Source: an uncultured Chlorobiaceae bacterium | Lineage (GTDB): Bacteria; Bacteroidota; Chlorobiia; Chlorobiales; Chlorobiaceae | NCBI GenBank assembly: GCA_903939765.1 | Contig: CAJAIK010000115.1 | Coordinates: forward strand, 55,871-119,870 | Length of the DNA: 64,000 nucleotides | Direction of reading: 5' to 3' | Part shown: positions 1 through 64,000 of the stretch, piece by piece | Layout: every line of letters starts with the position of its first letter | Position numbering within the stretch: the first letter of the stretch is position 1 | The notes under the pieces: model-generated | Seen by the model: the letters and a program-made list of their open reading frames with translations, nothing else | Databases searched by the model: none | What the model was told of the DNA's origin: nothing | Translations under genes and position numbers: made by a program

Positions 1-1056
1 CTCAAGGCCCGCATGGCGCATGATGAAGGTGACAAGTGCCGTGGGAATTGTGCCGTGCGGAGCCGCTCCAAATGAACCGTTAGGGGGAGTTATCGGGCAG
101 CTTTGCAAGAACTTGCGCACCATCTGCGTACCACTCTTGCGCGCCTGTTTCAAAAGCTCAGCCTCAAGTTCGGCGCTGCTGTGCTGCGCAAAGAGGTCAG
201 CAAAGAGAGCGCAATTGCGCGCCACACCCATCAGTTCAGCAACATCGCGCGAAAGCGACAGGGCCGCTGGGCCACTGAAGCCACGATGCGTAAAGAGCAG
301 GTCGCCGCGCCGCTCAGCACTCTTTCCTCCAGCAGTGGCAACAAGGCTTACCCCACGGAGCGCAAGCCCTGAAAGTGAGGCGGGAGGCGGCTTGATGGTG
401 AAGAGCGGTGCCAGTGCAGCCGAAGGCTTGGTGATGGTGTGGCCAAACGATCGGGCAATTGCAAGGCCATCACCCGTTGTGCCGGTTTTTGAGTAAGAGA
501 CGCCGCCAGTTGCCAGAATGAGATGATCTGCCGTGAACACATCCTCTGCAGTTGTCACCACAAAGAGCTCCCCCTTGCGCTCCACACTTCGAACCCTGCA
601 GGAATAGTGCGCCTCTACCCGCGACTCCCGCAGCAGCTCCTCAAAAGCTCGGACCACCGTTGCAGCATCTCCGCTGACAGGAAAAACCTTTCCGTCAGCC
701 CTCTCTTCGATTTCAACACCCCGTAAACGAAGGAGTTCAAGAAGGTCGCTGTTTGAAAAACTGTAGAGGGCGTGACGCAAAAAACGCGCTTCATTGCGGC
801 GCAAAAAGCCCTCCTCAAGCAGCTCCGCCGGAGTGCCCCGGTGGGTCACATTACATTTACCGCCCCCCGATATCCTGATTTTCGCTCCGGGGCGCGCATT
901 CCGCTCAAGGAGGGTTATGGAACAGGGCTGGCTGGGACCCTTTGCGCTTCGACGGGCAGCAATGGCCGCAACCATCCCTGCCGCACCACCGCCAATAACG
1001 AGAATCGTGGAATGGAGCTGGCCCGCTCCCTCTGCTGTTGTTTCATTTTTCCTCAT
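1..1056 (-). CDS. NAD(P)/FAD-dependent oxidoreductase, HI0933/YhiN (BaiN-like) flavoprotein family; 3' end runs off the window
   Basis: Own translation from ATG at 1056-1054: MRKNETTAEGAGQLHSTILVIGGGAAGMVAAIAA (GxGxxG), then ISGGGKCNVTH and LILATGGVSYSKTGTTGDG, typical of HI0933-like proteins. The frame stays open to position 1, so it is missing from the ORF track. The + strand ORFs 20..496 and 772..1584 are antisense shadows. Confidence 0.8.
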   Translation of the reverse strand, partial: MRKNETTAEGAGQLHSTILVIGGGAAGMVAAIAARRSAKGPSQPCSITLLERNARPGAKIRISGGGKCNVTHRGTPAELLEEGFLRRNEARFLRHALYSFSNSDLLELLRLRGVEIEERADGKVFPVSGDAATVVRAFEELLRESRVEAHYSCRVRSVERKGELFVVTTAEDVFTADHLILATGGVSYSKTGTTGDGLAIARSFGHTITKPSAALAPLFTIKPPPASLSGLALRGVSLVATAGGKSAERRGDLLFTHRGFSGPAALSLSRDVAELMGVARNCALFADLFAQHSSAELEAELLKQARKSGTQMVRKFLQSCPITPPNGSFGAAPHGTIPTALVTFIMRHAGLE

Positions 1057-1134
1057 GGGGGTAAAGTTACTCCGAACCGGGAATCGTGCAAGCACTCTTT
1101 TTCATTGCCTCCCTTGCCAGAACCATGCAAGAGC

Positions 1135-2298
1135 TCACTCCTGCGCCTTAACCGACATGCCATCCTTGAGTTCATTGGCGGGATGCACAACCACCCGCTG
1201 CCCAACATTGACCCCTGCAAGCACCTGCGCCTGCAAAGTCCCCCGCATCCCGACCGTCACCCCCTTATCAACCGCCCGCCCATCCTCAATAACAAAAAGA
1301 TGCCACCCCTCTTTGCCCCTGAAAAGGCTGCTGACCGGCACCTGAAGCACATCGGACGCTTCACGGAGCACAATGCTTGCCTGAACACGGAAGTTATCAC
1401 CAAGCAAAGGCTCATCCCGGCTGAGAACCGCCACAATGTTCACCCGTTTCTCTTCGATGCCGAGTGCCGAGGTTTTGGTAAAGGCGGCAGGCCCGACCGT
1501 TTTCACCACTCCCTGCAACTCCCTGTCACCGCCCCAATCCATTATCACTACACGGCTTCCGGGTTTTACCCTGATGGCATCTGAAGAGAGCACGTCAATA
1601 ACAATTTCAATGGCCGAAGGATCACCGATATCAACAAGCGGGGAACCGGCAACGACAACCCGTTCACTTTGCTCATGAATACGGAGCACACGCCCATCAA
1701 CCGGTGAGAGCGCATACACCGGTTTTTTTGACAACTGCTGATCGACAACCGCCTGCAGCGCACCAAAGTTATAGCGGGCTGCCTCAACCCCTGAACGGGC
1801 CGCGTCACCCTCTTTGCGCAGCGTTTGAGCCTCGTTTTCTGCAAGCTCATAAGCCTCTTTTGAAACGGCCCCCTCACCATAGAGGTTGCGATAACGCTCG
1901 TAGCGGCGTTCTGCCTGTGCAAGCGAGAGCGCAGCCCGGCGTTGCCTGGCAACCGCCTCATCAAGGGTTGCACGGGCAGCTCCAGACCTCGAAGAGGCTT
2001 CACGATATTCTCGGCTGTCAAGCTGGGCAGGCAGCAGTGAAGCCACCACACTCCCCTTGCGAACGCTGTCACCCTCTTCAAGCGCCACCCTCACCAACTG
2101 CCCGCTGACTGGAGCGGCAACCACAAAACGGTCATTCACACGGGTCACTCCCTCCCCTTCAAGAGTGACCTGCAACGGGCCACGCCTCACTACGGCTGAA
2201 TCCACAGGAAATGGAGATGGCCGGAAGACAAAAAAAAGGATAAGTGCCGCCACAGCAACGGAGATCGCAGCAATGCGCTGTGTTTTTGAGAGTACCAT
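1135..2298 (-). CDS. HlyD-family efflux periplasmic adaptor (membrane fusion protein)
   Basis: 387 aa with an N-terminal TM anchor, a lipoyl-like hairpin ([28 protein letters not shown]), a long coiled-coil segment and a beta-barrel C-terminus. It is the last gene of the ATPase-permease-adaptor operon. Confidence 0.85.
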   Translation of the reverse strand: MVLSKTQRIAAISVAVAALILFFVFRPSPFPVDSAVVRRGPLQVTLEGEGVTRVNDRFVVAAPVSGQLVRVALEEGDSVRKGSVVASLLPAQLDSREYREASSRSGAARATLDEAVARQRRAALSLAQAERRYERYRNLYGEGAVSKEAYELAENEAQTLRKEGDAARSGVEAARYNFGALQAVVDQQLSKKPVYALSPVDGRVLRIHEQSERVVVAGSPLVDIGDPSAIEIVIDVLSSDAIRVKPGSRVVIMDWGGDRELQGVVKTVGPAAFTKTSALGIEEKRVNIVAVLSRDEPLLGDNFRVQASIVLREASDVLQVPVSSLFRGKEGWHLFVIEDGRAVDKGVTVGMRGTLQAQVLAGVNVGQRVVVHPANELKDGMSVKAQE

Positions 2299-2303
2299 AG
2301 AAT

Positions 2304-4667
2304 TTATTCCCTTGTTTTTAAAACCTCGACAAGATCAAGCCCCGTAAGCCGTCTTCTAACCAGAAAAGCAGAAACAACCGAGACAAGAACAATAACCAAA
2401 AAGGCAAAGAGAAAGTTAAAGGCGCTGAAGACCAGAGGGAGACGGTAGAGTTCCGAACTGAGTGCATGGGCAAGCAGTGCGGAGAGCCCGATGCCGATCA
2501 GAAAACCGACCGGGATGGCCGCCATCGTCAGCAGCGCCTGTTCACCAAGCAAAATAAAGGAAATTTCCCCTTTTGTCATGCCAAGCACCCTGAGGCTTGT
2601 CAGTTCGCGTGCCCGCTCGGAGAGGGAGATACGGGCGCCATTGTAGACCACCGCAAAAGCAAGCACACAGGCGAAAGAGGTAAGAATGAGGGTCGAGGTA
2701 TTCATGCTCCGGGCAATCAGCTCATCAAAACTCTGCTTCATCGCCTTGAGCATCATGATGCCCGAAACTCCCGGCATCCTCTTGAAGGTGGTGTAAAGCT
2801 TCTCTGACTTTGCGGGATCGAGACGCAGATATGCCGCATTCAGCGCACCTCCATCACCTGCCAGACGGTTCAGCGCAGCAAGATTCATGTAGGCCGAAAG
2901 ACCGAGAATTTCATCAATGGTGCCGCTCACAAAAAGCTCTGCATGACGCTGGCGCCCCTGCAAAAAATCAATCTGCAATTTGTCGCCCGGCTTTACACCA
3001 AGCAATGTTGCCAGCGTTGAGGTAAGCAGAACGCCCTCAGGCGGAAGGCTGAGCCGACGGTTCGACTTGTCAACCAGCCGCTGCAACCCCTCTGCCGACT
3101 CCATCCCCTTGATCGACTGCCGCCGGACACGGTGACCGAAACTCATCTTCACCGGCTCTTCACGGTAATATTCATGCTCAACCACCCCGTCGAGCGAAGC
3201 AATGTTAAATCGCACCGAAGGAGGCATGGGGTTATTGAAAATCACCGTAACATCCTCGCGGTGCTTTTCGTTGAACTCCACCTGTACCATCCGGTCAAGG
3301 GAGTCGTAGGTGTAACGGCCCGCAATAAGAATTGCCACGGAAAGGGAGATCATCAGTACCGAGAGCGCTGCTTTCCAGGGACGGCGCTCCAGGTTACGCA
3401 CAATAATCCTCACCGATACCGGGATCTTTTTACGCAACGACTCCCGATCGAAAATGCCCGGCTTATAGAGCACCGGAGAGTCCGGGCGCATCGCCTCAGC
3501 CGGAGGGAGTTGCACTGCGCTGCGTACTGCGCCAAGTGCTCCAACAATGGCCGCTGCAAAACTCAACAGAACCGAGAGGGCAACATCCTCGAAGCGGAAG
3601 TAATAGACCAGCTCGGCAAAATTGTAAAACTCGGCATAGATGTTCATCAGCCCCCTGCCAAGCCACGCCCCGAGCAGTGTACCCACAACCGCCCCGAATG
3701 CCGTGGGGATCATGGCAAACCCGAGATAGTGCAGCCCGACATCCTCGTTTGAGTAGCCGATGGCCTTGAGCACAGCAATCTGGTCGCGCTGTGTGGCCAC
3801 AATACGGCGAAGCACGATATTGAGCAAAAAGACCGCCACAGCCAGAAAGACAACTGGCAGAAAAGTAATCTGGATGCCGACCTGCTTGATCTCATCAACA
3901 ATAAATCGGTCTGAAAGATGCTCACTCCGCCCGTAAGCACCAAGCGAACCGTAGCGTTTAAAGAGGTTATCGAGCCGCATGATAACATCTTTTTCCGATG
4001 CTCCGTGAGCCAGTGTCAGCGACAGGTCGTTGAAGGCACCGCTCATGTCGAGCGCCGACCCAAGCGAACGGCGACCCATCCAGAAAACCCCGAAGCGGCG
4101 CTTGTCGGGGAAAAATGAGCCGGGCTGCACCTCATAGATATACTCGGGCGAGAGCCCCATACCGACAATCAGCAACTCACGCTTTCGACCATTGATCACC
4201 GCACTGATCCGGTCGCCGGGAGCAAGGTGGTTGGCTTCGAGAAAGGGTTTGCTCGCTATCACCTCTTCAGGCTTGCCCGGCTCGATATAGCGCCCCTTTT
4301 TCAGAAAAAGATCATTCAGTACCGGAGTACGGTAGTCAGGAATCGAGACAAGCCGGGCGGAGGCGGGTTCATCAAGCCCAGGCACATCGAGAGTGACGTC
4401 AGCCGTAATGCGCGTGCTGACCGATGCCACCCCCGGAATACGGCTCACCGCTTCGCGGTAAAACTCCGGAGCACGCTTCACCTGCACAAAAACATCTGCA
4501 AAACGAAAACGGTTGTAATAGCGCTGCCGCGACGCCTCAAGCGAATATTTCACACTGCTCATGGAGACAAAAACCGAAATGCCGCAAGCCACAACAGCCG
4601 CAACGGCAAGCATCTGCCCCTTGAGGCGCATCAGTTCGCGCAACAGCTTTCTATGAAGGACTTTCAT
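2304..4667 (-). CDS. ABC transporter permease, FtsX/MacB-type with duplicated FtsX modules
   Basis: 787 aa with two sets of TM helices separated by large extracytoplasmic domains. It sits between the ATPase and the HlyD gene, with 5-8 nt gaps. Confidence 0.85.
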   Translation of the reverse strand: MKVLHRKLLRELMRLKGQMLAVAAVVACGISVFVSMSSVKYSLEASRQRYYNRFRFADVFVQVKRAPEFYREAVSRIPGVASVSTRITADVTLDVPGLDEPASARLVSIPDYRTPVLNDLFLKKGRYIEPGKPEEVIASKPFLEANHLAPGDRISAVINGRKRELLIVGMGLSPEYIYEVQPGSFFPDKRRFGVFWMGRRSLGSALDMSGAFNDLSLTLAHGASEKDVIMRLDNLFKRYGSLGAYGRSEHLSDRFIVDEIKQVGIQITFLPVVFLAVAVFLLNIVLRRIVATQRDQIAVLKAIGYSNEDVGLHYLGFAMIPTAFGAVVGTLLGAWLGRGLMNIYAEFYNFAELVYYFRFEDVALSVLLSFAAAIVGALGAVRSAVQLPPAEAMRPDSPVLYKPGIFDRESLRKKIPVSVRIIVRNLERRPWKAALSVLMISLSVAILIAGRYTYDSLDRMVQVEFNEKHREDVTVIFNNPMPPSVRFNIASLDGVVEHEYYREEPVKMSFGHRVRRQSIKGMESAEGLQRLVDKSNRRLSLPPEGVLLTSTLATLLGVKPGDKLQIDFLQGRQRHAELFVSGTIDEILGLSAYMNLAALNRLAGDGGALNAAYLRLDPAKSEKLYTTFKRMPGVSGIMMLKAMKQSFDELIARSMNTSTLILTSFACVLAFAVVYNGARISLSERARELTSLRVLGMTKGEISFILLGEQALLTMAAIPVGFLIGIGLSALLAHALSSELYRLPLVFSAFNFLFAFLVIVLVSVVSAFLVRRRLTGLDLVEVLKTRE

Positions 4668-4675
4668 CGCTCGCC

Positions 4676-5431
4676 CTACCAGACCAGTTCCGAAGGTGAC
4701 ATCCGGGTGAGGTTTCGCCGGTCCTCGGAGAGCTCGCCGCTCCGCAGACGTACAACCCGGTCAGCCATCCCCGCAATCGAAGCGTTATGGGTGATGACCA
4801 AGGTTGTCGTACCCAGTTCGCGATTGACCTTCTCAATCACATCAAGCACCAGTTTACCAGTCTGAAAATCGAGTGCCCCCGTGGGCTCATCACAGAGCAA
4901 CAGCTCAGGCCGCTTCGCAACCGCCCTCGCAATGGCCACACGCTGCTGCTCCCCGCCGGAAAGCTGGGCCGGAAAATGGTTCAGACGGTCACCAAGACCA
5001 ACCAGCCTGAGCGCCTCCACCGCATCCATCGGATTCACAGCAATTTCGGTCACAAGCTGCACATTTTCAAGCGCCGAAAGGCTTGATATCAGATTGTAAA
5101 ACTGGAAGACAAAACCGATCGAGCGGCGCCGGTAAGCGGTCAGCTCCGCCTCAGTAGCCGCAGTAATCTCACGCCCGTGAAAAAATAGTTTCCCTGAAGA
5201 GGGCACATCAAGCCCGCCAATAATATTGAGCAAGGTCGATTTCCCGCTGCCGGAAGCCCCCAGCAGCACCGCCAACTCCCCCGCATGAAACTCCAGCGAA
5301 ATATGCTTCAGCGCATCAACCCGCACCTCCCCCATCGTGTAGAATTTCGACAGGTCAGTGATGGTGAGCACCTCCACGTGCTGCCCTCTGTCCGATGGAT
5401 TATCCGGCTGTGTAGAATTGTTTGAATTCAT
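4676..5431 (-). CDS. ABC transporter ATP-binding protein (MacB/LolD-like)
   Basis: Walker [10 protein letters not shown], signature LSGGEQQR, Walker [14 protein letters not shown] moved the start to the ATG at 5431 (MNSNNSTQ...). The 109-aa upstream extension of ORF 4676..5758 overlaps the VOC gene and has no homology-like features. Confidence 0.9.
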
Positions 5432-5798
5432 CTGAGGGTTGCCGTTCAGAGTAGATGTAGAGTGACGTTCCAATGGGATCAATAATCGAAAATCCCCTGT
5501 CGCCCCATGGATGATCTTCAAGCGCCATGACAGGCTGCACTCCCTCCCCCAATAGTCTTGAATGTTCTGCATCAACATCGTCAACCCTGAAATTGAGCAT
5601 AACTCCCTCTGCACAGTATTCCGCCATGCCCTCTTTCGGTTGCATGAACTGAATCGAAGGTCCATCTCCTGCAATGCGCAGGTTGAGATACCAACCGCAA
5701 TCAAAAATGGCCTTTGCTGAAAAATGACGCTGATAAAAATCGCGGCAGGCGTCGACATTCCTGGTGACGAAGCAGGGCGATAATTCAGGTGCGTTCAT
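5400..5798 (-). CDS. VOC (glyoxalase/bleomycin-resistance/dioxygenase) family protein
   Basis: ~130 aa beta-alpha-beta-beta-beta-like pattern ([17 protein letters not shown] ... [18 protein letters not shown]). I prefer the ATG at 5798 because it is preceded by GGGAGAAGAG. The gene overlaps the downstream ATPase start by 32 nt. Confidence 0.7.
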
Positions 5799-5972
5799 AG
5801 GCTCTTCTCCCTTTTTTTCTTTATTCAATGTGGTTTATTGCAACTTTTGTTCAGCAACCTCCTCACAAAAAAAACGAGTTACCAGCAGCACAACACAGAG
5901 TATCCGCAATGAACAGCAGGCTAACGAGGCCCAAACGGATAAAGCAACCAAGAAAATCCTGTACAACAGCCC

Positions 5973-6374
5973 TTACTTCGAAAGAAGGATAAAAAAATCT
6001 GATTTTGCCGCTTTTTTATCGAAAGTAATCACCTGTTCACAACCGGACGATACCGCATCGAAGGCAATCAAAAGGTCTGAAAGGTCGAGATTATTTTTTT
6101 TGGCATCTGAAATAAACGACCTTACCGCCGACTGTGCATCAAAAACAAGGATGGGAAGCAGCAAAAGCTCTCCAAGTGCATCAAGAATTTCTTGCCGTGG
6201 AATTTTATAAGCAGAGTCGAGCACCCATATCAGCTCAAGAAGAACAGGAATAGAGACAAAGAAAACTGTTTTTTCCGCCTCGGCAGCTTTAAACAACCGG
6301 TAGACGCGTTCAGCCTGATCGACGTCGTCACGAACGAGAAAGCGGGCAAGAATATTGGTATCAAGGGCATTCAT
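5973..6374 (-). CDS. vapC: Type II toxin VapC (PIN-domain ribonuclease)
   Basis: [17 protein letters not shown] (PIN acidic residue 1) with further acidic positions downstream. It overlaps the upstream antitoxin gene by 4 nt. Confidence 0.85.
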
Positions 6375-6619
6375 AGCTCTGGTTGCTGGAATTTTCGCTT
6401 GAGAGCGTCACCGATTGCCTCGATTGAGAGTGCTTTTCTTTCCGCGTTAAACAGTTTTCCGTAAAGATCGTCAACATTTTTTTTGATTGGCGTCACAATA
6501 ATCCGCCCCCCCTTTTCGCAGGAAAAATCAAGTTTGTCGCCTGAATGCAGTCCGAAAATTTCACGAACCTCTTTCGGTATGGTCACTTGACCTTTGTTCG
6601 TCATTGTTGCAATAGCCAT
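6371..6619 (-). CDS. vapB: AbrB/MazE/SpoVT-family antitoxin (VapB)
   Basis: The swapped-hairpin motif [16 protein letters not shown] is present. 82 aa, immediately upstream of the PIN gene. Confidence 0.85.
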
Positions 6620-6738
6620 CGTCGAACTCCTTACTCTATAAATGGTTCCTTACTTGATGGTAAGGAATAATAACAACAGTGCAAAAAGAGTTTCAAAACA
6701 AAAAACGTTCGGCAGCCATCAAACAGAGCATACGACCC

Positions 6739-7077
6739 TCATTCCGGCAAGGTGACCTCCCCGATGATGCTGTCAAAATCAACCGGGAAAGAGGGTTCTA
6801 TCTTGTTAAAGCTGTCACGTCCTTCAGGCATGGTGTGAATTCCTTTGGGCAGGCTCTCATGGGCAATAATATACTCACGGAGATAGTTGGTGAGTCGGTA
6901 GTATCCACTCGGCTTCCCGGTTGACTCAAGCGCTGGCTTACCCGAGGCCCAACCATCAACGATTTGCTGAATTGTTGCCTGGTAGAGAGCCTTTTTCCGG
7001 TTTCGTTCCAGGCTTTTCTGCTCTTCTTTTCCCATCGTTACCGTAGTGGCAAGTTTTTTTTTCGGGAACTCACTCAT
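6739..7077 (-). CDS. Hypothetical protein
   Basis: A 112-aa ORF with a coding-like composition but no motif I recognise. Confidence 0.4.
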   Translation of the reverse strand: MSEFPKKKLATTVTMGKEEQKSLERNRKKALYQATIQQIVDGWASGKPALESTGKPSGYYRLTNYLREYIIAHESLPKGIHTMPEGRDSFNKIEPSFPVDFDSIIGEVTLPE

Positions 7078-7458
7078 ATTCAGTATCCGTATTTATCGTT
7101 CGGTCAGTCAAGGTTTGAGCGGCAATATAAGCATACCCGCCTTTTTTTCCCTGTACCAACAAGATGACTGTTTGAGAATCTTCAGGTCAACGATTCCATC
7201 CATGCACGACAGGTAAACGCTGTCACTTTAAAAACAGGGAAATGGCTTCCGCAGAGGAACTCCCTGAATGATCCCGAAAATACGATCAAATATACATCAT
7301 TCCTCTATTTTTTCTTGTTTGGTCAAAAGTCCCCGCAGAGGAATCTTCTGCTGAGCACTCTTGCAACCTCTGAAAATTTCTTATTTTCCCTGAAATTTCA
7401 ACACCAACTGCGCTGCTTCGGCTCCTGCATACACTCTCTTTCCAACAGCAAAAAGCTT

Positions 7459-7914
7459 ATGGACGTAAACATCTTCGTTATCATTTCTGTCGTGCTGGTT
7501 ATCGGCATGATGGCTGGCTTAGAAATCGGTCTCTTCATTGCAAAAAAAGCTTCGGCAGGCCGGGGTGAGCTTGTCACGATCGGCCCATCAACCGTAAGCG
7601 GGCGGGGTGCTTTTGCCCTGAAGAAGATCAGCGAGGGCGACACTATCGAGCGCTGTCCGGCCCTTGAGGTGACTGACAAAGACGTCGGGGGGGAACTGCT
7701 GAACTATGTTTTTTACGGCAGCACAGAGAGCGCCCGGCTGGTGGTGATGGGTAATGGGATGCTCTTTAACCACTCATCAACACCCAACGTCGCCTACTAC
7801 CGCGAGCAGGGAGAACTCGGGGTGGAACTTGTCCTCTATGCGTTGCGCAATATCAGCAAGGGTGAAGAACTTTTCTACAGCTACGGAGATGAATGGTGGG
7901 CCACCAGAGCATGA
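7459..7914 (+). CDS. SET-domain protein (putative lysine methyltransferase) with N-terminal TM anchor
   Basis: GRGAFALKKISEGDTIE, NHSSTPNV and GEELFYSYG match the SET core motifs. I prefer the ATG at 7459 (MDVNIFVIISVVLVIGMMAGL, hydrophobic) over the TTG at 7315. Confidence 0.8.
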   Translation: MDVNIFVIISVVLVIGMMAGLEIGLFIAKKASAGRGELVTIGPSTVSGRGAFALKKISEGDTIERCPALEVTDKDVGGELLNYVFYGSTESARLVVMGNGMLFNHSSTPNVAYYREQGELGVELVLYALRNISKGEELFYSYGDEWWATRA

Positions 7915-7923
7915 TGCAGAAAT

Positions 7924-9147
7924 TCACCAGCGCTTTAAAAGAATCCGCTTCATGGCCGCTTCGTCAAGTTGCACAGCATTGCTCTTGCTGCGGGTAGCGG
8001 CGACAATGCCATCAAGATCTTCAAAAGCGAGCCCGAAACTGCGCAGTCGGGGAAAAGAGAGCAACGCCTGCCACTCCTCAAGCGTTTCCACCAGCCTTTC
8101 GCATCCTGCATGAACATCCCTGTCGGCAACTCCCGAGAGGATGGCGCCCGCCTTTGCATATTTCTGCAACGCAGGATGGCTCTCAAAAATGGCGCGAAGC
8201 TGGACAATATTCTCCCGCGTCGCTTCGGCAAGCAGTGTGGCGCAGAGTGTGCCGTGCGGAATGTCGATCAAGCCACCCACCGACGAGGCAAAGCCGTGCA
8301 CAATCCCGAGACCGGCATTGGCAAGCGCAATACCCGACATCAGTGCGGCATAGGCAACGTCACCCCGCACAGCGCTGTCGCCAGAACCGTCGGTGCAGGC
8401 AGAAAGAAAGGAGCGGCTGAAGCGCTCAAGCCCACTGCAAGTTATGGCGTCAGTATAGGGCGTTGCAAAGGGAGAGGTAAAGGCTTCAAGAAGCTGGGTA
8501 CAGCCGTCCATCCCTGATGCTGCCGTCAGTTCCGGAGATACGGTCGTCATCAGTTCCGGGTCAATCAGGGCAATATCGGGCACAAACGCTGCATGGCGGA
8601 GGGAGCGCTTGAAACCGTTCCGGCCAATCCGGCTGATGACCGCGTTATTTGTCACCTCGCTGCCGGTACCCGATGTTGTCGGCACAGCAATAAAGGGCAC
8701 CTTCCGCCCGTCATGCTGCATGAAACCCTCTTGTCCCTCAATAAAGCGCTCAACCGGTAAATCACAAAGCAGCATGGCTGAAATGGCCTTGCCAGCATCA
8801 AGCACACTGCCGCCACCGACCGCCAGAACAACATCAATCGCAAGCTCCCGATACTTTGAAACAGCACCGTTTACAAGTTCCGGAGAGGGTTCCCTATCAA
8901 CGACAAGGAGAAAAGGACGCATTCCTCCAGATTGCAGGCTCTCCATCAGCTCCGTCGAACGACCTGACCGCTGCAGGGCATGAGCGCCAGTAACAACCAG
9001 AATATTGTTGCCAAAGCTTCCGGCAAGTTCCGCAAGCCCCGAAAACCGCCCGGCACCAAAATGAATTGCCGGAAGCGGCAGCAGGGAGAAATCAAGGGGA
9101 GGATTTGGTGTAAACATAAAAGGTATGCCCTTTTTGCATTTTATCAA
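7924..9147 (-). CDS. Iron-containing (group III) alcohol dehydrogenase family protein
   Basis: GGGSVLDAGKA and VPTTSGTGSEVT motifs plus a His-rich metal-site region (GIVHGF, IPHG). An alternative start is the ATG at 9117. It is co-directional with the CbiR-like gene and 66-96 nt downstream of it. Confidence 0.85.
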   Translation of the reverse strand: MIKCKKGIPFMFTPNPPLDFSLLPLPAIHFGAGRFSGLAELAGSFGNNILVVTGAHALQRSGRSTELMESLQSGGMRPFLLVVDREPSPELVNGAVSKYRELAIDVVLAVGGGSVLDAGKAISAMLLCDLPVERFIEGQEGFMQHDGRKVPFIAVPTTSGTGSEVTNNAVISRIGRNGFKRSLRHAAFVPDIALIDPELMTTVSPELTAASGMDGCTQLLEAFTSPFATPYTDAITCSGLERFSRSFLSACTDGSGDSAVRGDVAYAALMSGIALANAGLGIVHGFASSVGGLIDIPHGTLCATLLAEATRENIVQLRAIFESHPALQKYAKAGAILSGVADRDVHAGCERLVETLEEWQALLSFPRLRSFGLAFEDLDGIVAATRSKSNAVQLDEAAMKRILLKRW

Positions 9148-9213
9148 GAACGATTCCTTTCCGGAACAAACAATGGTGAGTGTGCATCTCCTTCTGCCCC
9201 TTCCAAAATCGCT

Positions 9214-10035
9214 TTAAAACTCATTCTCTCTGGCAACGGCCACAAACCGCTCCATCACCCGGCACGAGGAGTCAAAATCCTCATGCGAAAAAATCTCCAT
9301 GGTAAAGACACGGCTGGCCAATGGCTGAAGCGCAAGTTCACCCATAAGCAACTCAAGCGCCTCCGGTTTCAGGTAGCTCAGTGAATTGTGATCTTTGCCG
9401 TCCAGAGTGCCATGAACATGCAGCACTTTGGCGTATTGGAGGTATCGCTTGAGATAGTCCGCAGTCGGGAATCCGTAAAACTCAAGATGGCCCACATCAA
9501 GCGTGACGGAGAGGCCAAACTCTTCGACCACGGGCCAGACAAGCTCAAAGGGGTAGTTGAGATTTTCAACGCAGAATTCTGATGCTGGTACAGCGGTACC
9601 TTGCAGAAGCATTGCTATAGAATCACGCAGCGACTCCGTAAAGAGTCTGTTTTCATCCGCAGAAAATCCGTTGATATCGACACCAGGACCCGCCTCAAAG
9701 TGCATGACACAGGCTGATTTCGGCAGATCACGGGTCAGTTCGATAATGCGCAGGCATTTTTCGACGGAGCGCTCCCGCTCCAGGCGGTCAGGATGGCCGA
9801 GATAGACGTCGAGCGGGAGGTGCACCGAGTAGGTCAACTCATTCTCTTCGGCCAACTCCGCAAGCTTCTGCATATCAGCGGGCGAAGGCAGATTGCTGAA
9901 TTCATCCGACTCAAAGAGTACCAGCTCAATATCGTCCACCTTATCCTTGAGAAACTCGACATTTGGAATAATATCGGCAGGAATGATGTAGGAACTTGTT
10001 CCGAAACGAAAGGGAAACTGCTGTTTACAGGTCAT
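9214..10035 (-). CDS. Xylose-isomerase-like TIM-barrel (AP endonuclease 2 superfamily) protein; possible cobamide-remodelling phosphodiesterase CbiR
   Basis: 273 aa with a TIM-barrel-like alternating pattern (FRFGTSSYIIP..., VHLPLD, HFE, TLDVGH). The CbiR call rests only on its position inside a cobalamin operon plus the fold family. Confidence 0.55.
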   Translation of the reverse strand: MTCKQQFPFRFGTSSYIIPADIIPNVEFLKDKVDDIELVLFESDEFSNLPSPADMQKLAELAEENELTYSVHLPLDVYLGHPDRLERERSVEKCLRIIELTRDLPKSACVMHFEAGPGVDINGFSADENRLFTESLRDSIAMLLQGTAVPASEFCVENLNYPFELVWPVVEEFGLSVTLDVGHLEFYGFPTADYLKRYLQYAKVLHVHGTLDGKDHNSLSYLKPEALELLMGELALQPLASRVFTMEIFSHEDFDSSCRVMERFVAVARENEF

Positions 10036-10040
10036 AGTGG

Positions 10041-11315
10041 TCAGTAGTGTGGTTGTTGCTGAAGCTGGGCCATCAGTTCATGAATGGAGTTCCAGTTGAG
10101 GGCCCCGTCACGTTTCAGGCGGGCGGCAAAATCAACCGCTGCTTTGCCTTCGGTATAGTCCCTCTCTCCGATACCGGCAGCGAGCAAAACCATTTTCCCC
10201 CGTTGAATGGCCGCTTCGGCAAGCTGAAGGTTGACAAGGTTTCCGGAGCCGAAAGGCACCTGGCTGAGTACGACTGCGTCAGCGCTCATGATCATCTCCA
10301 TCGCCTTTGCAATGGCCGCAGCGCCGACCGGCGAAAAGGGCTGCTCAAGCACAGCCGGAATGTTGAGCGCCCTGGCCGCTTCAGCATCCGAATCAAGGCG
10401 GTTCAGCACACCGGTCGTCACCTCATACCCCTCAATGAGAAGCCTGCGGTAGAGCTCAATGCCGCTGCCCCCGCCGGCAATAACATGAACACTCCTCTCC
10501 AGCTTTTTGCGCCGCCTCAGGCTGTCCATCGCGCCCGAAACCTGCAAATAACCGGTATAGGGATCCTGCTGCACCGTGAGGTCGCAATTGTAGACCCGGC
10601 TCAACAGTTCTGGCTCCAGCACTTCGGCGGGCGTTCCCGCTTTTGCAAGAGTACCGGCCTCCATGAGCAAAAAGCGGTCGGAGATACCGGCTGAGAGAGT
10701 CAGGTCATGGCTCACCAGCAAAATGGTCATCCGTTTTTCACGATTGAGCTTCATGAGAATCTGGAGCACCTCCTGACGATGGTTGATATCGAGATGGGAA
10801 ATCGACTCGTCGAGCATGATGATCTTCGGCTCCTGCGCAAGTACCATCGCAAGGGCAACTCGCTGCTGCTCCCCCCCGCTCAGCTCGGTAAAGAAGCGGT
10901 CGCGCAAGTCGAGAACATCGGTATAGATCATGGAGCGCTCGACAAGGTCATGATCGAGCGAAGAGGGAGTTCCCCAGCGCCCCATCGAGCTGATTCGACC
11001 GTTCATCACAATCTGGCTGACAGTAAAGGCCATGGGTGAGTCGATTTTCTGCGGCACAACGCCAAGCATTGAAGCTCGGATGGCTGGCTTGATGTGCTGA
11101 ACATCACGGCCAAAAAGCTCAACGGTTCCGGACAAGGGTTTCAGGAGTGCGGCGGCAGTTTTCAGCAAAGTGCTTTTGCCGCAACCGTTGGGGCCGATAA
11201 GGGAGACAAACTCCCCCTCCCTCACCGTAAAGCTGACGCTGTCGAGCACCCGTCTCTGCTTGTATCCGGCTGAAACATTTTTGAATATCAGTGCATCCTG
11301 TCCCATGTTATGCAA
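10041..11315 (-). CDS. ABC transporter ATP-binding protein, FecE/BtuD-like, with an extra ~170-aa C-terminal domain
   Basis: Walker A GPNGCGKST, signature LSGGEQQR, Walker B IIMLDESISHLD. Residues ~255-424 form a Rossmann-like extension (VHVIAGGGSGIELYRRL...). Confidence 0.85.
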   Translation of the reverse strand: MHNMGQDALIFKNVSAGYKQRRVLDSVSFTVREGEFVSLIGPNGCGKSTLLKTAAALLKPLSGTVELFGRDVQHIKPAIRASMLGVVPQKIDSPMAFTVSQIVMNGRISSMGRWGTPSSLDHDLVERSMIYTDVLDLRDRFFTELSGGEQQRVALAMVLAQEPKIIMLDESISHLDINHRQEVLQILMKLNREKRMTILLVSHDLTLSAGISDRFLLMEAGTLAKAGTPAEVLEPELLSRVYNCDLTVQQDPYTGYLQVSGAMDSLRRRKKLERSVHVIAGGGSGIELYRRLLIEGYEVTTGVLNRLDSDAEAARALNIPAVLEQPFSPVGAAAIAKAMEMIMSADAVVLSQVPFGSGNLVNLQLAEAAIQRGKMVLLAAGIGERDYTEGKAAVDFAARLKRDGALNWNSIHELMAQLQQQPHY

Positions 11316-12345
11316 TCCATGCCTGTTTCATTCTCCGCTGGAGAATAATGAGAAAAAAGGGCCCCCCGGCAAGGGCAGTCACAACACCAACGGGTATCTC
11401 AACCGGAGCAAGCAGGGTGCGGGCGACCGCATCGCAGAGAACAAGAAAGGTCCCACCGCCAAGAGCGGCAAGAGGAACAAGCTTGCGATGATCCGGCCCA
11501 AACATGGCACGCATGACATGGGGCACAATAAGGCCGACAAAGCCGATCATGCCCGAAAGGGAGACGGCCGTTGCGGCAAGAAGGGTCGCAAACAGGAGAC
11601 CGATGACAATGATGAAATCGGCTCGCAATCCCTGGTAATGAGCCATCTCGCGGCCGAGCGCAAGGGCGTTGAGCTGCGGGGAGAGCAGCCAGATTCCGCC
11701 AAGACCGGTAAAAATAAGAACGGCGGAGAGAAACTGCTGACTGGCGGTAACCGGTTGCAGGCTGCCGAGCATCCACCAGATCACATTGTGCATCCCTTCA
11801 ACACTTGCCGTAGAGACCAGAAACATAACAATACTCGAGCAAATTGAGCTGACGATAACACCACTGAGAATGAGACTGTACACCGATGGCTGGCCGCTTG
11901 ATCCCTGGCTTGCAATACCATAGACCACCATCAGCGTCAAAACGGCGGAAACAAAGGCAACGACTGGCAAGCCGAGAGTGGACAGCACTCCTGACCCCGC
12001 AAGAATGGTAAGCGTGGCTCCAAGACCAGCCCCGCCGCTCACCCCCAGAACATAGGGCTCGGCCAGAGGGTTGCGCAGCAGCGCCTGAAACACAACACCG
12101 GAGGCCGAGAGCGCTGCACCGGTCATCATCCCCATCAAAAGACGGCTGAACCGGAGCGACAGAATTGCACTGCCCGAAGGCGACTGTAGATCAGGAATAC
12201 CGATACCCGAAGGGCCGAGCAGCAGGGAGAGGGCAAGCAGCAAAGGAAATATGACAAGAAAGAGTGCAATCCTCAGCCTTGCCCTCATCTTGCCTTTACC
12301 GGTAAAGTTGTTATCGGCACATATCGGCGAACCCTTCATACCCAT
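11308..12345 (-). CDS. FecCD-family ABC permease (BtuC-like)
   Basis: Polytopic, Gly/Ala/Leu-rich protein ending ...GVVTALAGGPFFLIIL, typical of FecCD permeases. It overlaps both neighbours. Confidence 0.85.
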   Translation of the reverse strand: MGMKGSPICADNNFTGKGKMRARLRIALFLVIFPLLLALSLLLGPSGIGIPDLQSPSGSAILSLRFSRLLMGMMTGAALSASGVVFQALLRNPLAEPYVLGVSGGAGLGATLTILAGSGVLSTLGLPVVAFVSAVLTLMVVYGIASQGSSGQPSVYSLILSGVIVSSICSSIVMFLVSTASVEGMHNVIWWMLGSLQPVTASQQFLSAVLIFTGLGGIWLLSPQLNALALGREMAHYQGLRADFIIVIGLLFATLLAATAVSLSGMIGFVGLIVPHVMRAMFGPDHRKLVPLAALGGGTFLVLCDAVARTLLAPVEIPVGVVTALAGGPFFLIILQRRMKQAWIA

Positions 12346-12872
12346 CAGTTTTCAACACCCTTTTGTGCCGCAATGCCCTGCTCATAGCCATGTTTGACCA
12401 TCTTCATCTCCGTAACCGTATCGGCGGCGGCAACAAGCGCCTCCGGAGCATTCCGGCCGGTCATCACCACAATCTTGCCATCCCCTGCCGAACTGAGCGC
12501 TTCAAGCAGAGGCTCAAGGGGGATAAGGTTCTGGCCAAGGGCGAAACAGAGTTCATCAAGCAGCACAAAATCGTAATCGGGCGAACGCAGCGCATCGATG
12601 GCGGCATCAAGCCCTTTGCGGGCCGCAACCCTGTGGAGCTCCATGCTCGGGCTTTCGGAATCTCTCGGAAGGAATCCCTCACCGAATTGTTGCCACTCCA
12701 CCCCCTCAAGCTGGCTGAAAAACTTCTGTTCGCCGACCGAATTGTCGGATTTGACAAACTGGATCACTCGGGCTTTCATACCGTGGCCCAGTGCCCTTGC
12801 CAGCATTCCGAATGCCGCCGTGCTTTTGCCTTTACCGTTGCCTGTGAAGAGGAGGATACGTTGTTGTTTCAT
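12345..12872 (-). CDS. cobO: Cob(I)yrinic acid a,c-diamide adenosyltransferase
   Basis: The P-loop GNGKGKSTAAFG and DELCFAL motifs are characteristic of CobO/BtuR. 175 aa. Confidence 0.9.
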   Translation of the reverse strand: MKQQRILLFTGNGKGKSTAAFGMLARALGHGMKARVIQFVKSDNSVGEQKFFSQLEGVEWQQFGEGFLPRDSESPSMELHRVAARKGLDAAIDALRSPDYDFVLLDELCFALGQNLIPLEPLLEALSSAGDGKIVVMTGRNAPEALVAAADTVTEMKMVKHGYEQGIAAQKGVEN

Positions 12873-12981
12873 GAGAAATTTTTGTACAATATTTATACTT
12901 TTACATAAAATTCGACGTGCACAATAAGAAGTGTATTTAGTCGATGTATACGGTCATACACACCACTAATACACTTTGTTT

Positions 12982-13209
12982 TCACCTCAAACCTTCCAAA
13001 GGATTTTGGTTTTCGCCATACAATTCAACAGCATCAATTGCATTCATGTCATGGCTCTCTTCATACTCTCCATCCCACCAAAACGCATGTATCTTGGGCA
13101 TTATACTCAATGCAGAATATCGTTATAACCATCCTCATAACCACGAACGACTACTTTGGTTTCTGGTGGCAACAATTGACAAGTGTTGAATAAGTTCGAG
13201 AATGGTCAT
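12982..13209 (-). pseudogene. Decayed small ORF (two frame disruptions)
   Basis: My own translation gives MTILELIQHLS, then in another frame QLLPPETKVVVRGYEDGYNDILH*, then SIMPKIHAFWWDGEYEESHDMNAIDAVELYGENQNPLEGLR*. It reads as one small protein broken by frameshifts and lies in the AT-rich insert. Confidence 0.4.
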
Positions 13210-13282
13210 GATTTTATTGAGTATAAGGGAATGCGCTGTGGTAACTTAAGCCTTCTTTATTAATATCCATGAAATGCAAGTG

Positions 13283-13684
13283 TTATTTTGTCCAGTTTTC
13301 TATTTTTAAACCTGCTACTCTTTCGAATTCTCTCACATTATTGGTCACTAAAATCATACCAAGGCTTTTAGCATGCGAAGCAATAAGCATATCCAAGGAC
13401 CCGATCACAATTCCTTTCTTCTCTAATTCAGCTCTTATTTTCCCATATTCAAGAGTCGCTTCATAGCCGTAATCAATAATTTCAATTGGAGTCAGGAATT
13501 TCTCCAATGCCTCTCGATTCTTCTCTGCGTTAGAGCTTTTTTCGATCCCGTATTGCAACTCCGCTAACGTTATAGACGAAATCCCCACATCTCCAATTGT
13601 AAGGTTTTTGAATTTTTCAAAAACCTCAGCAGGTTTCTTCTTTATGATATAAATGCAGATATTTGTATCAAGCAAGTATTCCAT
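13283..13684 (-). CDS. vapC: Type II toxin VapC (PIN domain)
   Basis: MEYLLDTNICIYIIKKKP is the PIN N-terminal motif. The gene is AT-rich and its start overlaps the antitoxin stop. Confidence 0.85.
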   Translation of the reverse strand: MEYLLDTNICIYIIKKKPAEVFEKFKNLTIGDVGISSITLAELQYGIEKSSNAEKNREALEKFLTPIEIIDYGYEATLEYGKIRAELEKKGIVIGSLDMLIASHAKSLGMILVTNNVREFERVAGLKIENWTK

Positions 13685-13920
13685 TAGTCTAAAGATTCTC
13701 TTTGTTGTTGATCATGCTGGTTTCTTTCCTCCATAAAATCTGATGTAAAAGAATCTGTACTGTCAATCAAATTTTGCCAAGGACTATGGTATGGAATAAG
13801 ATAAAGCGTATTACCCACTTTTTTGAGGTAAACTTTATCATCGTTTATCCTCATTTTCTTTGGAATCCTGATAGCTTGAACTCCTTTATTGTTTTTAATG
13901 TCAATTGCTTCAAGTCTCAT
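13684..13920 (-). CDS. vapB: AbrB/SpoVT-type antitoxin (VapB/VagC-like)
   Basis: GVQAIRIPKKMRI is an AbrB-like hairpin. 78 aa, directly upstream of the PIN gene. Confidence 0.8.
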   Translation of the reverse strand: MRLEAIDIKNNKGVQAIRIPKKMRINDDKVYLKKVGNTLYLIPYHSPWQNLIDSTDSFTSDFMEERNQHDQQQRESLD

Positions 13921-14084
13921 AATCTGTGAATTTTAGAATTCAAATGTATTCAAGTAGCTTGAATCTGTGATTGAAATCTCCTTAAATTGACCTGCAACTT
14001 TTTTCAACTCAGAACCACTCTCCAAATGTACTGATTTTCCATCCCTCTACGCACAAAATCCTCTCCTGGGGGTAGCACTTGAAC

Positions 14085-15041
14085 CTATAACACTGATTGC
14101 ACGACAATTCGAATTCCAACCCCAAGAACAAGAAACAACGCGGCCGTCAGGCGCATCAACTGTACACTTCGCCGAATGGTGAGCGGCGTACACTCCCCCG
14201 CCCTGATGCCGAGCTGCGGAGCATCGTGAAACTCTCCGCCATAACTTCTTGCGCCTCCGAAGGTGACGCCAAGCGCTCCGGCGCAGGCGCATTCGGGATA
14301 ACCTGAGTTGGGGCTTGCATGACGCCGCGCCCCCTGACGGACTGCTTGAAAGATATCAAAAAATCGAAGGTTGCTGAGAGCCGCTGCCAGTGCAATCACG
14401 AACACCGTCACTCTTGCAGGCAGGTAGTTGGCAAGGTCGTCAAGCTTGGCGGCAGCCCAGCCAAACTCCAAATAGCGTTCGTTTTTATAGCCAAAGGTAG
14501 AGTCGATGGTGTTGATGGCCTTGTAGGCAATGGCACCGACGGGACCGAAGAGCAGCGCATAAAAGAGAGGGGCAGTGACACCGTCAACACTGTTCTCTGC
14601 AACACTCTCCGTTGCTGCAAGAGCTATACCTCCCACAGTCAAGGAGGCCGTGTCGCGCCCGACCATAAAGGAGACCTTCCGGCGGGCCAGTTCGATATCT
14701 CCGGCATCAAGCGCCTGCTCGACGGCCCGTGCATGATCGCAAAGATCCTTGACGGCAAAGCAACTGTACATAAGATACATCGCCACAGCCATCCCTGCCC
14801 ACGGATGCAGCTTCGCCGCCAGAATCACGAGCAATCCGGCAACTCCGGCAGAGCCGCCAACAACAATCAGAACAGCAAGAATACCCGCCAGACGAAGTGG
14901 AAGAACGGTGCCTCTCAGCAATGCCTCACTCTGCATGGCAAGCCAGCCGATCCCCTTGACCGGATGAGGCATCCAGCGTGGATCACCGGCAATGAGATCG
15001 AGCAGATAAGCTGCCAGGAGAAGAGTGTCAGCAGTAACCAT
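14085..15041 (-). CDS. cbiB: Adenosylcobinamide-phosphate synthase
   Basis: LLDLIAGDPRWMPHPVKGIGW is the hallmark CbiB/CobD N-terminus. It is a polytopic membrane protein. Confidence 0.9.
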   Translation of the reverse strand: MVTADTLLLAAYLLDLIAGDPRWMPHPVKGIGWLAMQSEALLRGTVLPLRLAGILAVLIVVGGSAGVAGLLVILAAKLHPWAGMAVAMYLMYSCFAVKDLCDHARAVEQALDAGDIELARRKVSFMVGRDTASLTVGGIALAATESVAENSVDGVTAPLFYALLFGPVGAIAYKAINTIDSTFGYKNERYLEFGWAAAKLDDLANYLPARVTVFVIALAAALSNLRFFDIFQAVRQGARRHASPNSGYPECACAGALGVTFGGARSYGGEFHDAPQLGIRAGECTPLTIRRSVQLMRLTAALFLVLGVGIRIVVQSVL

Positions 15042-15047
15042 CTGCGC

Positions 15048-16174
15048 TCAGTTAGAGGATTGAGGGCTGAAATTTTCCGGCAACGGGTTTGTTTTCGATG
15101 GGCCGACTATGGAACGCATGGACGAACGCAGTGCGTCAAGCAGACGATCATTCTCAACAGGCTGGCGGATGGCAAAGCGGAAATAGTTTTCCTCAAGGCC
15201 GGTAAAGTTTCGGCAATCCCTGACATAAAGCTGACGCTCGGCAAGCCAGGAGAGCAAAACATAGAGCGGGCTGCCTCCATTCCATTGGGCAAGAAAAAAA
15301 TTGGCTGCACCACCGGCAAGTTTTATCCCTTCAATCTGCAAAAACGAATCAGTTATTCGCTCTCTTTCTGAAAATATCATGGTTCGAACCTCCTCTTCAT
15401 AGGCGCCAAACTCAAGCAGCAACGGGGCAACCGACTCGGCAATGGCATTGACCGTCCAGGGCTCTTTGTAGTGGAGCAATCGCTGAATAATCGTTGGATG
15501 GGCTATGATGGCTCCAAGACGCAACCCCGGTAATGCATAGAATTTGGTGAGTGAATGGAGCACGATGACATTTTTCAGTGCCATTACCCTGTCCATAAGG
15601 GAATTATCGGGAAAGTCGGGAGTGAACTGTATGAATGCCTCATCAAGGATAAACCATTTTTCAGGAAAACGGCTTGCGAGCGCCATGATAATCTCCGGCG
15701 GCACCTCCGTTCCTGTGGGGTTATTGGGATTCGCCACAACAAAGGCGTCGGCAAGAAGCAGAGCCTCGGCCAGCAGCTCAATAGAGGGTAACTGAAACCC
15801 GTTTTCGGCAAGAAGAGGAAGAAAAGTAATCTCTGCTCCGACCGCCCTTCCTGCCCGTTCGTACTCATAAAAGGAGGGTGAGAGCAGGAGCATACGGCGA
15901 AGCCCCAACGCCCTTGGCAGAAGATAGATGCCTTCAGTCGCGCCATTGAGGGGCAGCACCATGGTACCGTTGAAGCCAAACTTTCCTTTATAAAAATCCT
16001 TTATGCCTCGTCCATCAATCGAAGGGTAGCTCTGGAGTGAAAAGTTGTCAAGCGAAAGAGTGCCGATTGGAGGAGCGATCGGACTGATATTGATGCTGAA
16101 ATCAAGCACCGCTCTGCCATCCTGCGTCGCGTGGTTAAGATGCGCTCCGCCATGCTGATGGTGATAAAGAGTGG

Positions 16175-16178
<4 letters not shown>
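15048..16178 (-). CDS. cobD: Threonine-phosphate decarboxylase (class I/II aminotransferase fold)
   Basis: It contains the PLP-lysine motif [15 protein letters not shown]. It lies between cbiB and cobQ. Confidence 0.8.
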
Positions 16179-18339
<2,161 letters not shown>

Positions 18340-18402
18340 TTATGATTGAAAAAGGAGTGCTCGCATAAATGAGCACTCCTTGCACAACTAACGGAGGCGA
18401 AA

Positions 18403-20403
18403 CTATATATCGCCACGGATACCAATGGTAACAGTTCGTCCCGCCATGGGATACCCCTTTGCGTACTGATATTCACGATCAAAAAGATTATCGACTTCAC
18501 AGGATATTGTTAAAGCCTTACCATTTTTTTGTGACTCATCAAAAGCGAATTTTTTTGAAACCGTCATATTGGCAACGGCAAATCCTCCCTTGGTTATGAG
18601 ATCAACAGGATTTGGATAGATGTTGTCCTCATAGTTCTCAATCTGGGTAGCACCGGTATAGGCAAGGTTAAAAACTCCGTTAAGACCCCGTTTATCGTGC
18701 CATCTCACTCCTGCAGTTGCATTCCACTGAGGTGTATAAAGAAGCAGGGCGTTCGTAGAATCATCACGATACCTTGTCAAATAGGTATAATTGACATAAG
18801 GGATGACGGTCCAATCAGCACTGAACGGCTGAAGTGATTTCGAAAATTCAGCTTCCAGGCCTGAAATCGTCGCTCCCCCCAGATTATGCCAGCTTGCATT
18901 TCCGCCGATACTGGTCGCCTGTATCTTGTCCTTGAAATAGGTCGTGAACCAGGTCAGTGAAGAGGTTAATCCCTTGCAGGCAAGATCAATACCGGCTTCA
19001 TAGGTTTTGCTTTTTTCTGGTTTAAGAGATGCATTGCCGACGTAATGCGTTCCCCATGGCGACACAAAGTTGGCGGCAAGCTCATCAGTTGCCGGCATTC
19101 TGAACCCTTCTCCGTAAGAAGCCCGAAGCTTGATATTTTCCGGCAAATTCCATGCAACACCAAATTGTTTAGTGATACTGTCAGAACCCTGCTTTTGCTG
19201 CTCGGAAGATGTAAACCTCTGATACATAAGGTTATAAGAATCATAACGACATCCGGCTGACAACACAAGCTGTTCATCCATCAGAAATCCTTTAAGCAAC
19301 AAAAACCAGGCCGGATTATCGTACTCTGACTTAAACGGAGCATAAGGCGTCGAAACTTCTTCATACTTGGCCCAATCGACACCGGTTGTAACTCTGAAAA
19401 AGTCATGATTGTAGGTAACCTGGGCCTGTGCACCCTTGTGATCAACATTTTTGCTATAGGGAATACCATCATCCCAAAAATCCGGGTTGCTTAGGATCGG
19501 ATTGAAAAAGGTGTACTTGTCTTGACCGGTAAAGTAACGGGTCATCCAGGTAAAACGCTTATCGGCTGTTGATCCATCATAAATGAAATCGATGGAATGG
19601 TTCTTCTGCACGGTGTAGTCATCAAAATCATTCTGACTCAGATAAGATGGCGCACCTGCCTTTCCCACTTCGAAATGATTATAGACTATACCGATCCTGT
19701 TTCCGGGCTGAAACTCATACCCTATGTTGAAACTACCTGTTTTTTCATCGTCATAACCGGTATTGACATACTTCTTTCCATTTCCCGTTTTATAGTCTCC
19801 CATTTTTGATTGAGAAACAACTCCGGAAAAATCAAACTTTCCTGCACTCCCGCTTGTGCCCGCAGTTGTTTTTGCAAAGCCATAACTGCCTGCTCTCTGC
19901 TCAATAAAGAGAGTGGGTGTTCCGTTGCCTTTAGCGGTAATAACATTCACGATGCCACCGATTGCGGCAGATCCGTACTGTACCGCTGCCGGGCCACGAA
20001 TAATCTCAATACGCTCAATATTTCCGGTGGAAATCTTGGCCAGATTACCCGTGCCAATGCGCCTTCCGTTAAGAAGAATAAGTACCTTGCCTCTTAAATC
20101 AATGCCGTGGGTCTCGGAGCGGAATCCTCTTATTCCAACAGTCGTTGATGTACCGGGATATTTCTGGATATGACCAATGCTTTTTTCAGCAAGCAGTTCT
20201 CCGAGATCCTGAGCGGAAGATTGTTTAATCTCCTCACTGCTGATTATGGTAATGTTTGACGTCACATTTTTTTTAGGTTCTTCAACACGACTTGACGTCA
20301 CAACCATCTCCTCCCCGGTAAAGCTTCCTGGCTGCTCCTCGGCCAAAAGCCCCCTGCTGCTGAGGATGGCGGCCATGACAATGAGAAATACTTTTTTGTT
20401 CAT
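18403..20403 (-). CDS. TonB-dependent receptor (BtuB-like cobalamin/corrinoid receptor by context)
   Basis: It has a signal peptide, a TonB-box/plug region (EEMVVTSSR), a beta-barrel and an aromatic C-terminus. It is the first gene downstream of the cobalamin riboswitch. Confidence 0.85.
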   Translation of the reverse strand: MNKKVFLIVMAAILSSRGLLAEEQPGSFTGEEMVVTSSRVEEPKKNVTSNITIISSEEIKQSSAQDLGELLAEKSIGHIQKYPGTSTTVGIRGFRSETHGIDLRGKVLILLNGRRIGTGNLAKISTGNIERIEIIRGPAAVQYGSAAIGGIVNVITAKGNGTPTLFIEQRAGSYGFAKTTAGTSGSAGKFDFSGVVSQSKMGDYKTGNGKKYVNTGYDDEKTGSFNIGYEFQPGNRIGIVYNHFEVGKAGAPSYLSQNDFDDYTVQKNHSIDFIYDGSTADKRFTWMTRYFTGQDKYTFFNPILSNPDFWDDGIPYSKNVDHKGAQAQVTYNHDFFRVTTGVDWAKYEEVSTPYAPFKSEYDNPAWFLLLKGFLMDEQLVLSAGCRYDSYNLMYQRFTSSEQQKQGSDSITKQFGVAWNLPENIKLRASYGEGFRMPATDELAANFVSPWGTHYVGNASLKPEKSKTYEAGIDLACKGLTSSLTWFTTYFKDKIQATSIGGNASWHNLGGATISGLEAEFSKSLQPFSADWTVIPYVNYTYLTRYRDDSTNALLLYTPQWNATAGVRWHDKRGLNGVFNLAYTGATQIENYEDNIYPNPVDLITKGGFAVANMTVSKKFAFDESQKNGKALTISCEVDNLFDREYQYAKGYPMAGRTVTIGIRGDI

Positions 20404-20689
20404 TTGTTTTTCACCTGTTTTCAGTTTTAGAAATACATCAACTGACAGGGGCTATCTAAAGGCGGCGTGTAACTGATATAAAACAGTGCTGATGATTTTT
20501 TTGCAACATGGATTGGCGGATGAAAACAGATAAGACAAACCCTGGGAAATAGCCCTGAAGGTTCGGTTAACTCTGCAATATCCAGCAACAATGCCGTGCA
20601 AAAAGATCAAATGGAAAGCAATGCAAAAGTGGTACAGCTTTGCCCCGACTATAACCCGTAGTCCGATCTTGTAATGCAAAAATAACTGG

Positions 20690-20900
20690 CAGGTCTCCTG
20701 ACTTTAACGGCTTGACTCTGTTCCGGGCCTTCCCGCACTTTTCCGAGGAGGAAAGGTGTGCAGTGACCTGAAACGACCCTCAAAAACTTTTGCATGAGGC
20801 CATGCGTTGCTTTTGGGGGTTATCCGTTGTACAGTTGCGGGTACAGTTTACGATTTTCACGTAATTCCCTATTCTCCGGCTTTTAAACCGGCACCAGCTA
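20690..20900 (-). promoter_or_regulatory. Cobalamin (B12) riboswitch
   Basis: The minus-strand reading is GGTGCCGG..AATAGGGAATTACGTGAAAATCGTAAACTGTACCCGCAACTGTA ... GGTCACTGCAC..GTGCGGGAAGGCCC ... AGTCAGGAGACCTGCC. The last element is the B12 box, at 20698-20713. All conserved core elements are in canonical order. Confidence 0.85.
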
Positions 20901-21224
20901 CGAAAGAACAATTGTGGTGCGCCATTTTAAGAAAATTCCCCGATAAAAAAAACAGAGAACAGCATTTATTGCTGATTTTTCCACCCGTTCCGCACATTTT
21001 TTGCCGAACACCCCGGCAAACTCCTGCAGTAAACAACGCGTCATCGATTTTGTCTTCAAACTCGTTGAGACCTCTGTCAGGACTTTGCTTATATTCCGGC
21101 CATTTTTACAGGAACCTCTATAAAGGTGCGCAAGTTCAGACGCACCGTCAGAGTCGGGACAACGCGGCAATGCTGGCGTGCAATAACGTTTTAGAGGTTC
21201 CCATGAGTCATAACGCAATCCTGT

Positions 21225-21839
21225 ATGTTTATGGATACCAGAGTGTCATTGTACGAAAGCCCTGTCATTATCGAAGATCGGGAAGCATGGGAGCAGATAA
21301 ATCTGAAGGATGCCGGAACGATCGAGGTTGAAATAGGCTTCGGCAGCGGCGAGTATCTTCTCAGGAGGGCATCGGAATACCCCGACAGACTGTTTATCGG
21401 CATCGAAAAGAAATCCGGCCTGATAACGGAAGTTGCAAAAAAGGTTGCAAGCCTTAACCTTGAGAACATCCGGCTGCTCGATTCGTGCGCCAGCAACGTC
21501 TTTACCTACCTCTTCCCTGCCTGTTCTCTTTCACGGGCCTATTCGCTCTTTCCCGATCCCTGGCCAAAAAAAAGGCATATCAAATACAGACTCTTTTCGA
21601 CGCAATACCTGCGCCTGCTCAACAACCGGCTTATTTCAGGCGGCGAAGCGCTCATTGTGACCGACAGCGAAGATTACTGCAACTGGGTGCTGAAGCAGCT
21701 CCCTTGCACCGGCTTCGAGGTTGAAAGCAGCACCATACCGCCGCAATTTGACACCAGATTCGAGCGGAAATGGCTGGATCAGGACTTCAACACCTTCTTC
21801 AGGATTCTGCTCAGGAAAACAGAGCACATCGAAGCTTGA
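21225..21839 (+). CDS. trmB: tRNA (guanine46-N7)-methyltransferase
   Basis: EVEIGFGSGEYLL (SAM-binding motif) and FPDPWPKKRHIKYR are the TrmB signature. Confidence 0.9.
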   Translation: MFMDTRVSLYESPVIIEDREAWEQINLKDAGTIEVEIGFGSGEYLLRRASEYPDRLFIGIEKKSGLITEVAKKVASLNLENIRLLDSCASNVFTYLFPACSLSRAYSLFPDPWPKKRHIKYRLFSTQYLRLLNNRLISGGEALIVTDSEDYCNWVLKQLPCTGFEVESSTIPPQFDTRFERKWLDQDFNTFFRILLRKTEHIEA

Positions 21840-21958
21840 ATGCCCCATCCGGTCCCTGATCACCGGCTTATCCGCAACTGTGTTGGATGCCCTTCAGCCG
21901 CTCAACAATCTCCCGGTTTCGCCGATCGAAGATTTTCCCGATATCCTGATTGAACCAT

Positions 21959-23119
21959 TTATCGAACATCGCCTGTGCCCTCCTGATCCGGATTTTCCCG
22001 ATGCTCAATGCCTGCGGCCTCCTCCAATTGCCTCTTCAGCTCCTCTTTTGATGGCAGATAGAGCTGATACTTCGATGCGAAAATATTTGAATCCTTGGGG
22101 AGAGTAAGCTCAACCAGCGCATCATGCTTGCGATGGCACAACAGAATGCCGATGGTCGGCAGTTCATCGTCGGTTTTGACATAGCGGTCAAAATAGTTGA
22201 CATACATCTGCATCTGCCCAAGATCCTGATGCGTCAGCTTGTCGCGCTTGAGATCAATGAGCACATAGCAGCGCAACAGGCGATTGTAAAAAACCAGATC
22301 AACATAGAAGTGGTCATTGTCGAAGGTGAACCGTTTCTGGCGAGCCTCAAAGAGAAACCCCTTGCCCAGTTCCAGCAAAAAGTGTTCGAGATGGTCGATA
22401 ATGGCCGTTTCAAGTGCATGTTCTGAATAAGCAATCTTCTCTTCCATATCCAGAAACTCAAGCACAATGGGGTTCTTAATCACATCACCCGGCTTTTCAA
22501 CCACAAGCCCCTTTTGAGAGAGCTGCCTGATTCCCTCCTTGTCACGACTGAGAGCCAGCCGTTCATAAAGCGAAGCCGCTATCTGCCGCTCCAGCTCTCT
22601 GGCACCCCAACTGTTTTCGCGGGCTTCAATTTCATAGAACCGACGCTCATCAGCATTCGAAATGGTCAGCAAAGCAACGTAATGCGACCACCCGAGAGCG
22701 AAGCTGCCTGCCAGTGTTGCAGAGAGTTTCTGGAGCATTTTTGGAGCACTGGCAATGACATCAAAAGATGTAACAGGCAGCATCTGTTGAATCTTTTGCA
22801 AACCAGCCGAAACCTCAAAAGATTGGTCAGGCGGCGTCTGACCAATCTTTTGATAAGCCAGATAAAAAGTTCTGCACAATTTGAGGTTAGTCGAAGAGAT
22901 ACCCTTTAGCCCAAGGGTTTTGAGTTCTTTTGAGAGCCGATTAATCAGGCCTTTGCCATAGAGTTCAGATCGTTCGGCTCCACCCTGCTCAAACTCCACA
23001 ATGTACCACCCGAAAAGCCAGTTCCGGATCACAAGGGAGGTGTCGACCGACCGGGCAGCTCTCTGCTGCAACTCGAGGTGGGTCTCTTTGAAGAGGGCAA
23101 GTAACTGTTGATAGTCCAT
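21959..23119 (-). CDS. DUF1016/YhcG-family PD-(D/E)XK nuclease-domain protein
   Basis: The N-terminus RNWLFGWYIVEFEQGG and the C-terminal YVDLVFYN...YVLIDLKRDKL (D-x-n-D/E-x-K) are typical of YhcG-like proteins. Confidence 0.8.
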   Translation of the reverse strand: MDYQQLLALFKETHLELQQRAARSVDTSLVIRNWLFGWYIVEFEQGGAERSELYGKGLINRLSKELKTLGLKGISSTNLKLCRTFYLAYQKIGQTPPDQSFEVSAGLQKIQQMLPVTSFDVIASAPKMLQKLSATLAGSFALGWSHYVALLTISNADERRFYEIEARENSWGARELERQIAASLYERLALSRDKEGIRQLSQKGLVVEKPGDVIKNPIVLEFLDMEEKIAYSEHALETAIIDHLEHFLLELGKGFLFEARQKRFTFDNDHFYVDLVFYNRLLRCYVLIDLKRDKLTHQDLGQMQMYVNYFDRYVKTDDELPTIGILLCHRKHDALVELTLPKDSNIFASKYQLYLPSKEELKRQLEEAAGIEHRENPDQEGTGDVR

Positions 23120-23134
23120 AGGGTTCGCGGTTTA

Positions 23135-23214
23135 CCTCTACTGGTTGATTTGTACCGTAGAAGGATAGCTCTGAATTATTATCATTACAATTTCATGATT
23201 TCATGAACGTCCCC
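23135..23214 (-). repeat. R-repeat copy 1 (~80 nt, promoter-like)
   Basis: It aligns with 24292-24364 and 30738-30817. The core is ATTACAATTTCATGATTTCATGAACGTCCCC. It ends 15 nt upstream of the DUF1016 start. Confidence 0.7.
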
Positions 23215-23236
23215 AAGACTTTTTTACCGTTTTTCA

Positions 23237-24163
23237 TTAGACATTCTCTTCAAAGTAATATGAGTAGTCGATGCCTTTCATAAACATTTCGCGGTCGTTT
23301 ATTTTGGTGGTAAGCGCTTTTTCCAAAAGTGTTTTTAGAACACTACTTTTGGTTGGACTTAACATCATCGCATTCATGTAATCTTGTTTGCTTATTTTAC
23401 TCCAATCAACGCATTTTTTAAGGCGTTTTTTTAGTATCAAATCCAACCATATTCTGGTGCTTCTTCCATTACCTTCCATAAACGGGTGGGCAATGTTCAT
23501 TTCTACATATTTGTTTACGATTTCGTCAAATGTAGTTTCAGGCATTGCTTCTATTTGCTTTAATGTGTTACCTAAAAAAAGTAATACGGCAAATTGAAAC
23601 CCGCCTTTTGAAATGTTTTTTTGTCTGATCTGCCCTGCAAAATCATATAATCCACCAAACAAATACGCGTGTATTTGTTGTAAACCTTTGGTTGAACCAA
23701 TTTCCAAGCTATTGATAAAAGTACTTTCAAACAATGCATACGCTTTTGTCTTGCTTTTTCCGTCTACACTTTCATCACTATATGTAAACCATTCAATAAA
23801 TCGGTTTGCCTTTTTGCTCGGAAATTCTTTGCCTAAGGCAATAATGCCAGTATAATCCAACACATCAGTTAAATATCGTTTACCGTCATTTGCCAAAAGC
23901 TTCAGTTGGGTAGTGGTACTAACCAACTCGTTTTTTTCTTTTTTCAATTTGGCTTTAAGATATTTCCAATAGTTGCGAGTTTTGGTGTAGTCGTCCTGGT
24001 CGGTAAGCAAAGCTACAATATCCAAAACACTAAACCACCACTTGGCATTTTGCTCGTCCCAAACAGCTCGCACTTCGCGGTCGTCAAAAAAACGTATTGA
24101 TATTTTTATGTTACTCATGATTTGAATGTTACCAATACTGTCATTTTGAATTTTTCTGTCCAA
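23237..24163 (-). CDS. BRO-N/KilA-N-like DNA-binding domain fused to a Fic (AMPylase) domain
   Basis: The N-terminus ([28 protein letters not shown]) resembles BRO-N. The C-terminus carries the Fic motif [12 protein letters not shown]. The gene is AT-rich, and an alternative start is the ATG at 24118. Confidence 0.75.
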
Positions 24164-24291
24164 AGGAATGGTAATTTATATATTGTAGTTGCTGTCTGCT
24201 GTGTCACGTTACAATGACCGCTAACTTGCTTATATGCTCTACTCTATTGCGCCTTACACGACATATTCTATGAATAAGCGCAACAAAGAAG

Positions 24292-24364
24292 CGTCTTACT
24301 GATACGCAGAAAGGTAACTCTGCATTGTGATCATTGCAAGTTCATGATTTCAGGAACGTCACCT
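24292..24364 (-). repeat. R-repeat copy 2
   Basis: CTGCATTGTGATCATTGCAAGTTCATGATTTCAGGAACGTCACC. It lies ~130 nt upstream of the BRO-Fic gene and abuts the truncated TPM fragment. Confidence 0.7.
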
Positions 24365-24583
24365 CCTCACAGGGCAATTCTGCAACGTCCCATCAACCGC
24401 TACGTTTCGGCCGAAAACCCACCATGAATCCCTACTATCCGACAATGTCCGGTTTACCTCCTGGGAGAGAAGCTGCGCATTGTCCGTGATCCTGCCGGTC
24501 AGATAAGGAACGTCTGCAGCAGGAAGTATCGTGCTGATCATCAGCATGATCGGAAGTAACAGGATGATCAATCGTCTCTTCAT
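24359..24583 (-). pseudogene. N-terminal fragment of a TPM-domain protein
   Basis: A signal peptide plus VPYLTGRITDNAQLLSQEVNRTL matches the start of TPM domains. Similarity is lost after ~50 aa, and the frame runs into the R-repeat. Confidence 0.5.
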
Positions 24584-24771
24584 AGTCCCTCCTCCTCGAT
24601 AATTTCATTGGGCAGTTCGTTTTCCGCTGCTTCCCGGCAGGTGGTTCTCAGTATGCCCCTCCTTTTCCGGGTAGCAAACAGCTCCCGGTCCAGAAAGAGT
24701 GATTTTGCATACTGCTGCACTTCCGCCTCAGCGCGATAGCTGCGCTCCTGATCTGATACGATTTGTTTCAT
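24580..24771 (-). CDS. Hypothetical small protein (possibly a relic)
   Basis: A 63-aa ORF with a 4-nt overlap onto the TPM fragment. I recognise no motif. Confidence 0.25.
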   Translation of the reverse strand: MKQIVSDQERSYRAEAEVQQYAKSLFLDRELFATRKRRGILRTTCREAAENELPNEIIEEEGL

Positions 24772-25147
24772 TCAGTATCCCTGTATCCGAAGATTATTAT
24801 AATCGCCCTGTCCAGATAGCTTGCAGAAACCTGACCTCCTTTCCGCTCCAGTCAGGATTAAAAGCTTGATTTCATCCTCTGATTTCGGCAATAACAGATT
24901 GACGGAAAAATTACAGAATAAATGGAGATCCGTCAAGAAATCCAGGAAAAACACCTTCGTAAATCCCGAAACCGAGCGCGACCCTCATTTTGTTTTGTGC
25001 AGAACAACTTTTGCCGATTGCTCCCATTATCTCCGCACAGCATCACTGCAATGGATGTGAATGCACAGGGTAGCTGAATGGATTTTGTTTTAAGCGCACT
25101 CCCCTCTATATTTGATCTGATAAATAGCTTGGTGTGACTCATACCGA

Positions 25148-26068
25148 TTGTTCCTGATCGGTACATTGCCCTATTTCCCGGATGCCCATGCTGAAATAGA
25201 TTGGTCACAGGAGCATGTTTTTCTGGATCAAGAGTTGCGGGCAGTGGTGCAGGATGCTGAGCTGGGGAGACGCTTTGTTGATCGACTTGTCAGGGTGACT
25301 GAGCTTTGTGGCAATGAAAGCTGGATATACATCCATGTTGAAGTGCAGGGCACAAAACAGGCTGAGTTTGCCGAACGGATGTTTGTGTACAATTACCGGA
25401 TTTTCGACCGATACAAACGACCTGTAGCAAGTTTGGCGGTGCTGGCCGATGAACACAAGCTTTGGAAACCAACCTCTTATGGTTTTTCTGTGCTGGGATG
25501 TCGCCATACGCTGGAGTTCCCGGTTGCCAAACTGACTGATTATGAAGACAAACTCGACGAGCTGCTGGCATCGGATAACGCTTTTGGATGGATTACGGCG
25601 GCACACATCCTGACCAAAAAGACCAGAACAGAGGATCAGGAACGGTACAACGCAAAACTCCGTTTACTGCGGATATTGTATGACCGGCATTGGGATAAAC
25701 AACGGGTAATCAACTTATTCAATGTCATCGACTGGTTAATGCAACTGCCGGAATGGTTGAATAGCAAGGTCTGGCAAGAACTTGAAACAATTGAGGAGAG
25801 AGAAAAAGTGCAATACATTACAAGCGTAGAACGTATTGGCATTGCCAAGGGTATGGCCAAAGGCCGTGTTGAGGGCCGTGTTGAAGGCCGCGTCGAGGGA
25901 GAATCAAGGTTATTGAAAAGGCAGCTTGAGCGTCGCTTTGGCCCGTTGCCTGAGTGGGTTTCAGAGCGGTTAGGGAGCGCCAAAGAGGAGGAGTTAGAAA
26001 CATGGAGTGAAGCTGTTCTTTCGGCCCCTACTCTGGAAGCTGTTTTCGGAAAAACTGACCCATCTTAA
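25148..26068 (+). CDS. Rpn-family recombination-promoting nuclease/putative transposase (PD-(D/E)XK, DUF4351-type C-terminus), N-terminally shortened
   Basis: RFVDRLVRVTELCGNESWIYIHVEVQG is the nuclease core. The C-terminus has a GRVEGRVEGRVEG repeat followed by RLLKRQLERRFG. It has a TTG start, and the usual N-terminal ~30 aa are missing. Confidence 0.65.
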   Translation: MFLIGTLPYFPDAHAEIDWSQEHVFLDQELRAVVQDAELGRRFVDRLVRVTELCGNESWIYIHVEVQGTKQAEFAERMFVYNYRIFDRYKRPVASLAVLADEHKLWKPTSYGFSVLGCRHTLEFPVAKLTDYEDKLDELLASDNAFGWITAAHILTKKTRTEDQERYNAKLRLLRILYDRHWDKQRVINLFNVIDWLMQLPEWLNSKVWQELETIEEREKVQYITSVERIGIAKGMAKGRVEGRVEGRVEGESRLLKRQLERRFGPLPEWVSERLGSAKEEELETWSEAVLSAPTLEAVFGKTDPS

Positions 26069-26123
26069 AAAAGTTAACGGTTATGTACTTTCACTGAATA
26101 ATCGTAAATCCCACGGTGTGCTT

Positions 26124-26474
26124 TCAAAAAAAGTACCGTGTTGTTTCCGATGCCTTTCTGTTGAGAGGGTCATGCCCACACAAATCTTTGGATGTCAACT
26201 TCTTTTTGACAACCAGCTTCCGATGTACTCTTTCAAGGAACACCTCTTCTTCACAGGCGATTGACTTGTATCTGTTCTGAAATAGATGGCCGTACCTGTA
26301 ATTGCATCGATTGCAACTGATCGAGTATCCGGCAAGAAACTTCCTCATGAATGCAGAGAGTCCCGGTTGACCGCTTTTGAGAAGGATATGCGCATGATTA
26401 GTCATCAGCGCCAATTTATGCACCGATCTGTCCTTTATATAAGTCATAGATTGGAAAAAACAAATCGGAATCAT
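26124..26474 (-). pseudogene. Fragment of an IS200/REP-associated Y1 transposase (RAYT-like)
   Basis: LMTNHAHILLKSG ... GHLFQNRYKS matches the HUH/Y1 transposase core. The N-terminal half is absent, and the ORF overlaps the 3' end of the 866-aa gene. Confidence 0.6.
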
Positions 26475-29016
26475 TCCAGTTCAAATTTCCATCAATCAAT
26501 GAAAAGCTGGCGAATTTACTTTCGTCCAAATATTTCTTAATCGATGGATGAAGCGATTTTGATAAAAAAGGTTTGAAATCAACAAGTCTTTCATTTCCAT
26601 CGTTAAATCTTATCCGAATTGCATAATCGGACAGATATTTCGCAGAATCAATTTTCAACTTGTCATTATAATCTGTGCATGAGAAATTAAATTTTGTTTT
26701 CCTTTTTTTGCTTGTTTTATACTCATACTGCACACCAAAGCTTACCTTATTTGAACGAAATTTAGATAACTTTTCAAGAAAAAAACTATTTAACTTTTCT
26801 TCATTTGGGTGATTTAAACCTTCGTATTTTAGTTTACATATTATTTGAGTTATTTTATAATTACCTTTACCATGCTCATTATGGCCAGTGATATTTGCCT
26901 TTTCGTTTATTTCTTTTCCATTTGGAATATCCACTGTTATAGACTCTAATACTGGAGCATCGTAAAACACTTTATCTACCTCTTTTTTTCTTCCCCATTC
27001 TTGCGCTGTATCACAATACATTAATAAAAACTCCAGTGGAAACGACTCAAAACAAATATAGCCAATGTTAGTATCCTCTTTAAGCGTTTTATAAGTACAT
27101 GAATTATGCATAGATATTGCTAATGCAGCAAGATATATCTCTACAATTCTTTTACTCGTAGAACCATGATCGCCAATATAGTTACCCTCTATAGTTTTCA
27201 TAAAAAGATTTATTAATAATATGGCGCTTAGCACTCCATGATCTTGGTTGTCCTCTATAGCTTGAATATAATTTTTTAGCAATTCAGTTTTATTCGTCCG
27301 TTTATCTTCATCTTGAGAAACAAAAAATCTTGTCAATTCTGTTATTGTATCAATATAGCTTGCCTTATTTTTCTTACTTGACAAAATGCTTCCCCAATCT
27401 ATATGAACAGGGATATCCGCAAGTAAATTATCTGATATAAATTTTTGCATTGTCTTATCATATTGCTGAAAAATATATGCAATATCATGAAATAGAGCAA
27501 TTAAAACCCATATTCTCAGCACCCCCTCATCATCAATTTCTATTTCTTGATATTCTTCAACATTTTGAAGCCTTTTATTAATCTTTTTCTTTATTTCACC
27601 TATACCAATAGCATTTATAAATATATATCCCATAACAAAAACATGAAATTGATGCATAAAATGATCTCTATATTTTTCTGTACTATATAGCATCAGCTTT
27701 TCATGATCCATAAAATCAATTAATTTTTTCTCTGTAAGATCATAATACTTCTCCATATCAACAGACTTAAAAACATCCTTAATATAAAGCATTGTCCTTA
27801 TCATTATTTCTTCATAACCTATGTATGTGTGTCGTTGGAAAACAAAAAACAAATGTTTTGTCAAATCATAAATCTTCCTATTACCCTTTATTTCTGGATT
27901 TACTTTATTACTGATATTTATTATAGCATCAATCATTTTTTTTCCTTGAAATAATTGATCATAAGAACCTATATCAGTAATTCCAAGACTTACCTCAATA
28001 ACTTGCAAACACAATTGATTTATAACTTTCAACAAATCTTCTTTTCCTTTTATTTCAATAGTATCCGGCGCCTTGTTCATCAACTCACGTATATCTTTAT
28101 ATACTTGATTTCGTCCTTCTTCTGAATCGTTATAATTATCAAGCCTTACAACACCTTTTATTTCATTTGATATATTATCACAAATAGGAATAACAACAAG
28201 CTCTTTACATTTACTGTGTATCCCTCTCTCTGTATCATCATTTTTTCCACGTACCTTAGCACCTATACTATTCGCATTCTTACTGCCATCACTATTTTTA
28301 TCATATATTTGATTCTCTATCATTCTTACACAAATGTTGCGTCTCGCAACCATAGCAGTTATACCTTCTCCTTTTATATGCATAACTTCTTTACCAACTA
28401 TTTTATCTATCTTATCAATGACTATATATTTATTTGGCCTAGTTTCGTAATCATATGTCCAGTGTTGTTTTTTTTCTTTTTTTTCACCATAAGAATCCTC
28501 TACTCCAATGAATTTCAAAACCTTATAAGGAGTATCATTTGCGTCATACACTATTACCCTATTAATGGCGCCAGCAGATTTATCTCTTCCCTTTTCATTA
28601 GTAAAAGTAATTTCAACCAATTCTTTAGTGATTTTTGAATCATCTTCTTCATTAGTAAGCCTGATGATATCGTCTTCTTTGATATCTATTTTTTCATTTT
28701 CAAAAGTAAACGTAAATTTGTGTTCGCTTTCTTGTTTTTCAATTTTCCCTTTTTTACCAGCAAATTCGATTACACCACTTTCATGATGAGAGCCGTTATC
28801 ACCGTTATTAACTTTATATTCGAATATTATTTTCCCCTCTGCAAATCTTTTTTTAAACTCATCTTCTTTTTCGTTTTTATGCATTGAGCCTGGCACTGAA
28901 ATCAAGTATAATGCACACGCATCATAACTAAAATATTTTTTTACTGTTAATAAAAACGATTTTATGGGCTCCCTAATTTCAAACCTTTTGTTCTCAATAG
29001 AAGTCATATTTTTCAT
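26416..29016 (-). CDS. 866-aa multidomain protein: split GAF-like N-domain, HD-superfamily-like central domain, C-terminal DUF2442
   Basis: GAF-like: SYDACALYLIS ... GEGITAMVARRNICVRM ... ELVVIPICDNISNEIKGVVRLDN. HD-like: RDHFMHQFHVF, ALFHDIAYIFQ, DHGVLSA, ISMHN, MYCDTAQEWGR. DUF2442-like: YAIRIRFNDGNERLVDFKPFL...GNLNWNDSDLFFPIYDLY. The gene is strongly AT-rich. Confidence 0.7.
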   Translation of the reverse strand: MKNMTSIENKRFEIREPIKSFLLTVKKYFSYDACALYLISVPGSMHKNEKEDEFKKRFAEGKIIFEYKVNNGDNGSHHESGVIEFAGKKGKIEKQESEHKFTFTFENEKIDIKEDDIIRLTNEEDDSKITKELVEITFTNEKGRDKSAGAINRVIVYDANDTPYKVLKFIGVEDSYGEKKEKKQHWTYDYETRPNKYIVIDKIDKIVGKEVMHIKGEGITAMVARRNICVRMIENQIYDKNSDGSKNANSIGAKVRGKNDDTERGIHSKCKELVVIPICDNISNEIKGVVRLDNYNDSEEGRNQVYKDIRELMNKAPDTIEIKGKEDLLKVINQLCLQVIEVSLGITDIGSYDQLFQGKKMIDAIINISNKVNPEIKGNRKIYDLTKHLFFVFQRHTYIGYEEIMIRTMLYIKDVFKSVDMEKYYDLTEKKLIDFMDHEKLMLYSTEKYRDHFMHQFHVFVMGYIFINAIGIGEIKKKINKRLQNVEEYQEIEIDDEGVLRIWVLIALFHDIAYIFQQYDKTMQKFISDNLLADIPVHIDWGSILSSKKNKASYIDTITELTRFFVSQDEDKRTNKTELLKNYIQAIEDNQDHGVLSAILLINLFMKTIEGNYIGDHGSTSKRIVEIYLAALAISMHNSCTYKTLKEDTNIGYICFESFPLEFLLMYCDTAQEWGRKKEVDKVFYDAPVLESITVDIPNGKEINEKANITGHNEHGKGNYKITQIICKLKYEGLNHPNEEKLNSFFLEKLSKFRSNKVSFGVQYEYKTSKKRKTKFNFSCTDYNDKLKIDSAKYLSDYAIRIRFNDGNERLVDFKPFLSKSLHPSIKKYLDESKFASFSLIDGNLNWNDSDLFFPIYDLYKGQIGA

Positions 29017-29124
29017 TTTATTTGTGTCCTATTAAGTTTGTTATATAAAATTGGCTCTTCAAAAATTTTAATGGGAAAAAATATATATCCACGTACCGAG
29101 TCATGTGAGGTTTATTCATCTTAA

Positions 29125-29162
29125 GGAAAACAAATATACGATTACAAACAATACACGTCAAG
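29125..29162 (-). promoter_or_regulatory. Promoter-like element (Bacteroidetes-type TTG-N20-TATATTTG) upstream of the 866-aa gene
   Basis: The minus-strand reading is CTTGACGTGTATTGTTTGTAATCGTATATTTG. It shares a 15-nt identical core, AAATATACGATTACA, with 30612-30626. Confidence 0.4.
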
Positions 29163-29268
29163 TTTTTTTTCAGTTCTGAGTGATAAATCCTAAGGACAGT
29201 AGGTTGTGAGCGGCTTAATACGAATCCTCGGTTCAGGATTCTAGTTCTGCTACGGTTTCATTACTCCC

Positions 29269-29353
29269 GTTCAACCATTCGGTTCAATTTTCCGGTAAAA
29301 TCCGCAACGGTTACCAAGCAAATACCCGGCAACAATGGCTGAATGGGTTGAAT
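29269..29353 (-). repeat. attC-like imperfect palindrome E
   Basis: GTTCAACCATTC (29269-29280) pairs with GAATGGGTTGAAT (29341-29353) with one bulged base. Inner arms TTTTCCGG/CCCGGCAACAA also pair. Read on the minus strand, the ends are ATTCAAC...GTTGAAC, which fits RYYYAAC...GTTRRRY. It begins 13 nt after the RhuM stop. Confidence 0.55.
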
Positions 29354-29366
29354 AGATACATCCCTT

Positions 29367-30428
29367 CTACTCATCGCCCCCCTCCTTCGGCTTCTGCAGA
29401 GACTCGACCTCCTTGAGCATGCGGTCAAAGTCGCTCTCAAAGAGCCGATCCTGAACGATCCGGTACTTTTCAAACTCGCTTTCGGCGTGTGCTCTGGCAA
29501 TTTCTGCTGTTACTTTGCCCGGATCCTGTAAGATCTCACGATCGGTCGCTGCGATGAAGCGATTAAGGCGGGTTTCCCAGTCCTGCATGGTCATGGGCAT
29601 CTTGCGCTGCGCCATGTCCTCGGCAACATCGAGGTATGCCGAAACCAACCGTGCAAGTTGTGCCATTTCGTGTTCTGTCAGGTAATTCTTTGCAACCACA
29701 ACATCGAACTTCTGGATCTTTCCTCCGGGCGCATCCTTCCATGTGGTCAGCCCCATATTCTGTTTTTCGGCATCTGCCCGGTTAAAGATGACCTCCGCTG
29801 CGGTCTGACCATGTATGGCCCAGTGCAGTTTATTCTGCACGGTGGCGAAAAAGCGTTTGGTGGCCTGGGCTGTCACGTCGTAGTCGATGGAGGTTGCATA
29901 GATGTCGGTGACCTTCTGATAGAACTTGCGCTCGGAGAGACGAATCTCCCGAATACGCTGCAACTGCTCTTCAAAATACTGGTCGGTAAGGATGGAGCCA
30001 CCGCTTTTCAGGCGTTCATCATCCATGGCATAACCCTTGATGGTGAACTCCTTAATGATAGAGGTCGCCCACTTACGGAACAGTACGGCACGTTCGGAGT
30101 TTACCTTATAACCGACAGCAATAACTGCTGCAAGACTGTAGTGTTTGGTGTTGTAACTTTTTCCATCGGCGGCAGTTATTCGAAAATTTCGAATAACTGA
30201 TTCCTCCTGTAATTCGTTGTCTGAAAAAACTTTTTTCAGGTGATAGTTGATGGTATGAGTCGCCACATCGTAGAGCGCCCCCATCATCTTCTGGGTAAGC
30301 CAGATATTCTCATCTGCATAAACCGCATCAATGCCGCCAGTGCCGCTGGCAGCGATAAAGGTCAGATATTCAGCCGCCGAGGAGCGGACGATAGAGACCT
30401 CCTTACCTGATTTTTTTCTCCCGCTCAT
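29367..30428 (-). CDS. RhuM-family protein
   Basis: SSAAEYLTFIAASG ... ENIWLTQKMMGALYDV ... YNLDAVIAVGYKVNS-like (here YSLAAVIAVGYKVNSERAVLFRKWAT) is typical of RhuM. I prefer the ATG at 30428 because it is preceded by GAGGGTGAAGG. Confidence 0.8.
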   Translation of the reverse strand: MSGRKKSGKEVSIVRSSAAEYLTFIAASGTGGIDAVYADENIWLTQKMMGALYDVATHTINYHLKKVFSDNELQEESVIRNFRITAADGKSYNTKHYSLAAVIAVGYKVNSERAVLFRKWATSIIKEFTIKGYAMDDERLKSGGSILTDQYFEEQLQRIREIRLSERKFYQKVTDIYATSIDYDVTAQATKRFFATVQNKLHWAIHGQTAAEVIFNRADAEKQNMGLTTWKDAPGGKIQKFDVVVAKNYLTEHEMAQLARLVSAYLDVAEDMAQRKMPMTMQDWETRLNRFIAATDREILQDPGKVTAEIARAHAESEFEKYRIVQDRLFESDFDRMLKEVESLQKPKEGGDE

Positions 30429-30553
30429 GCCTTCACCCTCTTGCCTATCAAAAGGCAAGCCATCGGTTCGCCCTTGAGTGCTGGCTGCATCCCATCGCCA
30501 GAGAAGTGTTTGTTTTCCTCGACATCCAGCTCGGAGAGAGTTTTTTTATCCAT
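30425..30553 (-). CDS. Possible 42-aa upstream ORF translationally coupled to rhuM
   Basis: MDKKTLSELDVEENKHFSGDGMQPALKGEPMACLLIGKRVKA. Its TGA overlaps the rhuM ATG (ATGA). It lies downstream of the promoter-like 15-mer. Confidence 0.3.
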   Translation of the reverse strand: MDKKTLSELDVEENKHFSGDGMQPALKGEPMACLLIGKRVKA

Positions 30554-30609
30554 TGGAAAACTGCAAGGGTTATAGGAACCTCTGAGTAGAATAACTCGTT
30601 TTGCAAAAA

Positions 30610-30642
30610 GGAAATATACGATTACAGCCAAAGCACCGCAAG
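30610..30642 (-). promoter_or_regulatory. Promoter-like element upstream of the rhuM cassette genes
   Basis: The minus-strand reading is CTTGCGGTGCTTTGGCTGTAATCGTATATTTCC. It has the same 15-nt core as 29132-29146. Confidence 0.35.
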
Positions 30643-30737
30643 AACAACAAAATTCTGTCCGTCTATTGCACCGCATCACCTATTTCCTGCACTGTTGCAA
30701 CGTGCCTGACGAATCGAGTCTTGTACCTCTCGGCATG

Positions 30738-30817
30738 CCTCTACTTGTTAGGTTAGTATCGTAAAAAATTAACGCTGCATTGCGGTGATTGCAAGTTCAT
30801 GATTTCAGGATTGTCCC
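30738..30817 (-). repeat. R-repeat copy 3
   Basis: CCTCTACTTGTTAGG..CGTAAAAAATTAACGCTGCATTGCGGTGATTGCAAGTTCATGATTTCAGGATTGTCCC. It starts 16 nt from the end of attC-like site A. Confidence 0.7.
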
Positions 30818-30833
30818 TTCATCCCCTAATTGC

Positions 30834-30977
30834 ACTTAACGGCTGACGCTATGGCAAGTGCGGGAATAAATTGTTGCTCAACTGTCTGCAAGCACAAATG
30901 TAAGTAAAGATTTCAAATGTTTCAACGAACACGCAAGCCCGCATTTGCTATAGCACATGCTATAGCGTTTGTTATGC
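30834..30977 (-). repeat. attC-like imperfect palindrome A
   Basis: The left arm ACTTAACGGCTGACGCTATGGCAAGTGCGGG pairs with the right arm CCCGCATTTGCTATAGC...AGCGTTTGTTATGC. It begins 13 nt after the Fic stop. Confidence 0.6.
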
Positions 30978-30990
30978 ACCGTTCTTATTT

Positions 30991-31596
30991 TTATTTATTG
31001 GTTTCAATTAATTCAAAAATCAACTCTGTTAATATTGCTACTTCACTTTCAATAGTCCCTTTCATATATCTTTCGTAAACACTTTTATTGTCGGGAGGGT
31101 TAAGGTTTAAAGTCAAACCCTTTTCTAACGCTAACATTCTTACAAACTCCCTTTGCGTTCGCCCGTTTCCTTCTCTAAAGGGGTGTAAATAATTTACATT
31201 GTCCAAAATTTCTGCTAACTTCTCCGCTAAATGCTTTTTGTTGTTCTTTGGAATTTTCTTGAATTCAGTTATTAAAGTTTCAACGTATCTGTAAGCATTG
31301 TCAAAATGTGTAGTTGGAAAAAATTGTTTTCTGTCTTTGCTAATTTCAACAATCCGTTTTTTTCCAGCTCAAGCGTATATGTCTTGAAATAGTTGTTTGT
31401 GAATTTCAAAAAGACTTTCAATTCCCTTAATCTTTATCAGATTTTCATAAAGTTCTTGTAGTCGTTTAGTAACAGCTCCGCTCTCAACAAATAATAATAC
31501 ATCAGGGTCTGTAATATTTTGAATATTTCTTAGTAGTCCTGTCTTTGGGTCAGTATAGGTGTAGTCAGGGTCAATGTATTTATAAGAATTAGACAT
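30991..31596 (-). pseudogene. Fic/Doc-family toxin (FicT/VbhT-like) interrupted by a single in-frame TGA
   Basis: ORFs 31369..31596 and 30991..31206 are in the same frame. My translation across the gap is ...QDIYA*AGKKRIVEISKD...NVNYLHPFREGNGRTQR. The stop at 31369-31371 sits where Fic proteins normally have W (YxWAG). The Fic motif is intact. Confidence 0.75.
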
Positions 31597-31810
31597 ATGC
31601 TTTTTCTTTAGCTAATATCACCAATTCACTCATTGAAATTTTCCCAGCGACATAGTCTCTGATTATTTCAATTCCTTTCGGAGTTGGGTTAAAACCTTCA
31701 AACATATTACTTCCTAAAGCACTTGCTGTGCTTTCTAATGTTTTCAAGTCTAAAAATTCCACTCCCATTATGGTTAGTTTGGCTCGGTCAATTTCAATTG
31801 TGTTAAACAT
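31589..31810 (-). CDS. VbhA-like Fic antitoxin
   Basis: 73 aa carrying the inhibitory S-x-x-x-E-G motif (SNMFEGF). It overlaps the start of the Fic gene by 8 nt. Confidence 0.7.
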   Translation of the reverse strand: MFNTIEIDRAKLTIMGVEFLDLKTLESTASALGSNMFEGFNPTPKGIEIIRDYVAGKISMSELVILAKEKAYV

Positions 31811-31889
31811 ATTTTCAGATTTTAAATCAATTACAAATTAACAACATTTTTCTGAATCTTTCGCCTATGTTCCGGTGTTTTAGAATGCA

Positions 31890-32022
31890 GCCTAACGGTT
31901 GAGGCTATATGCAAATGTGGGCGATTGCGGACTTCAAACTTATCAAACCGTGATAATTTAAAGCGGGCTATAGCCCTTGAATTTAGTACAATATCGCCCA
32001 TTTTGTATATACAGTGTTAGGG
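31890..32022 (-). repeat. attC-like imperfect palindrome B
   Basis: GCCTAACGGTTGAGGCTATATGCAAATGTGGGCGA pairs with TCGCCCATTTTGTATATACAGTGTTAGGG. The minus-strand 3' end is GTTAGGC, a canonical core site. Confidence 0.6.
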
Positions 32023-32192
32023 GCTTTATTATCATTATTTCAATTTTATACAAAGAGAATAAGCTAAATCATAATTGAAATGCAAGTCTAATCTTTTGAG
32101 CTGCTCTTTTATATTTACAAATCCTTTTTTGTATAAGTATCTTTAATTTTATGCTTATTTGAGAAAATTACTTAAACTAACATTGCTGTCTA

Positions 32193-32552
32193 TCAATGAT
32201 GTTCTTCGAAATATCGGTAAGCAGCACGACCAAGAAGTTCAATAATCCCAACTGCAATACCTATCTTGACAGGTATTGTCCATGGATAACCAAGATTTGC
32301 AGACTCCAAGCCAGTAATAGCAGCAGCGTGAGCTCCTACACCAACAGCAGATGCAATAAGAGCAGTTTGAATACCCTTTGCTGTGGATTTATCAATATCC
32401 ACTCCAAATAGTGACCCAATATGTATAACCATTAATATTTCCTCTGCAATAAGAGCAGCTGCATCGGCACCGACAGGAAGTGCACCAGCAGTTGCGCCTC
32501 CAGTAGCAGCCCATTTATGGATCAGATTCAAATGTTTTTGCGGTATACTCAT
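32193..32552 (-). CDS. Hypothetical Gly/Ala-rich membrane-associated protein (DUF697-like)
   Basis: 119 aa. ALPVGADAAALIAEEILMVIHIGSLFG resembles the YcjF/DUF697 region. This is the only ORF in its cassette. Confidence 0.4.
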   Translation of the reverse strand: MSIPQKHLNLIHKWAATGGATAGALPVGADAAALIAEEILMVIHIGSLFGVDIDKSTAKGIQTALIASAVGVGAHAAAITGLESANLGYPWTIPVKIGIAVGIIELLGRAAYRYFEEHH

Positions 32553-32884
32553 GTCCTTTATTCCTTTATATTGTTAAGTTATTGAAATTAGTATTGAATG
32601 CATTTAATATTTCGGTATACAATGTTTCTAAAAGTTTTTTATTAGTTTATTTTTCAATTATACAGTCATAAAAAAATCAACTACATTTATTATTGAAAAA
32701 CAGAACTAACCGTTAGCTCTAAAAATCATATTTCAGGCTATTTGCGCATAACGATTGTGTATAGTTATTATTCTTATCCCGCCGAATTGGAGGAATAAGA
32801 ACAATTGTTCATATTTCTCTTTTATCATTCTTACTTCTATGTTAATTTCTCCTTACTCAATAATCTCATCAATTGCCATTTTAT

Positions 32885-33017
32885 GTATAACGGTTTGCGG
32901 CTTAGCGTAGTGGCGGATTTTTAGCACAATAGTTCAATCGAAGAACTGCACTTGAACATACCACTAAGCTTTCATACGAAGCGCGGCACCCGCCATTACG
33001 CCAAACCGCTGTTAGGT
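32885..33017 (-). repeat. attC-like imperfect palindrome C
   Basis: GTATAACGGTTTGCGGCTTAGCGTAGTGGCGG pairs with CCGCCATTACGCCAAACCGCTGTTAGGT. It begins 9 nt after the methyltransferase stop. Confidence 0.6.
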
Positions 33018-33026
33018 GTAGTTATT

Positions 33027-34091
33027 TTACACATTTTTTGGCTTTGGTAGTCTTGATATAGCTTCACCTGCTCCCCTATACAATGGTAATCCTAATAAAT
33101 TCAAAGTTTCACAATGTGTCGGCTCTGGAAATTGATAATTATGTAAATCTTTTGATGCTATGAAAATTAATCTCCTTCTCTTTTGTGGCGTACCATAATC
33201 GGCAGCCAAAAGTTCTCTATGAGTTACCTCATATCCAATTTTATCAAAGGACTGGTAAATCAAGTCTATCATATTAACAGACTTTACCTGCGCCATCCCG
33301 TAAACATTTTCCATAACAACAACTGATGGAGATAAATATGAAACATGGTCAATGAAATTTGAATAAAGCTTACCAAGTTGGTCGCTAACAGCATTTTGTT
33401 TACCCGCAACACTAAACGGTTGGCATGGTGGACCGCCAATAATTATGTCAGGATTTCCACCGACTACCTTTTTCACTGTTTCTGGATCTAGTTTTCTGAT
33501 ATCAGCGAGATGAAAATTCCATTCGGGACGGTTAGTGTCAATAGTTGCTTGTGCCCACTTTTCGATATCAGTACAAAATTTGGTTTCAAATGATATGAAA
33601 TTATCTTTTGCCTGCTCGAAACCTAAGTCAAGTCCACCTGCTCCTGAAAAATATGATGCAATTGTTTTGATTCCACCTTGATTTTTTCGCTCAAAATATT
33701 TAGCAACTGAGCCCGCAATCGCTTTGCCTAAATTAACTGGAACAGCATTTCCAATTTGTTTTTGAATTTGACCTAACGTGCCTTTGAATATCCAGTCATG
33801 TGGAAAATCTTGAAGACACGCGGCCTCTCTTGGGGTTATATAACGGTCTTCGGTTGGATGAACAAACTTGTTAAATATAAAAGCCGTGACTGTTAAGGAA
33901 GGTTTGTCCTTCTCTAATCTTAAAAGTCGCATGTTTGGCCCACCTGTTTTTTTATCTCCTTTTCTTTCGAAGCTTTCATGTTGGAGATGTTTGGGAAGAT
34001 CTCCCATCTTACCCCCAGGAGCCAAATGCTTTATCCTTTCTAAAACAAGACCTGAATACTCTCTTGTAATATGATTTGGTATTTCCTTCAT
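33027..34091 (-). CDS. DNA (cytosine-5)-methyltransferase with circularly permuted motif order
   Basis: The order along the protein is a TRD-like region, IX (RYITPREAACLQDFP), X (GNAVPVNL), then I (FSGAGGLDLGF), IV (GGPPCQPFS), VI (ENV) and VIII (QKRRR). Confidence 0.85.
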   Translation of the reverse strand: MKEIPNHITREYSGLVLERIKHLAPGGKMGDLPKHLQHESFERKGDKKTGGPNMRLLRLEKDKPSLTVTAFIFNKFVHPTEDRYITPREAACLQDFPHDWIFKGTLGQIQKQIGNAVPVNLGKAIAGSVAKYFERKNQGGIKTIASYFSGAGGLDLGFEQAKDNFISFETKFCTDIEKWAQATIDTNRPEWNFHLADIRKLDPETVKKVVGGNPDIIIGGPPCQPFSVAGKQNAVSDQLGKLYSNFIDHVSYLSPSVVVMENVYGMAQVKSVNMIDLIYQSFDKIGYEVTHRELLAADYGTPQKRRRLIFIASKDLHNYQFPEPTHCETLNLLGLPLYRGAGEAISRLPKPKNV

Positions 34092-35203
34092 ATTTCTTTT
34101 CCGCCTTGGATTGAATCTGTTAAGTTAATGATATAATCAAAAACATATCTCAAGTCTTCTCGTTTTAGATATGTCAAGGATTTATCAGTTACTAAATCTC
34201 CTTCGTTGCCCCATAGCATACCTTTAAATGGATCTACATAAACTTCCCCATGCCGCAACGCTGGTAAGTTAGAGATTATGGCAGTTTTAACATTTTGATG
34301 TTTGTATTTTGTGCCAATCTTAAGAACCTGATAAATACCTTTTTTGATATCATCAGTTCGATCCATTCCAGCGCTAGTTTTGCTGTCACTAATTGATTCT
34401 CCTTGTGGCCATCCATCCTTTTCCTTGGCAACGTTTGGCGGTGCCCCTGAAGCATTCGCTAAATAATAAAACTTAGAAGTTCTATCCTTTTCGGCATATG
34501 CGACTTTAGTTTTTTGCCAAATTTTGAATGAGGATTCAAGTTCTTTTAAGTTACCTTTATCTTCTAAATGATCTGCAAAGGGTTTAAATGGCCAATTTTC
34601 AGATTTGACTTTACCTAAGTGGATATATGATTTGTCGTGTAGATAGATAGCAGAGTTTAATTCTCTGAACTGTGAACTTGTTAATGATATTTTGGAGTGA
34701 GCAAGATTTGTAGTTTTGGGAATTTGAAATAGAAGTGGAAACGTGAGTAATGGTGCAGATTTTACTTCCGCTAAAATTACGAAGCCATTTTTATGTTCTA
34801 TTAATGCATCTGCAACTTCTGTCCCTCCAATAGCGAAAACGCATTTAAAATCGTCAAATAAAATCTCAATAAATTTTAGAATCATTTCGCTGCTTAGTTT
34901 GCCCAAAGCACCCGATTGCGGTTTTGCAGCTTTTTGATAAGTCCATGTTTCATTCTTTTCATAACAAGGACTGCATAGATTTATAAAACCCAAATGGGCA
35001 TTATAACTTTCCGGGCACGAAGGACAGGTTTCAACATATTTTTCAATTCCCGATGTTGAGTCGATAAAAGCAAGTGACATGCAGATGTCAAAAATAAAGG
35101 CTCTGTATTCTGGCGGTTTACTTTTAGTCCACTTGATTATTCGCACAGCATCATCATGCCATGGATATTCTTTGAGGGGTACTTTTTTATTCAGTTCTTC
35201 CAT
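34088..35203 (-). CDS. Putative type II restriction endonuclease (PD-(D/E)XK-like)
   Basis: 371 aa. Its stop overlaps the methyltransferase start (ATGA). There is a candidate D...E-x-K motif (VADALIEHKNGFVILAEVKS). I recognise no other family. Confidence 0.5.
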   Translation of the reverse strand: MEELNKKVPLKEYPWHDDAVRIIKWTKSKPPEYRAFIFDICMSLAFIDSTSGIEKYVETCPSCPESYNAHLGFINLCSPCYEKNETWTYQKAAKPQSGALGKLSSEMILKFIEILFDDFKCVFAIGGTEVADALIEHKNGFVILAEVKSAPLLTFPLLFQIPKTTNLAHSKISLTSSQFRELNSAIYLHDKSYIHLGKVKSENWPFKPFADHLEDKGNLKELESSFKIWQKTKVAYAEKDRTSKFYYLANASGAPPNVAKEKDGWPQGESISDSKTSAGMDRTDDIKKGIYQVLKIGTKYKHQNVKTAIISNLPALRHGEVYVDPFKGMLWGNEGDLVTDKSLTYLKREDLRYVFDYIINLTDSIQGGKEI

Positions 35204-35218
35204 TTCTTTTTTAATTAC

Positions 35219-35350
35219 ACCTAACGGTTTGCAGCTACAAGAAGTTGGCGATTTCGAAGCACTAAACTGTCAGCCACCACTGAACTTAATGCGAAGCACA
35301 AAGCTTCATTTAACCACTGAACCGCCAATTTCTTGTAGGTGCTGTTATGG
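35219..35350 (-). repeat. attC-like imperfect palindrome D
   Basis: ACCTAACGGTTTGCAGCTACAAGAAGTTGGCG pairs with CGCCAATTTCTTGTAGGTGCTGTTATGG. It begins 9 nt after the stop at 35360 and ends 15 nt before the endonuclease ATG. Confidence 0.6.
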
Positions 35351-35359
35351 GCTGGCTTT

Positions 35360-35569
35360 CTACTGTTTGTCGTCATTAGTCCCTTGTTCCCATTGCTTTT
35401 TCTTGTCCGCTTCTTCTTTCTTTTTGTTAGCACGACTTATTAAAAAAGCACCTAAAACTATGAAGGTCACACCCGCAAAATTAGGTTGTCGTCCTGCGAT
35501 TGTACCCATAATTCCGCCAAGTGTCGAAAGACAACCGATTACAAGTATTACAATTCCTGTTGTTTTCAT
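35360..35569 (-). CDS. Small two-TM membrane protein with Lys/Glu-rich tail
   Basis: 69 aa, with two hydrophobic helices followed by KKKEEADKKKQWEQ. It is the last gene of the five-gene AT-rich operon. Confidence 0.5.
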   Translation of the reverse strand: MKTTGIVILVIGCLSTLGGIMGTIAGRQPNFAGVTFIVLGAFLISRANKKKEEADKKKQWEQGTNDDKQ

Positions 35570-35575
35570 AGTCCT

Positions 35576-35773
35576 TTAGTTTTGCTCGTTTTCTTTTTTT
35601 ACATCTACAAAGTCAACGGAGTCAACTTTCTTTGAAAAAAGAATTATTATTACTCCGATAATTGGTGAAAGAAAAAGGCAGAGAACAAAGCTCCAGCCAT
35701 ATCCGATTTTGCGGTTTCTACCAAGTAAGGCAACAAGTGCCGCAACGATTGCAAGTAGTACGATTTTTTCCAT
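35576..35773 (-). CDS. Small two-TM membrane protein
   Basis: 65 aa: MEKIVLLAIVAALVALLG...FVLCLFLSPIIGVIIILFS. There is a 6-nt gap to the next gene. Confidence 0.5.
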   Translation of the reverse strand: MEKIVLLAIVAALVALLGRNRKIGYGWSFVLCLFLSPIIGVIIILFSKKVDSVDFVDVKKENEQN

Positions 35774-35786
35774 TTTGATTTTATTT

Positions 35787-36206
35787 TTAAAAGTTAATAT
35801 TTAATTTTTGAGTTGCTTCTTCTTTTAATTCAAGCAAACGCTTGACATTATTTTTATTTTTTGAAATCTCTTGAAAGATATTCTCTGCAATTATGTTCTT
35901 TTCCTTGTCTGTTGGAAAGCGGTCTGGATGGCACTTTACTTTTAGTTCGTCATAAAGTTGAATTGAATTGAAAGAACTGTTGATGATGTTTCCGAAGTCA
36001 ATATCTTGTTTCAAAGATTCGTTTTTGAAACGTTGTTTGGCTGTGTCTTTCGGTTTGAGTTGTTCCTTTAAGATTAGAAATGCAATAATCCCAAATTCGG
36101 CTATGGCAAGCCACATCCACCAATTTGTTTGTGCTCCATTTTCTGTTGTTTTTGTAATAGCTTGTCCTGCTACTTTGATGCTGTCTTGTATTAAAGTATC
36201 ATTCAT
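35787..36206 (-). CDS. Membrane-anchored J-domain-like protein
   Basis: One TM helix (WWMWLAIAEFGIIAFLIL), then LYDELKVKCHPDRFPTDKEKNIIAENIFQEISK. That matches the helix II-HPD-helix III pattern of DnaJ J-domains. Confidence 0.55.
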   Translation of the reverse strand: MNDTLIQDSIKVAGQAITKTTENGAQTNWWMWLAIAEFGIIAFLILKEQLKPKDTAKQRFKNESLKQDIDFGNIINSSFNSIQLYDELKVKCHPDRFPTDKEKNIIAENIFQEISKNKNNVKRLLELKEEATQKLNINF

Positions 36207-36603
36207 TTTCGTTGAATTTAGGAAGTGGTATATAATCTTTTAATTGCCATCTGCAACCGTATGTTCCAGCGTCACCGTGTATTTCTAAAGTGTCCCAACC
36301 GAGAACAATTAGTCTGCGAACCAAAACATCATCGTCAAGAATTACTTTTCCGATATGAATTAGTTCGTCTTTTGTCAGCACTCTGCCTGTAAAAGCTTGA
36401 ATTCTAAAGCCAGTATTTAGCCAATTTGAAAATTGATGTTTATATGAACTTTCTCCTTTTGAAATGCTTGCTTTCAATAATGTTGGTGCGATACCAGCAA
36501 CAAATGAAGTCCTTGCGGATTCATTGAAACTGCGAACAAGTTTTGCTCTTTCGCTTCTGTCCCGAAACCAGTCGAGTATGTTATTCCAAGTGTTATCTAA
36601 CAT
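36199..36603 (-). CDS. Hypothetical cytoplasmic protein
   Basis: 134 aa. It overlaps the downstream gene by 8 nt. I recognise no motif. Confidence 0.5.
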   Translation of the reverse strand: MLDNTWNNILDWFRDRSERAKLVRSFNESARTSFVAGIAPTLLKASISKGESSYKHQFSNWLNTGFRIQAFTGRVLTKDELIHIGKVILDDDVLVRRLIVLGWDTLEIHGDAGTYGCRWQLKDYIPLPKFNENE

Positions 36604-36616
36604 CTTTTGTTTGTTT

Positions 36617-37156
36617 TTATAGTTCCTTTAATGAATACATTATTCGGTTCATTTTGTCTTTGTATTCATATTCTTTGTTTGATAAAGTCCAAGCCATAAT
36701 TTGATAGTATCTCTCTTTTCCTTGAATGAACGCTAATGAATAATAAGCATCAATTCCTTCAGCTCGTCCGCTTACTGTTAAAAGTCTTGCAGGCATATTG
36801 TTAATTGTTGTATCAATAATTTCAGACTTATGAGATACAGATATTGCCTGTTCAAATCCGTTCATAAGTAGTTCTGAGTAACCTTTAATATCGTTAGTGT
36901 AAGTTTCGGTGAGGTTATTGTCGTCCAAAGCTTTTTGCATTTCAGCTTTGGATTCGTCTATAACGATTACATAAAACTCTTTCCAAGCGTGTTGATATTG
37001 TAATGATGCATCATCATTTAGTCCGCTTGCTTTGGTCAAAAATGAAGGTATGGCAACTGAATATTTATTTTCAATTGTTACGGTTTGTTGCTCGTCACCT
37101 GATTGGCACGAGTTCAATGACAAAATTGTCAAAAGTAGAATTGTGATTTTTTTCAT
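36617..37156 (-). CDS. Hypothetical lipoprotein
   Basis: MKKITILLLTILSLNSCQSG is a lipobox. I prefer the ATG at 37156 to the longer ORF start at 37216, which would overlap the inverted repeat. Confidence 0.55.
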   Translation of the reverse strand: MKKITILLLTILSLNSCQSGDEQQTVTIENKYSVAIPSFLTKASGLNDDASLQYQHAWKEFYVIVIDESKAEMQKALDDNNLTETYTNDIKGYSELLMNGFEQAISVSHKSEIIDTTINNMPARLLTVSGRAEGIDAYYSLAFIQGKERYYQIMAWTLSNKEYEYKDKMNRIMYSLKEL

Positions 37157-37211
37157 TGTCTGTCTGTCTTTAAGCTTGCCCATAACTCCTTTATATATGC
37201 ACCGTATCACA

Positions 37212-37262
37212 CTCAAAGGTGTATAAAACCAGCTATTTTGTCATGCTTTATACACCTTTGAG
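37212..37262. repeat. Perfect 16-bp inverted repeat (CTCAAAGGTGTATAAA / TTTATACACCTTTGAG) with a 19-nt loop
   Basis: Seen directly in the sequence. It sits between the recombinase stop (37277) and the first cassette-like gene. No T-tract follows it on the minus strand. Confidence 0.6.
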
Positions 37263-37276
37263 GTGAATAATATTTT

Positions 37277-38731
37277 TTACAAATTATCAAAGGGGCTGGA
37301 AATTTTTAGTAAACTCTGTTCGCATACATGGGTATAGATTTCTGTCGTCTTACTGCTCTTATGCCCTAAGAGCTCTTGTATGTATCGAAGATCAGTTCCC
37401 GCTTCCAGTAAATGTGTTGCATAAGAGTGCCGCAACCAATGAAGCGTTACTGGTTTTTTGATTTTTGCATGATCGAGTGCATGTTTTAACACTTTTTGCA
37501 AGCTGGTTTCGCTGTACTGTGTACCAGGTTCTTGACCCTCAAACAACCAAATCCTGGGGCGATATATTTTATAATATTCCCGCAACATTACAATCACTTT
37601 GTCCGATATGGGAATGACTCTGTCTTTTTTTCCTTTTGCATTGACTATTATCAATAAATGCCTTTTCGCATCAACATTCTCAGGTTTGAGATTCAACAAC
37701 TCTCCCCGTCGAAGACCACAGGCATAAATCAAGCTCAACATCGTACGATGTTTGAGGTTCTGTGATGCATGAAGTATAGCTGCAACATCCTCCTTGCTCA
37801 GCACGTTGGGCAGCTTATGTTCTGGTCTTGGCCGCTCGATCTGTTCTGTTATGAGCTTTGAACCTTGAATTGTTTTGAAAAACAATCTTGCTGCGTTAAC
37901 GGTCTGGTTTTGATATGATTGGCTTAACTTCTTCGGTAGCATAAACTGGTGAACGAATCGCACCATATCATCGTTGGTCGCTTCGGTACTCCTTTTGGGT
38001 TTAATAAACCTCAAAAAAGTGGTAATGGCTTGTGTATAGGTCTTTATCGTTGATTCGCTGTATCGCTTGTGCTCCATCCACTGTTTGAAGGCGGCAATTT
38101 CATCATGGTTGACTTTGTCCAACAACGGCAAATCGGTAATAACTTCGTTTGCCGGGTAGTTCAATTTCGGATTTTGCGGTAGCGCAATTACGGTTTTTAT
38201 ATTTGTGATACGCTGACCAAAGTAATTTCTTAACAAGTCAATATTTTTGCCGTAGTTCGGTATGACCCAGCAAAAATTATTGCTGTTCCACCTCACATAT
38301 TTGAAGGTACGAATGAACTGTATATCCGTCTCATTCTTAGGCATTGTAACGGTAATTTGTTTCGGGGATATTTCGATAGCGATTCCGTTGTGTTGCGTAA
38401 CATTTTGCAGATCTGCTTTTATCGCAGTTTTCACTTCAGATTGCGCCTTTACCGAAGGTGCTGGCACCGGTGGTTCATTGGTAGCTTCCGTTAGCTCTTC
38501 GGTACCTGACTTATTTGTTGAACCTGCAGGATCTGGTACGACTATATCCGGAAATAGCTTCATAAATTCGCCAAAAGCTTCCTCGGTGAACGGGATATGC
38601 CAAGCTCTGAGTGTCTTGCTCCAGGCAGCGCCTTCAATATGTCTTATCTTATTTATAATGAAATCATTATAGGCAAATACGAGTTTCAACCGATCCTCGC
38701 CCCGGTAATTTATTTTGCTGGTCTGAATCAT
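37277..38731 (-). CDS. Tyrosine recombinase/integrase (Xer-like catalytic domain with a ~290-aa N-terminal extension)
   Basis: It has the catalytic residues ACGLRRGE (R), KGKKDR (K), HWLRHSYATHLL (H-x-x-R) and LLGHKSSKTTEIYTHV (H, Y). The N-terminus holds two similar units (AAWSKTLRAWHIP and RWNSNNFCWVIP). The gene is AT-rich. Confidence 0.9.
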   Translation of the reverse strand: MIQTSKINYRGEDRLKLVFAYNDFIINKIRHIEGAAWSKTLRAWHIPFTEEAFGEFMKLFPDIVVPDPAGSTNKSGTEELTEATNEPPVPAPSVKAQSEVKTAIKADLQNVTQHNGIAIEISPKQITVTMPKNETDIQFIRTFKYVRWNSNNFCWVIPNYGKNIDLLRNYFGQRITNIKTVIALPQNPKLNYPANEVITDLPLLDKVNHDEIAAFKQWMEHKRYSESTIKTYTQAITTFLRFIKPKRSTEATNDDMVRFVHQFMLPKKLSQSYQNQTVNAARLFFKTIQGSKLITEQIERPRPEHKLPNVLSKEDVAAILHASQNLKHRTMLSLIYACGLRRGELLNLKPENVDAKRHLLIIVNAKGKKDRVIPISDKVIVMLREYYKIYRPRIWLFEGQEPGTQYSETSLQKVLKHALDHAKIKKPVTLHWLRHSYATHLLEAGTDLRYIQELLGHKSSKTTEIYTHVCEQSLLKISSPFDNL

Positions 38732-38975
38732 AGTTTTACAACTCCTTCCAACGAAAAATAACCCGTCAATACAGCGTCGCTTATTTAGTCACTGTGCTGT
38801 GTGAAAGGCTCCAACTTTTCAAGCTACAAAGTACAGATATATTTCAAAATATTTATCTTAATCTCTTGTTTATGCATGCTTAGGTGCGCACCGATTCACG
38901 ATCCGTTTCACCTGACATGTAAGAAAGTCTCCTGCACGTGAACCTGAGATGCACCGCCTCCCCTGTTTCTGCTCC

Positions 38976-39773
38976 TCACGCCCCCGTCTTCACCGGTAAC
39001 ACCAGCCGGAATCCCCGGAAATCGTTAACCGCTTTGGAAACAACAAACGAGCGCTGCGAACAGCGGAAGGCGAACTTGTCGGGATAACGCCAGCAGCCGC
39101 CACGTTCCTGGCGGAGAGATTCTTCACCGGAGGTGATGTTTGCGGAATCGGTTTCTTCGTGCCAGACGGAACACCACTCCATGACGTTGCCGCTCTGGTT
39201 CCAGGTTCCGTAGCCGGAGACCCCTTCGGGATAGGCGTAGGCCGGGGCAACAGAATCCGCCCCCCGGTTGTTCCGGTTCCGACAGTTGTTTTCATCCCAC
39301 CGGTCTCCCCACGGGTAGATTGATCCTTCCGGCCCGCGTGCGGCCTTTTCCCACTCGGCTTCCGTGGGCAATCGGCATCCCGCCCAGCGGGCGTAGGCTT
39401 CTGCGTCGTCCCAGTTGATGAGCACGACCGGGTAATCGTCGAACTCTTCGGGACAGCCATCTTCGTGCCAGACCGAAAGTGAGTCAATCCTTGCGCCGAT
39501 GTTTGGTGGCCGATGGCCCGTAGCCTGTATGAAAGCCCTGTACTGGCGATTGGTGACGGCATAGACTGAAATGTAGAATGCGTCCAGGCAGACGGTGTGC
39601 TGCGGGCTCTCTTTGTCGAAGCCGTCTCCCATGGTGAAACTTCCTGCGGGAACAAGCACCATGGGAGAACTGTCCTGTTCGTTGACGATTACCGGAGGCA
39701 GCTTGCCGCCGGAAGGACGGAGCGCGAGTCTTCTGAGTTCGGTAAGGATTTCGTTATGTGCTGGTGTATTCAT
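38976..39773 (-). CDS. FGE-sulfatase (SUMF1/EgtB/PvdO) fold protein, cytoplasmic
   Basis: MVLVPAGSFTMG, YAVTNRQYRAFI, INWDDAEAYARWAGCRLPTEAEWEKAARG, GNVMEWC and RGGCW...FRGFRLV match the fold. It has no signal peptide. I prefer the ATG at 39773. Confidence 0.8.
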   Translation of the reverse strand: MNTPAHNEILTELRRLALRPSGGKLPPVIVNEQDSSPMVLVPAGSFTMGDGFDKESPQHTVCLDAFYISVYAVTNRQYRAFIQATGHRPPNIGARIDSLSVWHEDGCPEEFDDYPVVLINWDDAEAYARWAGCRLPTEAEWEKAARGPEGSIYPWGDRWDENNCRNRNNRGADSVAPAYAYPEGVSGYGTWNQSGNVMEWCSVWHEETDSANITSGEESLRQERGGCWRYPDKFAFRCSQRSFVVSKAVNDFRGFRLVLPVKTGA

Positions 39774-39795
39774 AGTACACTGTGTTCTCTTGTTT

Positions 39796-41328
39796 CTATG
39801 ACGCTGCCAAAGCATTCCGGTCGTCTGAGGCGTTGCGCGCCTGTCCGTTTACGACCATCGTCCTCAACTGTTCGATGTGCTCTTGATGTGATGCCGAAAG
39901 GGGAACCATCTCTGCGGCTGCGTTGAGAAGATCCTCCGTTTCCAGTTCCCGGCGGTTGTCGCGGAATGCGGGAAACATGGCATCGTTGACCAGCGCCTGA
40001 AGTTCGGCGCCGACGAACCCCTCGGTTGCCGATGCAACCGCGGCAAGGTTGAAGCGCTGCGAAAGCATGGTATAGCCGCGTTCCCTGAGGTGGACTTCGA
40101 GTATTTTTATCCGCTCGCCGTGGGTGGGAAGATCGAGGAAAAAGACCTCGTCAAACCGGCCTTTGCGCAGGAGTTCCGGGGGAAGACGCCGAACGTTGTT
40201 GGCGGTGGCGAATACGAATACCGGGGCAGTTTTTTCCTGCATCCAGGTAAGAAAGGTCGCAAAGACCCGGCTTGCCGTGCCGCTGTCGCCCATGGAGCCG
40301 GCAAAGGCTTTTTCGATCTCGTCAACCCAGAGCACGCAGGGAGCGATGACCTCGGCAATCCGGATGGCTTCGCGAATATTCTGTTCGCTCGAACCGAGCA
40401 GACCGCTGAAGATGGCTCCGACATCCATTCTCAGCAGCGTCATCCCCCAGTGGCCTGCGGTTACTTTTGCACAGAGGCTTTTTCCGGTTCCGGGAATCCC
40501 GATGAGAGCCACCCCCTTCGGCATGCTGAGGCCATATTCGCGCGCATCCTGGCTGAACGCTTCCTGGCGCTCGTCGAGCCACCCCTTCAGAGCGCCAAGT
40601 CCGCCGACGTTGTTCATGGATCCGGTATAGGGGTAGAGTTCGAGAGCGCCGCTTTCGCGGATGATGTGACGTTTTTCGTTCAGCACCTGCCGGACGCTCC
40701 GTTCGTCGAGCCCATGGCCTCCTGCAACCACGATGGCTTTGCGAAAGGCCCTTCCCGCTTCGACGATGGAGAGGCCGAGCGCACTTTCGACCAGACGTTC
40801 GCGCAAACCGTGCGTGGCGTTTTCAAGCGATCGCGTCGAGCGGGTTTCCCGATCGAGCAGTTCGAGAATCTGTTTGCCGTCGGGCTTGCCGACATCGATG
40901 GTTGGTATGTCGTGACGGAGTTCGACGGGAAGCGCAAACTGGGGGCTGGTGATGATGATGTTCACCGTTTCGCTGCGGAAAGGAAGACGCGATGCGAGGT
41001 TCCGCAGCATGCGCGAAACACGTCGGCTATGTTCCCAGAAATGGTGGAAGTCTTTGAGCACGAATGTTGCGGAGCCCTTGTAGTCGTCGATGATGTCGAG
41101 CACCGATTCCGGGGTGGCGGCAAGTTTGCTGAAGGTTGACGCTGGTTCTCGCAGGTGGCGGAACTGGTCGCCGATATCCCAGGTGATGAGCCCCATGCCT
41201 TCAGGCCACCGGGCTGATTGCGACCAGCCGGAAAGAGTGCGCATGGCATCCTCTTCATCGATGGTTGCGAGGTGTATGACGGCTACCCGCGCGTCAACAT
41301 TCAGTTTGAGTTCGTCGAGCCAGGCCAT
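39796..41328 (-). CDS. Classical-clade AAA+ ATPase with a unique ~240-aa N-domain
   Basis: Walker A GIPGTGKS, Walker B CVLWVDEIEKAF, sensor-1 FVFATANN and the RKGRFDEVFFLDLP arginine-finger region. Confidence 0.85.
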   Translation of the reverse strand: MAWLDELKLNVDARVAVIHLATIDEEDAMRTLSGWSQSARWPEGMGLITWDIGDQFRHLREPASTFSKLAATPESVLDIIDDYKGSATFVLKDFHHFWEHSRRVSRMLRNLASRLPFRSETVNIIITSPQFALPVELRHDIPTIDVGKPDGKQILELLDRETRSTRSLENATHGLRERLVESALGLSIVEAGRAFRKAIVVAGGHGLDERSVRQVLNEKRHIIRESGALELYPYTGSMNNVGGLGALKGWLDERQEAFSQDAREYGLSMPKGVALIGIPGTGKSLCAKVTAGHWGMTLLRMDVGAIFSGLLGSSEQNIREAIRIAEVIAPCVLWVDEIEKAFAGSMGDSGTASRVFATFLTWMQEKTAPVFVFATANNVRRLPPELLRKGRFDEVFFLDLPTHGERIKILEVHLRERGYTMLSQRFNLAAVASATEGFVGAELQALVNDAMFPAFRDNRRELETEDLLNAAAEMVPLSASHQEHIEQLRTMVVNGQARNASDDRNALAAS

Positions 41329-41404
41329 GCTGCGTTAAGTTTTTCTTGTTTAGCCATCAGGGCATCTCTTAAAATTGTCATGAGCGGTTCGAGTGAGCTG
41401 TCCA

Positions 41405-43024
41405 TCAGAGTTTCACCACCGGCAGATCGCTTACCGGCAACGGAAGTCGCGAGCCGTCCCGCAACAGGATCCAGGAACGATTGTTCTCCTCCGTATCCCG
41501 CAGCCAGAGCGTGAGGCGGCGGTTGCTGTCTACCCCGAATCCTGCTATAAAGCGCCGCTCTCCCGAACGGCAGGGCGGCACGGCATGGATGAACTCGCTG
41601 TCTTCGGGATTGAGGGGCTTATGCCGACTCTCCTCTCGCTCCCCTTCCCGTACCGGACGAAGCCCGTCGGCCCCGTTGACATAGGAGATCAGCGGGCGGC
41701 TCATCGACGACCGCTCATAGATAACCAGCCCGAGCGTATCCTGATGGTCCGAAGCGGCCTTGATATATTTGCTGCATACCGGTTTCCCTGTCGGGTAAGG
41801 GGTACCGCGTGGAACGACGGGAACCAGTTCGAAATCCCGAAGTTCCCGGTTCCAGCTCCGCAGACAGTAATCGTGAGTCAGCGTCTGGTCGAAGATACCG
41901 CCATCGAAGCGGCATGCCCCTCTGGCAATGGCTTCGAACGGATTACCGGCATGGACGTCGCTGAGGGGAAAGAACTCCCGGATTTTCTCTTCGATGCCGG
42001 GCAGCAGGCTGCTTCCCCCCACAAGAAAAATCCCCTTGAGTTCCTCCTTGCGGATGCCGGCCCTGTCGCGTGCCTGATCGAGAGCGCGGTCGAGCGTGCG
42101 GATGATGTGCTGGTAGAGGTTGTTCCTGTCCGGCTCCCGTTTTTTTTCAAGCGCCTCCTTCAGGTTGCGGGAAGTGAGCGTGACCTCGATGAGTCGGCCG
42201 GTAAAATCGTTATAGCGGGTGAAGGATGCTTGCTCGCTGCCGTTCGAGATAGCAATTTTCGCCTGCTCAATCGCTTCGAGCAGGGAGGGGCCGATCGAGG
42301 CGATATCGTCATCGGTGAGCTTCTCCTCTTCCTGGATATGTTCCAGCAGCCAGTTATCGATCATAATCCCGCCAATCTCCTCGCCAGCCCGGCCCAGTAT
42401 TCTGCATTTCGCATGTCCGGCACGCAGCAGATCGGTACGAACGACCGAAACATCGAGAGTGCCTCCGCCGAAATCCACGATGCAGTAGGGTTCGCGGTCG
42501 AGAACATGATCGATGTAACCGAGCATACAGGCGGTTGCTTCGTCGATGAAGGTGATCCCGCCCGGAAACCGTTTTATCGCCGCTTCGCGAAGCCAGTCGA
42601 TATAGTGATCGAAGGCTTCGACAGGGACTGTCAGCACAACTTCCTCATCGATGTCGCCGAAATAGCCGCGCACAAACATCAGGATGCGGTCGACGAGCGT
42701 GTCTGCTGCATGGCGGGGGTAAATAACCCTGCCATTGACGCGCCGCCCGCGATTGGCACCACCGTTACGAAGCATATCCATTTTCAGCCATCTGAACGTA
42801 CCCGGATGATTGGCAACTCCCGCTGCGTCAACCTGGCTGCCGACAAGAAGAGCGCTCTCCACGGCGAAATGAATGACGGAGGGAATAACCCGCGCAGGCT
42901 CCGATCCCGGCTGCGGATAGAAGATTCCGAGGTTGGGCAGGTCGGGAGTCTCTATGTCGTTCAGGGCTTCGTTCCAGCGTGCGACCACGCTGTTGCATGT
43001 CCCGAAATCAAAAGCGAGAGCCAT
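41405..43024 (-). CDS. Hsp70-family (DnaK-like) ATPase, divergent and lid-less
   Basis: AFDFGTCNSVV (phosphate 1), IVDFGGGTLDVSVV (phosphate 2) and FLVGGSSLLPGI (adenosine). The C-terminal ~150 aa are only loosely SBD-beta-like and there is no helical lid. Confidence 0.8.
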   Translation of the reverse strand: MALAFDFGTCNSVVARWNEALNDIETPDLPNLGIFYPQPGSEPARVIPSVIHFAVESALLVGSQVDAAGVANHPGTFRWLKMDMLRNGGANRGRRVNGRVIYPRHAADTLVDRILMFVRGYFGDIDEEVVLTVPVEAFDHYIDWLREAAIKRFPGGITFIDEATACMLGYIDHVLDREPYCIVDFGGGTLDVSVVRTDLLRAGHAKCRILGRAGEEIGGIMIDNWLLEHIQEEEKLTDDDIASIGPSLLEAIEQAKIAISNGSEQASFTRYNDFTGRLIEVTLTSRNLKEALEKKREPDRNNLYQHIIRTLDRALDQARDRAGIRKEELKGIFLVGGSSLLPGIEEKIREFFPLSDVHAGNPFEAIARGACRFDGGIFDQTLTHDYCLRSWNRELRDFELVPVVPRGTPYPTGKPVCSKYIKAASDHQDTLGLVIYERSSMSRPLISYVNGADGLRPVREGEREESRHKPLNPEDSEFIHAVPPCRSGERRFIAGFGVDSNRRLTLWLRDTEENNRSWILLRDGSRLPLPVSDLPVVKL

Positions 43025-43118
43025 TAATTCAAACGGTTATCCTGATCATGAATGCAATCATGCGTCTGCCCGGGCCTTTGCCACTATTTTCGCTCATATC
43101 GTGAGTCGGGTTTTCTGT

Positions 43119-44474
43119 TTACCACTCCACATCCGTCAGTTCCTCGGTCTCCACGGCATTTTTTTCTGTTGCGTCGTCATTACTGTCGACGGTGATCAGA
43201 CCGCGAAGAAAATAGCCCTGCAGGACTTTGAGCAATTGCAGGAGTTTATGCTGTAGCTCTGCCGACTGATCAGCCGGTCCGGCACCGGCATGAACTCTTC
43301 CGGACAGTGAGCTGCTCTCTTCAAGCGAACCAGGCAAGCGTGTCGTCAGTATGGCGGCCACGATATTGTCCTGTGGCTGGAGCCAGCAGACATGCTCCTG
43401 ACGGGAGCTTGCATCCGGCACGGTAAACAGGTACTGAAGCGCGAGTTTTTCAGGCCACGTGCCGTTCAGGGAGATCTCCTGCAGCCTGTTGCGGGGAATC
43501 GATCCGCGCTGCACACCTGAAAAGAGTGCGCCGGCCCGTCTGAAAGGGTCCGGGCTTGAGAGATCCTGCTGCAGCAGTTCGTCCGTTCGATGCTGTTCCG
43601 TCCAGAAAGAGAAAATATCTCTTGTGCCGGGCAGAGCGGAGGGTCGGGATTCCGGTATAAGCCCGGCCAGTTCACGATAAAGAGCGACAGAGTGCTCGAC
43701 AACGGCTTTTTTTGAGGGACTTTTTGGCCTTCCGCCGCCCTCTTCCCAGAACGCGATAACCTCGAGCGCAGAGGTGAAGGGCAAGCCATGCAGCCGGTCG
43801 AGCAGTGCGTCGTGATCCCCGCAGAGTTTAAGGGCCTCGATGACCAGTTGCGGGTCATGCCCCTCCTTGACGGCATGATCGTAAGCTGCGACAAGCCGGG
43901 GATCCTGACTTTTCAGGACTGTTGTGCTGATACGCTGCCTCTGGGCGCCGGAAGCGGCAAGCCAGGCTTTTTCAAAAATGGAGTAATCGGGATCTTCAAG
44001 ATCGAGGTAGCGCCCCGGATTGCCTCGCACAAGCCCGAAAAGGGTATCCATTTCAAGAGCGGGGGCATGGCGACCATTCGCTTCTATCATGTCGGCGATT
44101 TCGTCCCGGTCAAGGAGAGTCCAGAGCATGAACACAAGGCCGTTGCCCCAGTCGTTTTCCGGCATGGCAACGAGGGCCTGCAGAAGATCCGGCTGAAGCG
44201 TTTCGGAAGAGTGCGTCCTCTTCAGCAGCTCTTCGAAGCGACACGATTTCCAGTAGTTCCACAGAGCGCTGTGCATGACTGGCTCGTTGCCATGCTGCAA
44301 AAGCAAAAGACGCTGGAATATCGTATCTGCTTCCGGATGCCCCTCTTCTACCGCGCGCGCCAGCTTGACCGCAGCATCCCGGCTATTGCTCGAAAAAAGG
44401 CGTTCCACCGCCCTCTTCCTGAGGATGCTGCCGAGGAGAGGGGTTGTGGCGAAAAGGTGTTTTTCTGCTTGCAT
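43119..44474 (-). CDS. Helical-repeat (HEAT/ARM-like) hypothetical protein, first gene of the Hsp70-like operon
   Basis: A ~450-aa Leu/Ala-rich helical sequence with an acidic tail, EELTDVEW. Candidate starts are the ATG at 44474 or the upstream ORF start at 44525. Confidence 0.55.
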   Translation of the reverse strand: MQAEKHLFATTPLLGSILRKRAVERLFSSNSRDAAVKLARAVEEGHPEADTIFQRLLLLQHGNEPVMHSALWNYWKSCRFEELLKRTHSSETLQPDLLQALVAMPENDWGNGLVFMLWTLLDRDEIADMIEANGRHAPALEMDTLFGLVRGNPGRYLDLEDPDYSIFEKAWLAASGAQRQRISTTVLKSQDPRLVAAYDHAVKEGHDPQLVIEALKLCGDHDALLDRLHGLPFTSALEVIAFWEEGGGRPKSPSKKAVVEHSVALYRELAGLIPESRPSALPGTRDIFSFWTEQHRTDELLQQDLSSPDPFRRAGALFSGVQRGSIPRNRLQEISLNGTWPEKLALQYLFTVPDASSRQEHVCWLQPQDNIVAAILTTRLPGSLEESSSLSGRVHAGAGPADQSAELQHKLLQLLKVLQGYFLRGLITVDSNDDATEKNAVETEELTDVEW

Positions 44475-44641
44475 TACTGATCCGGCGTCAATGAATGATC
44501 GAGTAAGGGAGTATACATATATCACTCTTACTTAAGCAAATTACAGGGCTAAACTTTGACAGGGTTCCCAACGGAATCTGTTTGCATGAACTTCATTCTG
44601 TCACTCGACGGTAATATGTAAACCAGTGAGCGGGATGCAGA

Positions 44642-46336
44642 TTAACTCTCCACCGCAGTCATGATGCTGCCCGCAATACTCTTGCAGTAATGATGAACCT
44701 GTTCGAACAGGTTGATGAGTTCCATGTGGATATTGTGGGTCAGCTCTGCTTCGCGAATATGGAAGACTCTTTTCAAGTGGGCGGTTTCAGCCTGTGCCAC
44801 CAGCCGTTTAAACCGCTCATCACCCTGAAGAAGCTGGCCCGCTTTCTGTGCATCCATCTTCTTCAGAGCATCGGCAAGATGATCAATTTCAAGACAGACA
44901 AGACGGTGTATCTCCATAAGCTCATCTTTGCCCTCCTGGCTCAAATCGCTCTCCACTCCCTGTTTTTTGTTGAACAGTTTTTCTTCAAGAGTCTCAATAA
45001 CATCGCCGATGGATTCCAGCCCCTTGATAATGTTCATGAGAGCGAAAACCTCCCTCGACTCCTGTTCGCTGAGGGAACTGCGGCTGATTTTGATGAGATA
45101 ATCGGAGATACGGGCTTCAAGAAAGTCAAGTTTCTCTTCTCTCATGCTCATACCCTTGACCACGGAGAGTTTTGGAAACACCACATCATGGCCGGGATCG
45201 GTGCTGAGAAAGGGATAGAGTGATGCGTGCACCATTTTTGCGGCAATGCTGCCCATCCTTGCCACTTCAGCCTTGACATAACCAAGAGCCAGTACAGGGG
45301 TAGAGAGAGCCGCCTCTTTCAGATACCAGGCTGCGGGAATAAGCCTTGTCTCCTGCTGGTCGTCCGGAAGAAGCCGGTAAAGCAGCCGGTCGAAGGGCAC
45401 AAGGAAGGGAAGAATAAGAAATGCCATGGCGATATTGAGCAGTGAATGGGCATTGGCAATCTGTCGGGGCACCTCAAGCGCAAACTTCTCGGCACCCACG
45501 CCCTCTGCTGAAGGCGAAATAATGCGAATAAATTCGGCAAGCTGTGGAATGAAAAGGAAAAAAATGAGCACTCCGGTCACATTAAAGAGCACCTGCGCCA
45601 GCGCAACCCTCTTTGCCGCACGATGCATTCCGGCACTTGCCAGCACTCCCGTTATACAGGTGCCTATGTTGGCGCCAAGCAGCAATGCAATCCCGGCTTC
45701 AAGACTCAACGCGCCTTGCAAGGCCAGCGTTATAAGGATACCAATAAAAGCCGCACTGCTGTGCATCAGGGCGGTCAAGGCCATGCCCGCGGCAACACCA
45801 AGAAATGGATTGTCGAGATAACGCAAGAGAGAGAGAAAGGGCGCAAAACGCTCAAGAGGTGCGACCGCCTCCGACATGACCTTCAGCCCGAAAAAAAGGA
45901 GGCCGAATCCCGAAAGTGCCTCGCCGGTGAAACGGAGGGGTTCCGTTTTTCCCAATGAACTCAAGGCAAATCCTGAGGCAAAAATGATCAGGGCATAATC
46001 GTGCAGCCTGAAGGCAACAAGCTGAGCCATGGCCGTTGTCCCGATTTCAGCACCAAGAATGACGGCCAGCGATTGTGTGCTGGTCATAAGCCGGGATTGC
46101 ACCAGACCAACAAGGATCGCGATAATGGTGCTGCTGCTCTGAACAACCATGGTGGCAAACGCTCCGGCAAACATCCCGTACAAACTGTTGCCGGTTACCT
46201 TTGATATCAACTGTCGCATCCGTGTCCCCGACGCCTTTTTCAGGCCGCTGCTCATCAGCCTGATGCCATAGAGAAAAAGCGCCAGCCCCCCGGCAAAGAG
46301 AATGGCTATGCCGCCGAGCGAAAGTGTTTCATTCAT
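44642..46336 (-). CDS. Na/Pi cotransporter family protein with C-terminal PhoU-like domains
   Basis: 564 aa. The N-terminal half is polytopic with duplicated Na_Pi_cotrans-like repeats (QSSSTIIAILVGL; HSSAAFIGILITL). The C-terminal half is helical and PhoU-like. Confidence 0.8.
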   Translation of the reverse strand: MNETLSLGGIAILFAGGLALFLYGIRLMSSGLKKASGTRMRQLISKVTGNSLYGMFAGAFATMVVQSSSTIIAILVGLVQSRLMTSTQSLAVILGAEIGTTAMAQLVAFRLHDYALIIFASGFALSSLGKTEPLRFTGEALSGFGLLFFGLKVMSEAVAPLERFAPFLSLLRYLDNPFLGVAAGMALTALMHSSAAFIGILITLALQGALSLEAGIALLLGANIGTCITGVLASAGMHRAAKRVALAQVLFNVTGVLIFFLFIPQLAEFIRIISPSAEGVGAEKFALEVPRQIANAHSLLNIAMAFLILPFLVPFDRLLYRLLPDDQQETRLIPAAWYLKEAALSTPVLALGYVKAEVARMGSIAAKMVHASLYPFLSTDPGHDVVFPKLSVVKGMSMREEKLDFLEARISDYLIKISRSSLSEQESREVFALMNIIKGLESIGDVIETLEEKLFNKKQGVESDLSQEGKDELMEIHRLVCLEIDHLADALKKMDAQKAGQLLQGDERFKRLVAQAETAHLKRVFHIREAELTHNIHMELINLFEQVHHYCKSIAGSIMTAVES

Positions 46337-46371
46337 GACCGCTTCTCCACCATAACACAGTTACAAAAGGT

Positions 46372-46836
46372 TCACAGAGTACCTAAAATCTCCTCAATTT
46401 TTTTCCGTCTGTAGGCAAAAACCTCTTCAAGCCGCCTGCTGACAATCAAGGTATTGACAATGTCGCCAAAAAAGTCCATAGGCATGACATAGACAACGTG
46501 ATCGATCATTTCAACACCACCCGGAATTTCACGAAACTGATGGAGATGATGCCAGCTCTCATAGGGTCCCGATTTCTGACTGTCTTCGAACAATAATGGC
46601 CGCTCAACCCTTATTATTTCAGTCTCCCACCGGAGTGGGAGCATCATGAAGGGATAGAGCGTATAGGCAATGAGCATTCCCTCATAAATCGGCTGGTTGC
46701 CCTCACCACTCGTTATCCTGAACATCATTTCCGGTGGCGTTATCCGGGCAAGGTTGGCAGGAGAAGAAAAAAAGTTCCACGCATCCTCCATTGATACGGG
46801 AATGCGTTGTTTATAGGTCAGGGAGTTTGATCCCAT
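46372..46836 (-). CDS. SRPBCC-superfamily ligand-binding protein
   Basis: 154 aa. The pattern ...VSMEDAWNFFSSPANLARITPP...WHHLHQF is typical of SRPBCC/cyclase-dehydrase fold proteins. Confidence 0.6.
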   Translation of the reverse strand: MGSNSLTYKQRIPVSMEDAWNFFSSPANLARITPPEMMFRITSGEGNQPIYEGMLIAYTLYPFMMLPLRWETEIIRVERPLLFEDSQKSGPYESWHHLHQFREIPGGVEMIDHVVYVMPMDFFGDIVNTLIVSRRLEEVFAYRRKKIEEILGTL

Positions 46837-47004
46837 GATACTGAACGGTTAAATCCTTTTTGTTAATGCTTTCAAGTTCAAGCTGTAACATTTTTTTCTG
46901 GTAAAACGTATCCGCGATTATGCAGGTGTCTCATCTTTTTTTGCCATTTTTACTGATTCAAAATCTCCAATTTTTTTAAAACCGTCGATTGAACAATCTC
47001 CTGC

Positions 47005-47418
47005 ATGACAAAAGCCACCGTTGCCGCTATCATTACTCCCGATGATGACCGACGCGACACCATCCTGCTTACGAAACGGAGTGTTTCGCCCTTTCAGGGC
47101 CACTGGTGCCTGCCGGGAGGGCACATTGACGACTATGAAACGGCCGAAGAGGCAGTTGTTCGCGAAGTTCGTGAAGAGACCGGCCTCTTTCTGGCCTCAC
47201 CGGTTTTTCTTCACTATTTCAACGAACTCTTTCCGGAGTACCACTTTCATGCCGTGGCGCTTGCATTTTACGGCAAAGGAATTGGTTCGATAGAGCTGAT
47301 GCCAAACGAAGTAGAAGAGATAGCCTGGTTTCCGCTTGATGAGGCACTCGCCCTTCCACTTGCCTTTAATCACCTGCAGATTATACGCACCTATTATTCC
47401 AAAATACTTTGCAGTTAA
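47005..47418 (+). CDS. NUDIX hydrolase
   Basis: The Nudix box [30 protein letters not shown] is present. Confidence 0.85.
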
Positions 47419-47540
47419 TTTTTTGCAAATCTGTTCAAATAATCCAAAAAGTCGCATGATTTCAGGCGTGAGAGAACACCGGAATTTATTGACTTCACTG
47501 GCTGCCTGAAGGCTCAATTTTGAGCTGACCGCCTGGGTTA

Positions 47541-47741
47541 TTGCTAATTTCCGACTACAGTTGGCTGAAGCGGGGTAAGCGTGAGCGGGCGGGGGTGTAT
47601 CGGGAGCTGTATCTGGCGGTTGAGCGGGCGGAAGCTAAGGTTGAGGTGTTTCCGTTGAAGAATATTGAGACCGCATCAATAAAGAACTGGTTTGCGTCTG
47701 TGTGGTTTTTGGAGCGGAAGCATCCTGAGCGATGTGGGTAA
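47541..47741 (+). pseudogene. Possible remnant of a phage terminase small-subunit-like gene
   Basis: The C-terminal WFASVWFLERKHPERCG resembles the conserved W..AAWLLER..PE..G end of small phage DNA-packaging/HTH proteins. It is an isolated 66-aa ORF in a decayed patch. Confidence 0.3.
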
Positions 47742-48568
47742 ACGTTCAGTTGGTTATTCCACACTCCTTGAGTTAGTACCTCAATATTGTTCCTGCGTTT
47801 TTTACCTTACAGAGCGACCTGCCTGCCAACCACCGATAGCGATATTAACGTATTGCATCATAAATCCATATTTCGTTTACGGATGAGAGTATAAAGTGCA
47901 GATCAATAAAAGACTGAATCCACATAATCGGTGGGTTATTGACTTGCAATTCACATAAGAGACCATGTACTCACGATCTATAATACGACTAATCTCATAC
48001 ATGGAAAACAGTTATCGCATTTAATCGATTTGATTTATGCTTTTTATACGGATCAGCATAAAAAACCTGATTACGGCCTCTCTTACAAAAAACTTAAGGG
48101 GGAAAGTATGCAAGAGTTTTGAATTTCATAACTGTCTTCAGTGTATTATTTTATACGTGACGGCAAATGGTGCGCAGGGCGAAAGTTGGACAAGCAAGTG
48201 GAGCTTGGCCGGATTTTGGCTGGCCGGCAGCCCTGTTTTGCGACAGTCAAGAAGAAAAGCGGCACTCAGCTTTCGCGGTAATATTGCCAGAAAACTTTGA
48301 TATTTGTTTTTTTATTCGTAACAATTGCTAATAATATCCTCTATTAAGAAACAAAAATCTGTACGGCTGTAATTGTGTCAAAGCCTTCAACAAGTGAGGA
48401 AAAGGTTTGCATGACCCTTGTGCCGTTTTGTCTGAGCGGTATAAACCAGGATGATAAACAGGTATTGTTTTTTTGCTCGATTGATGCGCCTTTTTGGTCA
48501 TCATATCCTGCGGCCTTGGCAGGCATATCAGCTTTTCATTACTTTCCCTAATTTTAAAGTTAAACAAC

Positions 48569-48880
48569 ATGGCAACCGCATGGGTATATGTCCAAAACAA
48601 CGGCAGTGGAACCCCGAAAATTATCAGGGGTAGCCATTCCCAGATTACAGTCATACAAAAACAAGCGGGAGAGTATGTCGTTACCTTCCCTCAATCAGTC
48701 AAGAACCTCACCTGTGTCGGAACCCTGAATAATAGCGTTGGAACCATTACCGTGGTTCCGGGCGAACACTCAGGCTTGGCGTCTAATCAGGTACGGGTTT
48801 TAACCTTAACCTTACAAAATAATTTCGGCGGTACCTACGACTTCAGCCTTGCGGCATTTTATAAGACTACCCGTGTTTGA
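48569..48880 (+). CDS. Hypothetical small beta-rich protein
   Basis: The ATG at 48569 gives 103 aa (MATAWVYVQNNGSGTPKIIRG...) with a coding-like composition. I recognise no motif. Confidence 0.4.
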   Translation: MATAWVYVQNNGSGTPKIIRGSHSQITVIQKQAGEYVVTFPQSVKNLTCVGTLNNSVGTITVVPGEHSGLASNQVRVLTLTLQNNFGGTYDFSLAAFYKTTRV

Positions 48881-49447
48881 TTGATTATAAATATTTTTTC
48901 ATAGGACTCGACGTTAGCACATAAATCGAATATTCGGCTTTTGTCAGTTCAGCCGAGTAGTTCGAATAAAGGATCTATCGTTCCCCGATGTTTCCACTTA
49001 GCAAAAAGTATGACAGCGTGGCTTTTTTGCCAGGAATAGGATGGGGGCGGTTGGCGGGACGGAGTGCGTGAATGGCGCGAGTTTGCGCACTACTGGAATG
49101 GACAAACAGATGATGAAGGCGATAAAGTGAATTTACCGAAAAATAATAATTGGGCTTGTTCATTCTCAAGATTAATGCTACCATAAGGTTATAATTATAT
49201 GGTTTTTTTTGTCTTTAATCAGGGCGTTTCTGGCCTCTCTCTGGCCACAACAGGCCAAACTTTTCAGGCGCGGCAATGGCTGATCCTCCCCTCCCAGTTT
49301 TATAAAAGCCGTGATGATTACCAATGGTCGCATTATAATGGACTTCAGCAGCGTGATGTGTCAACACAGATTTCCTGCTAAATACAGGCTGAGTGGTTTG
49401 GTTTACAGCCCGACTCTTTTCTGTAAATTCCTGAGACTGGTATTACC

Positions 49448-52400
49448 ATGAAGAGCTGTGAACCTTTCGATGAGGAAGCACAAACTGAAATCACCAGAAA
49501 ACCAGGTAAATCCTCACTCTTTGCCTTGTTTCACTCTTTTCCGGATGTGTTTTTTGTTATTTCTCCCACGGGTACTATTCTCGATGCAAATCAAGCTTTT
49601 GCTGACCGGTTTCATAAAACCCCGGAAGAATTCTGTGGCTTGAATGTTTTTGATTTTCTGCCACAGGAGGTCGTAGCTGAACGAATGACAATGGTGCGAG
49701 AGGCCGTGCGCACCGCCAAAGTTGTTACCTTTGATGATGAAAGTAACGGTCAACTGACACGCAGTACCATTTACCCCTACAAATCGGCTGAAGGCAACGT
49801 TGATCGATTGCTTATCCTTGCACAGGATATCACCGATGTCGAGCAGTTACTGAAAAAAGAGCAGTTCTTTAATAAACAGATCATCAATGCTATTCCAGGA
49901 AATTTTTATCTCCTGGATGCGAACGGAAAGTTTGTTGCCTGGAATGAGCAATTCTGTAAGAATCGCTCTGGGGTATCAGAAGATGAAATGATTGGGACTA
50001 TCGGGTTAGAAGCCATCCATCCGGACGATCGAAGTCGTGCTCTTGAGACACTGCAAAATGTTATACAGAATGGCACGGAAACAACTCAAGAATTCCGGGT
50101 AGTGCGTCGAGGAGGATCTGCTCTTGAGTGGCGCCTCATGACCGACAAAAGAATCATGATTGATGGTGCTCCCTTTCTTATCGGCGTTAGTATTGATATC
50201 ACTGATCGCAAACATGCAGAAGAGGCATTACTGAAAAGTGAGGAGCGGTTCAGAACACTTTTTAACAGCAGTTCAGCAATCCAGGCTTTGCTTGACCCCG
50301 ATACGGGAAAAGTACTCGACGTCAATCAAACGGCCGCAGAGTGGTATGGATGGAGCGTTGATGAACTCAAGCAGATGTTTACCCGCGATGTCAATACTCT
50401 TTCGCAGGCAGAGATTGAAAAAAGCCTGCAAACTGTAGATGCCAGAGAACACAATAAATTCATAGGGCAACACAGGAGGGCTGATGGCTCCATTCGTGAT
50501 GTGGAGATATTCCGTAACAAGATAGAAATCGACGGAAAGCCTGTTATTCACGCCATTATCCATGACATTACCGAACGAAAGCTGGCAGAAAAAGAACTTG
50601 AGCGGCTGAATCGTGTTCTTATGGTGAGCGACCAGTGTAACAAAGCTCTGATTCATGCACAAGATGAACGAGAATTGCTGCAAAAAATATGCCGCATCAT
50701 CGTTGATATCGGTGGTTACCGAATGGCCTGGGTTGGGTATGCACTGGACGATGAAACAAAAAGCTTGCACCCGGCCACCTCGGCAGGCAGTATTGGTGAT
50801 TATTTTGATTCGACTACCATATCGTGGGCTGATGACCAATATGGACAGGAACCTGCAGGAAGTGCAATACGTACTGGCAAAACTGTTTCTGTGAATCATA
50901 TTCTGACCAATTCACAGTTCGATTTATGGCGTCCTCCTGCAATAAAAAATGGTTATGCGGCTGCTCTGGGTTTACCGTTATCCATCGACAATCATGTGGT
51001 TGGCGCATTGACAATTTATTCCGAACTGCCAGATGCTTTTAATGCTGCCGAGACTTTGCAGCTCACTTCACTTGCGGATAATCTTGCCTTTGGCATCAAG
51101 ATGCTGCGACAGAGCGATGCACTGAAAAAAAGCGAAATGCGGTTCAGAAAGCTCTTTGAACGCAATGCCGCAATCAAGCTCCTTCTTGATCCGGAAAATG
51201 GCAATATTATTGATGCCAATCCTGCGGCATCAAACTTTTACGGATGGTCAGTTGATGAGTTGAGGCGAATGAACATAGCACAAATCAACTCCGCAATACA
51301 ACTGAAATTCGTCAAAAACAACCTGGCAAAAGTCATCAACGAGGGCCATGCCAGCTCTTCGTTTCGTCATGTCATGAAAGACGGATCTGTGCGTGATGTT
51401 AATGTGCTCAGCACTAAAATCAATGATGGTAACAAAGATTTGATCAACGCCATTATTTACGACGTAACCGAAAATAAACGATATGAACAGATTAATGCGT
51501 TACGGCTCCACATACTCCAGATAGCTGATACTCATTCGGTTGAGGATCTGCTGATGGCAACTCTTGACGAAGCGGAAAAGCTGACGGGAAGTGAAATCGG
51601 GTTTGTCTTTTTTGTGGCTGAAGATCAAAACACCCTGTTGCTGCAGGCTGTATCAACCAATACTTTTGAGAATGTGTGCAAGGCGGAAGGAAAGGGAGTG
51701 CACTATCCTCTGGACAAGGCCGGTGTATGGGCAGATGCTGTACGAGCAAAAAAAGCGATTATCCATAATGATTATCTCTCACTCAAGCATCGCACGGGAA
51801 TGCCGGAGGGCATTGCTGAAATAAGGCGTGAACTGGTTATTCCGGTCAATCGTGACGGGAAAATCGTCGCTATCATGGGAGTGGGAAACAAGCAGAGTGA
51901 CTATGATGACAAGGATATTGCATACATGGAGTTGATTGCCAATCATACCTGGGATATTGTTGCCAAAAAGATTGCTGATGAGGAAAAGAAGATGCTTGCT
52001 GACCAGCTTCAGCAATCAATGAAGATGGAGATGATCGGCCAGCTTTCCGCCGGGATTGCGCACGAAATCAATAACCCGCTCAATTACATTACCCTCAACG
52101 AATATAACCTTAAGGATGATTTTGACGATCTTTGCCTGCTTGTGGGCCAGTACCGCCGTCTCATTGGCAACTTCATAGCAGGAAAAGCGGAAACCAGAGA
52201 AGTCGAGCAGCTTCGTGAAAAAGAGAGAGAGTTCGATATTGACCAGCTCCTCAAAAGCATTCCTGAATCGCTTGAAAACTCAAAAAGCGGGATTCAACGC
52301 ATTACGGCCATCACCCGCAGCATGAAGAGCTACTCTTTCAAGAATGCCTCTGAGCAGTTATTCCGCTTTGATCTCAACAAGGCAATTCATGAAGCGGTTG

Positions 52401-52831
52401 TTATTGCAAAACACGAATACAGTAAAATTGCCACGGTTGGCTTGCAGCTCGAAGAACTTCCCCAACTTCTTTGCAATCCGCCTCAAATCAGTCAAGTGAT
52501 TCTTAATCTGATTATCAACAGCAGTCATGCCATCAAGTCACAAAACAGGGAGTCTCCTGGCAAGATTGAGATTAAAACATGGGCAACTGATGAGGGCGTC
52601 TTTTGCTCCGTTACGGATGATGGTCCGGGAATCCCTGAATCGGTCATAAATAAAGTATTTGAACCGTTCTTTACAACCAAGGAACCGGGAAAAGGTACCG
52701 GGCTTGGCTTAAGTGTCAGCTATGACATCATAGTCAACAAGCATAAGGGAAGCCTCTCCGCGGTCAGTTTGCCGGAAGGTGGCACGGTGTTTACGTTTTC
52801 ACTTCCTGTTACAAAAGTGCTGAGTGTTTGA
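49448..52831 (+). CDS. Multi-sensor hybrid-type histidine kinase (PAS x4, GAF x2, HisKA-like, HATPase_c)
   Basis: Repeated PAS cores (e.g. DITDRKHAEEAL, DITERKLAEKEL boundary motifs), two GAF-like blocks, H-box GIAHEINNPLNY, N-box NLIINSSHAI, G1 DDGPGI and G2 GKGTGLGLS. Confidence 0.9.
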   Translation: MKSCEPFDEEAQTEITRKPGKSSLFALFHSFPDVFFVISPTGTILDANQAFADRFHKTPEEFCGLNVFDFLPQEVVAERMTMVREAVRTAKVVTFDDESNGQLTRSTIYPYKSAEGNVDRLLILAQDITDVEQLLKKEQFFNKQIINAIPGNFYLLDANGKFVAWNEQFCKNRSGVSEDEMIGTIGLEAIHPDDRSRALETLQNVIQNGTETTQEFRVVRRGGSALEWRLMTDKRIMIDGAPFLIGVSIDITDRKHAEEALLKSEERFRTLFNSSSAIQALLDPDTGKVLDVNQTAAEWYGWSVDELKQMFTRDVNTLSQAEIEKSLQTVDAREHNKFIGQHRRADGSIRDVEIFRNKIEIDGKPVIHAIIHDITERKLAEKELERLNRVLMVSDQCNKALIHAQDERELLQKICRIIVDIGGYRMAWVGYALDDETKSLHPATSAGSIGDYFDSTTISWADDQYGQEPAGSAIRTGKTVSVNHILTNSQFDLWRPPAIKNGYAAALGLPLSIDNHVVGALTIYSELPDAFNAAETLQLTSLADNLAFGIKMLRQSDALKKSEMRFRKLFERNAAIKLLLDPENGNIIDANPAASNFYGWSVDELRRMNIAQINSAIQLKFVKNNLAKVINEGHASSSFRHVMKDGSVRDVNVLSTKINDGNKDLINAIIYDVTENKRYEQINALRLHILQIADTHSVEDLLMATLDEAEKLTGSEIGFVFFVAEDQNTLLLQAVSTNTFENVCKAEGKGVHYPLDKAGVWADAVRAKKAIIHNDYLSLKHRTGMPEGIAEIRRELVIPVNRDGKIVAIMGVGNKQSDYDDKDIAYMELIANHTWDIVAKKIADEEKKMLADQLQQSMKMEMIGQLSAGIAHEINNPLNYITLNEYNLKDDFDDLCLLVGQYRRLIGNFIAGKAETREVEQLREKEREFDIDQLLKSIPESLENSKSGIQRITAITRSMKSYSFKNASEQLFRFDLNKAIHEAVVIAKHEYSKIATVGLQLEELPQLLCNPPQISQVILNLIINSSHAIKSQNRESPGKIEIKTWATDEGVFCSVTDDGPGIPESVINKVFEPFFTTKEPGKGTGLGLSVSYDIIVNKHKGSLSAVSLPEGGTVFTFSLPVTKVLSV

Positions 52832-52843
52832 TGGTACAGAACA

Positions 52844-53260
52844 TCACCGTGTACATGTTTTATTGTTTTGGTAACAATCGATAGCGTCGATTATGGCTTT
52901 TTTTAAAACCGGCACATCGATGGGTTTGGTGAGCGTGGTAAAAATATGGCCGGGACAAACTTCTTTGACAAGCTCATGCATATTATGGGCTCCGGAGACC
53001 AACATGCAGATAGTATCAGGAAAACGGCTCTTCACCCTCCGAATCAATTCTATTCCGTTTATATCCGGCATGTGAATATCTGAAGCAATGACAACAACAG
53101 GAGCCTTGCCGTTACTCTCCTCCAGCAAGGCAAGGGCTTGTTCAGCAGATTCTGCAAACAGTTTTACGTAGGGCTCCCTGCGAAAACAACTCTTCAGGGC
53201 GCTGAGGATTTCGACTTCATCGTCAACAAACAAAACGGCAATATCAGCAAGACTTGTCAT
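52844..53260 (-). CDS. Stand-alone response-regulator receiver protein
   Basis: LFVDDE, the phospho-acceptor region IASDIHMPDINGIEL, and LTKP. I prefer the ATG at 53260 (138 aa). The longer ORF adds an implausible N-terminal extension. Confidence 0.8.
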   Translation of the reverse strand: MTSLADIAVLFVDDEVEILSALKSCFRREPYVKLFAESAEQALALLEESNGKAPVVVIASDIHMPDINGIELIRRVKSRFPDTICMLVSGAHNMHELVKEVCPGHIFTTLTKPIDVPVLKKAIIDAIDCYQNNKTCTR

Positions 53261-53384
53261 ATTTTTTTGAAATAACCTTGATGTCGAGGCATTGATTTTT
53301 TTACCAGATATAAGGTAAACAGGGTTCACTGTGATTTGCAAGTAATATATTTGGCTCATGCATTTTATTTTAATCACGACGTGT

Positions 53385-53672
53385 TCACTGATTGCCAATC
53401 GGCAACGGTAGCAACCCAAGCTCTTTGAGAAATTCGTTGTGTTTGTTGGTGGCGTTTACAATTCGCTCTTCGAGGTTGAGTAAATCAGCGTGCAGTGCGG
53501 TGAGGTCAATTTCTTCTTCTGCTTTGGCGGTGCTGATATAGCGGGAGATATTGAGGTTGTAACCATTGGATTCAATTTCATCCATTGAGACTCGGCGGGA
53601 GTACCGCTCTTCTTCTTTTCGGAATTGATAAGGTGTCGCTGTCTGTTGAAAACCCTGCCAACCCCTCGGCAA
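53385..53672 (-). pseudogene. C-terminal fragment of a type I R-M methyltransferase subunit (HsdM)
   Basis: YSRRVSMDEIESNGYNLNISRYIST...EEEIDL...NEFLKELGL is the typical HsdM C-terminus. No N-terminal catalytic part and no hsdS/hsdR are present. Confidence 0.6.
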
Positions 53673-53828
53673 TTTTGGTGATGATGGTGCAGAGTTTGGC
53701 GTTGCGATCAGTGCCGTTTAATGAAATTTGTTTCCCACGACCGAATGGATACGATTACACGATCTTCAGGGCTGCGCAGGCGGCCGTATCACTGCTGATC
53801 TCTCCAAGGGGAGGATCGCAAACCCTGT

Positions 53829-54719
53829 CTACAGCCCTTCCACAAGAGTAATCGGCAGACCAGTACAACGTGAAATCGTTTCGATATCCAAACCTGACTC
53901 TTTAAGGCTTTTTGCAACTTCCATGGCCTTTTGCTGACTTCCCTCAGCTCTTCCCTCTGCCTTGCCCTCGACAATCCCCTCAGCCTTGCCCTCATCGTAA
54001 GCGGTATCGACAACATTCTTCAGGTCACGATAGACCTTGAGGCTCTCTTCATAAGCCGCTGCTTCCACAGTTGAATACTTCGCAATTTCTGCCAGTTCAA
54101 ATACTTTGAGAAAGACCCTCTCCTGAAGAGAAGCCGGGCGGTCAGTCAACTCAGGGAGGTGGCGGAGCAGAAAACACCATTTGTCGAAGTCAGTAACAAG
54201 CTCATCAATCGTTTTCGTGAACTTGGGAAGTTCGAGGTAAATAAACGTAAGCTTGTCGGAGAAAACTGCGCCTGTTGAACGATCAACCAGTTTTACTTCA
54301 TGGTGAACGACCTCGTTATCGGCTTTATCCTCATCAAACACGAAATCAAGAATACCGACCATATAGACCGACTTCAGGCAGAAATTCCACGATCCGCTCT
54401 GTGCCTGCTGTTGAACAGGAAAGGTGGCATAAAAAATCGATCGGTCTTTGAAGTAGTTCTGCTTCGCCCGCTGCATCTCAACAATAAATTTTTCGCCCTT
54501 TTCATTTTCACAATAAAGGTCAAAAATTGCCCTGCGGTCGTATTCACTCCGCCCGACCTGTTCATTGGGCAAAAATGAAAGGTCGGAAATTGTACCCACT
54601 TCGGCCGGCAAGAGCGTATTCAAAAACGCTATCAGCAGGTCTTTGTTTACCTCAGAGCCAAAGATTTTTTTGAAACCAAAGTCGGTAAAGGGGTTTATGT
54701 AACGGTCTTTTAAAAGCAT
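53829..54719 (-). CDS. Rpn-family recombination-promoting nuclease/putative transposase (PD-(D/E)XK)
   Basis: The N-terminus RYINPFTDFGFKKIFG, the core IFDLYCENEKGEKFIVEMQ, and the C-terminal AEGIVEGKAEGRAEG repeat. I prefer the ATG at 54719. Confidence 0.8.
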   Translation of the reverse strand: MLLKDRYINPFTDFGFKKIFGSEVNKDLLIAFLNTLLPAEVGTISDLSFLPNEQVGRSEYDRRAIFDLYCENEKGEKFIVEMQRAKQNYFKDRSIFYATFPVQQQAQSGSWNFCLKSVYMVGILDFVFDEDKADNEVVHHEVKLVDRSTGAVFSDKLTFIYLELPKFTKTIDELVTDFDKWCFLLRHLPELTDRPASLQERVFLKVFELAEIAKYSTVEAAAYEESLKVYRDLKNVVDTAYDEGKAEGIVEGKAEGRAEGSQQKAMEVAKSLKESGLDIETISRCTGLPITLVEGL

Positions 54720-55062
54720 AGTGCAGTCCCTTGCTGAACTGAATTTCAATGAGCCCACTGTTTTCTGTTAATATAGGAACTCAGTGGTAACCTGCAATGA
54801 ATCACCATGCCAGGCCGCGAGGTCTGGGGTTTAGCGAGTGGACTTGCAATAATAAATGGACACCCTAAAAAGCCTTTGAGGGTGTAGACCGGAAGCTGGG
54901 TGGTCAGGTGTAGTCGGAAATTAGCAATCAACCTCTCCAGGGAATCTACGATTTCGTCATTCATTCAGCAGCATCTTCTCCAAGTAGTTCTTCGGGGTTG
55001 CAAATGGACTGCCGCGATAAGCCAAATTAAACTGATGGACAGATATCAAATAAAACAACCCC

Positions 55063-55296
55063 TTACATTTCTTTCTTTCTTTGATCAATCAAGTCTCTAT
55101 ATATTTCTTCAATTTTCACCCTGGCCCAACTTGTTTTTCGCAAGAATTTCAAGCTGGACTTAATACTTGGATCATTATAAAAACAACGAATTTCTATCAT
55201 TTTATACAGCTCATCCCAGCCATAGTGATCGACAAGATCACATAGTATTTTTTCAAGAGTTAATCCGTGTAATGGATTGTTTGGTTGATCATTCAT
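55063..55296 (-). CDS. VF530-family (DUF2132) small DNA-binding protein
   Basis: [24 protein letters not shown]...[18 protein letters not shown] matches the VF530 family pattern. Confidence 0.75.
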
Positions 55297-55471
55297 ATTT
55301 CTGTATTTCCCGTATCTGCTTATTATATTGGATTATTTTACTATAAAATAATCGTTTTTTGTATTCAAACCCGATTAAAGTGTTGATTATTAATATTTTA
55401 AAATTTTGGCCAAACGCCAAGCCCAGCCGGGAAAGGCCGAATCACAGCCTGACGTCGGCTGGTGCGCTGTG

Positions 55472-55933
55472 TTATGTGTTGTTCCTCAAGGATGCTGCAG
55501 TTGCCTCCGCATTTGTAGCACGCGCAACAGCAGCAACTTCTTTTGTGACTATAGTTTTACCTATAGGAAAGATTGCAATCCCGGCAAGCTTTAAATGCTG
55601 TATTCCAAAAGGAATGCCAATGATAGTTATAAAATTCAATATCGCAGAAGAAACATGACCTAATGCAAGCCATAAGCCAGCAAAGATGAACCAAATGATA
55701 TTGCCAAGCAAACCTAAGCCACCTGTACCAATATCTTTTTTTTGTGTAAGTTCATTTCGACTTATAGCTTCTTTTCCGAATGGGAAAAACGAGAAGTTGC
55801 CAATAACAAAACAAGCTCTGCCCCATGGGATGCCAACTACCGTAATAAAAGCGATTGCGCCAACAAACCACCACGCAAGCCCCATGATAATACCACCTGA
55901 AAGAAACCACAGGAGGTTACCTATTGCCCTCAT
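55472..55933 (-). CDS. yccF: YccF-domain inner-membrane protein
   Basis: Duplicated YccF motifs: GNLLWFLSGG...ITVVGIPWG and GNIIWFIFAG...ITIIGIPFG. Confidence 0.8.
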   Translation of the reverse strand: MRAIGNLLWFLSGGIIMGLAWWFVGAIAFITVVGIPWGRACFVIGNFSFFPFGKEAISRNELTQKKDIGTGGLGLLGNIIWFIFAGLWLALGHVSSAILNFITIIGIPFGIQHLKLAGIAIFPIGKTIVTKEVAAVARATNAEATAASLRNNT

Positions 55934-56255
55934 TTTTTTCTCCTCTTTAGATCAAATAACACTGTTCAGACTGATCTGCCTGATTCTGAAAAAGCATTCA
56001 GTTCCTTTCTGCATAAGAACACAGATACCCGATGATTGCAACTCTGTTTCATCCTTCAACAAGTCGGGCCCAGTAGCTCCCGTTTGCATTCTCATCTCGT
56101 AGGCAAGATATTGCTCAAACAGGAGAATAAGAAAGGATCGGCTAAAGAATGACCGGTTTTTGTGCTCATAATGCCGGATTGTGTACATCAAGGAGGTCGT
56201 CGGCGAGGTCGGGGCCCTGGGTTCGCAATGAGAGGGTATTTTTTGTTCCAGCAGA

Positions 56256-56299
56256 GGGCACGCCATGGCGTGCCCCTACAGGCAGGGTACCTGTTTTTT
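56256..56299 (+). terminator. 20-nt perfect palindrome followed by a short hairpin plus T6 (terminator/attenuator-like) in the btuF-like leader
   Basis: GGGCACGCCATGGCGTGCCC (56256-56275), then ACAGGcagggtaCCTGTTTTTT. It lies ~90 nt upstream of the 56392 start, in a divergent intergenic region. Confidence 0.4.
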
Positions 56300-56391
56300 G
56301 GGAGAACCGCCCAAAATCCTTATGATAGGTGTCAATGTAAAAGGCGACCGTCACCTCCGGCCATGTTTACCATGAAAAAGAATTTAACGGA

Positions 56392-57333
56392 ATGCAAAAG
56401 AATACCGCTTCAATGAAAACCTGCAGATCATTCAGCACTATGCGCAACAACTTCCCGACGAATCCCCTTCTGGCACTATTTTTTTCGATACTCCTTTTTA
56501 TGGCAGCAGGGTGTACAAAAACGGAGGATGGAAAGCCTCATGCCGCCGCCGGCAAGCCCACCATCGTCAGCCTTGCGCCGAGCCTCACCGAGATGATTTT
56601 TGCCATCGGCGCCGGTAACCAGCTCGTTGGCAGAACCACCGCGTGCGACTGGCCTGCCGCGGTGGCCAAAGTACCTGTCGTGGGATCTTTTGGACGACCC
56701 TCACTTGAAGTGCTTGCGGCGATCCATCCCGACATGGTGGTTGATGTCGATTTGGCCGATGAGGAGATGGGAAAAAAAATATCGGCACTTGGCATTCAGC
56801 AAGAGAGTATCACCTGCAAGAGCCCGGATGATATCCCCGCCGCCCTCCGAAAACTGGGAAAATTGACCGGCCACACAAGAGAGGCCGACAGCTTGGCCAA
56901 CTCAATAAGTGAGGGGCTTGCGCTGTTCAAAAATATGGCCGCACATCAAAAGAACAAAAAAAGCGTCTATCTTGAAATCTGGAATGACCCTTTCTGGACG
57001 GGTGGAAAAGGAAGTTATACTTCGGCGCTTATTGCCTGCGCCGGTGGTCGCAATATTGGTGACGTTGTTGAAAAGGAGTATTTCGAAATTTCACAGGAGT
57101 GGGTGATTGAGAAAAGTCCTGAGGTGATTGCCTGCATGTACATGGCAAAAGAGTCTTCTGCCGCCGATAACGTGATGAACCGCCCCGGATGGAGCAGCAT
57201 TGCGGCCCTGCAGCACCACCAGGTTTACGACCGGCTCGACAACAACCTCTTTCTTCGTCCCGGACCGAGAGTGCTCGAAGGGATTGCCCGGTTGCGCCGA
57301 ATGATTTATCCAAATGATCGTGCTACGCCCTGA
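56392..57333 (+). CDS. ABC transporter periplasmic substrate-binding lipoprotein, BtuF/cobalamin-siderophore class
   Basis: It has a lipobox (LLFMAAGC) and IVSLAPSLTEMIFAIGAGNQLVGRT, typical of Peripla_BP_2/BtuF-like proteins. Alternative starts are at 56413 and 56440. Confidence 0.75.
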   Translation: MQKNTASMKTCRSFSTMRNNFPTNPLLALFFSILLFMAAGCTKTEDGKPHAAAGKPTIVSLAPSLTEMIFAIGAGNQLVGRTTACDWPAAVAKVPVVGSFGRPSLEVLAAIHPDMVVDVDLADEEMGKKISALGIQQESITCKSPDDIPAALRKLGKLTGHTREADSLANSISEGLALFKNMAAHQKNKKSVYLEIWNDPFWTGGKGSYTSALIACAGGRNIGDVVEKEYFEISQEWVIEKSPEVIACMYMAKESSAADNVMNRPGWSSIAALQHHQVYDRLDNNLFLRPGPRVLEGIARLRRMIYPNDRATP

Positions 57334-57404
57334 TTTTTTGGCACTCTCTGTCAGAATCGGTGTTAATTTTTTTATCTTTGTGGCTTTAGCGGAACAATAA
57401 TAAA

Positions 57405-58685
57405 ATGCACGGCATGAAGCGCTCTCCCCTGCTCATCTTACTCCTGACGGTTTTACTTGATCTCATCGGATTCGGAATTGTGCTGCCGCTGCTTCCGACA
57501 TACGCCAAGGATCTCGGTGCAAGTCCATTCATGATCGGACTGATTGCCTCGATTTTTTCCATCATGCAGTTTATCTTTTCTCCTCTCTGGGGCAAGCTGA
57601 GCGACAAAATCGGCCGGCGACCGGTCATGCTGATCAGTATTTTTATCACAGCCCTCTCCTATCTGGTTTTTTCGCAGGCGTCAACCATTCCGCTGCTTAT
57701 TTTTGCCAGAGGACTTTCAGGTATCGGGTCAGCCAATATTGCTGCGGCACAAGCCTATATCACCGATGTTACTGACAGCAAAAGCCGCTCAGGTGCAATG
57801 GGCATGATCGGGGCAGCTTTTGGCATAGGCTTCATTATCGGCCCGCTCATCGGTGGAGTTTTGAAACACAATTATGGCATTCCTATGGTGGGGTATGTCT
57901 CCGCCTCACTGATCACTATCGACTTTATCCTTGCCATCTTTTTGCTTCCCGAGTCGAACAAAAATGCACAAAAGATTGCATTTGGATTTCTGAAAAAGCG
58001 GCCAGTCAACAGCGAACCCCGGCGATCGCTCTCCCTTTTTCTTGGCGAAAAACGGGATGAGTATGTTGACGGGCTCAAACTGACCTTCAGTTCACGCCCC
58101 CTTGCGCTGCTCATGATTGCAAACTATATCTATACCTTTGCCATCGTCAACATGCAGGTTGCCTCCATCCTCCTCTGGAAAGAGTACTTCAAGGCTACCG
58201 ACGAGCAGATCGGCTACATTTTTGCCTACGTCGGCATCTGGTCGGTCGTCGTGCAGGGCGGCCTTATCCGAAAGCTCATCAAACAACTGGGCGAGCACAA
58301 GCTTTTTTTGTGGGGCCACCTCTTCACCTTTATCGGCGTCTTTTTTGTTCCTTTTGCGCCACAGAGTTCGCTTTTTTCTCTCGGACTGGTCATCCTCTTC
58401 TTTTTTGCCATCGGCACCAGTCTGGTTGCCCCCATCAACCTCTCCATGATTTCGCTCTACAGCTATAAACAGCAGCAGGGGCAAATTCTCGGTCTTTCAC
58501 AATCAGTCAACTCCTTTGCCCGTATTATGGGCCCCTTCAGTGGAAGCGTCCTTTACGGCATGAATTTTCACGCACCCTATATTGTTGCGGGAATTTTAAC
58601 CGTTGCAGGAGCTCTCATCGCCCTGAGCCTTTTCAAGTACAAAATTGATGCCCTTGACACGGCAACAGAAGCTTGCAATGGCTGA
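57405..58685 (+). CDS. MFS transporter (TetA-like)
   Basis: 12-TM pattern with MFS motif [14 protein letters not shown]. Confidence 0.8.
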
Positions 58686-58719
58686 TCGAAAGTTGCCATC
58701 ACTACTGACAGGAAACCCT

Positions 58720-59754
58720 ATGAATATTGGCGTTATCGGAGTCGGCAAACTTGGAGAGTTTCACACAAAACTCCTCACGGAGATCGCGCGGGATTGCGGT
58801 GACCTTCATTGCGCCGGAGTCTATGATCTCGACACTCAGCGGGCTGAAGAGATGGCTGCCAAATATGGCGTTGCCACTTTCAGCTCGCTTGAACGCCTTG
58901 CAAAGTCGTGCGATGCGGCCATCATTGCCACCACGACAAGCTCCCACTTCGAAATTGCCCGTGCCCTGCTCGGCGAGGGGCTGCACCTCTTTATTGAAAA
59001 ACCCATAACCACAACGGTTGAAGAGGCCGATGAGCTGATACGGCTCGAAGCCGAAAATGGGGTACATATCCAGGTCGGCCATATTGAACGCTTCAATCCT
59101 GCGTTGCGAGCTGTTGAGGCCCATATCGGACGTCCCCTATATATCCAGGCCGAACGGCTGAGCGGTTTTTCCCGTCGGGTTACCGATGTTTCTGTAGTGC
59201 TCGACCTTATGATCCACGACATCGATCTGGTTCTCTCTCTCATACCGTCCGAGATCAAACACATTGCTGCTTCAGGAGTCAAGGTCTTCTCCAACCAGCT
59301 CGACATGGCAACCGCCAGAATCGATTTTGCAAACGGCGCAACCGCAAATGTCACGGCAAGCAGGCTGAGCCGCATCAAAATGCGCAAGCTCCGTTTTTTT
59401 TGCGAATCTCCGAAAAGTTATGCATCGCTGGATCTGACAACTGGAAAATCAGAAATCTTCAGGCTTGTAAAACAGGGTGAAGCCTCCTCAAAAAACCCGC
59501 TCAAATCATTTGCCGCACGTAAAATACTTGAACAGTTCGGAGAAATTCATGAGACCATGCAAGGGATGGTTCTTGACTATATGAACCCGGAAGTTCCAAA
59601 AATTAACGCACTGCGCGACGAACTCGAACATTTTATCAATACCGTCAGAAACAACACTCCGGCAACTGTCAGCTCTTCAGACGGGCGTCGGGCAATTATG
59701 GTTGCAGGCAAAATTGCAGAAGAAATTGCCGCCAATGCAGCCTTACGTGAATGA
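58720..59754 (+). CDS. Gfo/Idh/MocA-family oxidoreductase
   Basis: The N-terminal Rossmann motif MNIGVIGVGKLGEFH and the EKP motif (FIEKPIT). I prefer the ATG at 58720. Confidence 0.8.
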   Translation: MNIGVIGVGKLGEFHTKLLTEIARDCGDLHCAGVYDLDTQRAEEMAAKYGVATFSSLERLAKSCDAAIIATTTSSHFEIARALLGEGLHLFIEKPITTTVEEADELIRLEAENGVHIQVGHIERFNPALRAVEAHIGRPLYIQAERLSGFSRRVTDVSVVLDLMIHDIDLVLSLIPSEIKHIAASGVKVFSNQLDMATARIDFANGATANVTASRLSRIKMRKLRFFCESPKSYASLDLTTGKSEIFRLVKQGEASSKNPLKSFAARKILEQFGEIHETMQGMVLDYMNPEVPKINALRDELEHFINTVRNNTPATVSSSDGRRAIMVAGKIAEEIAANAALRE

Positions 59755-59780
59755 CTGACCAATGAACATGCAAACTGGTA

Positions 59781-61217
59781 ATGACCATACTCCCACAATC
59801 GTCCATCCCGGAGATCCTCTACCGCATCGGCGACATGGCCGATAAAAGCGGCATAAGTTGTTACCTTGTCGGCGGCTATGTCCGCGACGTGATCATGCAG
59901 AGGCCCTGTGCCGATATCGACATCATGGTCATCGGTGACCCGGTCCTTTTTGCAAAAGCGGTCCGCGATGAACTGAACGGCCGGAATTTTGTCCTTTTTG
60001 AGCGTTTCCGCACCGCACAGCTTGAACTTTCAGACCCGATGGGCACTTTCAAGGTTGAACTTGTCGGCGCCCGCAAAGAGTCGTACAACAGCGACTCAAG
60101 AAAACCGGTTACGCTCATCGGAACACTCGACGATGATCTTTCACGCAGGGATTTCACCATCAATTCACTTGCTCTTGTGCTCAATAGCGAAGGGCGGAAC
60201 CAGATAATCGATCATTTTCACGGGATAGATGATCTCAATGCCTGCATCCTGAGGACACCGCTTGACCCCATGCAGACATTTTCGGATGATCCGTTGCGCA
60301 TGATGAGGGCTGCACGATTTGCTGCCCAGCTCGATTTCACTCTACTCCCTGAAGTGATTGAGGCAATGAAGAGTATGCACGAAAGAATTGGAATTGTTTC
60401 AATAGAGCGGGTAAGTCAGGAATTGTTCAAAATCATGCTCTCCCCTCGTCCATCGAAGGGACTGATTATTCTCCATGAAACAGGCGTGCTGAAAGAGATT
60501 ATGCCGGAAGTTTCCGCCATGGCCGGCATTGAACAGGTTGACGGTCTGGGACACAAGGATACCCTCTTCCACACTTTTCAGGTTATCGACAATCTTGCTC
60601 CGCACTCCGAAAACCTCTGGCTCAGAATGGCGGCACTGCTGCACGATATTGCGAAACCTGCTACAAAACGGTTCAGCAAGTCTGCCGGATGGACCTTCCA
60701 TGGTCACGATGCCGTTGGCACCAGAATCGTGGCCAAAATATTCCGCCAAATGCGCTGGCCGCTCGACCCGCTCGACTACGTTCAGAAGATGGTACGCCTC
60801 CATCATCGCCCTATCCCTCTCTCAAAAGAGGAGATATCCGATTCGGCCATCCGTCGGCTCATGTTTGATGCCGGAGAGGATCTTCAGGATCTGATGAACC
60901 TCTGCCGGGCTGACGTCACCAGCAAAAATCCGAAAAAGGTATCGCGGATTATGAGCAACTTCAATCATGTTGAAGAAAAAATTGCCGAAGTTGGCGAAAA
61001 AGACCAGCTCGCCAAATGGCGCCCCCCACTAAGCGGCGAAGATATCATGGCAACGCTCAATCTGACAGAGGGAAAAATGGTTGGCATGATCAAAAAAAGG
61101 ATGGAAAATGCGGTCATTGACGGACTCATCCCCTACGACCGCGATGCGGCACTCAACTATATCCGCCAGATATACCGTGAACTTGGTGACGAAACCGGCA
61201 GGGGCGACAAACAATAG
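59781..61217 (+). CDS. CCA-adding enzyme / poly(A) polymerase-family tRNA nucleotidyltransferase with HD domain
   Basis: LVGGYVRD and DIDI (nucleotidyltransferase head), RRDFTINSLA, and an HD region (LLHDIAKP). Confidence 0.85.
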   Translation: MTILPQSSIPEILYRIGDMADKSGISCYLVGGYVRDVIMQRPCADIDIMVIGDPVLFAKAVRDELNGRNFVLFERFRTAQLELSDPMGTFKVELVGARKESYNSDSRKPVTLIGTLDDDLSRRDFTINSLALVLNSEGRNQIIDHFHGIDDLNACILRTPLDPMQTFSDDPLRMMRAARFAAQLDFTLLPEVIEAMKSMHERIGIVSIERVSQELFKIMLSPRPSKGLIILHETGVLKEIMPEVSAMAGIEQVDGLGHKDTLFHTFQVIDNLAPHSENLWLRMAALLHDIAKPATKRFSKSAGWTFHGHDAVGTRIVAKIFRQMRWPLDPLDYVQKMVRLHHRPIPLSKEEISDSAIRRLMFDAGEDLQDLMNLCRADVTSKNPKKVSRIMSNFNHVEEKIAEVGEKDQLAKWRPPLSGEDIMATLNLTEGKMVGMIKKRMENAVIDGLIPYDRDAALNYIRQIYRELGDETGRGDKQ

Positions 61218-61307
61218 CCGCTTTTAGCGGGAAGAGTGGTTTTTCATGGTTCCGGTCACTATATTGTACAGACTTACTGTTAACAACACTAAACAAAAAT
61301 TCAACAA

Positions 61308-62612
61308 GTGATACCACGTTATTCACCTAAAGATATTTCAGCCATCTGGACAGATGATGCAAAATTTGAACGCTGGTTACAGCTTGAAATTGCAGCGGTC
61401 GAGGCACGCATGGAAGCTGGTCTTGTCCCCGCAGAAGCGCTCGCAACAATCAGGCAGAAAGCAGCCTTCAATGTCGCTGAAATTCTTGAGATCGAGAAAG
61501 AGACGAAACACGACGTCATTGCCTTTCTGACCAATGTTGCCAACAATGTCGGCCCCGATTCCCGCTACATTCACGAAGGGCTCACCTCTTCGGATGTCGT
61601 TGATACCTCTCTTGCCATGCAAATGCGCGATGCCGGAAAAATCCTTGTCGCCGATATTGAGCAACTGGTGGAGGTTCTCGCAAAAAGGGCGGTAGAGTTT
61701 AAATACACCCTTGAGATGGGCAGAACCCACGGCATTCATGCTGAACCGACCACTTTCGGCCTGAAACTGCTCTTGTGGCATCAGGAGATGCTCAGAAACC
61801 TCGACCGTATGAAAAAGGCAGTCAACATCATCTCTGTCGGCAAAATCTCCGGAGCGGTTGGCACCTATCAGCACCTTTCGCCCAATATCGAAGCCGCGGT
61901 ATGCCGCAAACTCGGTCTCGAACCCTCCTCCATATCAACACAGATTCTCCAGCGCGACCGCCACGCTGAATTTGCCACAACGCTGGCTATTATCGCCTCT
62001 TCAATCGAGAAATTCTCGGTTGAGCTGCGCCACCTGCAGCGTACGGAGGTGCGTGAAGCTGAAGAGTTTTTCAGCAAGGGACAGAAAGGCAGCTCCGCCA
62101 TGCCCCACAAGCGCAACCCGATCACCTTCGAGCGCCTTACCGGTCTTGCCCGCGTGGTACGCTCAAACTCTCTGGCGGCCATGGAAAACGTTGCACTCTG
62201 GCATGAGCGTGACATTTCACACTCATCGGTTGAGCGCATCATCATGCCCGACTCCACCACCGCGCTCTGCTACATGCTGCGCACCTTCAGCGACGCCGTC
62301 GATACCCTGCTTGTCTATCCCGAAAGAATGGAGGAAAACTTCAACTCATCCTACGGCCTGACCATCTCACAGACCATCCTTCTTGCCCTTACTGCCAGAG
62401 GATTGACCCGTGAAGATGCCTACCGTCTCGTGCAGCGCAACGCCATGGAGAGCTGGTCAACCAGGGTTCACCTGCGCGAACTGGTGCTGAAGGATGAAGA
62501 GTTGCTGAAACACATCAACCCTGAAGAGATTGCCGAACTCTTCAGCTCCGAAAACATTCTGAAAAAGCTGAAGAGCAGTGTTGACGTCATCTTTGAACGA
62601 AACGGACTGTAA
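61308..62612 (+). CDS. purB: Adenylosuccinate lyase
   Basis: [11 protein letters not shown]..., the signature [11 protein letters not shown], and 434 aa. It has a GTG start. Confidence 0.9.
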
Positions 62613-62623
62613 CGGGCACAACA

Positions 62624-63094
62624 ATGAAAAAGCGTCTTTTCAAAATGTTCGGGATTACCCTTTTTCTTGCTGTACGCTATCTCTTTGCCGCATTTTTTCT
62701 CTACGGATTCTGGCACAAGCTGGTAAAGGGGTGGCTATGGAGCGACCTCATGCAGGGATTTTTCACCAAACGATTTGGTGAACTTCCCGCCAGCTCCTTC
62801 CAGGCTCTCTACCTTGAGCACTTTGCCATACCCCTGGCATACCCGATTGCCTGGATCGTCACCATAGGAGAGCTTATCATCGGTCTTGGACTTGTTTTCG
62901 GCTTTGCGGTCAGGGCCAATGCGGCTTTTGCACTCTTCATGGTACTGAATTTTGCGGCAGGCGGCTACTACAACCTTTCTCTCCCTCCCTTTATGCTTTT
63001 TGCCATCATGATGATGCTCTTTCCGTCAGGTCACTGGCTTGGGCTCGACAAACAACTCCACCATAAATATCCGGAGTCAATCTGGTTTAGATAA
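62624..63094 (+). CDS. DoxX/DoxD-like membrane protein
   Basis: 156 aa with four hydrophobic helices and a DoxX-like N-terminus (RYLFAAFFLYGFWHKL). Confidence 0.55.
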   Translation: MKKRLFKMFGITLFLAVRYLFAAFFLYGFWHKLVKGWLWSDLMQGFFTKRFGELPASSFQALYLEHFAIPLAYPIAWIVTIGELIIGLGLVFGFAVRANAAFALFMVLNFAAGGYYNLSLPPFMLFAIMMMLFPSGHWLGLDKQLHHKYPESIWFR

Positions 63095-63097
63095 AAA

Positions 63098-63937
63098 ATG
63101 AATAGTGCCGCACATCAATTCCGTTCCTTTCGTCTCTGGCTCTACCCACTTCTGACCTTTTCACTGGTCGCACTGATTGCCTCCGTTATCCCTGAACCTC
63201 GGGCAAAAGAGCTTGCAAAAACGGGGATTGACCTTGCTGACAAAGAGATGCGGAGAATGAACTACCCGAAAGCTGATTCACTCTACACCTCAGAGCTGCG
63301 CAAAAATCCCGGAAATGCTGAACTCTGCTGGAAGCTGGCCCGGCTGGAGGTAAGCATGGGCGAATCCATCTCTTCCAAAAATGCGGATGCCGCACTGCAA
63401 CACTACCGGAAAGCCGCGGAATATGCCCGCACAAGTATCAGCCTTGACAGTACAAGCTCGAAAGGACACACATGGCTTGCCGCATCGCTCGGGATCATGG
63501 CCGACAAGATCGGCACAAAGGAAAAAATAAACCGGGCCAACGAAATAAAACGAGAGCTTGACTCCGCCCTCCGACACAACCCGAACGATGAAACCGCCCT
63601 CTCCCTGCTCGGCTCCTATTACCGTGAAGCCGCGAATATTGGATGGTTCAACAGAGTTTTAGCCACCACCTTCATTGGCAACGTCCCTAAAGGCAATTAT
63701 GATCAGGCCGAAAAAGCGTTCAGAAAAGCAATAAGCCTTGCCCCGAAAATCATCAGAAACTATCATGAACTCGCCTTGATCTGTATTGATAAAGGGAACA
63801 TGGAAGAGGCTCTCCAGCTTATGAAAATTGCCGTTGAGAAACCGGTACTTTTCGCGAGCGACAAAAGACGAATCGAGCAGATGCGCGCGCTTTTGAAAAA
63901 ATACTCTTCAGCTCAACCGTCAACTCTTTCGCCATAA
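63098..63937 (+). CDS. TPR-like helical-repeat protein with N-terminal anchor
   Basis: An N-terminal hydrophobic segment is followed by repeated helix-turn-helix units (YTSELRKNPGNAELCWKLARL...). Confidence 0.5.
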   Translation: MNSAAHQFRSFRLWLYPLLTFSLVALIASVIPEPRAKELAKTGIDLADKEMRRMNYPKADSLYTSELRKNPGNAELCWKLARLEVSMGESISSKNADAALQHYRKAAEYARTSISLDSTSSKGHTWLAASLGIMADKIGTKEKINRANEIKRELDSALRHNPNDETALSLLGSYYREAANIGWFNRVLATTFIGNVPKGNYDQAEKAFRKAISLAPKIIRNYHELALICIDKGNMEEALQLMKIAVEKPVLFASDKRRIEQMRALLKKYSSAQPSTLSP

Positions 63938-63955
63938 CGTAACCGAAATACAACA

Positions 63956-64000
63956 ATGCCGGAACAAGATCATCAAGATTCCAGTACGTTCGAAATCCCG
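63956..64000 (+). CDS. 5' end of an unidentified CDS running off the window
   Basis: The ATG at 63956 gives MPEQDHQDSSTFEIP..., which stays open to the window edge. It is too short to identify. Confidence 0.25.
   Translation, partial: MPEQDHQDSSTFEIP

Follow-up and report, generated by a model that had tools for sequence, protein, structure and literature searches.

An integron-like cassette array beside a tyrosine recombinase of non-IntI type in an uncultured Chlorobiaceae bacterium

In integrons, a recombinase gene stands beside an insertion site, attI, which is followed by co-oriented, mostly single-operon cassettes. Their canonical attC sites feature an unpaired central spacer and two to three single extrahelical bases. 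Xer proteins, in contrast, resolve chromosome dimers at one duplex site of 28-31 bp (dif); they are single-copy housekeeping genes that have neither an N-terminal extension nor a neighbouring array. In the pdif modules of Acinetobacter plasmids, accessory genes, commonly toxin-antitoxin pairs, are flanked by XerC/D sites. These duplex, dif-like sites measure 28 bp, alternate in orientation and are used by the host XerC/D, and the modules contain no dedicated recombinase gene, attI or long hairpin. Canonical integrons with IntI occur in Chlorobi (PMC9024848; PMC2426708), and for Bacteroidota IntegronFinder 2.0 reports a complete integron in Salinibacter alone. Cury et al. 2016 (PMC4889954) encountered four recombinases "intermediate between IntI and Xer" beside attC sites and dismissed them; these may belong to the recombinase family described in this work.

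We analyzed 64,000 nt of Chlorobium DNA (the window) from an uncultured Chlorobiaceae bacterium that contain an integron-like locus (Table 1). Judged from its sequence, the locus is likely a chromosomal gene-capture platform composed of a non-IntI recombinase, an attI-like site and an array of co-oriented cassettes, at least four of which are delimited by sites A-D, with further ones probably following. The closest integrons are the sedentary chromosomal ones and the "inverted intI" group of Spirochaetes, Chlorobi, Cyanobacteria and Planctomycetes. In the literature that could be searched we found no earlier description of this system.

Table 1. Features of the locus, with positions counted from the first nucleotide of the window. 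R1 and R2 are covariance models; site cores are given as TAAC..GTTA on the plus strand.
Feature	Position	Strand	Remarks
Tyrosine recombinase	37277..38731	-	484 aa
Recombinase, two N-terminal domains	residues ~1-60, ~115-180		beta-beta-alpha-beta-beta-alpha
Recombinase, SAM-like core-binding domain	residues 214-292
Recombinase, catalytic domain	residues 310-470
attI-like region	37178..37276	-	perfect 16-bp inverted repeat 37212-37227 / 37247-37262; crossover triplet GTT 37184-37186
Cassette 1	35225..37185	-	five small genes, closing in site D: lipoprotein 36617-37156; ORFs 36199-36603, 35787-36206, 35576-35773, 35360-35569
Site D	35217..35352	-	core 35222-35347, 126 nt, 5-nt outer-box extensions on each side; R1 139.5 bits; R2 142.1 bits, E 3e-32
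Cassette 2	32891..35224	-	type II restriction-modification pair, closing in site C: endonuclease 34088-35203; C5 cytosine methyltransferase 33027-34091
Site C	32883..33019	-	core 32888-33014, 127 nt; R1 116.3 bits; R2 106.1 bits, E 2e-23
Cassette 3	31896..32890	-	119-aa ORF 32193-32552 and 330 nt of non-coding DNA, closing in site B
Site B	31888..32024	-	core 31893-32019, 127 nt; R1 85.6 bits; R2 66.6 bits, E 7e-14
Cassette 4	30840..31895	-	VbhA antitoxin 31589-31810 and Fic toxin gene 30991-31596, closing in site A
Site A	30832..30979	-	core 30837-30974, 138 nt (126 nt plus 12-nt tandem duplication); R2 71.4 bits
Probable further cassette region	21950..30839	-	other or decayed site types
RhuM	29367-30458		further region
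866-aa gene	26416-29016		further region
IS200-like fragment			further region, after the 866-aa gene
DUF4351 / Rpn-like gene		+	further region
82-nt element, end AAGCAA/GTTAGCGGTC	24217-24308		further region
BroN-Fic gene	23237-24163		further region
DUF1016/YhcG nuclease gene	21959-23119		further region

The original prediction had described five palindromes with the layout of attC sites. Four of these, A-D, lie where it had placed them and belong to one family of structured sites of ~126 nt that shares the arm ends xxTAAC-GGYTK ... YT-GTTAxx; the motif TAACGGYT occurs 9 times compared with 2.6 expected occurrences. Two covariance models were used, R1, for which site A was left out of training, and R2, built on 118 sites with none from the window. 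Within the window both match A-D and nothing else, R2 with E = 3e-32 to 7e-14 (rounded 142, 106, 71 and 67 bits for D, C, A and B) and R1 scoring the untrained site A at 85.9 bits (E 2e-20). Site C has copies of 91-92% identity in two related loci (L006 and L007), and counterparts of site A in L009, L060 and L066 are 126 nt long and lack its duplication. The spacings read from the sequence, with 9, 9, 13 and 13 nt between stop codon and site and 15 nt between site D and the next ATG, were correct. The centres of A-D had been taken as unrelated, which is not wholly so, as motifs such as AGCAC and ACTGTC are common across the family.

When folded, A-D form long imperfect hairpins, with DNA fold z-scores of -4.0 for site D on the plus strand, which is its TAACGG ("bottom") strand, and -2.9 for site B. 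On the gene strand, the site reads gcNNN-TAAC-A-(~23-bp covarying stem)-(~66-nt centre)-(stem)-AAACC-GTTA-NNNgc. The 131 unique 126-nt sites are alike in this architecture, and an ungapped pair count over them agrees with the covariation seen in 118 sites, where the score is 0.63 compared with 0.16 after shuffling (0/500 shuffles as high; slid controls 0.05-0.09) and 95.3% of cells are paired compared with 67.4%. Compensatory changes affect 15 of the 23 pairs (16 sites). Pair counts from the alignment A4 are inflated, since it was fitted to the model. As in integrons, an imperfect palindrome with ...AAC / GTT... end boxes closes the cassette, and stem structure rather than sequence is conserved. 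The architecture departs from canonical attC. The outer box spans 9 bp (GTTA NNN GC), site length is nearly fixed (126 nt in 132/222 sites) and the centre is semi-conserved. The canonical spacer and extrahelical bases are replaced by a 4-nt bulge that adjoins the box on the gene-distal arm and by conserved G.G, G.T and A.C positions; canonical attC has its extrahelical bases on the other arm, so that the analogy in site geometry is incomplete.

The hairpin is not strand-neutral. On the TAACGG strand, 98% of sites have a G.T pair at positions 5/122 and 90% have one at 23/108, and this strand is the better-folding one in 165 of 221 sites (mean difference -1.7 kcal/mol, p = 3e-19); integrons likewise favour folding of the gene-antisense strand. 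We infer that the adjacent recombinase performs attI x attC insertion and attC x attC excision, and that the site works as a folded single strand, likely the gene-complementary strand (plus in the window). Stems covary, and the conserved G.T wobbles are on this strand, the opposite strand having A.C mismatches in their place. The same system might also employ different chemistry, with double-stranded sites (for example duplex or cruciform GTTA boxes) and two Xer-type strand exchanges rather than folded single strands and replicative resolution. Points in its favour are that the enzyme is Xer-like and has no I2 helix, by which integron integrases read extrahelical bases, that the attI-like site has inverted repeats typical of duplex core sites, and that about a quarter of the sites fold better on the other strand. 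However, the two boxes of a site are separated by ~110 nt and are brought together only by stem formation, the stem covaries without sequence conservation, and mismatches and wobbles are conserved strand-specifically. Furthermore, on a plasmid of the cultured isolate Chryseobacterium sp. SNU WT5, a group II intron antisense to the cassette genes directly adjoins one site. Antisense group II introns adjoining sites are also seen with integron attC sites. Double-strand chemistry is hence rather unlikely, and we prefer recombination of a folded single strand.

The recombinase matches Pfam Phage_integrase (1.8e-38) and Phage_int_SAM_4, reaches 219.5 bits with the NCBIfam model XerA_Arch (cutoff 220), and scores 199 bits, in two stretches and below the cutoff of 265, with the integron integrase model TIGR02249. 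Its closest Xer relative is archaeal XerA (PDB 4a8e, 5hxy), to which it aligns over the full length of the core-binding and catalytic domains (130 bits). Like XerA, and as originally predicted, it does not contain the IntI-specific insertion of ~42 residues (I2 helix): 17 residues are found where VchIntIA (2a3v) has 59, and the count of 59 residues between KGKKDR and HWLRHS was likewise right. An N-terminal extension of ~290 aa had been described as duplicated; the duplication is real, whereas the length is ~205 aa, made up of two ~60-aa domains and a linker. AlphaFold2 gives pLDDT >90 for both domains, and a Foldseek search for their structural relatives returned nothing significant (best E-value 0.012). 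It may be speculated that the duplicated domains read the 4-nt bulge and the mismatches of the hairpin and so replace the absent I2 helix. Family members, which carry one or two such extra domains, are multi-copy, also plasmid-borne and tied to the 126-nt hairpin sites, and several relatives have truncated recombinase genes. The IntI1 query for the searches of the window, of the site-seeded loci and of ~1.2 Mb of related loci was an approximate sequence; with it in the comparison, the recombinase is the sole tyrosine recombinase within the window, as had been claimed.

Downstream of the recombinase gene, the attI-like region is conserved in sequence and alignable across loci. Past the inverted repeat its minus strand runs ...GGTGCATATATAAAGGA up to the junction and GTTATGGGC beyond it, corresponding to a conserved junction ...ATATAAAGGA/GTTA that lies 90-105 nt past the recombinase stop codon. 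At this distance, 22 of 31 loci have GTT[AG] followed by 5 nt complementary to the outer box of the first site. The block varies among related strains exactly at its junctions: syntenic relatives are 90-92% identical over recombinase and host genes, and homology ends at GTTA, for L005, L006 and L009 at 37181-37183 of the window. L006 and L007 share a cassette of 99.3% identity that occupies attI in L007 but follows a different cassette in L006, the breakpoints falling exactly before GTTA; for a further cassette (97%) the neighbours differ between L007 and L064. An exact match between the 5 nt past GTTA and the reverse complement of the 5 nt preceding the TAAC of the next site was seen in 69 of 96 adjacent site pairs (25/32 in another count), compared with 2.5-3% of random pairs and 10/222 within a single site. 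The longest ORF lies on the recombinase strand in 64/71 cassettes, at a median distance of 23 nt from stop codon to TAAC. From these comparisons, cassettes evidently are discrete units exchanged within an invariant GTT triplet, as in integrons (G/TT), and new ones come in at attI, again as in integrons. The outer box of a cassette is completed by the first bases of the same cassette, in integrons the signature of circular cassettes, and a free cassette would therefore be a circle. Catalysis by the adjacent recombinase, circular cassettes and single-strand recombination are all putative.

In Chlorobiaceae, Ignavibacteriales and many Bacteroidota, genes for near and remote relatives of the recombinase are followed by co-oriented site arrays; most loci stem from metagenome bins, and some taxonomic labels (Geobacteraceae, Desulfobulbus) are doubtful. 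Searches seeded with the recombinase yielded 67 loci with ~60 sites, and those seeded with the site 175 matches in 80 loci. Site density per 10 kb is 1.52 downstream of the recombinase gene versus 0.12 upstream (13 times), sites are present downstream in 22/34 loci versus upstream in 2/50, none of 42 is wrongly oriented, and in each of 140 loci the sites are confined to one strand. Among 120 loci found by the site only, five contain a tyrosine recombinase, all of the window's family (by comparison with the approximate IntI1 query). On the Chryseobacterium plasmid, at least six sites accompany the recombinase gene and the attI-like site. Recombinase family, attI-like site and attC-like sites evidently are inherited together from Chlorobiaceae to Flavobacteriia.

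Of the two readings offered originally, a cluster of attC sites lacking its integrase (CALIN) beside an unrelated integrase or a cassette system of a non-IntI tyrosine recombinase, we favour the second, because recombinase and site families travel together across phyla in fixed orientation, because first cassettes begin at the conserved attI-like junction, and because recombinases in site-seeded loci all are of the window's family and none is IntI. Two tests proposed with the original prediction likewise spoke for it, as architecture was uniform over the 131 unique sites and related strains differed exactly at the junctions. Under the rules of IntegronFinder the locus would count, if reported, as a CALIN next to a PF00589-only recombinase. 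On the CALIN reading, A-D would be ordinary attC sites, either left without IntI or served in trans by an IntI from another part of the genome. Canonical integrons are known in Chlorobi, the end boxes of A-D are loosely RYYYAAC/GTTRRRY, the source genome was examined here over the window only, and the passage from Cury et al. also counts in favour. Against it, the attI-like junction keeps its distance from the recombinase gene across phyla, orientation and downstream placement of sites are strictly kept, site architecture is unlike canonical attC, and the system is common in Bacteroidota, where complete integrons are listed for Salinibacter only. A search of ~1.2 Mb from 187 related loci with the approximate IntI1 query gave no match to the IntI insertion. 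Unlike in a CALIN, the recombinase has its own attI-like site, and the array is not orphaned, because the recombinase-site association holds in more than 30 loci of several phyla. We therefore regard the CALIN reading as improbable.

In the window, the non-IntI system mostly carries genes for defence and toxins, with the restriction-modification pair, VbhA-Fic, RhuM, BroN-Fic and the DUF1016 nuclease; integron cargo is likewise rich in toxin-antitoxin and defence genes. For the five genes of cassette 1 no family was found in Pfam or PADLOC. Cassette 2 is recognized by PADLOC (REase_II 3e-38, MTase_II 3e-89) and Pfam (DNA_methylase 1.9e-60), the ORF of cassette 3 matches DUF697 weakly, and cassette 4 matches Pfam VbhA (2e-07) and NCBIfam VbhT/Fic fragments. 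The junctions from attI to D and from D to C obey the complementarity rule, with TGGGC past the attI GTTA and GGTGT past the GTTA of site D being exact complements of the 5 nt preceding TAAC in sites D and C, respectively. Those from C to B (0/5 nt) and from B to A (2/5) do not. Cassette 3 may be rearranged, since it contains an inverted TAACGGTT fragment at 32708-32715. From the B junction through site A, the window is 97% identical to L060 7261-8308, which has the same mismatch, and the Fic gene is broken by an in-frame TGA at a conserved Trp codon. With two of four testable junctions breaking the rule and the Fic gene interrupted, the window's copy may be partly decayed or inactive.

The cassette region probably extends down to ~21950, with low G+C and the candidate defence families PDC-S05, PDC-S04 and PDC-S02 (PADLOC). 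Its RhuM and BroN-Fic blocks recur in other order in L003, L005 and L007, and the junction GTTAGCGGTC is identical to one behind a normal site in L005. In 21950..30839, R1 and R2 found no site of the A-D family. The fifth predicted palindrome, E (29269-29353), has RYYYAAC/GTTRRRY-like ends; it is unmatched by both models at E<=10, breaks the junction rule, has no copies in related loci and was rejected as a family member. The weak sixth candidate (26072-26146), likewise matched by neither model, is no member either. That all this is an ordinary low-GC island whose 126-nt palindromes are MITE- or REP-like repeats or terminators is very improbable: G+C drops sharply from ~26000 to 38800 (~35% versus ~55%) with the integrase at the edge, sites lie terminator-like just past stop codons and an IS200-like fragment is present, but terminators or MITEs would neither yield complementarity between adjacent junctions nor put homology breakpoints exactly at GTT, the conserved wobbles favour the strand antisense to genes and not mRNA, and relatives retain synteny of the recombinase and its upstream host genes, differing in cargo alone.

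The cassette system of the non-IntI recombinase differs from integrons also in its hosts, mainly Bacteroidota and Chlorobiota, and is widespread in Bacteroidota, a group where integrons are considered rare. The platform would work in an integron-like manner although its recombinase does not contain the segment thought to define integron integrases.

In the window, our analyses located four palindromic sites of one family, A to D, each of which starts with TAAC-GGYTK and ends with YT-GTTA (cores in the table below). TAACGGYT occurs nine times in the window against 2.6 expected. The original prediction had placed these four palindromes correctly, and the distances it gave from the sites to stop and start codons were right on recheck. 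A simple pattern search of related recombinase loci revealed sites of the same build, nearly all of them 126 nt long. The recombinase homologues comprise 90-95% identical copies in Chlorobiaceae and roughly 50-65% identical relatives across Bacteroidota; the host itself is a Chlorobium relative. Both covariance models of the site family matched all four window sites. R1, trained on 16 sites (B, C and D plus 13 from other loci, with A left out), scored the untrained site A at 85.9 bits (E 2e-20) and gave no other significant match in the window beyond the family. R2, trained on 118 sites with those of the window excluded, scored D at 142, C at 106, A at 71 and B at 67 bits (E 3e-32 to 7e-14). 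A weak match of R1 and R2 at 38991-39033 (E 0.12-0.14), in the 3' end of a SUMF1-like gene, was judged to be chance. An Rfam scan of the window found no family at the sites and matched a cobalamin riboswitch alone; this riboswitch (20671-20913, minus strand, 86 bits) precedes a TonB-dependent receptor gene (18403-20403, minus strand) in ordinary host DNA.

Two further palindromes, E (29269-29353) and a weaker candidate at 26072-26146, had been proposed as additional sites and were dropped from the family. With filters off, neither was matched by R1 or R2 at E<=10, no copies of either were seen in the related loci, and they do not fit the junction rule described below. With near-perfect RYYYAAC/GTTRRRY boxes and a single bulged G, E could be a different attC of the canonical type.

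Sites, cassettes and further features of the platform and its relatives. Mismatch and bulge positions are numbered along the 126-nt site.
Feature	Position	Strand or accession	Remark
Site A core	30837-30974	+ strand coordinates	
Site B core	31893-32019	+ strand coordinates	
Site C core	32888-33014	+ strand coordinates	
Site D core	35222-35347	+ strand coordinates	
Cassette 1 (ends in site D)			five small genes, function unassigned
Cassette 2 (ends in site C)			type II restriction-modification pair
Cassette 3 (ends in site B)			119-aa protein
Cassette 4 (ends in site A)			VbhA and Fic gene with in-frame TGA at conserved Trp codon
Below site A			RhuM, 866-aa protein, BroN-Fic, DUF1016/YhcG nuclease
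attI-like junction	37178-37186	+ strand coordinates	minus-strand GTTATGGGC
Perfect 16-bp inverted repeat	37212-37262		attI-like junction lies downstream of it
Housekeeping gene trmB	21225-21839		probable far end of the cassette region
G.T	5/122	TAACGG strand	98% (ungapped count, 131 sites)
4-nt bulge (G/T)TTT	6-9	TAACGG strand	ungapped count, 131 sites
G.G	13/118	TAACGG strand	60% (131 sites)
G.T	23/108	TAACGG strand	90% (131 sites)
A.C	30/101	TAACGG strand	78% (131 sites)
Related locus L188		NZ_CP041688.1	Chryseobacterium sp. SNU WT5 plasmid, 66 kb

Read on the gene strand, the sites have the form gcNNN-TAAC ... GTTA-NNNgc, and adjacent sites are connected by a simple junction rule: the five nucleotides past GTTA are the exact reverse complement of the five nucleotides before the TAAC of the next downstream site. 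This rule was perfect in 25 of 32 adjacent pairs of sites defined by covariance model and in 69 of 96 pairs of a larger set defined with nhmmer, compared to 2.5-3% of random pairs and 10 of 222 cases within one site. Such complementarity is a hallmark of cassettes in integrons. Each cassette supplies, with its first bases, the missing part of its own site's outer box, as one would expect of a free circular form that is opened in the GTT triplet. Within a locus, site orientation was uniform in all 140 loci and the spacer had a median length of 1.3 kb; the longest ORF lay on the recombinase strand in 64 of 71 cassettes and ended a median 23 nt ahead of TAAC. In the window, two of the four testable junctions, attI to D and D to C, are perfect; C to B (0/5) and B to A (2/5) do not obey the rule. 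The related locus L060 has a 97% identical copy of the block that extends from the junction of B to the end of site A, including the same B-to-A mismatch. The oddity is hence inherited and not an error, and the copy in the window may be partly decayed. A search for the complement of A's junction (AGTGC) followed by TAAC found no chain beyond site A.

As single-stranded DNA, A to D form long imperfect hairpins, with z-scores of -2.3 to -4.0 for B, C and D. The fold of site A is weaker because of a 12-nt tandem duplication, GCTATAGCACAT followed by GCTATAGCGT, in its 3' arm (30945-30968), which the 126-nt copies in L009, L060 and L066 lack. Among 16 sites, 15 of the 23 predicted pairs keep pairing via changes on both sides. 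For 118 sites, 95.3% of cells were paired against 67.4% after shuffling, and the covariation score was 0.63 against 0.16, a value reached by none of 500 shuffles and falling to 0.05-0.09 when the partner was slid as a control; the alignment had been fitted to the model, which inflates these pair figures. An independent ungapped count over 131 unique 126-nt sites gave the same pairing picture, with TAAC and GTTA invariant throughout. In these sites, structure is more conserved than sequence. Antisense to the genes, the TAACGG strand gave the better fold in 165 of 221 sites (mean difference -1.7 kcal/mol, p = 3e-19), in line with the finding that both conserved G.T pairs turn into A.C mismatches on the gene strand. 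It is reasonable to assume that a folded single strand is the substrate of recombination.

Canonical attC sites such as attC(aadA7) or VCR consist of 7-bp R boxes, an unpaired central spacer and L boxes, with two to three extrahelical bases protruding from the bottom-strand R''/L'' arm. In contrast, the outer box of the sites described here has 9 bp, the 4-nt bulge is found in the gene-distal 5' arm (bottom strand), and single bulged bases give way to conserved G.G, G.T and A.C positions. The attC layout that had been ascribed to the sites thus holds for the AAC/GTT end boxes, but not for the inner architecture.

Past the stop codon of the recombinase gene, by 90-105 nt, GTT[AG] plus five nucleotides complementary to the box of the first site were present in 22 of 31 loci. 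The sequence ahead of this attI-like junction is conserved, reading ...GGTGCATATATAAAGGA followed by GTTA in loci of the Chlorobi type and ...ACATATAAACGA followed by GTTA, with an inverted repeat immediately upstream, in Bacteroidota. Related genomes vary precisely here, as the original prediction had proposed to check. L005, L006 and L009 share 90-92% identity with the window over a syntenic stretch that begins at 37181-37183, extends past 43046 and spans the recombinase, SUMF1-like and AAA ATPase genes, and identity ends exactly at GTTA. Furthermore, one cassette (99.3% identical) immediately follows attI in L007 but comes right after the first site in L006, where a different, newer cassette occupies attI. 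At the far end of the shared cassette, L006 and L007 diverge right after GTT, so that the breakpoints fall immediately before GTTA and after GTT. A second cassette (97%) has different neighbors in L007 and L064, and the order of the RhuM and BroN-Fic blocks of the window differs in L005 and L007. These comparisons place the point of cassette insertion at the attI-like position next to the recombinase gene, as in integrons.

Sites and recombinase are linked across loci. In recombinase-seeded loci we counted 1.52 sites per 10 kb downstream versus 0.12 upstream (13x); 22 of 34 loci had sites downstream, compared with 2 of 50 upstream, and none of 42 sites was wrongly oriented. Conversely, when metagenome contigs were scanned for an 18-base pattern of the site, at least 120 stretches were hit, and in the first 80 of these site-seeded loci R1 made 175 hits, in arrays of up to eight sites. 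Five of the 120 site-seeded loci listed contained a tyrosine recombinase, and all five were of the same family and in the expected position. The link is thus not an artefact of how the loci were found, and we strongly infer that the adjacent recombinase is the catalyst. The IntI insertion (IntI1 residues 180-262) had no match in about 1.2 Mb of loci; the query was a provisional IntI1 sequence, whose hits were as expected of a tyrosine recombinase.

Cultured carriers of the system are the Chryseobacterium sp. SNU WT5 plasmid (L188) and Flavobacterium magnesitis (contig NZ_JBCFQK010000009.1). On the plasmid, the recombinase relative is annotated as 'site-specific tyrosine recombinase/integron integrase', its attI-like junction reads ...GACATATAAACAA followed by GTTG, and at least six sites each stand behind a gene, with an IS110 inside the array. 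A group II intron at 20680-22661 (Rfam RF02001 and RF00029, with its own reverse transcriptase gene) is oriented opposite to the cassette genes, in antisense, and directly abuts the site at 22528-22661. Class C group II introns are known to insert in antisense at the attC hairpins of integrons. On the Salmonella enterica IncC plasmid CP082616.1 (L189, 7535-10812), a truncated recombinase relative with 65% identity over residues 318-484 adjoins a RhuM gene, likewise truncated, and mph(G)-mef(C), which confer macrolide resistance; ISVsa3 is beside them. L189 contained no family sites.

The recombinase is the sole tyrosine recombinase of the window, and the 59 residues counted between KGKKDR and HWLRHS in the original prediction are correct. 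The IntI-specific segment with the I2 helix, near patch III, is indeed absent, with 17 residues compared to 59 in VchIntIA (2a3v), and the alignment breaks there. To archaeal XerA, the core-binding and catalytic domains could be aligned over their full length (130 bits). Against curated models the protein scored 219.5 bits with XerA_Arch (cutoff 220), 199 with TIGR02249 for integron integrases (cutoff 265, split over two stretches), 124 with PRK15417 (cutoff 435), 191 with XerD (cutoff 330) and 176 with XerC (cutoff 335). Judged by score, it stands about midway between XerA and IntI.

Upstream of residue ~205 we found two copies of a ~60-residue beta-beta-alpha-beta-beta-alpha domain with a variable linker between them, both modelled at pLDDT >90. 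The proposed N-terminal duplication is therefore real, but the extension comprises 205 and not ~290 residues. Some relatives, e.g., the Chryseobacterium plasmid protein, have a single domain copy. The extension matched no Pfam family even at E<=10, and a listing of PF22823 in precomputed tables was not reproduced. In a Foldseek search against the PDB, the N-terminal model had nothing at E<=0.001; the best hits were TM1457, the XPB damage-recognition domain and the SMARCAL1 HARP domain (E 0.01-0.4). From the model, these hits might serve as a lead towards recognition of distorted or branched DNA, and we may only speculate on the role of the domains in the system.

The recombinase gene also occurs on plasmids and in several copies within one contig: two platforms lie ~30 kb apart on the Chlorobiaceae contig CAJEXI010000008.1 (L005 and L007). 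The second copy shares window sequence only to 39068 (window 38950-39068) and comes after DNA resembling window 22687-23141; this suggests that the platform itself was duplicated or moved. In the Chlorobiaceae loci L018, L048, L060 and L065, the same platform, compared with window 37940-38746, has an N-terminally deleted recombinase of which residues 265-484 or 409-484 remain. These loci are decayed platforms, comparable to integrons with inactivated intI.

The comparative evidence supports the second of the two readings originally offered, in which the cassettes depend on a tyrosine recombinase other than IntI. Like integrons, the platform features AAC/GTT end boxes, a GTT crossover, the signature of circular cassettes, an attI beside the recombinase gene and co-oriented cassettes. 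Integrons as defined for IntegronFinder, however, combine IntI with an attC array, whereas here the integrase lacks the IntI domain and the inner architecture of the sites differs. As it departs from the definition on both counts, the platform should not be called an integron sensu stricto. Nor should it be classed as a CALIN (at least two attC sites with no cognate integrase nearby), as a co-varying recombinase with its own attI-like junction lies directly upstream. Xer/dif dimer resolution would call for a curated Xer model and a single dif-type duplex site of 28-31 bp; this reading was rejected in view of scores below the cutoffs, the 205-aa extension, the multi-copy gene, plasmid carriage and the 126-nt hairpin sites. 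An integrative island with a terminal integrase was dismissed, as relatives keep the recombinase and the upstream host genes syntenic and the cargo alone differs from GTTA; no long direct repeat around the whole block was among the repeats listed for the window.

The cassette system lies in a low-G+C island from ~26000 to ~38800 (~35% versus ~55% in the flanks); every gene of interest is encoded on the minus strand. RhuM, BroN-Fic and DUF1016/YhcG match candidate defense families of PADLOC; the 866-aa protein of the same stretch does not. In the Fic gene (30991-31596), the TGA at 31366-31368 (minus-strand codon) falls on the conserved Trp of a 'YxWAG' stretch, and the identical TGA is present in the 97%-identical cassette of L060 (~7550-8185). 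It could be either an inherited toxin knock-out or the mark of a cassette from a host that reads TGA as Trp.

Beyond site A, the lower array (21950-30839) contains the CCTGAAATCATGAAC motif alongside an 82-nt AAGCAA-GTT element. This element, which ends in ...ATATAAGCAA followed by GTT (window 24217-24308), is 96% identical in L007 (2313-2394), with homology ending at GTT. In the window it continues with GTTAGCGGTC, and the same junction stands behind a normal 126-nt site in L005. By its sequence, the element is possibly a second class of cassette site. A motif CCTGAAATCATGAACTTGCAATGAT..CAATGCAGAG is repeated ahead of the RhuM, BroN-Fic and DUF1016/YhcG genes (minus strand, 30815 to 30770, 24355 to 24310 and 23212 to 23165) and recurs in L002 and L016; this motif could represent either a leader or promoter common to these genes or one half of a recombination site of another, second type. 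A direct repeat (29127-29162 and 30607-30642) with gene-strand GTAATCGTATATTT(G/C) lies upstream of the 866-aa gene and RhuM. In integrons, promoterless cassettes are transcribed from a Pc promoter in the platform. The repeat resembles TAnnTTTG, the consensus of the Bacteroidetes-type promoter element, which suggests that some cassettes have promoters of their own. Inside the cassette region, a DUF4351/Rpn-like gene (25148-26068, 48% G+C), encoded on the opposite strand, and a fragment of an IS200-like transposase gene (26124-26474) may be later insertions. A second small low-G+C patch (36%) holds a VapC/PIN toxin gene (13283-13684, minus strand) between cobalamin biosynthesis genes.

In the sources that cite it, the extra domain of integron integrases is reportedly required for activity (Messier and Roy 2001, via PMC2426708; PMC8138268), and integron surveys pick integrases by this domain (PMC2426708). 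Recombinases without it near attC sites were set aside, including four 'intermediate between IntI and Xer' (PMC4889954), and the insertion is 'not fully conserved' in an integron-like subgroup of one classification (PMC8138268). Complete integrons in Bacteroidetes were reported for Salinibacter only (PMC9024848). We found no description of the platform in the searchable full-text literature; subscription journals lie outside this scope, so an earlier description is possible. Our judgement is evenly balanced as to whether the platform represents a second, unrecognised integron-type capture lineage, native to Bacteroidota, Chlorobiota and Ignavibacteriota chromosomes and plasmids. In such a lineage, an I2-less, Xer-like recombinase would act on folded single-stranded 126-nt sites, with the duplicated N-terminal domains, possibly of the HARP/XPB damage-recognition type and branched-DNA-binding, reading the bulge and mismatches.

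Common among Bacteroidota and Chlorobiota, the platform follows every comparative rule of integron cassette exchange with a recombinase that has no IntI domain. If the reading as a second lineage is true, cassette capture at hairpin sites evolved or persisted without a feature held to be essential, and integron surveys have missed a large cassette reservoir with many defense genes. If the system is confirmed, the truncated relative beside mef(C)-mph(G) on the Salmonella IncC plasmid suggests a possible route of gene flow. The system would then provide a natural test of hairpin-site recombination without the I2 helix and a new handle on the origin of integrons from Xer-like enzymes. Integron-finding software could then be extended to a large number of so far unseen cassettes, many of which carry restriction, toxin-antitoxin and candidate anti-phage genes.

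Follow-up and report, generated by a model that had tools for sequence, protein, structure and literature searches.

The question raised by this locus is what a compact group of four genes, whose public annotations read 'molecular chaperone DnaK', 'AAA family ATPase' and 'FGE', does in an uncultured Chlorobiaceae bacterium. The first-pass annotation of the window, a 64,000-nt stretch of its genome, had described a cluster with two ATPases, a sensor and a scaffold, and ORF analysis showed that the cluster is real, with the reported ORFs, domains and motifs all found in the sequence. The four genes are co-directional on the minus strand and encode, in order, an all-alpha protein that we call HEL, an Hsp70-like ATPase, a AAA+ ATPase and an FGE-fold protein, and profile searches confirmed the HSP70 (PF00012), AAA (PF00004) and FGE-sulfatase (PF03781) domains that had been proposed. 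The intergenic gaps are 94, 76 and 22 nt, the first having been given as 93 nt and the other two correctly. The GC content of the module is 57.6%, compared with 47.5-48.6% in its flanks and 38.5% in an AT-rich island whose edge is formed by an intact tyrosine integrase (37277-38731, minus strand; PF00589 with a SAM-like N-domain) immediately downstream of the FGE gene; the island also carries restriction-modification, RhuM and C5-methylase genes. The other flank is occupied by a Na/Pi cotransporter gene (44642-46336). Upstream of HEL, a consensus scan found a sigma-70-like match (44595-44622, minus strand; 9/12 matches plus a TG extension) that is possibly the operon promoter, a weak candidate with four such sites found versus 2.4 expected. 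No CIRCE element was found at the module, and all four proteins are free of signal-peptide-like or transmembrane hydrophobic stretches.

Judged by their residues, both ATPases look catalytically competent. The Hsp70-like protein (539 aa; 41405-43024, minus strand; PF00012 E 1e-19) contains the claimed motifs DFGTCNS, DFGGGTLD and LVGGSSLLPG, and D6, K81, E162, D184 and T189 are invariant in the alignment of its family, whose members are 43-50% identical across phyla. It consists of a nucleotide-binding domain (NBD), an interdomain linker and a C-terminal domain of the SBD-beta type; the HSP70 profile aligns to DnaK residues 6-423, a range that takes in NBD and linker and reaches into SBD-beta. 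The alpha-helical lid is absent as the first-pass annotation had stated, yet the SBD-beta substrate-binding domain is retained. The description of this protein as an orphan Hsp70 likewise needs qualification: the window copy does stand without GrpE, but a dedicated GrpE gene lies directly upstream in the majority of relatives, other Chlorobiaceae among them. The window lineage has cleanly deleted it, and the orphan state is derived. Because relatives carry this dedicated GrpE, we argue for a real Hsp70 cycle. A J-domain comparison found no J-domain partner, and Pfam and NCBIfam searches found no DnaJ among the four proteins.

The AAA+ ATPase (510 aa; 39796-41328, minus strand) matched PF00004 at E 2e-28 together with AAA_lid_3 and contains all of the motifs ascribed to it (GIPGTGKS, LWVDEIE, ATANN and RKGRFD). 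Residues ~235-500 form an active classical-clade module of the Cdc48/p97 D2 type, with Cdc48, VAT and p97 as the best solved relatives (E 1e-58), and pore loop 1 reads G-[LVIT]-L-G, which is non-aromatic and lacks the usual aromatic residue. The N-domain (residues 1-230), which had been called unique, is alpha/beta in the secondary structure of the AlphaFold2 model. No sequence signal was found between the N- and C-terminal halves. A Foldseek search with the full-length protein aligned it with p97, Cdc48 and Rix7 across D1-D2 (E ~1e-18), and in fold, though not in sequence, the predicted N-domain resembles a degenerate D1 AAA module, which corrects the claim of uniqueness. Relatives of this AAA+ family also occur in a contractile-injection-system locus.

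HEL (43119-44474, minus strand, ATG start) is a 451-aa all-alpha solenoid in its AlphaFold2 model (pLDDT 80.7, pTM 0.70, ~26 helices), much as the first-pass annotation had predicted for a protein of ~450 aa ending in EELTDVEW, a tail that we also found. An alternative GTG start at 44525 is open as well, though nearly all homologues are 451 aa long. Residues 426-451 are disordered in the model and constitute an acidic C-terminal tail ending in an aromatic residue (AVETEELTDVEW), and HEL homologues of different lineages have in common the C-terminal signature A[VI]E[VI]-EDAxxxx[FW]-COOH. HEL matched no Pfam, NCBIfam or PADLOC profile, Foldseek returned weak ARM/HEAT/alphaRep matches at most (best E 0.09), and the family is rare, with 109 representatives among 1.84 billion clusters. 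Its role is presumed to be that of a scaffold or adaptor.

The last gene encodes a standalone cytoplasmic protein of the FGE/C-type-lectin fold (265 aa; 38976-39773, minus strand; PF03781 E 5e-50). A possible upstream ATG at 39815 would give 279 aa; close homologues align from the MNTP... start in an alignment built from tblastn-derived coordinates. Cysteines lie at positions 62, 107, 133, 164, 201, 227 and 238, and alignment to the solved Streptomyces coelicolor and human FGEs revealed no CxxxxC catalytic pair, so the protein is predicted to be non-catalytic for formylglycine. No sulfatase signature was found in any frame of the window, and the earlier account of an FGE fold with neither signal peptide, cysteine pair nor accompanying sulfatase gene is thereby upheld in full. 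The protein is instead presumed to be a ligand receptor. Among its structural matches is TvpA (2y3c), a variable protein of a diversity-generating retroelement (DGR), and the C-terminal segment equivalent to the DGR variable region (RGGCWRYPDKFAFRCSQRSFVVSKAVNDFRGFRLV) shows conservation across 20 Chlorobiaceae sequences but hypervariability among FGE paralogs in other phyla. Relatives carry one to four FGE paralogs per locus, with near-identical bodies and differences that are clustered dinucleotides in the C-terminal variable region. An Accumulibacter locus (L043) has a complete DGR: besides the reverse transcriptase and an accessory gene of the HRDC type, it contains a template repeat (3424-3566 of that locus), and each of its three FGE genes ends at the 3' side in a variable region. 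In these regions 27/28, 22/23 and 15/15 mismatches fall at template adenines. DGR accessory genes also occur in L032 (bAvd) and L031 (HRDC); within the DNA stretches examined, only one of about 25 non-Chlorobi loci has a template repeat. By these patterns the FGE subunit appears to behave as a variable receptor in relatives, and the diversified paralogs together with the one full DGR strengthen the case for a sensor role.

Conservation of the module was assessed in 18 orthologous loci, each flanked by 4 kb or more of upstream and 5 kb or more of downstream sequence, and in a control sample of 18 loci containing a 30%-identical cyanobacterial Hsp70 paralog. The AAA+ and HEL genes accompany the Hsp70-like gene in all 18 orthologous loci and FGE in 16, with GrpE in 9 and a radical-SAM protein in 6, whereas partner genes co-occurred at 0/18 control loci. 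The module is not a chance cluster. The 18 loci come from Chlorobiaceae, Beta- and Gammaproteobacteria and Planctomycetota, and shorter contigs add five lineages; by record titles the carriers are Chlorobiaceae, Chromatiaceae, Burkholderiales/Nitrosomonadales, Magnetococcales, Pirellulaceae, Verrucomicrobia, Oligosphaeraceae, Fimbriimonadaceae and Gemmatimonadaceae. The genes are thus conserved neighbours across phyla in a permutable order, e.g., HEL-FGE-Hsp70-AAA in Rhodoferax and beta-proteobacterial loci, and their genomic positions differ among carriers. Many species of Chlorobiaceae have the module, with all four proteins 56-97% identical across species. No phage record searched encodes a relative.

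Larger relatives add GrpE, an NrdG-like radical-SAM protein, a AAA paralog fused to a Ser/Thr kinase, DUF1257/DUF2997 and the FGE paralogs described above. In the window, GrpE has been lost, the radical-SAM protein, kinase-AAA and DGR are absent and the variable region is conserved; the four genes there are a reduced form of the larger system with fixed specificity. On the Pseudanabaena plasmid pPg_01, the order is GrpE, Hsp70 (34% identity), DUF1257, DUF2997, AAA (45% identity over its full length) and then a WD40 protein, a composition that points to a sensor swap in which WD40 protein(s) take the place of FGE. In cyanobacteria, DUF1257 (Ycf35) and DUF2997 count among the conserved genes of housekeeping type and cluster with ferredoxin 7 (PMC4284462), so that some of the toolkit may stem from ordinary physiology.

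The surroundings of the module are those of mobile and defence DNA. Across genomes its neighbours are integrases, CBASS-like genes and toxin-antitoxin pairs, or it is plasmid-borne; inside the pPg_01 locus sits HEC-02 (E 3e-148 and 4e-67), a candidate defence system, with toxin-antitoxin genes around it, and in locus L083 the module adjoins PIN/MazE and Y1 transposase genes. The flanks vary among Chlorobiaceae: in Chlorobium limicola DSM 245 an integrase remnant and SMODS, SLATT and patatin genes come after the module, and in this strain and several MAGs just the 3' ~330 nt of the integrase are left beside FGE, with differing cargo beyond. For Ca. Chlorobium antarcticum, a figure legend lists dnaK, grpE, fge and a AAA ATPase in low-coverage, variably present regions (PMC8620254). 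The GC anomaly, the differing flanks and this variable presence are signs of horizontal transfer.

The explanation that we favour, to which we give about an even chance, is a horizontally mobile, multi-component conflict (invader-surveillance) system in which a receptor guides a chaperone/unfoldase machinery, the window holding its minimal form. In its favour are the conserved neighbourhood, the receptor-like variability of FGE in relatives, the WD40 swap, the mobile and defence-rich context, the signs of horizontal transfer and the two competent-looking ATPases. The FGE-fold protein would be a cytoplasmic receptor that binds one specific macromolecule, most plausibly a protein from an invader. 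The lidless Hsp70, cycled by its dedicated GrpE in ancestral forms, would engage the receptor-ligand complex, as would a hexameric Cdc48-like AAA+ whose active ring, of D2 type, stands behind a D1-like one that is probably inactive. HEL would hold the four proteins together in one complex, probably via its conserved acidic tail, and in the effector step ATP hydrolysis would drive the remodelling or unfolding of either the bound target or one of the system's own components. Nucleases, proteases, pore-formers and NADases are absent from the conserved core, which leaves no other candidate effector in view, and the output step is a guess because the core has no recognisable toxic effector or effector-associated domain. 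Further points against this reading are the lone template repeat among about 25 non-Chlorobi loci, the lack of a J-domain partner, the non-aromatic pore loop 1, PADLOC matches confined to generic AAA and kinase domains, and the possible origin of part of the toolkit in ordinary physiology. We infer a defence function, but since the Chlorobiaceae receptor and its partner proteins are conserved and widespread, a fixed-ligand or even housekeeping role fits them as well as immunity does.

That consideration leads to an unlikely but credible alternative, a non-immune regulatory or stress-sensing proteostasis module, in which FGE would sense a cellular or environmental ligand, Hsp70/AAA+ (and kinase-AAA in larger versions) would remodel a host client or transduce a signal, and the DGR would tune specificity for regulation rather than defence, as has been proposed for cyanobacterial DGR targets and regulatory pathways. 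Ser/Thr kinase fusions, the strong conservation and fixed variable region throughout Chlorobiaceae, Pfam scans of locus genes without a toxic effector, and the ferredoxin 7-clustered DUF1257 and DUF2997 (PMC4284462) speak for it. It is opposed by the patchy phyletic distribution, GC anomaly, variable genomic position and plasmid carriage, by the embedded HEC-02 and the toxin-antitoxin, CBASS-like and restriction-modification neighbours, and by the WD40 sensor swap, all hallmarks by which conflict systems are recognised. Decidedly less probable is that Hsp70/GrpE/AAA+ fold, assemble or clear hypervariable lectin-fold proteins whose real function involves no ATPase downstream. Chaperone genes do accompany up to four DGR-diversified FGE paralogs, SBD-beta is a peptide-binding domain, and Pvc15, the analogous ATPase of contractile injection systems, in one of which AAA relatives occur, is a cargo chaperone and loader (PMC11495950). 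The association nevertheless persists in Chlorobiaceae despite the fixed variable region and on the plasmid where WD40 proteins replace FGE, and the C-type-lectin fold tolerates variable-region variation unaided, according to DGR papers.

Very unlikely, too, is a module that serves the adjacent integrative element, by maintenance, anti-defence or exclusion of rival elements, and not the host. In Chlorobium lineages of the window type, the integrase or its 3' remnant does follow FGE directly on the downstream side, with variation at the other flank, but the module's GC content differs sharply from that of the island, other Chlorobiaceae and other phyla have the module without that integrase, and phage records encode no relative. 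An ordinary heat-shock chaperone set or sulfatase-maturation locus, for which nothing but the generic family names in public annotation speaks, is effectively refuted, in agreement with the first-pass annotation: scores fall far under the DnaK (71.8 versus a cut-off of 822), HscA, FtsH and EgtB equivalog cut-offs, lid, CIRCE, catalytic cysteine pair, sulfatase signature in the window and signal peptide are all missing, and profile searches of the four proteins and the J-domain comparison gave no DnaJ.

Compared with known systems, the module stands apart. PADLOC v2.0.0 gave just generic AAA matches, to IetA, and none of its models matched the components beyond generic AAA and kinase domains, so the statement that no named defence system corresponds to the module stands, as does, as far as comparative genomics reaches, its description as a self-contained unit of sensor, two ATPases and scaffold in a mobile or defence setting. 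The system is rare and has spread horizontally, and it is apparently undescribed, as we found no publication on it. A conceptual precedent exists in FGS (FGE-fold) domains, for which a role in sensing invaders inside the cell, in conjunction with NTPases and DGRs, has been proposed (PMC8195603; PMC7159879). Most likely the system represents a novel type of intracellular device for immunity or surveillance.

The module consists of four co-directional genes on the minus strand, beginning with HEL (43119-44474, 451 aa), the all-alpha protein presumed to act as a scaffold, and continuing with an Hsp70-like protein (41405-43024, 539 aa), an AAA+ protein (39796-41328, 510 aa), and an FGE-fold protein (38976-39773, 265 aa), with intergenic gaps of 94, 76, and 22 nt. 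All four ORFs were found as the first-pass annotation of this DNA had described them, and the domains it had named were confirmed by Pfam as HSP70, AAA with AAA_lid_3, and FGE-sulfatase, with no Pfam match for HEL. The NCBIfam scores of all module proteins lie far under the cut-offs of the models for DnaK, HscA, FtsH, Cdc48, PAN, EgtB, and PvdO. The GC content of the module is 57.6% (GC3 63-68%), compared with 47.5-48.6% in the chromosomal flanks and 38.5% in the adjacent island. The DNA belongs to a Chlorobium-like host within the Chlorobiaceae.

In this AT-rich island, which adjoins the module downstream of the FGE-fold gene, lie a tyrosine integrase gene, a C5-methylase gene and its partner ORF, and a RhuM-family gene (29367-30458, minus strand). 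The stop codon of the C5 cytosine methylase (33027-34091, minus strand) overlaps the next ORF (34088-35203, minus strand), whose 371-aa product has no Pfam match and may be a cognate restriction enzyme of the methylase. At the far edge of the AT-rich block lies an 866-aa ORF (26416-29016, minus strand) with a C-terminal DUF2442 as its sole Pfam match. The only Rfam match in the window is a cobalamin riboswitch (20671-20913, minus strand; 86 bits against a gathering score of 31.5). On the flank of the module opposite the island is a Na/Pi cotransporter gene. In the loci of four close relatives (L001, L002, L005, and L006; positions ~6330-6540), this cotransporter is reduced to residues 417-492, between an SRPBCC-like gene and HEL; as only this short piece is left there, the cotransporter beside the module is variably present.

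For the Hsp70-like protein, a profile of 14 family sequences aligns to residues 6 to ~423 of DnaK, through the nucleotide-binding domain and the interdomain linker into the first strands of the substrate-binding beta domain; in this alignment the chain ends after the beta domain, and there is no helical lid (SBD-alpha). The catalytic residues D6, K81, E162, D184, and T189 are invariant in the family. Against the DnaK equivalog model TIGR02350, the protein scores 71.8 bits, the cut-off being 822.

HEL is predicted by AlphaFold2 to be an alpha-solenoid of ~26 helices with a disordered C-terminus (pLDDT 80.7), and its Foldseek matches are to ARM/HEAT solenoids only and are non-specific. It belongs to a rare family, for which 1.84 billion 50%-identity clusters contain 109 representatives. 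A cross-lineage alignment reveals a conserved N-terminal motif and a conserved tail of the form A[VI]E[VI]-EDAxxxx[FW]-COOH, which resembles a peptide for docking or recognition. Between two helices, a conserved G-H-P-[DE] motif appears J-like at first sight; it is missing in L022 and L030, and a J-domain was rejected when two HEL alignments compared with a J-domain alignment in hhalign gave no signal. No J-protein was found, HEL being without similarity to the J-domain profile. In a Chlorobium metagenome-assembled genome (MAG) labelled C. chlorochromatii (L008), tblastn finds no HEL upstream of the Hsp70 gene (8001) within an 8 kb flank, and this locus may be a three-gene variant or one with a replaced scaffold.

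Heat-shock control of the module was rejected on the lack of a CIRCE element, none being present at up to three mismatches; a promoter and terminator scan of the module was uninformative. The low DnaK score, the missing lid, and the absence of a J-protein and of CIRCE all bear out the first-pass view that this is not a heat-shock set.

The AAA+ protein contains an active classical-clade AAA module, with Cdc48, VAT, and p97 as its nearest solved relatives (E down to 1e-58). Across 24 homologues there is no change in the motifs GIPGTGKS, VDEIE, ATAN, and RKGRFD, which represent Walker A/B, sensor 1, and the arginine fingers. Pore loop 1 reads G-[LVIT]-L-G and aligns to the M-W-F-G of Cdc48 D2, so that the aromatic-hydrophobic-Gly form is absent from the AAA+ protein across these homologues. 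In the AlphaFold2 model (pLDDT 76), an alpha/beta N-domain is followed by a helical subdomain, and with Foldseek the whole chain aligns to D1-D2 of p97, Cdc48, and Rix7 (E ~1e-18, with a TM-score of only ~0.4). An attempt to prove by sequence that the N-domain is a degenerate AAA module failed, as hhalign detected no similarity between the N and C halves (E 0.39); a degenerate D1 is therefore a suggestion at the level of the fold only.

Relatives of this N-domain also occur on plasmids of Bacillus, Paenibacillus, Clostridium, Planktothrix, and Geminocystis. On a Treponema succinifaciens plasmid (L090, 7333-9488), a relative with 30% identity (E 1e-13) lies within a contractile-injection locus. 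In the two loci that were opened, L090 and a Bacillus cereus plasmid (L089, 6056-9865), a small 4Fe-4S/radical-SAM (NrdG-like) gene sits beside the AAA gene with the same N-domain; this pairing occurs there without Hsp70 or FGE, and no glycyl-radical enzyme was found in the surroundings of either. A link of the AAA+ protein to the plastid/cyanobacterial Ycf46 is possible, its sole basis being the generic COG name in JGI annotations.

The FGE-fold protein (PF03781, E 5e-50) combines an FGE/C-type-lectin fold with a C-terminal variable-region scaffold of the type seen in TvpA, the variable protein of a diversity-generating retroelement (DGR), which it matches with an E value of 1.8e-7 (2y3c). 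Its C-terminal scaffold RGGxW...GFRLV aligns to the proven variable regions of an Accumulibacter MAG (L043). The first-pass annotation had noted that the protein has no CxxxxC pair and no signal peptide, and both points stand. The catalytic pair of FGE (human C336/C341) is absent, no two cysteines being spaced by four residues, and where the S. coelicolor FGE has LCHDSYC the window protein has WRYPDKFA. A signature search, as opposed to a profile search, with PS00523 and a loose CxPxR....[TS]G pattern found no sulfatase in any frame of the 64-kb window, which agrees with the earlier statement that the window holds no sulfatase gene and, together with the missing cysteine pair, with its conclusion that the locus does not serve sulfatase maturation.

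The window itself lacks a repeat of the 3' end of the FGE-fold gene, a reverse transcriptase, and any HRDC or Avd gene, and the equivalent of the variable region is nearly invariant in 20 Chlorobiaceae sequences. A DGR in the window was rejected. In contrast to the window, the L043 locus contains a complete DGR, with a reverse transcriptase, an HRDC-type accessory gene, one template repeat (3424-3566), and three variable regions (4407-4549, 7162-7304, and 16455-16576). These variable regions lie at the 3' ends of three standalone FGE genes, the mismatches to the template fall at template adenines in 27/28, 22/23, and 15/15 cases, and the DGR lies wholly inside an Hsp70/GrpE/AAA operon. Template repeats were found in no other locus. 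FGE paralogs within L022, L032, L033, L036, and L037 have near-identical bodies with clustered dinucleotide differences in the C-terminal segment; with L043, this makes six loci in which hypervariability of the variable region is seen among paralogs. DGR accessory genes are also present in L032 (bAvd) and L031 (HRDC). L022 additionally has a 54-nt intergenic direct repeat (13010-13063 and 15849-15901) in which 10/11 mismatches fall at adenines of one copy, and this adenine-biased repeat lies outside any FGE 3' end.

The first-pass annotation had proposed co-occurrence of the four genes elsewhere as a test of the module, and they are indeed conserved as neighbours. The Hsp70 alignment, scanned against one genome per species, gave 80 loci, and by tblastn all four genes occur together in Chlorobiaceae, Chromatiaceae, Pirellulaceae, Rhodoferax and other Betaproteobacteria, Accumulibacter, and Gemmatimonadaceae, with the Gemmatimonadaceae contig ending before the AAA gene. 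The gene order is HEL-FGE-Hsp70-AAA in Rhodoferax and other Betaproteobacteria. In Verrucomicrobia and Fimbriimonadaceae loci, which have a short upstream flank, Hsp70, AAA, and FGE were detected and HEL was not. Among orthologous loci with full flanks, AAA and HEL are each present in 18/18, FGE in 16/18, GrpE in 9/18, and a small radical-SAM protein in 6/18. The control set consisted of loci of a 30%-identical cyanobacterial Hsp70 paralog (L045-L080), which are standalone genes and lie outside the system; partner genes were found in 0/18 of the control loci, and at the one paralog locus examined (L062) the neighbours are unrelated to the module.

Larger versions of the system have, in addition, a gene for a GrpE homologue immediately upstream of Hsp70, a radical-SAM activase resembling NrdG/PflA, a second AAA paralog that often carries an N-terminal Ser/Thr kinase fusion, and DUF1257 with DUF2997 beside a third AAA paralog, and they encode one to four FGE paralogs. 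DUF1257 (Ycf35) and DUF2997 accompany one AAA paralog in L020, L032, L033, L083, L087, and L088; in cyanobacteria they form a conserved cluster with ferredoxin 7 (PMC4284462). The GrpE gene is kept by other Chlorobiaceae and is missing from the window, whose lineage lost it by a clean deletion at the 94-nt gap. The window holds a reduced member of the system with fixed specificity.

A plasmid-borne variant is found on pPg_01 of Pseudanabaena galeata (L087, 11444-19601), with the order GrpE, Hsp70, DUF1257, two inserted genes, DUF2997, AAA. Its Hsp70 is 34% identical to that of the window, and its AAA protein, N-domain included, is 45% identical over the full length. After the AAA gene, a WD40 protein takes the place of FGE, and further WD40/HEAT proteins and toxin-antitoxin pairs surround the locus. 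The two inserted genes, encoding an ABC/SMC-like ATPase and a 167-aa partner, are the candidate defence system HEC-02 (E 3e-148 and 4e-67).

Chromosomal neighbourhoods vary as well. In C. limicola DSM 245, an integrase remnant (64 aa) comes after the module, then SMODS, SLATT, and patatin genes, and the flank upstream of the module differs from that of the window. In several MAGs, only the last ~330 nt of the integrase adjoin FGE, and the cargo beyond differs; when window positions 37170-37510 were compared with L004, L007, L008, L009, L010, and L081, the intact integrase gene was that of the window. The FGE/integrase junction looks like a recurrent integration hotspot at which the integrase decays. 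The L083 locus has a PIN/MazE pair, a Y1 transposase, and a Tc-toxin gene as neighbours. In a population study of Ca. Chlorobium antarcticum, a figure legend on low-coverage, variably present regions names dnaK, grpE, fge, and an AAA ATPase (PMC8620254). No relative of the module was encoded in phage records.

Several of these features together make up the signature of a conflict system: conservation across phyla with permuted order, patchy spread, compositional anomaly, and variable location, and also carriage on plasmids, defence genes inside or beside the locus, expansion of paralogs, DGR diversification, and exchange of the binding module. They agree with a published proposal in which FGE-fold (FGS) domains sense invaders inside the cell and are linked to NTPases and DGRs (PMC8195603; PMC7159879), and we class the module with the NTPase-centred FGS-sensor conflict systems. 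We consider it an even bet that this is a conflict system in which an FGE-fold receptor is combined with a chaperone/unfoldase core. No recognisable toxic effector stands beside the NTPase core, and the most economical mechanism would be receptor-guided protein remodelling, in which the lectin-fold receptor would bind a target, HEL would scaffold the assembly, and Hsp70 and the AAA+ ring would unfold or dismantle the target or else a component of the system. Functional analogies for such remodelling may be seen in the DnaK-ClpB hand-over and in the cargo-specific Pvc15 (PMC11495950).

The remodelling step has several observations against it, namely the non-aromatic pore loop, the failure to find a J-protein, the housekeeping-type cyanobacterial relatives of DUF1257 (Ycf35) and DUF2997 (PMC4284462), and the good conservation of the core proteins together with a receptor that is fixed in Chlorobiaceae. 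Three rivals share the probability not given to a conflict system: a regulatory module outside immunity, private machinery for folding lectin-fold proteins, and cargo that serves the island. Within the conflict-system reading, the more specific proposal that the unfoldase is itself the effector is one we regard as rather unlikely. In this form of immunity, 'receptor plus unfoldase', standalone lectin-fold receptors would capture specific invader proteins in the cytoplasm, and a private Hsp70 (with GrpE where present) and Cdc48-like AAA+ would unfold or dismantle them, the chaperone machinery being the effector since it is what would unfold the captured proteins. The receptors would, depending on lineage, be DGR-hypermutated, germline-fixed, or replaced by WD40, and specificity could be reprogrammed by the retroelement.

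Known prokaryotic immune systems end in nucleases, NADases, pores, or proteases. If the proposal is true, it would provide a new effector logic for prokaryotic immunity, ATP-driven protein remodelling by a dedicated Hsp70 and Cdc48-like unfoldase, with an antibody-like recognition arm and a non-suicidal, proteostasis-based killing arm; joined to DGR-rewritable receptors, this logic would be the closest bacterial parallel to hypermutating antigen receptors. DGR biology gains a concrete machinery downstream of standalone lectin-fold targets in the cytoplasm, and an exchangeable receptor (FGE or WD40) on an ATPase core that stays constant suggests a programmable device for targeting proteins. If the module is not immune, it is still a rare private Hsp70/GrpE/AAA+ chaperone system, and its accessory DUF1257 (Ycf35) and DUF2997 have conserved, unexplained relatives in cyanobacteria.

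The first-pass annotation had presented the module as a candidate uncharacterised system, and PADLOC v2.0.0 likewise assigns no named system to it. Its matches, to IetA, PD-T4-6, and viperin-like models, are generic hits to the AAA, kinase, and radical-SAM domains, and named defence systems were set aside on that ground. In searches of the open-access literature, DGR surveys included, no account of the gene set turned up. The AAA+ protein does match IetA models of the IetAS system (E 7e-23 in PADLOC; 70.8 bits with NCBIfam NF042959), but the latter score falls well short of the equivalog cut-off (510), the match covers only the generic AAA core (residues 262-488), and the module has no protease gene corresponding to IetS.

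With DnaK-GrpE and the ClpB/Hsp104 disaggregase, the system shares an Hsp70 and a nucleotide-exchange factor encoded with a ring AAA+ translocase, an arrangement that by analogy suggests hand-over of substrate from Hsp70 to the unfoldase. However, the module's Hsp70 is lidless and scores far under DnaK, a J-protein was not found, and the AAA+ protein belongs to the classical Cdc48/FtsH clade and not to Clp/Hsp100, with one active module and a non-aromatic pore loop; moreover, lectin-fold receptors accompany the set, in mobile contexts. Pvc15/Afp15 of extracellular contractile injection systems is by description another classical-clade AAA+, one whose D1 is catalytically deficient and whose D2 is active, and Pvc15 serves as chaperone, unfoldase, and loader for specific substrates (PMC11495950); an injection-system locus is also the setting in which the N-domain relative of Treponema succinifaciens is found. 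The module's AAA+ is shorter than Pvc15 and without its extra N domain, and no injection-system genes occur in the window or the orthologous loci.

A lidless Hsp70-like NBD/SBD with a helical-repeat module is also known from a predicted defence system, CoCoNuT type III, whose CnuD carries HEAT-like repeats, has degenerate Walker-like motifs, and is partnered by a McrB-type GTPase, McrC homologues, and HEPN RNases (PMC11090510). In contrast, the ATPase residues of the module's Hsp70 are intact, and HEL is a separate gene without detectable similarity to known repeat families; no McrB, McrC (DUF2357), or HEPN family appears in the Pfam results for the module, its flanks, or the related loci.

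The closest comparison is with the NTPase-FGS and DGR-linked ternary systems predicted by Kaur, Burroughs, Iyer, and Aravind (eLife 2020, PMC7159879; eLife 2021, PMC8195603). Common to both are a non-catalytic FGE/C-type-lectin-fold domain as the proposed intracellular invader sensor, coupling to NTPases, frequent DGR diversification, multiple paralogs, and a mobile or patchy context. In the published systems, the FGS domain forms a fusion with a STAND NTPase or with the vWA component of MoxR-vWA, with effector-associated domains and explicit effectors, and Hsp70 appears only in GTPase/tubulin systems (PMC7159879, PMC8195603). In the four window proteins and the conserved extras, no STAND, vWA, MoxR, or effector-associated domains and no canonical effectors such as TIR, caspase, or nuclease were found; the extras that occur sporadically include a PD-(D/E)xK protein in L022 and a DUF559 gene in L083. 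Here, the FGE-fold protein is standalone, and of its two neighbouring NTPases, neither of them STAND nor MoxR, one is an Hsp70 (with GrpE) and the other a classical AAA+ of the Cdc48-like kind. The system departs from the published FGS-sensor idea in its NTPase core, a private lidless Hsp70 with its own GrpE and a Cdc48-like AAA+.
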